In this document: piece by piece, positions 1-34,332 of the stretch
How positions within the stretch are numbered: position 1 is the stretch's first letter
How the letters are laid out: each line of letters begins with the position of its first letter
Origin: an archaeon
GTDB lineage: Archaea > Hydrothermarchaeota > Hydrothermarchaeia > Hydrothermarchaeales > BMS3B
Direction of reading: 5' to 3'
Length of the DNA stretch: 34,332 nucleotides
Assembly: GCA_026989875.1 (NCBI GenBank)
Contig: JALSIP010000009.1
Span: forward strand, 1 to 34,332
Notes under the pieces: generated by a model
Told to the model about the DNA's origin: nothing
Seen by the model: only the letters and a program-made list of their open reading frames with translations
Databases searched by the model: none
Position numbers and translations under genes: made by a program

Positions 1-81
1 CACCTGCCTGTGTGGGTACCACCCCGCCTTAGAGAAGGCTTTTGCGGCTTCCTTTCCGGAGATGACCGGCAGCTTTGGCAT
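1..81 (-). CDS. hicA: HicA family toxin, N-terminal part (runs off the window edge)
   Basis: Manual translation from ATG at 81 (overlaps the hicB stop as TGATG): MPKLPVISGKEAAKAFSKAGW..., a typical HicA N-terminus. Not in the ORF track. Confidence 0.8.
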   Translation of the reverse strand, partial: MPKLPVISGKEAAKAFSKAGWYPHRQV

Positions 82-299
82 CAAACCACAACTTCAACAA
101 CCTTAGAATGCGGTTTAGAAGCAGCTTCTTTCACGACATCTTCCGCCAGCGATTCAAGGCAAGCCTGAATAGCCTCCTTGATGTTCTCCAGGGCTTCCTC
201 TATGGTATCGCCCTGAGAGTGGCACCCCGGTAAAGCAGGGCAGCTAACCACGTAGCCCCCGACCTCTTTATCCTCCTCAATAACAACCTTGAACTTCAT
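81..299 (-). CDS. hicB: HicB family antitoxin (short form)
   Basis: MKFKVVIEED..GGYVVSCPALPGCHSQGDTIEEALENIKEAI signature. Start set at ATG 299 behind a GAGGGTAGGGGG RBS. Confidence 0.9.
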   Translation of the reverse strand: MKFKVVIEEDKEVGGYVVSCPALPGCHSQGDTIEEALENIKEAIQACLESLAEDVVKEAASKPHSKVVEVVV

Positions 300-348
300 A
301 CCCCCTACCCTCAACTTTAACAATTTCACATGAAATGGAGAGGCGGCC

Positions 349-504
349 CTACTGCTGTTTGTTCCCTTTCAGCTCCACTATTATCTCCTTTATTACCAGC
401 TCTTTGATCTCCTGCACAAGCTTCTCCTTCTCGGAGAGCACGCCCGGGGGGTGTACCGTTTGTGGAGCAGGCTTGCTATCCTGAAATTGCCCATCTTCCC
501 TCAT
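349..504 (-). CDS. Small hypothetical ORF (51 aa), possibly a gene remnant
   Basis: MREDGQFQDSKPAPQTVHPPGVLSEKEKLVQEIKELVIKEIIVELKGNKQQ. Its ATG overlaps the MNT pseudogene stop (TGATG). Confidence 0.35.
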   Translation of the reverse strand: MREDGQFQDSKPAPQTVHPPGVLSEKEKLVQEIKELVIKEIIVELKGNKQQ

Positions 505-805
505 CACACCTGAACCCCTTCAGTCTCCGCCCAGTAATATACAAAACCTGTTAATCCCTTGTATCTCTCAAAGGTTTCCTTATCCACAATCAGTATCTCT
601 GGTATGTTTTCACCTATAGCCAGAATTTATCTTCCAACTTTCTTTCCAGTTTATTTCCAGTTACCACCAGAATATCCCAGTCGCTTCCTTCAGAGTAGTC
701 TCCCCTTGCTCTCGAACCGAAGAGAATTATTCTCTCCACCTAAATCCCATATTTTTCCGCTGTTTTCAGAATTATCTCCCTTATCTTCTTCAGCTTTTCT
801 TCCAT
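504..805 (-). pseudogene. Minimal nucleotidyltransferase (MNT antitoxin) pseudogene
   Basis: MEEKLKKIREIILKTAEKYGI*VERIILFGSRARGDYSEGSDWDILVV... carries the GS..DxD motif. In-frame TAG at 740-742 and a frame break near 615-630. The C-terminus (EILIVDKETFERYKGLTGFVYYWAETEGVQV*) is in another frame. Confidence 0.8.
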
Positions 806-808
806 AGT

Positions 809-871
809 TTAAACACCCTCTACCTCAAGCTTTTCCGAGATAAACTTCCTTACTTTTTCTGCCATCTCTAT
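809..871 (-). pseudogene. Probable C-terminal remnant of a HEPN-domain gene
   Basis: IEMAEKVRKFISEKLEVEGV* resembles the last helix of HEPN toxins and lies directly upstream of the MNT gene. Confidence 0.45.
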
Positions 872-981
872 ATAAATAATGCCGCTCTGTTCACAGGAGT
901 TATGCCTGCTTTGATCTTTAAAACGTTAGAAAGCAGCATCCATTTGGAGTTCCTCAGATCCGGAATCAGAGGAGCTTCCAT
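868..981 (-). mobile_element. Short N-terminal remnant of an archaeal IS (IS5-like) transposase
   Basis: MEAPLIPDLRNSKWMLLSNVLK(I)KAGITPVNRA resembles, from memory, the PLIPD..KW.LL N-terminus of euryarchaeal transposases. Truncated after 37 codons. Confidence 0.45.
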
Positions 982-1185
982 GTTTTTTCACCCAGGGAAG
1001 GGTTTATCCCTTCCCATATTTAAATGTTGCGATTGGTCTTTAGTTAGTTTTGGATCGTGGGAATGATTCAGGTGTACTTTTGATGGAAAAGAAAATCTCT
1101 TGATAAACAATGAAAATGAGAGTGGATTATTACAAACTTTAATGGGGGGCTGACAAGGGGGTTATTTTTTATATTTTTTTATATT

Positions 1186-2037
1186 TCATAAAGCTTTAAT
1201 TTGTGGTATCCCTAAATCTACCATCCAGCTTTGTATCGCTTTTTTAACTGTGTTAGGATCATCAATATCAAACTCTTTCCAGATCTTTCCTAAAATATCT
1301 GCATTAATATTCTGAAATGTTTTTTCTTTTAGTAATAAAACTTTTTTGCCCTTTGCCATCATATAACCATACTCTAAAGCCACATTTGGATTCATCTCAT
1401 TATAATATAAGTTTTCCAATACAGCAATACCGTATCCACATCCATTTAAATAAATCTGGATATTATCCCACAAATATCCAGTATCTGAATAATCTTTTTC
1501 ATCTGCTCTAACAGCCTCTAAACCATATTTATCTAGTTCAAGTTTAATTGAAGTATACAAATTTTCTAATTTTTTATCTCTATCTGGATCACCACCAGAA
1601 AATTTCATCATTATAAATACTGTCTTTTCTGGTCTGTGTTCTTTTAAAAATTTTAGAAGACCTTTTTCTATTGATTTCGATAACGTAGAATCTTTTTTTA
1701 TTTTGAAATTGTTTTCATTTGTTTCATGCAACTCTTCTTTCACTTTTAACAAATTTCTCAGCGGGTCGTTTTCTTCAGTTAATTCATTTATGAATTCTTG
1801 AAGTAGACGTATCTTTTCTTTTTCATCTATCGGCTGTTCTCCGAGTGTCATAACCCAATCGTATATTTTTTGAGAGCGTGCAGAAGTAATTGTTTGATGT
1901 GGATGATAAGAAACGGGAAAATCAAAAATTGCCGTTGCTATACCATCTATTCTCTTAAGAGTTGTTTTGTCTTTTAATTCTTCCCCTAATTTAAAACCTA
2001 TTAATTTAAAATTAATTTTTTTATTATGCTCTGTCAT
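1186..2037 (-). CDS. Hypothetical protein with C-terminal TIR-like / nucleoside 2-deoxyribosyltransferase-like domain
   Basis: VFIMMKF...AVRADE...LWDNI...NPNVALEYGYMMAKGKKVLLL motif set. Strongly AT-rich compared with the rest of the window. Confidence 0.65.
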   Translation of the reverse strand: MTEHNKKINFKLIGFKLGEELKDKTTLKRIDGIATAIFDFPVSYHPHQTITSARSQKIYDWVMTLGEQPIDEKEKIRLLQEFINELTEENDPLRNLLKVKEELHETNENNFKIKKDSTLSKSIEKGLLKFLKEHRPEKTVFIMMKFSGGDPDRDKKLENLYTSIKLELDKYGLEAVRADEKDYSDTGYLWDNIQIYLNGCGYGIAVLENLYYNEMNPNVALEYGYMMAKGKKVLLLKEKTFQNINADILGKIWKEFDIDDPNTVKKAIQSWMVDLGIPQIKAL

Positions 2038-2353
2038 TATGTAGAATTTCTGATGCGGAGATATATATAAATTTTTTGAGCAAAAAGGTACAAAAACAAT
2101 TTGAAAATATCGGCCTTATTTTAATCTGAATTGTCCAGAAAGATTGCAAAACGTTAAGTAGTATAGTTTAAGGAATAAATCCCTCCTATTGGACCTATAC
2201 CCAAACCTGTAAACCTGTATAAACCATATCCCCACGCCTTCAGTATGGCGCCATGATAGCCTGAGCCACTCAACATAACTTTCATGCTGTAAAATTATTC
2301 CTGAAAATAAAGCATAAGTACCACTCACACCCAGATTTCTGTGGGGATGATTG

Positions 2354-3019
2354 ATGCAGGGGGTGCGCATGGACGATAACGGAGAGTTTCTGCGGGTTCT
2401 GCTGAGCATAGAATCTGAAGGCTGCGTCATCCACAGGCTTGCTGCCAGGCATCCCTGGGTTGAATTCAGGGTGGCAGAGAGGCACGTTCTCCCTGGCGGC
2501 GGAATGCTTGCAGGCATGGTTGTGCGGAGCGGTGAGGCTGTGCGGGAGTTTCTCGGTGAGCTTGCTGCCTGTGATGAGGTCAGGTTTCTTCAGCCTGTTT
2601 ACATTGCTGGCGGGTATCTCAGGCTCAGGCTGGAATTCAAGTGCGATTCCTGCGTGGTATGCAGAATAGCTGAGATGCTGCGCATCCCTCCAGAAGAAAT
2701 CTCGTGCAGCAATGGCAGAGTCGCAGCGGCGTTTATACTGAAGAACGGCGAAGAGCTGCGCACCATGGTGGCGCACCTGCGGGAGATGAGAGCAAACTTC
2801 AGGGTGCTTGAAGTCAGACGCGGATGCTTTAGCCCCCGGGAAGTGCAGCTCACCGATAGGCAGCTTGAGATTCTCAGGTATGCATACCGTGCGGGATACT
2901 TTGACCGTGACAGGAGAGTCAACCTGCAGCACATCGCCAGGCACTTCGGTCTGAGCCCTGCCACCATCGGCGTGCACATGAGGAGCGCCATCAAAAAGAT
3001 ACTTAAAAGGGTGATATAA
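2354..3019 (+). CDS. Bacterio-opsin-activator (HTH-10) type transcriptional regulator with Cys-rich N-terminal domain
   Basis: C-terminal LTDRQLEILRYAYRAGYFDRDRRVNLQHIARHFGLSPATIGVHMRSA HTH. N-terminal GC and CDSCVVC cysteines. Confidence 0.85.
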   Translation: MQGVRMDDNGEFLRVLLSIESEGCVIHRLAARHPWVEFRVAERHVLPGGGMLAGMVVRSGEAVREFLGELAACDEVRFLQPVYIAGGYLRLRLEFKCDSCVVCRIAEMLRIPPEEISCSNGRVAAAFILKNGEELRTMVAHLREMRANFRVLEVRRGCFSPREVQLTDRQLEILRYAYRAGYFDRDRRVNLQHIARHFGLSPATIGVHMRSAIKKILKRVI

Positions 3020-3028
3020 GGTGAGGAC

Positions 3029-3883
3029 ATGAGAGAGTACCTGGGGATGTTCAAGCTCCGCATAGTTGCCCTGCTCGTGTTCGTCGCTATGGTGGCTGCA
3101 GCGGTTGGCTCGGGGGGCAGCCTCCAGGTTGAGCGGCTGCTACTGCTTTTTGCAGCAGGTGCTCTTGCATCAATGGGAGCAAGCGTGCTGAACCACTATT
3201 TTGACCGGGACATAGACGCGCTTGTCCCCAGAACCAGCAACAGACCACTTCCCTCAGGCAGGATTAAGCCCAGCACCGCATGCTGGCTCGGTGTTTTGCT
3301 GGTGGGTACCTCTCTGCTCCTGTCATCACGCCTGAACTACCTCACCACCATGTACATACTTGCTGGAGCGCTGGTTTACGTTCTGGTTTATACTGTGTGG
3401 CTCAAAAGGCGCAGCGCCCTGAACATAGTCATAGGGGGTCTCGCCGGTAGCTGTGCCGTACTTGCTGGATATGCGGCAATCCGTGGCGACACCACCCTGC
3501 TCGCCCTGCTGCTTGCCCTTCTGATATTCCTGTGGACTCCGCCCCACTTCTGGGCATTTGCCATAGCCAAGAGCTCTGACTACACCAGAGCTGGAGTGCC
3601 CATGCTGCCGGTGAAGTACGGGAATGACAGAGCAGCAAAGCTGATAGTCATGCACACCGTGCTGCTGGTTCAGGCGTCCCTGCTGCTCTACGCCTTCGGC
3701 TACTTCGGCGGATTGTATCTGGTGGTGGCGGTTGTTCTGGGGGTTTTGCTGCTGGCTTTCAATCTGAAGCTGCTCGCCACCAGAAGCACAGGCTGGGCAT
3801 GGAGAAGCTACAGGTTCTCAGGTATATATCTTATAGTCCTGTTCACAGCCATACTGCTGGATGCACTATTTAAACAGGCTTAA
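3029..3883 (+). CDS. ctaB: Protoheme IX farnesyltransferase (heme O synthase)
   Basis: LNHYFDRDID..RT.NRPLPSG, YTVWLKRR, FLWTPPHFWA and DY..AGVPMLPV motifs. Confidence 0.95.
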   Translation: MREYLGMFKLRIVALLVFVAMVAAAVGSGGSLQVERLLLLFAAGALASMGASVLNHYFDRDIDALVPRTSNRPLPSGRIKPSTACWLGVLLVGTSLLLSSRLNYLTTMYILAGALVYVLVYTVWLKRRSALNIVIGGLAGSCAVLAGYAAIRGDTTLLALLLALLIFLWTPPHFWAFAIAKSSDYTRAGVPMLPVKYGNDRAAKLIVMHTVLLVQASLLLYAFGYFGGLYLVVAVVLGVLLLAFNLKLLATRSTGWAWRSYRFSGIYLIVLFTAILLDALFKQA

Positions 3884-3928
3884 TATTTTAATACAACCTT
3901 TAATTTCTATGTGTACATCCGTTAAATC

Positions 3929-4078
3929 ATGGTGGCTGATGGGGGTAATGAGGAAATTCCTTTCATGCAGAGGTTTCTGGACAACATGTGGTTGCTGCTG
4001 ATTCTGAGTTTTGCCATACTTGCGGTGTCCTACGTGGGATGGGGAATTCTGGAAGCACTTAACGTTCCCAGCAGGTGA
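3929..4078 (+). CDS. Small single-TM protein associated with the heme-copper oxidase (49 aa)
   Basis: Manual translation MVADGGNEEIPFMQRFLDNMWLLLILSFAILAVSYVGWGILEALNVPSR. First gene after an AT-rich promoter and followed by the RBS of subunit II. Confidence 0.75.
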   Translation: MVADGGNEEIPFMQRFLDNMWLLLILSFAILAVSYVGWGILEALNVPSR

Positions 4079-4091
4079 AGGAGGTGCCGGG

Positions 4092-4622
4092 ATGAGTGTC
4101 GCTCCCCCTCAGGGTGTGTGGTGGAAGGAGAGGACGCCCAGGGAGGAGAAGCTCTGGGTTGCCATAGCCTTGGTGTGGGCGATTGTGATGTTTGTGATGA
4201 TGCCCCTGTGGCACATCTACGGCAAGCAGAACCCCTCCACAGAGACCTACAGGGTTTCACCGGAAGAATATGTGAGACTCACCCAGGAGTTCATAGAGAA
4301 GTATAAGGTGGGTGAGGAGAATGGCGTTCCCGTTGTGGAGCCGCCGCCGGGGAGCGATGTGTACCTGCTGGGCAGGCAGTTCAGCTGGGAGCCCATAATC
4401 AGGCTCAAAAAGGGTGAAACTTATCGCTTACACCTATCCTCGGCTGATGTGCTCCACGGCTTCTCGGTCTATCCAATGAACATCAACTTCATGGTGATAC
4501 CCGGCTACGACTACGTGCTCACCGTGACGCCAACCCAGGCGGGAGTTTACAGCGTGGTGTGCAACGAGTACTGCGGGTTGGGGCACCAGGTAATGGTTGG
4601 AAAGATTATAGTGGTGGAGTGA
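4092..4622 (+). CDS. Heme-copper oxidase subunit II (CuA), B-family/eNOR type
   Basis: One TM helix, then DVLHGF...CNEYCGLGHQVM CuA motif. Start at ATG 4092 after GGAGGTG. Confidence 0.93.
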   Translation: MSVAPPQGVWWKERTPREEKLWVAIALVWAIVMFVMMPLWHIYGKQNPSTETYRVSPEEYVRLTQEFIEKYKVGEENGVPVVEPPPGSDVYLLGRQFSWEPIIRLKKGETYRLHLSSADVLHGFSVYPMNINFMVIPGYDYVLTVTPTQAGVYSVVCNEYCGLGHQVMVGKIIVVE

Positions 4623-4631
4623 GGTGACGAT

Positions 4632-6146
4632 ATGAGCGATGATTTCAGGACCTGCCCTGTGACGGGATTTAAGGTGCATCTGCCTGCTGAGAGGCTCATC
4701 AAGGTCAACGCAGTTACGGCGGTGGTGGCGCTTCTTGTGGGGGCGATTATGGCGCTCTTAGTGGCGCTCACCAGGTGGGAGACCGTGCACCTGCTGCGCC
4801 CCTTAGACTACTACAAGTTCTTAACCCTGCACGGCTGGAACATGCTGGGATTCTGGATAATATTCTTTGAGGTGGCAGTGCTCTACTTCGCCGGCGCTAT
4901 AATGCTCAACTCCCGTCTTGCCTCGCCGAAGCTCGGCTGGCTGGCGTATGCGCTCATGCTGGTGGGTGCTGCTGGCACTAACATTACTGTTCTCATGAAT
5001 CCAGCGAAGAACGCGATAATGTTCACCTCCTACGTGCCTCTGAAGGCAACCCCCGGCTACTACCTCTCGGTAATCCTCTTCGCCGTTGGCGCACTGCTTG
5101 CGGTTTTCAACTTCCTGGCGACGCTGTACATTGCCAGGAAGGAGAGGACCTACCGGGGCTCTCTTCCCTTAGTGGTCTTCGGCGCCCTGACGGCGGCAAT
5201 AATAGCGGTGAGCACCCTGCTCTTCGGCGCCGCTGCGCTGGTTCCCACCCTCTTCTGGTCCATGGGCATATCCCCCACCTGGGATGCACTAACCTACAGG
5301 ATAGTCTTCTGGGCTTTCGGGCACCCCTCGCAGCAGATAAACGTGGCGGCAATGATAGCAATCTGGTACCTGCTCGCCTACCTCACCGTAGGGGGCACGA
5401 CGATAAGCGAGAAGTTCTCCCGTCTTGCGTTTCTCTTCTACATCCTCTTCATCAACATCGCCTCGGCGCACCACCTGCTGGTTGACCCTGGCGTAAGCTC
5501 CGCCTGGAAGATATGGAACACCAGCTATGCCATGTACTTAGCGGTGCTTGCGAGCATGATGCACGCTTTTGCTGTGCCTGCGGCGATAGAGGTGGCGCAG
5601 CGCAGGAAGGGCTTCAACCGCGGCTTATTTGAATGGCTGTGGAAGGCACCCTGGAAGAACCCCTCCTTCTCGGCGCTCATCCTCTCAATAGTAATCTTTG
5701 GCTTCCTGGGCGGGATAAGCGGCGTGATTCAGGGCACGGAGCAGCTCAACATAAGGTTCCACAACACCCTTGCGGTGCCCGGCCACTTCCACGGCACAGT
5801 CGCAGGTGGCACAACTCTGGCGTTCATGGGCATAACCTACTACGTGCTTCCGCTGATATTCAGGCGCGAGGTTGTGGGCAAGAGCCTGGCGGTGTACCAG
5901 CCCTGGATATTCGGCATAGGCATAGCTCTGGTCTCCATAGGCATGCAGGGCGCTGGTCTATACGGTGTGCCCAGGAGGCATGCGGACATAACCAGCTTCG
6001 GCGGCTCCGTCTTTGCCTTTGACTACGACCCCACCGCCTACTTCTGGCTTTCCCTGCTGGGCATTGGCGGCATCCTCGCCTTCACCGGAGCGCTGCTATT
6101 CGTTCTAATAGCTGTTGCCACGCTGATTAAGGGAAGGAGGCTCTGA
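4632..6146 (+). CDS. Heme-copper oxidase subunit I, eNOR-type (putative nitric oxide reductase)
   Basis: All six His ligands present (LTLHG, FGHP, AHHL, GHFHG), but helix VI reads HPSQQ without the cross-linking Tyr of O2 reductases. Confidence 0.88.
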   Translation: MSDDFRTCPVTGFKVHLPAERLIKVNAVTAVVALLVGAIMALLVALTRWETVHLLRPLDYYKFLTLHGWNMLGFWIIFFEVAVLYFAGAIMLNSRLASPKLGWLAYALMLVGAAGTNITVLMNPAKNAIMFTSYVPLKATPGYYLSVILFAVGALLAVFNFLATLYIARKERTYRGSLPLVVFGALTAAIIAVSTLLFGAAALVPTLFWSMGISPTWDALTYRIVFWAFGHPSQQINVAAMIAIWYLLAYLTVGGTTISEKFSRLAFLFYILFINIASAHHLLVDPGVSSAWKIWNTSYAMYLAVLASMMHAFAVPAAIEVAQRRKGFNRGLFEWLWKAPWKNPSFSALILSIVIFGFLGGISGVIQGTEQLNIRFHNTLAVPGHFHGTVAGGTTLAFMGITYYVLPLIFRREVVGKSLAVYQPWIFGIGIALVSIGMQGAGLYGVPRRHADITSFGGSVFAFDYDPTAYFWLSLLGIGGILAFTGALLFVLIAVATLIKGRRL

Positions 6147-6148
6147 AG

Positions 6149-6268
6149 ATGGAGGAAGAGGTAAGACCGAAGGGCACTCTCGCGCTGGTGCTGCTCTTCT
6201 TCGTGGTGTTTGTGCTCTTCTACGTGGTCAACTGGATATGGCTCAGCGGTGTATGGGTGCTGAGGTAG
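6149..6268 (+). CDS. Subunit IIa-like single-helix protein (39 aa)
   Basis: Manual translation MEEEVRPKGTLALVLLFFVVFVLFYVVNWIWLSGVWVLR. The PKG-hydrophobic pattern resembles ba3 oxidase subunit IIa. Starts 2 nt after subunit I. Confidence 0.8.
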   Translation: MEEEVRPKGTLALVLLFFVVFVLFYVVNWIWLSGVWVLR

Positions 6269-6281
6269 CGGAGGAGCAGAG

Positions 6282-7541
6282 TTGAACAGCGCCCACCTCC
6301 ACCGCTGGCTCCTCTTTTCTGTTTTTTCACTTGTTTTTGCCGGCGTCTTTGCCTTCTTCGCCGCCATGGCGCGCACCCCTGCGGTCAGGCTCTTCCCTGT
6401 GGAGGAGCTCTTCAGGGTAGCGCTGGTGGTGCACGTTATCTTCGCCGTTGTCATCTGGTTTCTGGGCTTCAAGGCAGTGCTCTGGTGCTACTGCGCTGCC
6501 GGAAGGGGCTCAGCTGTCAGCCGCCTGTGGAGCTATGGACTGTATGCCGCCATCGCCGGTATGCTCATGGTGGCAGCCTCACCGCTCTTCAGCGCCAGGC
6601 CTCTGCTCATAGACTACATCCCTCTGCTGCTGCACCCCCTCTACTTCGGAGGGCTCATTCTCATTGCCCTGGGAATGAGCGCCGTTGCCCTGGCATACAT
6701 AAAGCACTCTACGGGTGTGAAGCTTGACCTGCCCTCCTACACGATGCTGCTTGCAGCCTTCGTGCTCTTCGTGACCTTCCTCAGCTTCTTCTCCTCCGCC
6801 TTTATCAACGGCACCGACTACCGCGCCCTCGTCTGGGGTCCGGGGCACATCTTCCAGGTAGCGAGCACCTTAGCGATGGCTGCTGCCTGGTTTATCCTGC
6901 TGCGGGAAACCCTGGGCAGGGACCTGGACTCCCCGCCGGTGAGGAGGCTTCTCCTCCTCTACCTTGCGGTGGCAATGCTCATGCCGGGCATCTACTTCTT
7001 CCCCCGCTCTGAGCAGTTCTGGCTGTTCACCCGGGCGATGATGTACGGGATAGCTCTTCCGAGCGTCTTCGTGGGGCTTCTGGTGCTCAGAGCCCTGGCG
7101 GAGCAGCCATCGCTGGAGCTGCGCAACCCTGAGGTGGCATCCTTAGTGTATTCCTCAGTTCTCTTCGGCACCGGCGGTGCCATGGGTTTCTTTGCCACGA
7201 GTGCTGACCTGCGCGTTCCGGCTCACTACCACGGTGTGCTCGGCGCGGTAACCCTCGCCTTTATGGGTGCCACCTACCTGCTCCTGAGGAAGCTGGACAT
7301 ACCCTACAGCCGCCGTGCTGCCATGCTCCAGCCCCACCTCTACGGAGCGGGTCTGCTGCTTATAATCTCAGGCCTCTTCTGGGCTGGGATGCAGAGCGCC
7401 CCTCGCAAGACGGTTGAGTATGCGGACTCTGCCACCAGACTTGCCATGAACCTCATGGGACTCGGCTCTGTTGTGGCGGTGGTGGGCGGCGCCGCCTTCG
7501 TGGGCGTTGTGCTCCTGGCGCTGCTCAGGGCTGGCAGGTGA
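6282..7541 (+). CDS. Divergent heme-copper oxidase subunit I-like membrane protein lacking the CuB His-His pair
   Basis: VVHVIF, WGPGHIFQ and VPAHYHG..GAVTLAFMG retained. No HH motif. 419 aa. Confidence 0.8.
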   Translation: MNSAHLHRWLLFSVFSLVFAGVFAFFAAMARTPAVRLFPVEELFRVALVVHVIFAVVIWFLGFKAVLWCYCAAGRGSAVSRLWSYGLYAAIAGMLMVAASPLFSARPLLIDYIPLLLHPLYFGGLILIALGMSAVALAYIKHSTGVKLDLPSYTMLLAAFVLFVTFLSFFSSAFINGTDYRALVWGPGHIFQVASTLAMAAAWFILLRETLGRDLDSPPVRRLLLLYLAVAMLMPGIYFFPRSEQFWLFTRAMMYGIALPSVFVGLLVLRALAEQPSLELRNPEVASLVYSSVLFGTGGAMGFFATSADLRVPAHYHGVLGAVTLAFMGATYLLLRKLDIPYSRRAAMLQPHLYGAGLLLIISGLFWAGMQSAPRKTVEYADSATRLAMNLMGLGSVVAVVGGAAFVGVVLLALLRAGR

Positions 7542-7878
7542 AGTTTATCGCATCCATGGGGCAGGCGTCTATGCAGGCTCTGCAGGGCTTCTCCGCATCG
7601 GGGTTTCTAACCCTCTCGCACCTGTTCATGTCCACCTCTACTGCAACACCCTCCCCTATGCGCATCACCATCCCCTCACCGCTTTCCCCCTTACCCCCTC
7701 CCACACCGCCCCTGAGGGCGTTCACGGGGCATGCAACCACGCAGTTGCCGCAGCCGTTGCACAGCTCTTCCAGCACCACCATCTTTATCCTCCTCTCCCC
7801 CCGCAGCACGGGCAGCAGCTTCAGGAGGAGCAGCAGGAAGAAGGCGGACAGCAGCAGGGCTACCGGCGTGGCATCCAT
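7525..7878 (-). CDS. Membrane-anchored 2x[4Fe-4S] ferredoxin
   Basis: N-terminal TM helix; CNGCGNCVVACP and C...CRACIDACP motifs. Confidence 0.85.
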   Translation of the reverse strand: MDATPVALLLSAFFLLLLLKLLPVLRGERRIKMVVLEELCNGCGNCVVACPVNALRGGVGGGKGESGEGMVMRIGEGVAVEVDMNRCERVRNPDAEKPCRACIDACPMDAINFTCQP

Positions 7879-9771
7879 TTACCCATCACCCAGGTGGAAC
7901 CTGCCCTTCTCAAATTTCAGGATGACCACCCTGCTCCTTTCAAACCTCACCCTCTCCACCAGTCTGTACCTGAATTCACCCTCCGCAGAGTCCCTTATTC
8001 TGACCTCTAAGGTGTGCTCTCCCGGCTCAACTTCTATTCTCTCGTAGGCATAGCTGGGCCCATCCCTCCACAGCCCCGAGGGCTGATAGCTCTTCCTGAG
8101 CACAGTTCTGCCATCTATCGCTAACACCACCTCCACTGGGGAGCGCTCCCTGGGGCAGGGAGTCAGGTTGCCAGCTCTGAGCTCCTCCACAGTTGGCTCC
8201 CTGCAGGGCACCAGCCGCTCCCCCGGGTGGCTCATGGTGAAGAGGAGCATCGCTTTATCTGCCTGCATCAGGGAGTAGGCGGGGGATGTGGAGAAGTAGC
8301 TCAGAGGTAGCGTGAAGAGGAGCAGCAGCATAAGTATGAGGTGCGGTGCTGGCTTCTCCCTGTCACACTTTCCTTCCTCCAGAGCGGATATGAGTTTCTT
8401 TTCTTCACCCGGCATTAGCCAGCACAACCTCACCCGACCCGCTTCAGGATGCTTCAGCACGGGAGCTCGTCTTCCAGATAGCCTGTCCTCTGTCCATAGG
8501 TTACCGAAGCGGTACCTGCAGTCTCCGTGTTTGCATCCCGCGATGACGAGCTTATTCACACCAGCATCAAGGGCATCCGCAACAGCCAAGGGATGAAGCA
8601 TCCCAATGCAGCGCAGGCTGAGCACCTTCACATTACTCTGCATGAGTCTGTCTGCTGCCTTACCACCCAGGCAGTGCCTGCAGATGACCACCAGAGTCTT
8701 ATCCCTCTCAGCCAGCGATTTTACCTCTTTCCTGAGCAATTCAAGCTCCGTATCTCCAAACTCTACAGCGTTGAAACTGCAGGAGCCGACGCATATCCCG
8801 CAGCCTGCACATCTGCTCCCTGATACGCTGGCGACCTTCTTTTCGCCATCTTTAAGCATACTTATAGCACCGTACGGACAGTCAGCATAACACAGCTCAC
8901 ATCCGGTGCAGGTTTCTCTACGAATTCTGGCGCTGAGCCATTCTTTCTGAAGTAGCCTGGGCACCGCAAGCAGGAATGCGGTGATGGCTATCAGCAGGAG
9001 CCAGCTCAGGCGTGGATGGCTCTGCATCAGCGGCAGGGGTAGCATGTAATACCAGTCCACAGGCACTTTGACCGGGATATCGTATGGCGTGGCTGGTGGA
9101 GCGCTGATTGCTGGCTTGAGCAGCGATAGGGTCAGCAGCACCGCCAGAAGCAGCACTGCAACACGCTCCGGTGGAAGCAACCTGACGCCGGATAGTCTGG
9201 AGAAATGAAGCAGCAGAAGTACTGATGAGAACAGGGGGAGTGCAAGATGAGTGAAAACCACCGCAAAGAAAAGCAGACTGGTCAGACTTTCTTCACCGGC
9301 AACCGACATGGCGAGGGGTTTTGGAAATACCGGGAGCTCATCCAGAAATTCAGTTATGCCAAGCGCCACAAGCTGCGCACGCTGATCCCACACCATCCAG
9401 TAGCCTGTGAGACCCTCTATCAGTACAGCACCAAATAAAAGAACCCCCGAGACCCACACCAGCCACCTGCTCTGCAGCAGCCTCCTGGTTATGAGGGTTC
9501 TGATACCGTGAAGAATAAGAACAATTATGAGGGCATCTGCAGAATACCTGTGAATACTGCGCATAATCCCGGCTATACGGTCTTCAGTTATATTATTTAC
9601 AGAGATGTATGCGTTCTGCGCGTTTATACTGTAAAAAGGCAGCACGTAAATGCCGCTAATTGCGGTTAACAGCAGCAGGAATATGGCAATCTGCCCCAGA
9701 TGCATAAAGGGGTTGTATCTGGATGTGAAGGCACGGTTTACCAGCAGCTCCATTCTGGAAAACAGGGTCAT
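7879..9771 (-). CDS. Fusion protein: cytochrome b / 2x[4Fe-4S] ferredoxin / MvhD(FlpD)-like domain / extra TM and C-terminal domain
   Basis: Cyt b His pairs (SIHRY..ILHG; FTHL..LLHF), TGYWMVWDQ, PVDWYY. CTGCELCYADCP and CAGCGICVGSC. MvhD motifs LRCIG..HP and GCKHGDCRYRFGN. Confidence 0.88.
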   Translation of the reverse strand: MTLFSRMELLVNRAFTSRYNPFMHLGQIAIFLLLLTAISGIYVLPFYSINAQNAYISVNNITEDRIAGIMRSIHRYSADALIIVLILHGIRTLITRRLLQSRWLVWVSGVLLFGAVLIEGLTGYWMVWDQRAQLVALGITEFLDELPVFPKPLAMSVAGEESLTSLLFFAVVFTHLALPLFSSVLLLLHFSRLSGVRLLPPERVAVLLLAVLLTLSLLKPAISAPPATPYDIPVKVPVDWYYMLPLPLMQSHPRLSWLLLIAITAFLLAVPRLLQKEWLSARIRRETCTGCELCYADCPYGAISMLKDGEKKVASVSGSRCAGCGICVGSCSFNAVEFGDTELELLRKEVKSLAERDKTLVVICRHCLGGKAADRLMQSNVKVLSLRCIGMLHPLAVADALDAGVNKLVIAGCKHGDCRYRFGNLWTEDRLSGRRAPVLKHPEAGRVRLCWLMPGEEKKLISALEEGKCDREKPAPHLILMLLLLFTLPLSYFSTSPAYSLMQADKAMLLFTMSHPGERLVPCREPTVEELRAGNLTPCPRERSPVEVVLAIDGRTVLRKSYQPSGLWRDGPSYAYERIEVEPGEHTLEVRIRDSAEGEFRYRLVERVRFERSRVVILKFEKGRFHLGDG

Positions 9772-10055
9772 TACATGTATAATGTGCTCTCCGCGGGGTA
9801 ATAACTTTCTGCGAACATGTTACCATCGGACTTTTAACTGCCTGATAAGGCGATAACACCCCATGCCCCCCGGGCATGAGCATCCCAAGCCCGTGTTAGT
9901 CTGCTGTGGTGCCATCGGATGTGCATTATTGTGCAATTTCACGTGCATTATTTGTCCAATCCCTGGCGGTTGTGCAGTTATATGCTCATTCAATGCCGAT
10001 AAAAAACTTTTTATAGGATGAGGTTCTACTGTAGAAGGTGCATGAGAGGACACGG

Positions 10056-10103
10056 GCAGTTTAAATACCAGTCCCGGAGGCAGTACGGGAAGGTTGGAGG
10101 TGA
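10056..10103 (+). promoter_or_regulatory. TATA box (TTTAAATA) and GGAGGTGA RBS of the Mo-enzyme operon
   Basis: TTTAAATA at ~10059-10066; GGAGGTGA at 10096-10103 in front of GTG 10109. Confidence 0.55.
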
Positions 10104-10108
10104 AAGCT

Positions 10109-12604
10109 GTGGTAGTGTTGAGACGGATTTCGGAGTCCGTTAAGGACTACGACACCATCAGGTACACCACCTGCGACAACATGTGCGAGAGCGGCTGTGG
10201 AATGAAGGTGTACCTGAAGGATGGCAGAATAGTTGACATCTGGGGTGACGATGAGCACCCGCAGAACTACGGCTCCCTTTGCCCGAAGGGAACCGCAAAC
10301 TACCAGCATGTGTACAACCCCCTCAGGGCAAAATACCCCGTGATCAGGGAGGACAACGTTAACGGGAAGTTCAGGCGTGTAACCTGGGATGATGCGCTTG
10401 ACTTTGTTGCCGAGCGCCTGAAGTACATACGTGAGAAGTGGGGTGCCCACACCGTAGCCTGCCACCGCACAGGAAGGAGCAGCTACGGTAACAAGCTGGG
10501 TGGCTCCAGGTTCCTTGCCATGTACGGCACGCCCAACATCTACGGCCAGGGACCGCTCTGCTGCGAGTCCCCCGGAGCGAGGGGTCAGTACGTATTCGGT
10601 GCCAAGGAGTTTCTCCGCTTGATGAACCCCTGTCAGGATGCGATGAACAGCGACACCGTGTTCATCGCAGGTGCAAATGCAGCGGCGCTGGAAGTAATCA
10701 CCATGAAGTGGTTCATAGAGGCGCAGGAGCGCAATGGCGCCAAGATGATAGTCATAGACCCGCGCTTCAATGCCACGATGGCAAAGGCAGACCTGGCGCT
10801 GCGCCTCAGACCAACCACCGACGCCTACCTGGCGAACTCCTTGGCGCACGTGCTCATCTACGAGATAGATGGCATAGACAAGGAGTTCATAGCCAAGTGG
10901 ACGGTTGGCTTTGACAAGTATGCAGAGCTTGTCAAGGACTACACCCCTGAGAAGGCTGAGAACATCACCTGGGTTCCGGCTGAGGACATACGCAAGGCAG
11001 CCGAGTGGATAGCCTATCCCAGGAGGACGCACTTCACGGGCTGCTTAGGTACCGCGCAGCAGTACAATGCCGGCAACGGCAATGCCGCCTACCAGATACT
11101 GGTGGCGATCACAGGAAACGTGGGTGTTAAGGGTGGTGGCTGGAACTGGCTGCACAACTGCAGACCTGTGCTGAGCGCCGGCAAGGACCTGAAGGAGTAC
11201 GTGGCTAAGATAAAGGAGCCGCAGCTCTCTGACAAGATCATACCCTGGGGCGACACCTCAAGCGCCTGCACCATAAATCCTGGATACACCGGCAAGCCCT
11301 ACCCGGTGAAGGGGCTGATATGGAACGGCAACCACATAGTGCAGTGGCCCAACAACAACAAGGTGAGGGAGTACATGAAGAACCTGTACTGCGGTGTGCA
11401 CCTGAGCTTCCATCCCAACGAGACCATGAGCTGGATGCATGCAGCATTTCCGATAACCAGCTTCTTTGAGCACGAGGGCGTGGTGCACCACGGCAACAAC
11501 CGCCACGTGCAGTGGCACAACCAGATTATTGAGAGGCAGTGGGAGTGCAGGGCAGACATAGACTTCTGGGCAGGTCTGGCGAAGCGCTTTGAGTTCGCCG
11601 AGGCTTACTATGCGCCCGACGGTAAGAGCTGGTGGGCGAAGAAGGACGTCTTCGGCAACCCGCTGCCCGAGGACCCGAAGTACCCCGGCACCACCCACGA
11701 GATTGATGAGCGTGTCTGCCAGAACTGGTTCCACTCCCAGGAGCCCTTTGTGGCTGGCATAACCGCCGACCTCATGGACCCGGAGATGTCCCCCAAGGGC
11801 GGTGTGATGTGGCCTGCTGAAACCAAGGACGAGGCTATGATGTACTCCGACCCCGAGGCGACCATAAGAGGTGCCCAGTGGATAATGTACAAGGAGGGCG
11901 TCAACTACCCCGGCACCGACAAGCGCTTCCCCACACCCAGCGGCAAGGTGGAGATATACAGCAGGGCGCTGGAGCAGATAGGCTGGTATCCCATGCCCAT
12001 ACACATAGAGCCCAACAACGCACCAGTTGCGAGACCAGACCTGTGGGAGAAGTACCCGCTCATCCTGTGCACGGGTCGCTTGGTTGCGCACTTCCACGAG
12101 ATGGGTCACTGGTGGCCCTGGATGGTTGAGCTGGAGCCCCACAGATTCATCAACATCCACACCGACTTAGCCAAGGAGCTGGGCATACGCGACGGCGACA
12201 CCGTGGTCTGCGAGAACGACTACGGCAAGGTCATAGGTCCCGCCTGGGTCAATGAGATGGTTGACGTAGCCGAGGTCTGGGGACCAGAGGGCTTTGACAA
12301 GTACCAGCCCTTCTATCCCTACAGCAACATTAACGAGCTCGTGGATGACACCGTGAAGGACCCCTTCTACACGCAGGCGCAGTACAAGTGCAACCTCGTG
12401 CGTGTGTATCGCCTGGGCGATGACCCGGATAAGGCTGTGGAGAAGACCAAGGAGTTCTTAGCTAAGCACAAGCGCACACCCAAGGACTACCTGGACCCGG
12501 AGAAGGAGCCGAGCGTCAACCTGGGTACCTACACCAGACTCACCCAGGAGGGCAGCGGCATCTACTACGTAGGGGTGCCGCGTGAGAAGTGGGAGACCAA
12601 GTGA
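10109..12604 (+). CDS. Mo/W-bisPGD (DMSO reductase family) oxidoreductase, catalytic subunit, substrate unknown
   Basis: CDNMCESGC...GSLCPKG Fe-S motif; VIDPR, TPSGKVEI and LILCTGR..HFH motifs; candidate Cys ligand in GPLCCES. No Tat signal. Start set at GTG 10109. Confidence 0.92.
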   Translation: MVVLRRISESVKDYDTIRYTTCDNMCESGCGMKVYLKDGRIVDIWGDDEHPQNYGSLCPKGTANYQHVYNPLRAKYPVIREDNVNGKFRRVTWDDALDFVAERLKYIREKWGAHTVACHRTGRSSYGNKLGGSRFLAMYGTPNIYGQGPLCCESPGARGQYVFGAKEFLRLMNPCQDAMNSDTVFIAGANAAALEVITMKWFIEAQERNGAKMIVIDPRFNATMAKADLALRLRPTTDAYLANSLAHVLIYEIDGIDKEFIAKWTVGFDKYAELVKDYTPEKAENITWVPAEDIRKAAEWIAYPRRTHFTGCLGTAQQYNAGNGNAAYQILVAITGNVGVKGGGWNWLHNCRPVLSAGKDLKEYVAKIKEPQLSDKIIPWGDTSSACTINPGYTGKPYPVKGLIWNGNHIVQWPNNNKVREYMKNLYCGVHLSFHPNETMSWMHAAFPITSFFEHEGVVHHGNNRHVQWHNQIIERQWECRADIDFWAGLAKRFEFAEAYYAPDGKSWWAKKDVFGNPLPEDPKYPGTTHEIDERVCQNWFHSQEPFVAGITADLMDPEMSPKGGVMWPAETKDEAMMYSDPEATIRGAQWIMYKEGVNYPGTDKRFPTPSGKVEIYSRALEQIGWYPMPIHIEPNNAPVARPDLWEKYPLILCTGRLVAHFHEMGHWWPWMVELEPHRFINIHTDLAKELGIRDGDTVVCENDYGKVIGPAWVNEMVDVAEVWGPEGFDKYQPFYPYSNINELVDDTVKDPFYTQAQYKCNLVRVYRLGDDPDKAVEKTKEFLAKHKRTPKDYLDPEKEPSVNLGTYTRLTQEGSGIYYVGVPREKWETK

Positions 12605-12614
12605 GGTGGTGGAG

Positions 12615-13400
12615 ATGGATGAGGTCTTCTCAGACAAGGGCTACTGCCTCAACCTGGACCAGGAGACAGCACGCTCTGCCATGGAGCGCATAGAGAAGAT
12701 CGGGCTCAGAGAGGCGCAGGCTGCCAGTGTCTGGGGTATACCCCCAGACCACATTGCCATGTTCGTTGACCTGAAGCGCTGCATAGGCTGCTTCGCCTGC
12801 GAGACTGCCTGCAAGCTTGAGCATGACGACCCCATGGGTCCACGAAGGATGCGCGTGATTCAGGTGGGACCGAAGAAGGTGGGCAGGCACACCAAGGCGA
12901 TGTACATACCCATGAACTGCTTCATGTGCGGTCACGCCGCCTGCGTTGAGGCATGCCCCACCGGGGCGATGACCAAGCGCTCCAAGGACGGCATAGTGTT
13001 TGTGGACAGCGAGAAGTGCATAGGCTGCAAGCGCTGCATGCAGGCGTGCCCCTTCGGCGCACCACAGTACGACTCAAGGACGGGCAAGGTTATAAAGTGC
13101 GACTACTGCATGCACCGCATTGACCAGGGGCTGCAGCCTGCCTGCGTGACCAAGTGCTCCACTCACGCCCTCTACATCGGCAACCCTGCTGACATAATGA
13201 CCTACTTCCGTGAGAAAGACGCCATACGTCTGGCAAGAGTTTACTTTGACGACAGGGCAGACACCGACCTGCTGACCTCACCTGCCTACGCATTCCCGGA
13301 GCGGGCGCTCTTCATACCCAGAGTGCGCCTGAAGCCTGGCAAGCTTCCGGAGCGTGTCACAGAGGTTACAAAGCCCGTCTACAAGAAGGAGCAGCAGTAG
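12615..13400 (+). CDS. Four-cluster Fe-S subunit (DmsB/NrfC-like) 1
   Basis: CIGCFACETAC, CFMC...CVEACP, CIGCKRCMQACP, KCDYC...ACVTKC. Start at ATG 12615 after GAGGTGG. Confidence 0.92.
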   Translation: MDEVFSDKGYCLNLDQETARSAMERIEKIGLREAQAASVWGIPPDHIAMFVDLKRCIGCFACETACKLEHDDPMGPRRMRVIQVGPKKVGRHTKAMYIPMNCFMCGHAACVEACPTGAMTKRSKDGIVFVDSEKCIGCKRCMQACPFGAPQYDSRTGKVIKCDYCMHRIDQGLQPACVTKCSTHALYIGNPADIMTYFREKDAIRLARVYFDDRADTDLLTSPAYAFPERALFIPRVRLKPGKLPERVTEVTKPVYKKEQQ

Positions 13401-13429
13401 GGGCTCATCCCCCTACCCTTTTGATTTTT
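13400..13429 (+). terminator. Possible terminator after Fe-S subunit 1
   Basis: GGGG-CTCAT-CCCC hairpin followed by a pyrimidine/T tract (CCCTTTTGATTTTT). Confidence 0.4.
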
Positions 13430-13443
13430 CAGGAGGATAAGAG

Positions 13444-13677
13444 GTGGCAAAGCCCAAGGGTTACCGGGGAGAGCTTGATGATGCTCTCAGGCAGGCGCTT
13501 GAGGGCGTGGTGCCTGAAAATCTTAAAAAGAGAGTCATGAAGAATCCTGACTGGATTTATGTGCTCACGATTATCAGGGAGATGAGAGCCCGTGAGCTCG
13601 GCAGCTACTACTTCGGCAGCGATGTTATGGTTTCTCCATGCTGCCCCATGCCAGAGCGTCTGGGCTATGAGGATTAA
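13444..13677 (+). CDS. Small hypothetical protein (77 aa) with SPCCPMP motif
   Basis: GGAGG RBS, GTG start, inside the Mo-enzyme cluster. Confidence 0.7.
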   Translation: MAKPKGYRGELDDALRQALEGVVPENLKKRVMKNPDWIYVLTIIREMRARELGSYYFGSDVMVSPCCPMPERLGYED

Positions 13678-13692
13678 CAGGAGGTCCTGGAA

Positions 13693-14505
13693 ATGCAGGT
13701 TCAGATATCTGAGCCCTTCAGGGAGGATGTGGTGCTGAAGGAGCCAAGGGACGGGGATGTGGTCATGCTCATTGACCTGAAGCGCTGCATAGGCTGCTTC
13801 TCCTGCGAAACCTCCTGCAAGCTGGAGCACGAGCTCGGCATGGGTCCCAGGCTGATAAGGGTGATTCAGGTGGGACCCAGGGAGGTGAGGGGCAGGATCA
13901 GAACCCTCTACATACCCATGCCCTGCTTCCACTGCTCACCAGCCGCCTGCGTTGAGGCATGCCCCACGGGAGCGATGCAGAAGCGCTCCAAGGACGGCAT
14001 AGTGTTTGTGGACAGCGAGAAGTGCATAGGCTGCAAGCGCTGCATGCAGGCGTGCCCCTTCGGCGCACCACAGTACGACTCAAGGACGGGCAGGGTTGTG
14101 AAGTGCAACTTCTGCATGCAGCGGGTTGACTACCGCAGAACCTACACCCGTGAGGAGCTTGAGAAGATATACCGGCACGTGCCCCAGAAGAGAATCTACC
14201 TGCCTGTTCATGACGAGGTGGGCAACATAAAGCGGGACAGCAAGGGCAGGCTGGTGGATGAGAAGGGTGAGCCGCTCTCCGGAAGAAAGCTCGCCGAGGC
14301 TGGTGAGATGCCAGAAAGCCTGAGCTACTCGGGGCTGTGGAGCGCCTGCGCCACCAAGTGCTCCACCGAGGCTATGACCTTCGGCTACTACAGGGACGTC
14401 AAAAAGCTCATAGAGCAGAAGGCAGAGAACAGGCAGATACACCGGGTGGGCAGCGTCTTCTATGCCCTGCCCCCTGAGGACTTTCCGCTTCCGCGCTCCA
14501 AGTAG
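13693..14505 (+). CDS. Four-cluster Fe-S subunit (DmsB/NrfC-like) 2, with a long insertion
   Basis: Same Cys motifs as subunit 1. Long insertion between KCNFC and ACATKC. GGAGGT RBS. Confidence 0.9.
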   Translation: MQVQISEPFREDVVLKEPRDGDVVMLIDLKRCIGCFSCETSCKLEHELGMGPRLIRVIQVGPREVRGRIRTLYIPMPCFHCSPAACVEACPTGAMQKRSKDGIVFVDSEKCIGCKRCMQACPFGAPQYDSRTGRVVKCNFCMQRVDYRRTYTREELEKIYRHVPQKRIYLPVHDEVGNIKRDSKGRLVDEKGEPLSGRKLAEAGEMPESLSYSGLWSACATKCSTEAMTFGYYRDVKKLIEQKAENRQIHRVGSVFYALPPEDFPLPRSK

Positions 14506-14557
14506 CGCGGACCTACAGTTTTATTTTCAATTGTTTCCTTAAAGCATCTGAGTAGAG

Positions 14558-15634
14558 GTGTTCAGCTTGCCGGAGTCTTCGGTGTTTGAGGAGAACAGGT
14601 ATGTTAAGTGGTTCATAGACCCTGAGCTGGCAAAGGACTGGAAGAACCTGCTAAAGAAGTACCCCTATCTCTTCTGGATACAGTCAATGAACGTGCGTGA
14701 CAGGAAGCAGTGGGCGGTGCTGGTGAGGAAGTACTCACCCGAGCTGCGCCCGCCGGTGAAGGTGCACGGAGCTGAGAGCTATGCCGAGCTCAGCGTTGCC
14801 AGAAGAGATGCCTGGTTCCAGCTTTTCAGATGCCTCACCGAGGTGTCCCTGAACCTTGTCAGGGAGTTTCAGAGCGGTGAGTTCGCGGATAAGCTGAGAT
14901 GCAGCTTCGGCAGGCTGCTTGGAGAGAGGGAGGTGGAGACGTACCTGGAGCAGCTTGAGCGTGTTAGGCTGGAATTTGAACACCTCCGTGCCGAGAAGCT
15001 GCAGCGGGAGCTTGAGGCAGAGCGCTTCACCATATTTGACGATGACCTGATGCCGTACCTGTCAGCCCACGAGTCGGTGTACAGGAGTGAGAAGCAGCTC
15101 ATGGGCGACCTGACAGCGCAGGTTAAGGAGCTTTACCGGCGTGCCGGCTATGTGGTTGACAAGTCCAGAGGGAACCTGCCCCCGGATGAGGCAAAGCTTG
15201 AGGTGGAGTTTGCATATCGCCTGATAGAGGATGAGATTCAGGCGTGGAGAAGGGGGGAGAATGAGAGAGCCATGGAGCTTCTTCAGCTTCAGAGGGAGTT
15301 CATCCAGCAGCACGCTGCGCTCTGGCTTCCCTACATGTTCGCAGACCTGGCAAGCAGGGAGTTCAGAATAGGGATAGCCAGGAAGTACCACGGGGATGTG
15401 CGGGATGAGGAGCTCTACGCCCGTGAGGGTGCGGTGGTGGAGATGGACTTTCTTCAGGTTATAGCGGGGCTGGGCAGGATGCTGGTGGAGCAGGAGTACC
15501 TGCAGGTTGAGGAGATGCTGCAGGCTGCAGGCAAGATTTCTGCAGGGGAGCTTGCAGCCGCCTTCAGCGGGGTTGTGCCGCTCCCGACTGCGGGCGAAAA
15601 CACCTACCTGCTGAGGGCAGGGCAAAATGCTTGA
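14558..15634 (+). CDS. TorD/DmsD-family molybdoenzyme maturation chaperone with N-terminal extension
   Basis: PYLSAHESVY...LYRRAG...PPDEAKLEVEF...QREFIQQHAALW pattern. Located next to the Mo enzyme. Confidence 0.8.
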   Translation: MFSLPESSVFEENRYVKWFIDPELAKDWKNLLKKYPYLFWIQSMNVRDRKQWAVLVRKYSPELRPPVKVHGAESYAELSVARRDAWFQLFRCLTEVSLNLVREFQSGEFADKLRCSFGRLLGEREVETYLEQLERVRLEFEHLRAEKLQRELEAERFTIFDDDLMPYLSAHESVYRSEKQLMGDLTAQVKELYRRAGYVVDKSRGNLPPDEAKLEVEFAYRLIEDEIQAWRRGENERAMELLQLQREFIQQHAALWLPYMFADLASREFRIGIARKYHGDVRDEELYAREGAVVEMDFLQVIAGLGRMLVEQEYLQVEEMLQAAGKISAGELAAAFSGVVPLPTAGENTYLLRAGQNA

Positions 15635-16613
15635 GAAGGTGTATGAGGAGCTGGCTCTCAAGCGCATGCAGCTCAGGCAGAGGTTTGAGGAGTGGGCGGA
15701 GAGGGGGCGCATTGAGAGGTTTGCCTCAGGCTGGCGCAGCTTTGCTCCCGAGCCTGTGCACGAACCCTGTGCGGGGGTGGACGGCAGCTTCAACTGCTGC
15801 CAGTACAGGAGCGCCGTGCTTTATGCGGTGAATGCCTGCGCATGTGTGCATGCAGGCGGGAAGCTCACGGAGCACCCCCGTGCCGAGGTTGACCTGCTCC
15901 CGCCTGCCTTTGCCAAGGAAATACTGGAGCTGCGCATGGCAAGGATGGAGCTTCAGTGCGCCCTTGATGCGGCTGAAGAGGTGGAGCTGGTGATGCTTGA
16001 CGGCTCCCTGCACAGCGCCCTCTCAGCCCCCAGAAACTGGTGGCGCTTCATCCCCGTCAGAAGGGCGGAGGAGCTGGCTGAGCAGGTGGAGCGGGATGGG
16101 CTGCATCTGCACGGGACTGAGAGCGACGAGGAGCGGCTCCTCTTGGAGTACATAGCCTACCTCCAGACGCTGCAGGAGCTGCTGGAGCGGGCGGGTGTTG
16201 AGAAGCTGGTTTGCATCTCCAAGAGCTCCACAGAAAGCACCCTCCTGAAGGGCGTCCCGGACCAGGCTGTGTATGAGGCGCTGTCCACCTCTCCGGGATA
16301 TTCACGCCCCCGGGAGAAGCTGCTGCACCACAGGTTCCCGGTGCACGAGCAGCTCTTCAGGAGCATAGTGTTCACCACCTTCTACGCCAGACTGGAGCCC
16401 GGCAGAGCCGTGCTCAGGGTGGAGCTGCCCAGGGAGGCGGATGAGGCTGAGCTCAGGAGGCTGCTGCGCATGCTCTCCTCGATGTGCGTGGAGGGCTATC
16501 CGTACCTGCTGAGGAAGGCTCACGCCAGGGTTGTGGTCACCAAGGGGGACATGGCAATGGTTTCGGCGGCTGTTGGAATAACCGAGAGAACGGGCAGGGA
16601 GGTGCTGGGATGA
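15627..16613 (+). CDS. nurA: DNA double-strand break repair nuclease NurA
   Basis: AGVDGS, LVMLDGSL, CISKSS and GYPYLLRKAH motifs. Confidence 0.92.
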   Translation: MLEKVYEELALKRMQLRQRFEEWAERGRIERFASGWRSFAPEPVHEPCAGVDGSFNCCQYRSAVLYAVNACACVHAGGKLTEHPRAEVDLLPPAFAKEILELRMARMELQCALDAAEEVELVMLDGSLHSALSAPRNWWRFIPVRRAEELAEQVERDGLHLHGTESDEERLLLEYIAYLQTLQELLERAGVEKLVCISKSSTESTLLKGVPDQAVYEALSTSPGYSRPREKLLHHRFPVHEQLFRSIVFTTFYARLEPGRAVLRVELPREADEAELRRLLRMLSSMCVEGYPYLLRKAHARVVVTKGDMAMVSAAVGITERTGREVLG

Positions 16614-18085
16614 GCCCGGATAGAATGGGGCTGTGCGTGGGCGAGGCTGACACTAAGCATGTGAGCATCATAGCCAAGCGCATGCCGGAGGTTGGGGAGT
16701 ATGCGGTGATTGAGTACGACGGGCACAGGGTGCTGGCGGTGGTGGAGGAGGTCACCAGGGGCAGCGCCACCATCTCCGAGAAGCTGCTCTCGGCAGAGAC
16801 TGTTGAGCGGATAGTGCGCATAGAGGGTGCGGGAGAGCAGTACATCCGCGCCAGGCTTCGGCTTCTCGGAGAGGTGGAGAGCCTTGGCATGGTCAAGCTT
16901 CCGCCGCCTCCAGGTGCACCTGTTTACCGTGCAGACCCCGGAACCCTGCGCAGAATCTTCAGCTCCGGCAACATAAAGCTGGGCACGCTGCTCAGCCATC
17001 CCGAGGTTGAGGTTTACATAGACGCCAACCGCATGGTTACCAGGCACTTAGCGGTGCTGGCGATAACGGGGGCGGGGAAGAGCAACACCGTGAGTGTGCT
17101 CATAGACGGGCTGCTCAGGCTGGGCGGCATGCCGGTGGTGTTTGACATGCACTCCGAGTATGCGGAGGCGGAGTTCTCCGGCGAGGTCAGGGTGCTCAAG
17201 CCGAAGCTCAACCCCAGGTACATGCTATACGCCGAGCTCAGAAGGCTGGTGAACATTGACGACAAGGCTTACATTCAGGAGAGGTACCTGAGAGAGGCAC
17301 ACCGGCATGCGCTGTCTCATGGCAGAGGCAGCATGATAGACGTGATGCTGGCTTACTTGGAGGAGGTTTACTCGGGAGAGGAGCTCACCGCCACCGAGAA
17401 GAACTCAGTTTCCGGGGTGATGAACAAGCTCCAGGACTTCAGGGAAAGGTACGGCGAGATTCTGGATGAGCACGCCCCGGAGATGGTGGAGCTTCTAACA
17501 CCAGGTGCCCTCAATGTGGTTGACCTGGGCGAGGTGGACGAGGACTACGCTGATGTGATAGTGAGCCACCTGCTCAGGAAGCTGCTGCTCAGGCGAAAGC
17601 GCAGGGAGGTTGCACCAGCCTTCTGCATCTTAGAGGAGGCGCACATTCTCGCCCCGGCGCACCGCTCCACCCTCTCCAAGTACTGGATAGACCGCATAGC
17701 CAGGGAGGGCAGGAAGTTCGGGATAGGGCTGTGCTTAGTGAGCCAGCGCCCCAAGAGCCTGGACCCCAACTCCCTGAGCCAGGCTAACAACGCCATAATA
17801 ATGCGCTTAGTTGAGCCCAGCGACCAGAGGCACGTGCAGCAGGCGAGCGAGCGCCTCAGCGACGAGCTGCTGGCGCAGCTCAGCTCCCTCAACACAGGCG
17901 AGGCTGTGGTGCTGGGGCTGATGACCCGCCTCCCGGCGCTGGTTAAGGTGATGAAGTTCAGGGGGAAGCTTGCAGGCGGCGACCCTGACGTGGTGGCGGA
18001 GTGGCAGCAGATGGCTGAAAAAGAAAGGGAGGAGGGAGAGAGGCTCAGGAGGGAGGTTGACGAGCTGTACTCAGGGCTGGATTAG
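16610..18085 (+). CDS. herA: HerA bipolar helicase/ATPase
   Basis: HAS-barrel-like N-terminus, RHLAVLAITGAGKSNT Walker A, ILEEAH Walker B, IAREGRKFG, SQRP. ATG 16610 overlaps the nurA stop (ATGA). Confidence 0.92.
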   Translation: MSPDRMGLCVGEADTKHVSIIAKRMPEVGEYAVIEYDGHRVLAVVEEVTRGSATISEKLLSAETVERIVRIEGAGEQYIRARLRLLGEVESLGMVKLPPPPGAPVYRADPGTLRRIFSSGNIKLGTLLSHPEVEVYIDANRMVTRHLAVLAITGAGKSNTVSVLIDGLLRLGGMPVVFDMHSEYAEAEFSGEVRVLKPKLNPRYMLYAELRRLVNIDDKAYIQERYLREAHRHALSHGRGSMIDVMLAYLEEVYSGEELTATEKNSVSGVMNKLQDFRERYGEILDEHAPEMVELLTPGALNVVDLGEVDEDYADVIVSHLLRKLLLRRKRREVAPAFCILEEAHILAPAHRSTLSKYWIDRIAREGRKFGIGLCLVSQRPKSLDPNSLSQANNAIIMRLVEPSDQRHVQQASERLSDELLAQLSSLNTGEAVVLGLMTRLPALVKVMKFRGKLAGGDPDVVAEWQQMAEKEREEGERLRREVDELYSGLD

Positions 18086-18802
18086 CCTGCGCAGCTCATC
18101 CTCCATGCCGCTGCAGCAGGCGAGCACGCTGAGCCTCTCAATCCTGCCGAGCCCGGCGCCGTCCACGCTCACGTGCCCCCCGGCTTCCCGCACTATCCTC
18201 AGGGCGGCGGCAACGTCAACGTTGCGCAGGTAGCCGCGGAGGTCAATGAATGCCTGAAAGTCGCCCTTTGCCAGGTGGCAGAGCTCAAGCGCTGCGGAGC
18301 CGAAGGTGCGCACACGCTTCACACCCGAAACCAGCCGCTCAAGCCTGCGAAAGCCCGGGGGCGAGCAGTAGGTAACTATGCAGGAGTGCTCAAGCTTCCT
18401 GCGCCTGCATGCTATTCGCCTCCGGTTTAACCTGGCACCCCGCCCCGCCTCTGCTTCAAACTCGTCACCCGTGTGGAGGTTGAGCACATAGCCGGTGTGC
18501 ACGTCCTGCACTCTTGCCTCAGGTGAGCGGTCTGCAAAGCCTATGGAGAGGGCGTAAAAGGGTATCCCGTGCACCGCGTTGAAGCTGCCGTCCACGGGGT
18601 CAATCACCGCTATGTACTCGGGCTCGTCTCCGAGAGTCAGAGCACCCCTCTCCTCGGTGAGCACGAAGAACTCCCCTGAATCCCGCAGCACCTCAAGCAC
18701 AAGCTTCTCGGCAAGCAGGTCCATCCTGGAGCTGCTCGCAAGCTCCGGCATGCGCTCCCGGAGCTCTCTGCCCGCACGCCTCGCCACCGCAAGAAGGTTC
18801 AT
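18071..18802 (-). CDS. suhB: Inositol monophosphatase / fructose-1,6-bisphosphatase (SuhB-like)
   Basis: LTEE.G, VIDPVDGSFN, RTFGSAALEL and DVAAA motifs. Confidence 0.9.
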   Translation of the reverse strand: MNLLAVARRAGRELRERMPELASSSRMDLLAEKLVLEVLRDSGEFFVLTEERGALTLGDEPEYIAVIDPVDGSFNAVHGIPFYALSIGFADRSPEARVQDVHTGYVLNLHTGDEFEAEAGRGARLNRRRIACRRRKLEHSCIVTYCSPPGFRRLERLVSGVKRVRTFGSAALELCHLAKGDFQAFIDLRGYLRNVDVAAALRIVREAGGHVSVDGAGLGRIERLSVLACCSGMEDELRRLIQP

Positions 18803-19608
18803 CCCTCAAGCACCTCGTCCATGCTTCCCGCACGGTAGCCCAGCAGGTCAAGGGTGATGTACCTGAAGCCCAGGCTGCGAAGGTGCTGCGTGAGCTCCTC
18901 ACGAAGCTCCAGCACCCTGCCAAGCTCCTCCTGCTCCACCTCTATCCTGGCGAGGGTGCCGCCGGCGTGCAGCCTGACCCTGACGTTTCTGAAGCCCCGC
19001 TCAAAAAGGTAATCCTCGGCAAGCTCCACCTTCCTGAGCTTCTCTCTGGTTATCCTCTCACCGTAGGGTATGCGGGAGGCTAAGCACGCCATCGCCGGCT
19101 TGGTGCTCACAGACAGCCCTAAGTGAGCTGCCACCTCCCTGACGTCCTGCTTGTGCATGTTGAGCTCCAGCAGCGGACTCCTGATGCCGTGCTCCCTCAG
19201 AGCCTTCAATCCAGGGCGGTGCTCGCCGAGGTCGCTGGCGTTGGCGCCGTCGGCTATGAGCTCATAGCCCTCCTGCTCTGCAATTCTGCGAAGTGCCAGC
19301 GCAAGCTTTGAGCGGCAGTAGTAGCACCTGTTCTCGGGGTTCATGCAGAAGCGCTCGTCCTCAAGCTCGTCCTCCTTTATTATCCTGTGCTTTATGCCGA
19401 TCTCCGCCGCAACCCTCTTAGCGTGCTCAAGCTCCCGCCTGGGCATGGTGCTGGAGTCTGCGGTAACCGCAAGGGCTCTGCCGCCAAGCACCATCTTCGC
19501 AGCCGCTGCAACCACGGCGCTGTCAACTCCGCCGGAGAAGGCGATGAGGGCGCTGCTGTAGCTCCTGAACCACTCCAGCAGAGCTTCAAGCTTCTGCTCC
19601 GCCTGCAT
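18799..19608 (-). CDS. larE: LarE-family ATP-dependent sulfur transferase
   Basis: AFSGGVDS PP-loop, RCYYC, DGANASD...RPG, ACLASRIPYG. Confidence 0.9.
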   Translation of the reverse strand: MQAEQKLEALLEWFRSYSSALIAFSGGVDSAVVAAAAKMVLGGRALAVTADSSTMPRRELEHAKRVAAEIGIKHRIIKEDELEDERFCMNPENRCYYCRSKLALALRRIAEQEGYELIADGANASDLGEHRPGLKALREHGIRSPLLELNMHKQDVREVAAHLGLSVSTKPAMACLASRIPYGERITREKLRKVELAEDYLFERGFRNVRVRLHAGGTLARIEVEQEELGRVLELREELTQHLRSLGFRYITLDLLGYRAGSMDEVLEG

Positions 19609-19673
19609 GGCTTTAGGCGTGCACCTTCCCGTCACATACCTTTTTCCAACGGGAAGGCTGCGGGTGTGTTAAA

Positions 19674-20762
19674 ATGGACGTTGCAGATAGAATACGGGAG
19701 ATTGAGGAGGAGCTCAGGCGCACCCCCTACAACAAAGCCACGCAGCACCACATAGGCAGGCTGAAGGCAAAGCTTGCCAGGCTCAGGCAGGAGGCGGAGC
19801 AGCGACGGGGCGGCGGAGGCAGGGGATATGCGGTGCCGAAGGAGGGGGATGCCACCGTCGTGATGGCAGGCTTTCCGAGCGTGGGGAAGTCAACGCTGCT
19901 AAACGCGCTCACCAGCGCGGAAAGCCAGGTGGCAGACTACGCCTTCACCACCCTTGAGGTGGTGCCGGGCATGCTCCACTACAACGGCGCCAGAATCCAG
20001 GTGCTGGATGTTCCCGGGATAATTGAGGGCGCGGCTGAGGGCAGGGGCAGGGGTAGGGAGGTGCTGTCGGTGATGCGGAGCGCTGACCTGGTGCTGGTGG
20101 TGGTTGATGCCGCTGAGCCGGAGCAGCGCATGGCTGTGGAGAGGGAGCTGCACAGGGCTGGAATCAGGCTGAACACCACGCCGCCGAGGCTGAAGATAGT
20201 GAAGAAGGACAGGGGCGGGATAAGGGTGAGCTCAACCGTCAGGCTGACGGAGCTCAGCCAGGAGACGGTTAAGGCTGTGCTCGCCGAGTACAGGATTCAC
20301 AACGCCGAGGTGGTGATTCATGAGAACCTAAGCTTGGACAGGCTGATTGATGCCCTCGCTGGAAACAGGGTGTACGTCAGAGCGCTGACGGTGGTGAACA
20401 AAGCAGACCTGCTCGGCAGGAATGAGCTGGAGAGGCTGAGGAATGAGATGAAGAATGCTGTGTTCGTGTCTGCCAAGCATGGCACGGGAGTTGAGGAGCT
20501 CAAGCGCAGGATTTACGATGAGCTCGGGCTCATGAGGGTGTTTCTCAAACCCCCGGGTAGGGAGGCGGACATGAGCGAGCCCATGGTTCTTCCGCCAGGG
20601 GCAACGGTCAGGGACGTGTGCACCAGGCTCCACAAGGACTTCCTGCGGAAGTTCAGGCACGCAAAGGTGTGGGGGAAGAGTGTGCGCTTCCAGGGGCAGA
20701 AGGTGGGGCTGGAGCACAGGCTCGCCGACGGGGATGTGGTGAGCATAGCGCTTGAGAGGTAG
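19674..20762 (+). CDS. DRG/OBG-family GTPase with TGS domain
   Basis: TPYNKATQHHIG, GFPSVGKST, YAFTTL, DVPGII, NKAD, C-terminal TGS. Confidence 0.95.
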   Translation: MDVADRIREIEEELRRTPYNKATQHHIGRLKAKLARLRQEAEQRRGGGGRGYAVPKEGDATVVMAGFPSVGKSTLLNALTSAESQVADYAFTTLEVVPGMLHYNGARIQVLDVPGIIEGAAEGRGRGREVLSVMRSADLVLVVVDAAEPEQRMAVERELHRAGIRLNTTPPRLKIVKKDRGGIRVSSTVRLTELSQETVKAVLAEYRIHNAEVVIHENLSLDRLIDALAGNRVYVRALTVVNKADLLGRNELERLRNEMKNAVFVSAKHGTGVEELKRRIYDELGLMRVFLKPPGREADMSEPMVLPPGATVRDVCTRLHKDFLRKFRHAKVWGKSVRFQGQKVGLEHRLADGDVVSIALER

Positions 20763-20763
20763 A

Positions 20764-20803
20764 TTTATAAGCCACCGCACACCTAAGTGGTAATTCAGGA
20801 GGT
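20764..20803 (+). promoter_or_regulatory. TATA box and RBS of the ferredoxin gene
   Basis: TTTATAA at 20764-20770; CAGGAGGT before ATG 20810. Confidence 0.55.
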
Positions 20804-20809
20804 ATAGCC

Positions 20810-21022
20810 ATGGGTGACGTGAGGGAGTTCAAGGCAGAGGTGACGATAAAGATTGACTATGAGAAGTGCAAGGGGCATGGGGAGTGTGTGGATGTGTGCC
20901 CCGCTGATGTTTACGAGCTGGTTGATGGCAAAAGCACCGCCCCCAGGGTGGCTGACTGCATAGAGTGCTGCGCATGCGTGGAGGCGTGCCCGGAAGGAGC
21001 CATTGAGCACAGCTCGTGCTGA
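20810..21022 (+). CDS. Dicluster ferredoxin
   Basis: CKGHGECVDVCP and CIECCACVEACP. Confidence 0.92.
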   Translation: MGDVREFKAEVTIKIDYEKCKGHGECVDVCPADVYELVDGKSTAPRVADCIECCACVEACPEGAIEHSSC

Positions 21023-21710
21023 GGAGGGTTGGAAGATAAGGCTGCTTGCCATTGAAAATGCAAAAGGTGAGCATCTGGGCTATTTTGAGCAGCTTGCCGA
21101 AGAGCAGGGAGTGAGGGTGGAGTACCGCAGGCTGTGGAAGGGAGATGGGCTGAGCGGTGCCTTGGAGTATGATGCGCTTGTTCTCTTGGGCGGCGGGATG
21201 AGCGTGAATGACGAGGCTGAGTACCCCTACCTGGTGGAGGAGAAGCAGCTCGTGAGGGAGGCGCTGGCTGCGGGCAAGCCTCTGCTGGGCATCTGCCTGG
21301 GGGCACAGCTCATCGCAAATGCTCTGGGGGCAAGGGTGTACCCGGGCGAGAGAAAGGAGCTGGGATGGGGCGAGGTGGTGCTGACTCAGGAAGCCAGAAG
21401 GGATGAGGTTTTTTCAGCCTTCCCGGAGAGGCATGAGGTATTCCACTGGCACGGTGAGACCTTTGAGCTTCCAGCCAGAGCCGTGCTGCTGAGCAGCTCG
21501 GAGCTCTACCCGCATCAGGCGTTCCGCATAGGCTCAGGCTATGGTTTGCAGTACCACATAGAGATGACAGCTGAGCTGGTGAGGAGCTGGGTGAGGGAGG
21601 TGCCGGAGGTGGAGGAGCAGGTGCTTGACAGGCTGGAGGAGAGGATTGAGGAGCTGAATCGCCTGGCAGAGGTGTTCTTCAGGCGCTGGCTGGCTCTGGC
21701 GGGTGTGTGA
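21003..21710 (+). CDS. Class I glutamine amidotransferase domain protein
   Basis: LLGGGMSV, LGICLGAQL nucleophile elbow, FHWHGETF, LQYHIE. Start uncertain (TTG 21003 or ATA 21036). Confidence 0.9.
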   Translation: MSTARAEEGWKIRLLAIENAKGEHLGYFEQLAEEQGVRVEYRRLWKGDGLSGALEYDALVLLGGGMSVNDEAEYPYLVEEKQLVREALAAGKPLLGICLGAQLIANALGARVYPGERKELGWGEVVLTQEARRDEVFSAFPERHEVFHWHGETFELPARAVLLSSSELYPHQAFRIGSGYGLQYHIEMTAELVRSWVREVPEVEEQVLDRLEERIEELNRLAEVFFRRWLALAGV

Positions 21711-22175
21711 ATGGAGGAGATTTTTGAGAGCGAGCTTCCAGGTGTGGGAAAGAAGTACACGGTGAGGCTGGAGGAGGGAACGCTCACGCTGCTCCTGCAT
21801 GAAGATGGCAGGAGGGAGGTGGTCTACGAGAGGGAGGGCGAGGAGCCTGTGATAATAACGCTGAGTGATGAGCTTGCCAGAAAGATTGCACTGATTCTTG
21901 CGGGCGCCTACTTCACCCCGGCACCCCTGGAGGCGATTGGCTCGGTTATCTCGGGAAGGGTGCGCTTAGAGTGGGTGCGCACGGGCAGGGCTGCCGGAAG
22001 GACGCTGGGCGAGCTGGATGTGAGAAACCGCACAGGGGCGAGCGTGATCGCTGTTGCCAGAGGAGACAGGGTGATCCCGAACCCGGGGGCTGATTTCAGG
22101 CTTGAGCAGGGGGACGTGCTCATCGCAGCAGGCAGGGAGGAGGAGCTGAGAAGGCTCAGGGAGCTCGTTGAGTGA
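21711..22175 (+). CDS. KhtT-like cation:proton antiporter regulatory subunit (TrkA-C/RCK_C)
   Basis: ESELPGVGKKY N-terminus; GRTLGELDVRNRTGASVIAV RCK_C. Confidence 0.88.
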   Translation: MEEIFESELPGVGKKYTVRLEEGTLTLLLHEDGRREVVYEREGEEPVIITLSDELARKIALILAGAYFTPAPLEAIGSVISGRVRLEWVRTGRAAGRTLGELDVRNRTGASVIAVARGDRVIPNPGADFRLEQGDVLIAAGREEELRRLRELVE

Positions 22176-24120
22176 GATGCTGCGTGACCTGGCGGTAGTG
22201 CTGCTGCTGTCACTCGCCTCAGGAGCGGTGCTGCGCTACCTGAGGCTGCCGCCCAGCCTGGGGTACATCATCGCCGGCATACTCGCGGGTCCCTACGCCA
22301 TGGAGATGGTGGAGGACTTAGACGCAGTTTCGGAGTTTGCAGACATCGGGCTGATTCTGCTGATGTTCACCTTGGGGCTGGAGTTCAACCTGCGCAGGCT
22401 GCGCAGCGCAGGGGTGCTGGCGATTGCAGCGTCTCTCTCGGGTACGCTGCTCCTGCTGGGAACCGGCTACGCCGCAGGAATGGCAATGGGACTTGAAAGC
22501 ATGGATGCGGTGTTCCTGGGTGCTGCCCTCTCCATAGGCAGCACGGCAATTGTGCTGAGGATGCTGAGAGACCTGGCAATGCTGCACACCAGGCAGGCGG
22601 AGATGATGATAGCCATACTGGTGGTGGAGGATATCAGCGCGGTGGTGCTGCTGACGCTGCTGTCGGGTATATCCATGCTCACACCCTCCATCGGAGCCCT
22701 GGCAGAGGTGGTGCTCAGGATAGCCGGCTTCTTCACCCTCGTGTACCTGCTGGGCGTCAAGGCGGTGCCGGTGCTGATGCGCAGGCTGAATGCCCTGGGG
22801 GGAGAGGAGATGCTGTTCGTGGCGTCGCTGGCGATGTGCTTCTCCTTAGCCTTCTTCGCCCAGAAGCTCGGACTGTCGCTGGCGCTCGGCGCCTTCGTGA
22901 TGGGTGCGGTGATAGCGGAGAGCAGGCTCTCGGAGCAGGTGCTCAGAAACATCGCCCCGGTGAGAGACCTGTTTGTCATGCTCTTCTTCGTGAGCATAGG
23001 GATGCTGATTGACCTGAGGGCGGCGATTGGCTTCCTGCCGCAGGCGCTGGCGCTTCTGCTGATGCTGGCAGGACTGAAGCTGCTCACCAGAGGCGGACTG
23101 TGCTTCCTCGGTGGAATGCGGGGAAAGGAGGCTGTCGCGGTAGGGCTGGGGCTGCTGCCCATGGGCGAGTTCTCGCTGGCAATGGTGAAGCTGGGCTATG
23201 ACCAGGGCGTGGTGTCCCAGAAGCTCTACCCGCTGCTGGGCGCACTGGTGGTGCTGAGCGTTTTCTCCACACCGCTGCTGCTGAAGCGCTCAGACAGCCT
23301 GGCTGGTGTGCTGGCAAAGCTGGCTCCGGCTTCGCTGAAGGAGGCAGCCGCATACATGAGCTCGCTGTTCTCTGAGCCAGGGGGCACACGGGAGCGCGGG
23401 GAGGTAAGGAGAAAGATGCTGTACCTGGTGGTGTGCTCGGGTGCGCTTTTCGGTGCCCTCAGGCTCGCAACGGCGCTGAGCCGGGGTATGGAGCCGGAGC
23501 TGAGGGCGGCGGTTGCGCTGCTTTTTGCGGCGCCGGTGCTCTGGCTGATGCTCAGCCAGCTTTCGGGCGTGGCAGAGCTGCTTACGGAGGCGGCGGGCAG
23601 GAGATTCCTGCCGGGAGAGAGGGAGGCGGCAAGGGAGGCGCTGAGGAGGATGCTCCTCCTGACCCTGCTCGCCTTCCTGAGCCTGTTCATGATGCCAACG
23701 CTGGCTGGCTACTTCCCGGAGCTTTCGGATGCCGTGCCTGTGCTGGTGCTTCTGCTACTGCTCCTGCTCAGCATGCTGTACTGGCAGACCCTCATCAGCC
23801 TGCACGAGAGGATATACAGGCTGTTGCAGAGCCTCAGGGGTGGAGAGAAGCCCGCAAGCCTGCTGGCAGAGCTGGCGGCAGGGGGAAGCATAGGTGAGGT
23901 GGTGGTGGAGGAGGGAAGCGATGCCTGTGGCAGGAGCATTGCAGAGCTCAGGATAAGGGAGCTCACCGGCGCAACGGTGCTGGCGGTGGTGAGGGGCGAG
24001 AGAACCATCACAAACCCGAGCCCCGAGGAGAGGCTCATGGCAGGTGATGTGCTGCTGGTGTTCGGCTCGGCAGAGGCGAGGAGGAGACTCGGAAGGCTGG
24101 TGAGCAGGCAGAGGGGGTAA
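22168..24120 (+). CDS. CPA2 family cation(K+)/H+ antiporter with C-terminal TrkA-C domain
   Basis: GYIIAGILAGP, LLMFTLGLEF, ILVVEDI, RDLF..LFFVSIG, GEFS. Confidence 0.92.
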   Translation: MSEMLRDLAVVLLLSLASGAVLRYLRLPPSLGYIIAGILAGPYAMEMVEDLDAVSEFADIGLILLMFTLGLEFNLRRLRSAGVLAIAASLSGTLLLLGTGYAAGMAMGLESMDAVFLGAALSIGSTAIVLRMLRDLAMLHTRQAEMMIAILVVEDISAVVLLTLLSGISMLTPSIGALAEVVLRIAGFFTLVYLLGVKAVPVLMRRLNALGGEEMLFVASLAMCFSLAFFAQKLGLSLALGAFVMGAVIAESRLSEQVLRNIAPVRDLFVMLFFVSIGMLIDLRAAIGFLPQALALLLMLAGLKLLTRGGLCFLGGMRGKEAVAVGLGLLPMGEFSLAMVKLGYDQGVVSQKLYPLLGALVVLSVFSTPLLLKRSDSLAGVLAKLAPASLKEAAAYMSSLFSEPGGTRERGEVRRKMLYLVVCSGALFGALRLATALSRGMEPELRAAVALLFAAPVLWLMLSQLSGVAELLTEAAGRRFLPGEREAAREALRRMLLLTLLAFLSLFMMPTLAGYFPELSDAVPVLVLLLLLLLSMLYWQTLISLHERIYRLLQSLRGGEKPASLLAELAAGGSIGEVVVEEGSDACGRSIAELRIRELTGATVLAVVRGERTITNPSPEERLMAGDVLLVFGSAEARRRLGRLVSRQRG

Positions 24121-24154
24121 AGGTTTTTAGATGGCGAGGACAATAATCCATGCG

Positions 24155-25066
24155 ATGCGGGTGGAGTTCGCGGGCAGGGACCTGGTGTCAATGCGGGAGC
24201 TCTCACGTCAGGAGATTGAGCACATACTCAACACCGCCGAGCGCACCGAGTTCTCAGGGGATGTGCTGAAGGGCAGGCTGATGTGCTCGCTGTTCTTTGA
24301 GCCCAGCACCAGGACCAGGCTGAGCTTTGAGACTGCAATGAAGAGGCTTGGAGGAGAGGTGGTGGGGTTTGCAAAGCCGGGAGCGGCGTCCCTGAGCAAG
24401 GGTGAGAACCTCACCGACACCATAAAGACAGTCTCCTGCTATTCTGATGTAATAGTGCTCAGACACCCCCGCGAGGGCGCAGCAAGGCTTGCAGCGGAGG
24501 TGAGCGATGTCCCGGTTATAAACGCCGGCGACGGCTCAAATCAGCACCCCACGCAGGCGCTGACAGACCTCTACACCATACGCAGGGAGCACGGCAGGCT
24601 GAAGGTGAGGGTTGCCATGGTGGGGGACCTGAAGTACGCCAGAACCGTGCGCTCCTTAGGGCAGGGGCTGGCAAAGTTCGGCGCAAGGCTTCTGCTGAGC
24701 TCACCCCCGGGGCTTGAGATGTCCGAAGAGCTGTGCGCGGAGCTGGAGAGCATGGGCGCCAGGCTGGAGGTGTGCACCAGCATTGAGGAGGCTGTGGAGA
24801 GGGCGGATGTGCTGTACGTTACCAGAATCCAGAAGGAGCGCTTCCCGGACCCCGAGGAGTACAGGAAGGTGCAGGGGGCGTACAGGATAACTCCAGAGCT
24901 GCTTGAAATCGCCAGCTCCAGAATGATCGTGCTGCACCCCCTGCCGAGGGTTGATGAGATATCGCCGGAGGTTGACCACACCGACAGGGCGAGGTACTTC
25001 CATCAGGTGCGAAACAGCATCCCCGTGAGGATGGCGGTTCTCAGCTTGCTGCTCGGGGTGGTGTAG
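24155..25066 (+). CDS. pyrB: Aspartate carbamoyltransferase catalytic subunit
   Basis: FFEPSTRTRLSFE, NAGDG..QHPTQ, YVTRIQKER, HPLPR. AAAGGTTTTTA promoter about 25 nt upstream of ATG 24155. Confidence 0.97.
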   Translation: MRVEFAGRDLVSMRELSRQEIEHILNTAERTEFSGDVLKGRLMCSLFFEPSTRTRLSFETAMKRLGGEVVGFAKPGAASLSKGENLTDTIKTVSCYSDVIVLRHPREGAARLAAEVSDVPVINAGDGSNQHPTQALTDLYTIRREHGRLKVRVAMVGDLKYARTVRSLGQGLAKFGARLLLSSPPGLEMSEELCAELESMGARLEVCTSIEEAVERADVLYVTRIQKERFPDPEEYRKVQGAYRITPELLEIASSRMIVLHPLPRVDEISPEVDHTDRARYFHQVRNSIPVRMAVLSLLLGVV

Positions 25067-25067
25067 A

Positions 25068-25526
25068 ATGGAGCGGGATATAAGGGTGAGGAAGATTAAG
25101 GATGGCACGGTGATAGACCACATAACCGCAGGTCAGGCGCTGAACGTGCTGCGAATACTCAACCTGCCCTCCAGCTCGGGCGCCACGGTAACGGTGGCGA
25201 TGAACGTGCCCTCACGGAAGGCGGGCGTGAAGGACATAGTGAAGGTGGAGGGGCGAGAGTTGAGAAGCGAGGAGGTGGACAGGATAGCGCTGCTCGCCCC
25301 GGAGGCTACGATAAACATAGTGCGAAACTACCGGGTGGTGGAGAAGAAGAAGGTTGCCATACCCCAGATGGTGGAGGGGGTGCTGGGATGCGCCAACCCC
25401 AACTGCATAACCCACTTTGAGCCCGTGAAGCCACGCTTCACCGTGGAGAGCAGAAAGCCCATAAGGCTGAGATGCCACTACTGCGAGCGAATCATGTGCG
25501 AGGCTGAGATTGCCAAGCAGTTTTAG
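25068..25526 (+). CDS. pyrI: Aspartate carbamoyltransferase regulatory subunit
   Basis: GTVIDHI, KDIVKVE, CANPNCIT...RCHYCE Zn site. Confidence 0.97.
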   Translation: MERDIRVRKIKDGTVIDHITAGQALNVLRILNLPSSSGATVTVAMNVPSRKAGVKDIVKVEGRELRSEEVDRIALLAPEATINIVRNYRVVEKKKVAIPQMVEGVLGCANPNCITHFEPVKPRFTVESRKPIRLRCHYCERIMCEAEIAKQF

Positions 25527-25528
25527 CC

Positions 25529-26461
25529 ATGAAGGGCGAGGAAGCCAGAAGGGTGCTGAGGGAGATAAACAGGAAGTTCGTGGAGAGGTACGAGAGGATA
25601 GACCCCAGCGATGAGTTCTTCATCTACACCGCACGCAGGCTGAGGCAGAGCATCAGGGTGAACACCCTGAAGGCAGAGCTTGAGCTGGCGGTGGAGAACC
25701 TGAGCAGAAGGTTTGAGCTTGAGCAGGTGCCCTGGTGCAGGGAGGGCTTCTGGGTGAGCGGTGGCAGGGTGAGCACCACCGCAGAGCATGCCCTGGGCGT
25801 GGTGTTCATCCAGGAGGCGGCGTCAATGCTGCCTGTGGTGGCTCTTGAGGTTGAGCCGGAGATGAAGGTGCTGGACATGGCTGCCTCGCCAGGGGGCAAG
25901 AGCACGCAGATTGCCCAGTACATGGAGAATCGCGGGTGCTTGGTGGCGAATGAGCCGAGGGTTAAGAGGCTCTCGGTGCTTGCGGCAAACCTGCAGAGGT
26001 GCGGGGTGCTAATAGCCAGGGTTACCAGGATGGATGGCAGGAGGTTCTCGGAGTTCCCGGAGCGCTTTGACAGGGTGCTGCTTGATGCGCCGTGCAGCAA
26101 CGCGGGCATGGTGAGGAAGAGCTACAGGTACCTGCAGGTGTGGGGGAGGAGACGGGCTAAGAAGCTGTCCAGGCTGCAGAAGGAGCTGATTCTCGCAGCA
26201 TACCGGGCTCTTAAGCCGGGAGGCGTGCTGGTGTACTCCACCTGCACCCTTGACCCCATAGAGAATGAGGAGGTGGTGGACCACCTGCTCAGGTGCACGG
26301 AGGCTGAGGTGGAGGGGATTGAGCTGCCGCTGAGGAGGCATGAGCCCTTTACGGAGTTTGAGGGAAAAAGCTACTCCAGTGAGGTGAGGAAGTGTCTGAG
26401 AATACACCCCCAGGACAACGACACCGAGGGGTTCTTTGTGGCGAGGCTGAGGAAGCCGTAG
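25529..26461 (+). CDS. NOL1/NOP2/RsmB-family RNA m5C methyltransferase
   Basis: IQEAASM, LDMAASPGGKS, LLDAPCS, VYSTCT, GFFVA. Confidence 0.95.
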   Translation: MKGEEARRVLREINRKFVERYERIDPSDEFFIYTARRLRQSIRVNTLKAELELAVENLSRRFELEQVPWCREGFWVSGGRVSTTAEHALGVVFIQEAASMLPVVALEVEPEMKVLDMAASPGGKSTQIAQYMENRGCLVANEPRVKRLSVLAANLQRCGVLIARVTRMDGRRFSEFPERFDRVLLDAPCSNAGMVRKSYRYLQVWGRRRAKKLSRLQKELILAAYRALKPGGVLVYSTCTLDPIENEEVVDHLLRCTEAEVEGIELPLRRHEPFTEFEGKSYSSEVRKCLRIHPQDNDTEGFFVARLRKP

Positions 26462-26868
26462 TGCTTGAGATGCTTGAGAGGCAGTTCGGAGTGAGCAGCC
26501 TGAAGCTCAGGCTCAAACAGGGCGGCGGTGGCAGGTGGTACGTGCGCGTGGAGTGCGAGCAGGAGCTTGAGGCGGCTCATCCAGGGCTGTACTTCGGAAC
26601 CCTGGAGAGGGATGGCTTCAGGCTGTCGGTGGAGGGGAGCCACATAGTGGGAAGGCTCGCCTCAAAGGGCGTGGTGGAGCTTGAGAGGGAGCAGGCACTG
26701 CGCTGGATGATGGGTGAGGATGTTGAGGCTGAGGCGCCGGAGGGGTACGTGATACTCAGGTATGCGGGCTACTTCCTGGGCTGCGGAAGAGCCAAGGGAG
26801 GGGTGGTGAGGAACTTCCTGTCAGCGAATCGCAGGCTTCCGCCTGAGGCTGCCAAGGCTCTGCCCTGA
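26461..26868 (+). CDS. PUA-like protein (NIP7 / RsmF C-terminal-like), partner of the methyltransferase
   Basis: GLYFG..ERDGFRLSVEG, WMMGED, GYVIL..GYFLGCG. GTG start overlaps the upstream TAG. Confidence 0.75.
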   Translation: MLEMLERQFGVSSLKLRLKQGGGGRWYVRVECEQELEAAHPGLYFGTLERDGFRLSVEGSHIVGRLASKGVVELEREQALRWMMGEDVEAEAPEGYVILRYAGYFLGCGRAKGGVVRNFLSANRRLPPEAAKALP

Positions 26869-27693
26869 GGTCACGGTGGTGCGCAGGTTGAGCAGGGGCT
26901 CGGTGGAGGTGCAGCGGGCGGTTACCAGGGCGCTGTCGGGTAGCTCTGAAAACCTGCCGGCAATGCCGCCGAGCACAGCCTCAACCACCTCCACGGGAGA
27001 GGCGGGGGAGGCGCACACTCCATGCAGAACCTCTGCCTCCTCGCCTGAGGTGAGGCTGGAGTGGGCTCTCGCTCCAACAGAGGACTCCAGCACCTCTATC
27101 AGCTCCTCTATCCTCACGCCCTCCACGCCCTCGCTCTCAACCTCGGCACGAACCGTTACCTGCTGTATGCACCCCTGCCCGCCCCTGCGCGTGGCTATTA
27201 TGCCCCTGAGCTCGGCGCCTATGCGTGTCCTCACGCCTCCGCCACGCTCCGCACGGGCGCTGGCGAAGAGCCGAACGAAGTCCTGAACCTGCCTGCCTGC
27301 CGGAGACCTGCGGGGCAGCATCAGCGTGCTCTCCATGCTGACCTCGCTCATGCTGGCGTAGCCGTGCCTCTCCAGCACCCTGAGCACAATCTTGCCGCAG
27401 AGCTCCTCCAGGCTGTGGGCAGGCTTTGAGGAAACCTCCTCTATGACCTCGTTTATCGCCTCAAGGTTCCTGGACATGTGGGTGCCCTTCTGAAAGCTGG
27501 GCAGGTCAACGTAGCACTCAAAGGTGGCGGAGAGTATGACCTCCCTTCCTGCACCGCTCCTGATGCGCAGGAGCTTGCGCACGTTGCTGACACCAGCCCT
27601 GGAGATGGGCATTCTTATCTCGGGCGCCCTGACCTGAACGTCCGGCAGCATGTTACCACTTACTTTTATCTTGTCAGCTCTCGGGGATTGCAC
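26821..27693 (-). CDS. GTP cyclohydrolase IV (MptA/FolE2 family) paralogue with degenerate C-terminal half
   Basis: LPDVQ, RAGVSNV and VDLP..QKGTHMSRNLEAI intact. CPC, HNQR, FVED and ESIH motifs absent. Confidence 0.75.
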   Translation of the reverse strand: MQSPRADKIKVSGNMLPDVQVRAPEIRMPISRAGVSNVRKLLRIRSGAGREVILSATFECYVDLPSFQKGTHMSRNLEAINEVIEEVSSKPAHSLEELCGKIVLRVLERHGYASMSEVSMESTLMLPRRSPAGRQVQDFVRLFASARAERGGGVRTRIGAELRGIIATRRGGQGCIQQVTVRAEVESEGVEGVRIEELIEVLESSVGARAHSSLTSGEEAEVLHGVCASPASPVEVVEAVLGGIAGRFSELPDSALVTARCTSTEPLLNLRTTVTSGQSLGSLRRKPAIR

Positions 27694-27729
27694 GCAGGTG
27701 CAAGGTTAACAATATAAAAGGCGGGGAGC

Positions 27730-28398
27730 ATGCTGCAGGACGCGAGAAGGCTGTTTCTTAGTGCGGTGTTTGTAGTTTCTGTGATGTACGTCACCGGGGG
27801 CTTCGCAATCGCCGGCTACAGCTTCAGCGATGTGTTCGGGGTGAGTGAGGGGTTCTTCAGAATCTACCTGCCGGAGATTGAGCTGCTGCTCCTGCTGTCG
27901 GTTTTCTTGGGGATGAGCTTTGGCAGGCTCTTCTGCGGCTGGCTGTGCCCGCTGAGCGCCATCTTCGGCTTTGTTGAGCCGCTGGGAAAGAAGCGCAGGT
28001 GGCACGGAAAAGTGTGGTTCAGGCTGAAGTATGCAAGCCTGGCTGCGGGGCTGGCACTGCTCTACTATGCCATGACCGCAGGCGTGCCGGTGCCGGTGGA
28101 GCTGGCAGCCTACGCCGGTATGGGGCTGCTGGGTGCGCTGGTGGTGCTGGAGGTCGCCTACCCCAGGCTCTTCTGCACCTCACTCTGCCCCGTCGGAGGG
28201 TTCTTCAGCGCGGTGGCAAAGCTGGCGGTGTTCAGGCTGCACGTGGATGATGAATGCACCGCCTGCGGCAGGTGCAGCAGGGTGTGCGAGATGAATGTGG
28301 ATATATGCGGCAGGAAGAGGCTCAATGAGTGCTCCTTCTGTCTCGCGTGCATTGAGGAGTGCCCGTACAGGAGCATCAGCGTCAGGTGCTCCGCTTAG
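27730..28398 (+). CDS. NapH/MauN-like membrane 4Fe-4S protein
   Basis: GRLFCGWLCP, FCTSLCPVG, CTACGRCSRVC, CSFCLACIEECP. Confidence 0.85.
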   Translation: MLQDARRLFLSAVFVVSVMYVTGGFAIAGYSFSDVFGVSEGFFRIYLPEIELLLLLSVFLGMSFGRLFCGWLCPLSAIFGFVEPLGKKRRWHGKVWFRLKYASLAAGLALLYYAMTAGVPVPVELAAYAGMGLLGALVVLEVAYPRLFCTSLCPVGGFFSAVAKLAVFRLHVDDECTACGRCSRVCEMNVDICGRKRLNECSFCLACIEECPYRSISVRCSA

Positions 28399-29479
28399 AC
28401 CACCACAGGTGGAAGATGAGCGCAAGCAGGGTTATGCCGGAGGCGAAGTACATGGTGGCGGTGTAGCCGAGGGCGTGGGAGATGGCGCCTCCGAGCAGGG
28501 GACCGAGAACCATGGAGATGCTGGTGAAGGAGCCGAGGAGACCCACACTGGTGGCGGCTTCGGTGTTGTTCTCCAGCAGGTACCTGAGGGAGCCCACGTA
28601 GAGCATTGAGTAGGAGAGCGCCAGGAAGAGCTGAACCGGGAGGATGCCGAGGTAGCTGTCCAGAAGGGCGTAGCTGAGGAAGACCAGCATGCTGAGCACC
28701 AGCCCGAGACGCAGGTGGAGCAGGGGCTTGCCGGTGTTGAGGTGGCGCATTATTATGAACTGGGAGAAGGTGTTGGCGAAGTATATCACGCCTATCCAGA
28801 GCTTGCTGGCTCCCAGGGCTGCCAAGTAGAGGGGGAAGATGAGCCAGACCGCAAAGGCGCCGGTGTGCCTGAGCAGGCTGGGAAGGTAAATGTGGAGGTT
28901 GCGCTTCATGAGATGCACCGGAAACAGGGGGGTGCGGACCCTGAGGAATTCAAGCTCTGCCATGCGGAGGGAGAGCGCAAGGGCGGGGAGCATGAGCAGG
29001 AAGCACACCAGAAACACCAGCCAGTACGCTTCAAGCTCGCCAAGGCTCTCGCCCCCGGTGGCGAAGATGCCCGCGAGAAGGCTTCCCGCCGCCCAGCCGA
29101 GGGAGCCGAAGGATGCCAGCGTACCCAAGGGTTCGCCGGTTTCGCGGCTCCTGGCAAGCAGAGGGGGTGTGAGCGCACCCATGCCAAGACCGGCAAGGGC
29201 TCTGACGCCAACGAGGGCGGCGCTGCTCTGGGCGGGTATGTGGAGCAGGTAGGCAACTGCAGACACCGCAACTCCCGCAATTACAAATACACGCCTCCCG
29301 GTGAAGTCGGAGGCTCTGCCAACTAAGTAGGAGGAGAGGAGCACTGCCAGACCGTAGGCGGTGCCTATTATGCCTATCTCAAATCTCCCAGCCCCGAGAG
29401 CGCTGGCATAGTTGGGTATGAAGATGGTGCTCATCATCGCAGCCGCATAGCTCAGAAACAGAATACCTCTGGCATGCAT
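28382..29479 (-). CDS. MFS transporter
   Basis: GRASDFTGRR motif A, multiple TM helices, GPLLGG. Start set at ATG 29479 behind GAAGGGTTTATC promoter. Confidence 0.9.
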   Translation of the reverse strand: MHARGILFLSYAAAMMSTIFIPNYASALGAGRFEIGIIGTAYGLAVLLSSYLVGRASDFTGRRVFVIAGVAVSAVAYLLHIPAQSSAALVGVRALAGLGMGALTPPLLARSRETGEPLGTLASFGSLGWAAGSLLAGIFATGGESLGELEAYWLVFLVCFLLMLPALALSLRMAELEFLRVRTPLFPVHLMKRNLHIYLPSLLRHTGAFAVWLIFPLYLAALGASKLWIGVIYFANTFSQFIIMRHLNTGKPLLHLRLGLVLSMLVFLSYALLDSYLGILPVQLFLALSYSMLYVGSLRYLLENNTEAATSVGLLGSFTSISMVLGPLLGGAISHALGYTATMYFASGITLLALIFHLWWSKRST

Positions 29480-29523
29480 CGTGCACAGGTAGCAGCAGGG
29501 GAGAGATAAACCCTTCGCTGCAG

Positions 29524-29590
29524 AAAAAGAGTGGAGAGGAGGAGGCAGTAGGAGTGTCACCCCTCCCCTGCTGACCTCACGGGTTCCGCT
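29524..29590 (-). ncRNA. Candidate small RNA (hairpin) in the MFS-kinase intergenic region
   Basis: BRE/TATA-like AAAGAAAACCTTTATT upstream, imperfect hairpin at 29542-29578, CT/T-rich 3' end. No family recognised. Confidence 0.25.
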
Positions 29591-29691
29591 ATACTGCTTG
29601 ACCGCACCCGCAATAAAGGTTTTCTTTCGCATGCTGAAACAATATCCGCAAGTTGTATTGTGTTGTTAAAACCCGCCCACTGAGTGGGGTG

Positions 29692-30870
29692 ATGCCACTG
29701 AGATACTATCGCTGCGGTCTCAGACATGCAAGGACATACCTCCCGGAAGCCTTTGTCTGCTGCTTTAATACAAATATTGACCTGATAAAGCACCCCGCCC
29801 CGGGTGAGCTTGATTCTCTTGAGTTGGAGCTCAGAGATGAGCTTGAGAGGTGCGCGCGCACGGGGAAGCAGATGGAGGTGCCGGTGGACAGGGAGACGCT
29901 TGAAGCGCTGATGCGGGAGCTGGGCTGGGATGAGGTGGCGCCGGGCGGGCAGGCGGGGCAGATGGCGCTCACCGCCGCCAGGCTGGGTGTGAGGTGCTAT
30001 CTTCATTCTGAGCCGGGCAGAAGGCTGGGGGAGCTGTTCGGGGGCCTGGAGGTGCTGGTGGGTGAGAGCAGGGGCTTCGTGCGGGTGGATGAGGCTGAGG
30101 CTGAGGGCGAGCTGCCGGTGCACTACGTGATAGAGCTCAGAGCTGGAGATGTGCACTTTGGGGTGCGCGTACCCGAGAACACGCGCTTCATCGCCTCCCA
30201 CGACACTGCAGCGTTTGAGCTGAGGATTAACCCGCACTACATGGAGCATGTGTCGGCGGTGATGGAGAGGGTGGAGAAGGCGTGTGTGTCCGGGTTTCAT
30301 CTGGTTGACGGGGAGCATGCTTCAAGGGTGCGGGTGGCTGCGAGGCTGATGGAGGAGTGGAGGGAGGAGAATCCCAGGCTATTCATCCACACCGAGCTGG
30401 GAGAGTTCTGCAGCAGGAGAACGCTGGAGATGTTCAGGAGGTATGTGCTGCCCTCAGTGGATTCGGCGGGCTTGAATGAGGTTGAGCTGAGGCAGCTCAC
30501 GGGGGAGCAGAGGCTTGAGGAGGCTCTCCTGAGCGTGAGCCAGGAGGTGGAGCGGCTGGTTTTTCACACCTCCAGGTATGCGCTGGGTGTGGCGTCGCCT
30601 CATGACCATCCCAGGCAGTTCAGGGCGGCGCTGCAGTTCGGCACGCTGCTGGCTGCCTACAGGGCGGTGCACGGCACGCCTCCTGCCATGGAGGAGCTGG
30701 AGCGCTTTGAGCCGCCGAAGCCGGATGCGGGCGCGCTGCAGGTTTACAGGAGGCTGCGCAGAGCACTGGGGGAGAGGCTGTGCTTTGTTCCCGCGCTTAC
30801 GGCGCTGCACCCGAAGCACACGGTGGGTCTGGGCGATACCTTTGCAGCAGGCTTCGTGCTGGTGGTGTAG
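29692..30870 (+). CDS. ADP-dependent glucokinase/phosphofructokinase
   Basis: FNTNID, GGQAGQMA, TRFIAS, SGFH, HTE, GLNEVEL, TVGLGDTFAAG. Confidence 0.9.
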   Translation: MPLRYYRCGLRHARTYLPEAFVCCFNTNIDLIKHPAPGELDSLELELRDELERCARTGKQMEVPVDRETLEALMRELGWDEVAPGGQAGQMALTAARLGVRCYLHSEPGRRLGELFGGLEVLVGESRGFVRVDEAEAEGELPVHYVIELRAGDVHFGVRVPENTRFIASHDTAAFELRINPHYMEHVSAVMERVEKACVSGFHLVDGEHASRVRVAARLMEEWREENPRLFIHTELGEFCSRRTLEMFRRYVLPSVDSAGLNEVELRQLTGEQRLEEALLSVSQEVERLVFHTSRYALGVASPHDHPRQFRAALQFGTLLAAYRAVHGTPPAMEELERFEPPKPDAGALQVYRRLRRALGERLCFVPALTALHPKHTVGLGDTFAAGFVLVV

Positions 30871-30919
30871 TTTTTGCCGCAAGCTTGACATGCCCGCAGC
30901 GCATAGCAGGTGGTGAGGG

Positions 30920-32533
30920 GTGAATGCTGTGAGGAGAAGGATAGGCTTCAGGGAGGCGCTGAGCATTGGCATAGGGGGAATGGTGGGGGGCGGGATATTT
31001 GCGGTGCTCGGGCTGAGTGTGCAGCTCTCGGGGGGTGCCGCGCCGGTGGCTTTTATGATAGCCGGCACGGTGGCGCTGGCTACAGCCTACTCTTATGCCA
31101 GGCTCTCGGTCAGGTTCCCGAGCAGAGGCGGTACCATAGAGTTCTTAGTGCGCGGGTTTGGGACAGGCGTGCTCTCCGGCACGCTCAACCTGCTGCTGCT
31201 GGCGAGCTATGTGGTGATGGTGGCGCTCTACGCCTACGCTTTCGGAAGCTATGGCGCAAGCCTGCTCGGCTCCGCATCCCAGGCTGCCAGACACCTGCTG
31301 GCTGCCGCTGTTGTGGCTGTATTCACGGCTGTGAATGCCTTGGGGGCGCTGGTAAGCGGGAGAACCGAGGATGCCTTAGTCGCGGTGAAGATGCTTATAC
31401 TGCTGCTGGTGACTGCCGCCAGTCTAAGCTATGTGGATGCGGCGCGCCTGTCTCCAGCCACCTGGGCAGACCCCGTGAGCGTTGTGGCGGGTGGAATGGT
31501 GATATTCTTAGCTTACGAGGGGTTTGAGCTCATAGCCAACACGGCAGGGGAGGTGGAGAGCCCGTCGGTGCTGCCGCGGGCGTACTATGCATCCGTGCTT
31601 ATAGTTGTGGCAGTCTACGTGATGGTGGCGGCTGTTACCGTGGGCACGCTGCCCTTTGAGAAGATTGTGCTGGCAAGGGACTACGCGCTGGCGGCGGCTG
31701 CAGAGCCGGCGCTGGGTAGAGCGGGGTTCCTGCTCGTGACGCTTGCAGCTCTGCTGTCCACGAGTTCGGCGATAAATGCAACCCTCTACGGTACGGCAAG
31801 AGCCAGCTACGTGGTGGCGAAGTACGGGCAGCTCCCGGAGGCTGTGGAGAAGCCGGTGTGGGGGCAGGCGTACGAGGGGCTGCTGGTGATAAGCCTGCTC
31901 TCAATAGCACTGGCGAGCACGGCAAGCCTTGAGTCCATATCCATAGCCGGGAGCGGCGGTTTCCTGCTGGTTTTTACCTTCGTGAATCTCGCAGCACTGA
32001 GGCTGAGGAGCTGCCTGAAGATAAATCCGCTGGTGCCGGCGGCTGGCGCGGTGATGTCATCCGCCGCCTTGGTGCTGCTGGTTTACAGGATGGCAGCCGA
32101 GGAGCCGGTGAGCTTGGGGGTTTTTGCAGGCATGCTCGCGGGAGCCCTCGCCGGCGAGCTCGCATACAGGCGGCTGAAGGGCAGGAGGCTGGGGGAGTAC
32201 GTGGATGCATGCCTGTGCAGAAGGGAGGAGTGCGTGAGGGGCTGGGAGGGCTGGCTGCACAGGGCTGCCGGGAGTGTCAGGAGGCTGTACGCGGATGCGG
32301 AGGTGTACCTGGTGGGGAGCGTGGCGAGGGGCGAGCTCTCCAGAGCCGGTGATGTGGACCTGCTGGTGATTACCGAGCATCCGCCGTCCGCAGAAGAGAG
32401 GAGCAGGGTGCTGGAAATAATCAAGCGCCAGGCACGCCTCAAACCAGAGCACGGGATTCACCTGCACTTCGCACCGAGTGTTGAGAGGGAGAAGGCACTG
32501 AAACGGGCAGGACGGTTCGTGAGGGTTGGATGA
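30920..32533 (+). CDS. APC-family amino acid permease fused to a C-terminal nucleotidyltransferase (MNT-like) domain
   Basis: GIGGMVGGGIF, FLAYEGFELI and SAINATL APC motifs. Tail EVYLVGSVARGELSRAGDVDLLVI. Confidence 0.9.
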   Translation: MNAVRRRIGFREALSIGIGGMVGGGIFAVLGLSVQLSGGAAPVAFMIAGTVALATAYSYARLSVRFPSRGGTIEFLVRGFGTGVLSGTLNLLLLASYVVMVALYAYAFGSYGASLLGSASQAARHLLAAAVVAVFTAVNALGALVSGRTEDALVAVKMLILLLVTAASLSYVDAARLSPATWADPVSVVAGGMVIFLAYEGFELIANTAGEVESPSVLPRAYYASVLIVVAVYVMVAAVTVGTLPFEKIVLARDYALAAAAEPALGRAGFLLVTLAALLSTSSAINATLYGTARASYVVAKYGQLPEAVEKPVWGQAYEGLLVISLLSIALASTASLESISIAGSGGFLLVFTFVNLAALRLRSCLKINPLVPAAGAVMSSAALVLLVYRMAAEEPVSLGVFAGMLAGALAGELAYRRLKGRRLGEYVDACLCRREECVRGWEGWLHRAAGSVRRLYADAEVYLVGSVARGELSRAGDVDLLVITEHPPSAEERSRVLEIIKRQARLKPEHGIHLHFAPSVEREKALKRAGRFVRVG

Positions 32534-32644
32534 TTCTGGATTGTCAAGAGCAGAGCAATCAGCGCAGAACAGGAGTGGCTTCAGGCTCACACATAAGATG
32601 CCTCCCATTATTCTTGCGGTACGTTAGGCAGGCTTCTGTTAGAC

Positions 32645-33424
32645 ATGCATCTAACCGAGGAGAGTGAACGCGGGTATGTGCTCAAGCCTGAGGCTGAGCT
32701 GGCACGCGTACTCTCTGACCCCACCAGACTGAAAATCCTTGAGCTCCTTGAAAGGCAGGGCGAGGCAAACACCACACAGCTCGCTGAAGCGCTTGGCGTT
32801 TCAAAAGCCACGGTGAGCCACCACATGAAGCTCCTGCAGAGGGCGGGAATTGTCAGGATTGCGAGGCTTGAGGGCGGCAGCGGCATCCCGAGAAAGTATT
32901 ACGCCCTGAAGGTTGGCATGATAGAGAAGCGCAGCACGGAGGAGCACGCAGACCTAGAAAAGCTCATAGGAGGAAGCAGGCTGAGGCGCACCTTAGGCGA
33001 TGAGGTCAGCCTGCAATTTCTTCGCCTCTACACCAGTGCGCTGCTGCATGCCGGCATAGATGCTGACAGCCTGCTCTACGACACCGGCTACTGGCTCGGC
33101 AGCCGGGTTATGGCTGAGAAAGTAGAGGGTCAGAGCTTTGAGGAGGTTCTCCACTCCATGGCAGAGCTCTGGAAGAGGCTGAAGCTCGGCGTGGTAACGG
33201 TGGAGGTCACAGCAGAGGGGGCGAAGCTCAGGGTAAAGGAGTGCTACCAGTGCATGCACATGCCCGCCGTTGGAAAGCCCCTCTGCAGCACGGACGGCGG
33301 GATTATCGCCGGGGTGCTGGAGAAAAAGCTGAGCAGACGGTACAGCGTCAGGGAAACTAAGTGCTGGGGAACTGGAGAGGAGATGTGCGAGTTTGAAATC
33401 AGAGAAATAAAAGAAGATGGTTAG
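32645..33424 (+). CDS. ArsR-type HTH plus V4R domain transcriptional regulator (MsvR-like architecture)
   Basis: LSDPTRLKIL...VSKATVSHHMKLL HTH; ECYQC..PLC..G..AG...ETKCWGTG..CEF V4R. Confidence 0.9.
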   Translation: MHLTEESERGYVLKPEAELARVLSDPTRLKILELLERQGEANTTQLAEALGVSKATVSHHMKLLQRAGIVRIARLEGGSGIPRKYYALKVGMIEKRSTEEHADLEKLIGGSRLRRTLGDEVSLQFLRLYTSALLHAGIDADSLLYDTGYWLGSRVMAEKVEGQSFEEVLHSMAELWKRLKLGVVTVEVTAEGAKLRVKECYQCMHMPAVGKPLCSTDGGIIAGVLEKKLSRRYSVRETKCWGTGEEMCEFEIREIKEDG

Positions 33425-33606
33425 ATTCTGGAGTTCAGCTCCTTCAGCAGCTTCTCAAGGTCAAGCCCCCGCTCTTCTGCAACCTCCCGCAGGGTTCGCT
33501 TCATTGTGGCGAAGTCGCACTCGCAGATGTTGTTCTCCAGCAGATAGTCTATGGCTCTCGGGTAGTTTCTGAATACCTCCTCCACTCTGGTCTCGGGGGT
33601 TATCAT
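33421..33606 (-). CDS. DUF1858-type small protein
   Basis: ITPETRVEEV..YP......C.C....TL.E.AEERGLDLEKLLKELN. Confidence 0.8.
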   Translation of the reverse strand: MITPETRVEEVFRNYPRAIDYLLENNICECDFATMKRTLREVAEERGLDLEKLLKELNSRI

Positions 33607-34058
33607 CTCGCCACGAGCACGCTCCTTGAGCAGCGCTCAACCACCTCTCTGCCAACGCTGCCCATCACCAAGCTCTTGCGCTCGGAATGGGGACCCACCA
33701 CCACTATATCGGCGTCCACCTCTTCGGCGGTCTTTATTATCTCCTCGGCGGGATGCCCGAGCTTCACTATCTGCTCCACCTCCAGGTTGTAGTCTGCAAG
33801 GGCAGCACTGGCTGACTGCAGCACCTTTTTGCCGGTCTCTGAGAGCAGGTCCGGCAGGTCCTTACCCTCCCTCTTCAGGGTTTCAAGAACCTCCCTGAAC
33901 TCCGTCTCGCCTATGAGGTCCCTGAAGTGGGCATCCCCGATGTGAGAGACGTACACAAGAGACAGCTTAGCACCAAGCCTGCTGGCAAGCTCGGCTCCAA
34001 CCTTGAGAGCCTTCATGGAATCATCACTACCGTCAAACGCCACAAGTATGCTTTTCAC
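33603..34058 (-). CDS. Universal stress protein (UspA family)
   Basis: ILVAFDGS, GHPAEEII..AEE..ADIVVVG, MGSV...V...SVLV. Confidence 0.93.
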   Translation of the reverse strand: MKSILVAFDGSDDSMKALKVGAELASRLGAKLSLVYVSHIGDAHFRDLIGETEFREVLETLKREGKDLPDLLSETGKKVLQSASAALADYNLEVEQIVKLGHPAEEIIKTAEEVDADIVVVGPHSERKSLVMGSVGREVVERCSRSVLVAR

Positions 34059-34083
34059 GCCTCAAACACCTCCTAAAATATTT

Positions 34084-34116
34084 AAAAGGGGGACGCAGGG
34101 GCTCAGAGCCCGCGTC
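34084..34116 (-). terminator. GC hairpin plus T tract after the Gly-rich gene
   Basis: GACGC..GGGCTC-A-GAGCCC-GCGTC inverted repeat at 34092-34116, followed on the minus strand by CCCCTTTT. Confidence 0.45.
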
Positions 34117-34124
34117 TCACTCTG

Positions 34125-34332
34125 TCAGAGTCCACCGTAGCTCAGACCGTAGCCGCCGCCGTAGCCACCGCCGTAGCCGCCACCGTAGCCACCGCCGTAG
34201 CCGCCACCGTAGCCACCGCCGTAACCGCCGCCGTAGCCAGCGCCCGCGCCGCCTACCGCGCCGCCAAGGGTAACCTGCTCACCCTTGGAGAAGCTGTATC
34301 CGACGATGAAGCTCAGCGCCATCGCCACAACA
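34125..34332 (-). CDS. C-terminal part of a membrane protein with a Gly/Tyr-rich tail (5' end outside the window)
   Basis: Frame open to the window edge. Hydrophobic stretch, then (YGGG)7-YG-LSYGGL. Confidence 0.75.
   Translation of the reverse strand, partial: VVAMALSFIVGYSFSKGEQVTLGGAVGGAGAGYGGGYGGGYGGGYGGGYGGGYGGGYGGGYGLSYGGL
34146..34238 (-). repeat. 12-bp tandem repeat encoding YGGG (about 8 units)
   Basis: GTAGCC(A/G)CC(A/G)CC units on the plus strand with synonymous variation. Confidence 0.9.

Follow-up and report, generated by a model that had tools for sequence, protein, structure and literature searches.

The followed region, positions 2354-15634 of a 34,332-nt stretch of archaeal DNA (the window), is probably composed of two independent units: unit A (2351-9771), with an eNOR-type nitric oxide reductase and a cytochrome b-Fe-S fusion protein, and unit B (10094-15634), a Mo/W enzyme cassette. 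In the proposed arrangement, unit A would comprise a regulator, ctaB, the CuA-bearing subunit II, subunit I and a paralogue of subunit I, which meet a converging two-gene operon of the fusion and a membrane ferredoxin, and a rearrangement observed in genus g1 alone would have placed unit B next to it. Domain matches and translations confirm all of the genes that a first-pass annotation had listed in this region (Table 1), and its interpretation as a whole is partly supported.

Table 1. Genes of the followed region, with positions numbered along the whole 34,332-nt window
Feature	Position	Strand	Evidence
Cys-rich HTH_10 regulator, N-terminal part resembling DmsR_N	2351..3019	+	Pfam HTH_10 66 bits
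ctaB, haem O synthase	3029..3883	+	UbiA 196 bits; TIGR01473 263 bits, cut-off 210
Predicted eNOR subunit II, CuA site	4092..4622	+	COX2 domain
Predicted eNOR subunit I, catalytic	4632..6146	+	COX1 232 bits
Haem-copper oxidase paralogue without two of three CuB/FeB His	6282..7541	+	COX1 54 bits
Membrane-anchored 2x[4Fe-4S] ferredoxin, directly downstream of fusion	7525..7878	-	Translation; Fer4 families; one TM helix
Cytochrome b-2x[4Fe-4S]-MvhD fusion	7879..9771	-	Cytochrome_B, Fer4, FlpD (Pfam)
Mo/W-bisPGD oxidoreductase alpha, predicted cytoplasmic	10094..12604	+	Molybdop_Fe4S4, Molybdopterin, Molydop_binding
Four-cluster Fe-S subunit beta1	12582..13400	+	Fer4_11 88 bits; kept in operon of other genomes
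Small conserved ORF between beta1 and beta2	13444..13677	+	Cluster c2
Four-cluster Fe-S subunit beta2, tandem paralogue of beta1	13693..14505	+	Fer4_11 75 bits
NarJ/TorD-type maturation chaperone of Mo/W enzyme	14558..15634	+	Nitrate_red_del 67 bits; conserved at operon end

The haem-copper enzyme of the window is a predicted eNOR-type enzyme, with every marker that could be tested present. The closest solved relative of subunit I is the Thermus ba3 oxidase (E 2e-45), and the 'GHPSQQ' of subunit I aligns with 'GHPIVY' of ba3, which indicates that Tyr237, the cross-link Tyr position, is replaced by Gln, the eNOR criterion of PMC8756737. Additionally, Ser and His are found at ba3 S309/T312 and Tyr at Y248, in agreement with the eNOR column of Dataset S1 of PMC11214002. 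The subunit II ORF is readable from a TTG at 4011 (4011-4622, +); since its homologues begin at query residue 28, translation probably starts at M28 (4092). The CuA ligands H122, C157, C161, H165 and M168 are invariant in 28/28 aligned subunit II sequences (alignment A4), and Glu19, corresponding to the conserved eNOR entrance residue, is invariant in the same alignment. The first-pass descriptions of a Tyr-less oxidase and an eNOR-type NO reductase thus agree with the Gln, Ser, His, Tyr and subunit II Glu markers. The neighboring paralogue, which had been called CuB-less, keeps the haem His and one CuB His ('AHYHG') and has its HH pair replaced (ligand table); homologues occur in at least 24 of the 76 fusion loci considered below. 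The regulator is Cys-rich, as judged by reading the sequence; its DmsR_N match (25.7 bits) lies under the Pfam cut-off of 27, and its HTH_10 homologues adjoin ctaB likewise in loci L010 and L011 (186-187 bits).

The single eNOR with biochemical data, that of Rhodothermus marinus, acts on NO but not on O2 according to Murali et al. (PNAS 2024, PMC11214002); given TMPD and ascorbate it reduced NO in vitro, and A-type haem is the only haem described (section 6). The window enzyme resembles it in its B-family-derived subunit I with Gln for the cross-linked Tyr, in the Ser, His and Tyr at K-channel-like positions, in a CuA subunit II with the entrance Glu and in the presence of ctaB in the cluster. 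It differs in its archaeal host, in being known here from sequence, and in that CtaA was not detected in the window's genome (G000, 99.96% complete; PF02628), which is weak evidence because the same search missed Sulfolobus among the controls. A cytochrome b partner is not mentioned in the available part of PMC11214002.

The fusion protein (630 aa) begins with a cytochrome b of six TM helices, followed by a 2x[4Fe-4S] domain, an MvhD [2Fe-2S] domain, TM7 and an outer beta-sandwich domain, and the predicted topology places the Fe-S part in the cytoplasm and the beta-sandwich outside. The AF2 model (pLDDT 88.7, pTM 0.85) finds its best Foldseek matches in the cytochrome b of bc1 (E 3e-8, about 300 columns). 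As in the cytochrome b of bc1/b6f, there is a four-His core for two b haems, with all four His invariant (alignments A1 and A3), and a PEWY-like motif on the E-F loop, here a Qo-like D-W-x-Y (DWY) on the outer side with invariant D239 plus W240 and Y242. A second motif, GYW..WDQ, presumably corresponds to GYVLPWGQ of bc1/b6f cytochrome b. However, the fusion has six TM helices rather than eight, and the genome encodes no Rieske protein and therefore no bc complex. The n-side end of the fusion runs on into the Fe-S domains, so that no Qi-type cycle is evident.

In this Fe-S part, the eight Cys for two [4Fe-4S] clusters and the four Cys for the MvhD [2Fe-2S] cluster are kept, and the whole matches the HdrA C-terminal ferredoxin and MvhD model NF040770 (97 bits). 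The order of domains is that of the HdrA2 C-terminal module, an inter-subunit electron wire, and in QmoC/QmoB a 2x[4Fe-4S]-MvhD wire is combined with a membrane cytochrome b. In contrast to both systems, the wire is fused here to a cytochrome b of bc type, not of HdrE/NarI type, in a polypeptide without a flavoprotein. In the SoxABCD quinol oxidase of Sulfolobus, the bc-type cytochrome b SoxC is encoded with, and works with, a haem-copper enzyme without a Rieske subunit; SoxC has no Fe-S/MvhD extension and SoxA no CuA, whereas the fusion carries the extension and subunit II of the window keeps CuA. Sequence similarity to SoxC is weak (NCBIfam model NF041076, 26.7 bits). The C-terminal outer domain has no specific relative, with generic beta-sandwich matches only (Z ≤8.4), and no conserved metal ligands. 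The membrane ferredoxin (117 aa) has homologues in L009 and L012 only. An FNR-type variant of the fusion, in which cytochrome b is joined to Fer2, FAD_binding_6 and NAD_binding_1, is present in 13/120 loci.

The distribution of the fusion was followed in 76 genome loci picked with the fusion as query and in metagenome loci picked with the eNOR subunit I alignment alone, the latter being the best 80 of at least 570 matches, with more distant eNORs outside the sample. An eNOR subunit I (a match of at least 250 bits within 8.4 kb) lies near the fusion in 54/76 genome loci at a median distance of 2 kb, on the same strand in 47 of the 54 and with the GH-x-x-QQ motif in 48. Among the best 80 metagenome matches, the fusion lies downstream of eNOR in every locus with sufficient sequence there (37/37 with at least 3 kb, 27/27 with at least 5 kb). 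Wherever both were found in genomes of the phylum, they share a contig. Five well-flanked fusion loci have no eNOR-type subunit I (L071, L077, L079, L080 and L081); L077 has a Tyr-bearing oxidase in its place, and L079 the paralogue only. The usual bacterial order is subunit II, subunit I, ctaB, sco1 and fusion, often followed by hemerythrin. From these linkage counts and from co-occurrence in archaea and many bacterial lineages, the fusion is a predicted dedicated, conserved and near-obligate partner of eNOR, which upholds the first-pass view that the two belong together. The eNOR-fusion module is mostly bacterial, and calling it archaeal was too strong.

Calling the module undescribed was likewise too strong, since it appears in one preprint (bioRxiv 10.64898/2026.01.22.701106). 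In its available part, the eNOR operon of Ferrigenium straubiae encodes cytochrome b-[Fe-S] proteins, which are present in the proteome under denitrifying conditions, and a second form has FAD and NADH domains as well. The Gallionellaceae locus L062 likewise encodes both forms. The proteins are termed 'rather unusual' there, whereas they are near-universal in the eNOR loci sampled here. The available part of that preprint mentions neither the MvhD domain nor the outer C-terminal module nor an archaeal occurrence.

As to function, a Rieske-less, Q-cycle-like partnership with eNOR is put forward tentatively. Quinol would be oxidised at the outer Qo-like site of the fusion; one electron would pass toward the CuA of eNOR, and the other would cross the two b haems to the cytoplasmic Fe-S clusters and reduce a cytoplasmic carrier, for example ferredoxin (NAD(P)+ for the FNR-type variant). 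The quinol split has no evident high-potential acceptor for its first electron. In the available part of PMC11214002, the R. marinus enzyme is active with TMPD and ascorbate, which indicates that the fusion is not needed for catalysis, and the fusion did not obviously co-purify with it. Another possible quinol route in G000 is a module on contig C115 that combines multihaem cytochrome c, Fe-S and NrfD components.

The opposite direction of flow, as in NADPH oxidases or MsrQ, is unlikely: electrons from ferredoxin, from an HdrA-like flavoprotein or, in the FNR-type variant, from NAD(P)H would enter the Fe-S chain on the cytoplasmic side and pass through the two b haems to the outer CuA of eNOR without quinol. 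Such export would suit the HdrA-type wire, the existence of the FNR-type variant, whose layout is that of flavocytochrome electron exporters, and a genome in which searches for a Rieske protein, a cupredoxin (PF00127) and a free cytochrome c (PF13442) gave no match. However, the invariant D239 and W240/Y242 on the outer loop, together with GYW..WDQ, argue for a retained quinol site, and the charge separation of a quinol donor would be lost.

Less likely again, the fusion may give or take electrons in eNOR assembly, for example in haem O/A modification or in FeB or CuA insertion, outside the working respiratory chain. In bacteria, the neighbors of the fusion gene include the assembly genes ctaB and sco1, CtaA escaped detection in G000, and purified R. 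marinus eNOR works without the fusion (PMC11214002). Against maturation, none of the known assembly genes is as constant as the fusion: all 25 metagenome loci with 3 kb or more of flank on each side carry it, compared with 23 for sco1, 17 for ctaB and 3 for ctaA; hemerythrin is present in 14 of these loci. Additionally, a transmembrane wire of two haems and three clusters that still has its quinol motif would be elaborate for a chaperone.

A nitrite reductase, a Rieske protein and a cytochrome c are all missing from the window, as had been noted, but a cd1 NirS (585 aa, Cytochrom_D1 424 bits) is encoded on contig C34 of G000; eNOR therefore has a source of NO within the same genome, and the two enzymes would provide a route from nitrite through NO to N2O. 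Genomes of the phylum with a NirS match are G000, G005, G008, G009, G010 and G025, five of which also have eNOR and the fusion, and in L010 and L011 the eNOR cluster itself contains nirS. Among the bacterial loci, nirS is present in 10, nnrS in 8 and napA in 4. A role of the haem-copper enzyme other than respiratory NO reduction, such as NO detoxification or action on another substrate, is improbable here. Its function is assigned from family markers only, no NarG was found and the NosZ search matched no genome, the control included; against this reading, every eNOR marker tested is present, nirS is clustered with eNOR in relatives, and the tested eNOR reduces NO and not O2 (PMC11214002).

The Mo/W operon is a highly conserved separate cassette of alpha, beta1, the small ORF, beta2 and the NarJ-like protein. 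As the first-pass annotation had stated, alpha is divergent from the fusion, and no twin-arginine signal is seen on reading alpha, beta1 and beta2. The two divergent genes are 322 bp apart, and the operon encodes no membrane protein. The best solved relatives of alpha are the polysulfide/thiosulfate reductase PsrA and cytoplasmic FdhF-type formate dehydrogenases, with which the enzyme shares the N-terminal [4Fe-4S] cluster, a Cys aligned with the Psr and FdhF ligand and a four-cluster beta. It differs from them in lacking a Tat signal and an NrfD anchor, in having Glu for the FDH catalytic His, in its two beta subunits (core 75% identical) plus the small ORF, and in forming its own clade. This clade holds about 30 clusters at 47% identity or more, followed by a drop to 37%; none of these clusters has a specific name, and no NCBIfam model reaches its cut-off on alpha. 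The small ORF, which was missing from the first-pass gene list, has no Pfam match, and its cluster c2 recurs in 10 loci, counting the window.

Orthologues of alpha (77-100% identity) are present in 19/38 genomes of the phylum, 12 of which have neither eNOR nor the fusion, and mobA and moeA are the usual divergent neighbors of the operon (9 other genomes). No orthologue is present in the 76 genome loci of the fusion, where the only alpha matches are NapA (4 loci, 21-23% identity), and the 25 metagenome loci flanked by 3 kb or more on each side give no match that reaches 60 bits. In G008, G009 and G010, the operon and the fusion lie on different contigs, and the 5.8-10 kb upstream of the fusion hold no Mo enzyme. 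The Mo enzyme and the eNOR/cytochrome b genes, which had been expected to co-occur elsewhere, are adjacent only in genus g1 (G000, and G004, equivalent to L009, by contig-end overlap). The proposal that the Mo/W enzyme finds its missing membrane anchor in the fusion, which would couple substrate oxidation to the quinone pool or to NO reduction, is rejected as highly improbable on this distribution, largely on grounds that the first-pass annotation itself had named, despite the divergent adjacency and the cytoplasmic Fe-S clusters in both proteins. Instead, the Mo/W enzyme probably exchanges electrons with soluble ferredoxin-type carriers, and the 322-bp divergent spacing in genus g1 could still permit local co-regulation.

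The pairing of fusion and eNOR is itself already in the available part of the Ferrigenium preprint; new here are the rejection of the Mo/W link and the archaeal case of the pairing.

The cytochrome b-2x[4Fe-4S]-MvhD fusion encoded in the window belongs to the haem-copper NO reductase (eNOR). A scan with one genome per species yielded 76 fusion loci, and in 54 of them an eNOR-type subunit I gene (at least 250 bits) lies no more than 8.4 kb from the fusion gene, at a median distance of 2 kb; in these 54 loci, the two genes share a strand in 47 cases and subunit I carries GH-x-x-QQ in 48. Of the 22 fusion loci without a subunit I, 17 are flanked by less than 5 kb of DNA on one side or both, and an eNOR-type subunit I is missing from five well-flanked loci of the 76 (L071, L077, L079, L080 and L081), among which L077 contains a Tyr-bearing oxidase and L079 the haem-copper oxidase-like paralogue alone.

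The reverse test was independent of the fusion in that metagenome loci were picked solely by an alignment of eNOR subunit I; of at least 570 matches the best 80 were used, with eNORs 56-67% identical to that of the window. Among these best 80, every one of the 37 loci with at least 3 kb downstream, and every one of the 27 with at least 5 kb, carries the fusion downstream in the same orientation. In the 25 loci of the same best 80 with 3 kb or more to either side, the fusion is found in 25, sco1 in 23, ctaB in 17, hemerythrin in 14, nirS in 12, the paralogue in 8 and ctaA in 3. Within the phylum, the fusion is present in 7 of the 38 genomes compared (G000, which is the genome of the window, and G004, G008, G009, G010, G024 and G025), and six of these, G024 excepted, have an eNOR subunit I orthologue. 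The eNOR is on the contig of the fusion in G000, G004, G009 and G010, and pieces of both share a contig in G008 and G025. The grouping of the fusion with the eNOR genes in the first-pass annotation is thus borne out; its description of the module as archaeal has to be widened, since only 4 of the 76 fusion loci are archaeal and the rest belong to Gamma-, Alpha-, Beta- and 'Delta'-proteobacteria, Chloroflexi and Gemmatimonadota; one fusion locus, L075, comes from a relative of Magnetospirillum.

Contig C9 of a 1.44-Mb archaeal genome (99.96% complete) makes up the window. All genes named in the first-pass annotation were recovered by family scans and a listing of ORFs, and a small conserved ORF absent from its list is added to the Mo/W operon (see table). 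Two DNA sequencing runs, and no RNA run, were found to contain the stretch. The likely start of subunit II is M28, because homologues begin at this residue. A NurA-HerA pair (15627-18085) directly follows the Mo/W operon, the NurA gene overlapping the chaperone gene by 8 bases, and this adjacency is not kept in other genomes. At the other end, a low-GC segment (1-3000; 0.39 versus about 0.60 elsewhere) contains an ORF of 283 aa (1186-2037, minus strand), the similarity of which to the CAP12/Pycsar TIR domain and to nucleoside 2-deoxyribosyltransferase is weak and stays below threshold; PADLOC returned weak matches alone (E 0.0017 or worse). This segment, which lies at the end of the contig, is possibly of foreign origin.

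Features of the eNOR-fusion cluster and of the adjoining Mo/W operon
Feature	Position	Remarks
Cys-rich HTH_10 regulator	2351-3019	
ctaB	3029-3883	
CuA subunit II	4011-4622	ORF with TTG at 4011; likely start M28 at 4092
Haem-copper subunit I	4632-6146	
Haem-copper oxidase-like paralogue	6282-7541	
Ferredoxin, 117 aa, one TM helix	7878 to 7525	directly after fusion, same strand
Fusion, 630 aa, cytochrome b-ferredoxin-MvhD	9771 to 7879	strand opposite to eNOR genes
Mo/W alpha	10094-12604	divergent from fusion, 322-bp gap
Mo/W beta1		between alpha and small ORF
Small conserved ORF, Mo/W operon	13444-13677	
Mo/W beta2		followed by chaperone
NarJ/TorD-like chaperone	end 15634	

The eNORs are a known family, for which Table 1 of PMC11214002 counts 2,709 sequences from metagenomes and 547 from GTDB genomes, and the haem-copper enzyme of the window is of this type as judged from its residues. 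The best solved relative of subunit I is the Thermus ba3 oxidase (E 2e-45), and 'GHPSQQ' of the window falls on 'GHPIVY' of ba3 in the alignment; therefore, a Gln takes the place of the cross-linked Tyr237. The same column holds Gln in all five other aligned eNOR subunit I sequences. Dataset S1 of PMC11214002 places Q-245 of eNOR at ba3 Y-237 and lists Q, S, H and Y as the eNOR residues at ba3 Y237, S309, T312 and Y248, together with a Glu of subunit II; section 2.7.1 of PMC8756737 treats the Gln as the diagnostic eNOR residue. The K-channel-like residues are all found in the window, Ser and His in 'LASMMH' and Tyr in 'IWY', and all 28 subunit II sequences aligned carry Glu19, so that the Gln, the Ser/His/Tyr set and the Glu uphold the earlier eNOR-type call. 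The His residues of the active-site metal and the haems are kept in subunit I (H in GHP, HH of SAHHLL, GHFHG and LTLHGW), as are the CuA ligands H122, C157, C161, H165 and M168 in all 28 subunit II sequences. The eNOR of R. marinus, the sole one assayed according to section 6 of PMC11214002, reduces NO and not O2.

In a tree of subunit I built with one outgroup and without an R. marinus reference, the window groups with QQ-motif sequences, including those of Magnetospirillaceae and Gallionellaceae loci. The archaeal sequences lie outside a large Pseudomonadota clade in this tree, the root of which is unreliable. Its outgroup sits on a very long branch and its basal forks are open, and the tree yields neither a donor nor a direction of transfer.

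The paralogue keeps the 'AHYHG' pair, a single active-site His and the haem His of helix II; in place of the HH pair, archaeal and bacterial members alike have IY, FF or YY. Homologues are present in at least 24 of the 76 fusion loci. An 'eNOR scaffold protein of unknown function' is named in the accessible text of a Ferrigenium preprint and may be the paralogue. The paralogue scores 750 bits against the locus of G008, a member of another genus, and 516 bits against that of the congener G004. The fusion as a whole is 70% identical to the congener and 64% to G008, and its outer C-terminal domain (7879-8283) is 94% identical to G008 and 70% to the congener. The eNOR cluster thus looks mosaic, and the likeness of the fusion domain and the paralogue to G008 suggests recombination within the cluster.

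Alignments of 23 and 36 full-length fusion members were used to locate its cofactors. H74, H88, H175 and H189 are invariant in both and are predicted to be the ligands of two b haems, the four-His, two-haem arrangement by which cytochromes b of the bc1/b6f type are recognized. D239, W240 and Y242 on the TM5-TM6 loop occupy the PEWY position of bc-type cytochromes b and form a putative variant of the Qo motif, D-W-(Y/F)-Y. D239 never varies in either alignment; the same holds for W240 and Y242 in one alignment, with conservation of at least 90% in the other. Two [4Fe-4S] clusters are probably bound by C288, C291, C294, C298, C321, C324, C327 and C331, and the MvhD/FlpD domain (PF02662, 46 bits) contributes the cluster Cys residues C364, C388, C413 and C418, which are invariant or at least 90% conserved. 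By hydropathy, a cytoplasmic stretch of 204 residues comes after six TM helices, and a seventh helix then leads to 134 residues on the outer side. In the AlphaFold model of the fusion (pLDDT 88.7, pTM 0.85), the best solved matches are to bc1-complex cytochrome b over about 300 columns. The bc1/b6f complexes have a Rieske [2Fe-2S] partner at the Qo site, whereas the fusion in G000 is without one. Systems that may be compared with the fusion include SoxC, Qmo and the flavocytochrome electron exporters.

The outer domain, folded alone, is modelled as an eight-strand beta sandwich (pLDDT 89.5). Searches of the PDB (Foldseek and VIA-align wide) gave generic beta-sandwich matches alone, the best being the HGSNAT luminal domain (Z 8.4); no cupredoxin-, Rieske- or copper-chaperone-like match stood out. 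No conserved metal ligands were found in the domain, no Pfam family covers it, and in the ESM Atlas the outer module appears in unnamed clusters alone, also fused to other Fer4/FlpD architectures. In about 27 loci, many of them from Pseudomonadota (L025 and L026 included), the TM-plus-beta-sandwich module has an ORF of its own (about 170-190 aa), which overlaps the cytochrome b-Fe-S gene at its end. Additionally, a second form of the cytochrome b is found in 13 of 120 loci, in which Fer2, FAD_binding_6 and NAD_binding_1 replace the 2x[4Fe-4S] and MvhD domains (for example, L062:5643-7604), usually alongside the MvhD form. Judged from its domains, this FNR-type variant links the wire, at its cytoplasmic end, with pyridine nucleotides in the organisms that have it.

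A cd1 nitrite reductase, NirS, is encoded on contig C34 of G000 (Cytochrom_D1, 424 bits) and is the predicted NO source for the eNOR. In two relatives from another genus, nirS lies inside the eNOR cluster, between ctaB and subunit II (L010, 16003-17673; L011, 11825-13516); the corresponding gap in G000 is 128 bp, counted to the TTG. No Rieske protein was matched by PF00355 in G000, a search for which the control was positive in 10 of 14 genomes, and no Rieske gene is among the recurrent neighbours of the fusion. Searches of G000 with single family models found no PF00127 cupredoxin, CtaA or Sco1, and no PF13442 cytochrome c beyond NirS and one beside another oxidase on contig C51. With no Rieske protein, PF00127 cupredoxin or free PF13442 cytochrome c, a bc complex therefore cannot feed the eNOR. 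A possible alternative route from quinol to the periplasm that could feed it is a row of genes at C115:3444-6404 for a multihaem cytochrome c (234 aa), a four-cluster Fe-S protein (323 aa) and an NrfD (425 aa), the last being the sole NrfD gene of the genome. The nos_propeller profile, with which NosZ was sought, matched none of the control genomes. Two stand-alone COX1-like ORFs, at C25:1471-2670 (399 aa) and C42:5639-6811 (390 aa), lie among housekeeping genes; each matches COX1 in three separate stretches, best in the profile region around 333-397.

The first-pass annotation had proposed that the fusion could link the Mo/W enzyme to NO reduction, and this coupling is rejected, as the Mo/W operon is a unit separate from the eNOR-fusion. 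Orthologues of Mo/W alpha (77-100% identity) occur in 19 of the 38 phylum genomes, and both fusion and eNOR are missing in 12 of these 19. The order alpha, beta1, small ORF, beta2 recurs in 11 related loci, one of which ends within beta1; the chaperone is present where the contig reaches far enough, a cupin is sometimes next, and mobA and moeA are the divergent neighbours in 9 of the 11. In G008, G009 and G010 the Mo operon and the fusion occupy separate contigs, and the 5.8-10 kb upstream of the fusion hold other genes, including sco1 and a winged-helix regulator. Adjacency of the two units was seen in genus g1 alone, in G000 and G004, and the G004 contig (C56) breaks off within roughly the first 26 codons of alpha. 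Additionally, no Mo-alpha-like match of at least 60 bits is present in the 25 metagenome loci flanked on both sides (from the best 80 of at least 570).

Mo/W alpha has an N-terminal [4Fe-4S] motif and a Cys aligned to the metal ligand of Psr and FdhF. Formate dehydrogenase was rejected as its identity: in the FdhF alignment a Glu stands at the catalytic His position, in the FdhH alignment the ligand-His pair falls on Ala-Arg, and the match to TIGR01591 reaches 293 bits, well short of the cut-off (666). NarG was rejected at 30.7-38 bits for TIGR01580 (cut-off 1084). Reading of the Mo/W subunits revealed no twin-arginine motif, and no membrane ORF is present in the operon in the window or in 10 related loci, in agreement with the earlier description of an enzyme with neither Tat signal nor anchor; an exported enzyme of the Psr/Phs/Ttr/Dms type was rejected because of this missing signal and of the missing NrfD/DmsC-type anchor. 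No NCBIfam model scores above its cut-off, and the close family of about 30 clusters (at least 47% identity) bears no specific name. G000 and G004 share an identical Mo/W alpha (100%), and the identity in genus g3 is 96-97%; in the same genomes, the fusion is 59-70% and eNOR subunit I 93-95% identical, a very wide spread of rates. A paralogous Mo/W enzyme (alpha 39.5% identical, beta subunit at the contig end) is encoded on contig C24 of G000 (L140, 5058-11938), adjoining moeA, a moaA-like radical SAM gene and a split molybdopterin protein without the Fe4S4 domain.

The analysis shows the cofactor ligands, the topology and the genomic coupling of the fusion; the whole of its electron flow is inferred. 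The favoured reading is that quinol would be oxidized at the outer-face site of the fusion, one electron passing to the eNOR and the second being sent inward through the fusion to a cytoplasmic carrier. This reading is favoured because every conserved feature is used and because it agrees with an idea in the accessible text of the Ferrigenium preprint. Two rivals are live: the fusion may export electrons from the cytoplasm to the CuA of eNOR, or it may act in the maturation of eNOR. Purified R. marinus eNOR is active without the fusion, as given in the accessible text of PMC11214002, and the bacterial fusion gene lies among ctaB and sco1. The accessible literature states no natural electron donor of eNOR.

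A further reading, which we consider rather unlikely, is that eNOR and the fusion work jointly as a bifurcating quinol:NO oxidoreductase without a Rieske protein. One electron would be pulled from the outer-site quinol by NO reduction, the potential of which is very high, and the low-potential electron left over would pass via the two b haems to the cytoplasmic Fe-S clusters, which would reduce ferredoxin, or NAD(P)+ in the FNR-type variant, with no proton-motive force spent. If true, bifurcation would be a new route to low-potential reductant in denitrifiers, and it could serve the archaeon of the window if CO2 is fixed by the Wood-Ljungdahl pathway, as reported in one paper for other members of the phylum.

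The Ferrigenium preprint (2026) calls the fusion unusual in its accessible text; in the openly accessible literature no other mention of the fusion with eNOR was found, and a search on Hydrothermarchaeota with NOR brought up nothing else of relevance. New here are the fusion-eNOR in Hydrothermarchaeota and in a Rieske-less genome, its co-distribution with NirS, and the rejection of the Mo/W coupling. The Mo/W enzyme itself is a strongly conserved cassette across the phylum. The eNOR-fusion module also exists in an archaeal phylum lacking a Rieske/bc complex and is not to be confused with this adjoining enzyme. Enzymes of the eNOR family are reported to be common in nature, and their product is the greenhouse gas N2O. 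A five-cofactor transmembrane fusion, present in every adequately flanked eNOR locus sampled (from the best 80 of at least 570), is the obvious candidate for their electron donor, maturation factor or energy-coupling device.
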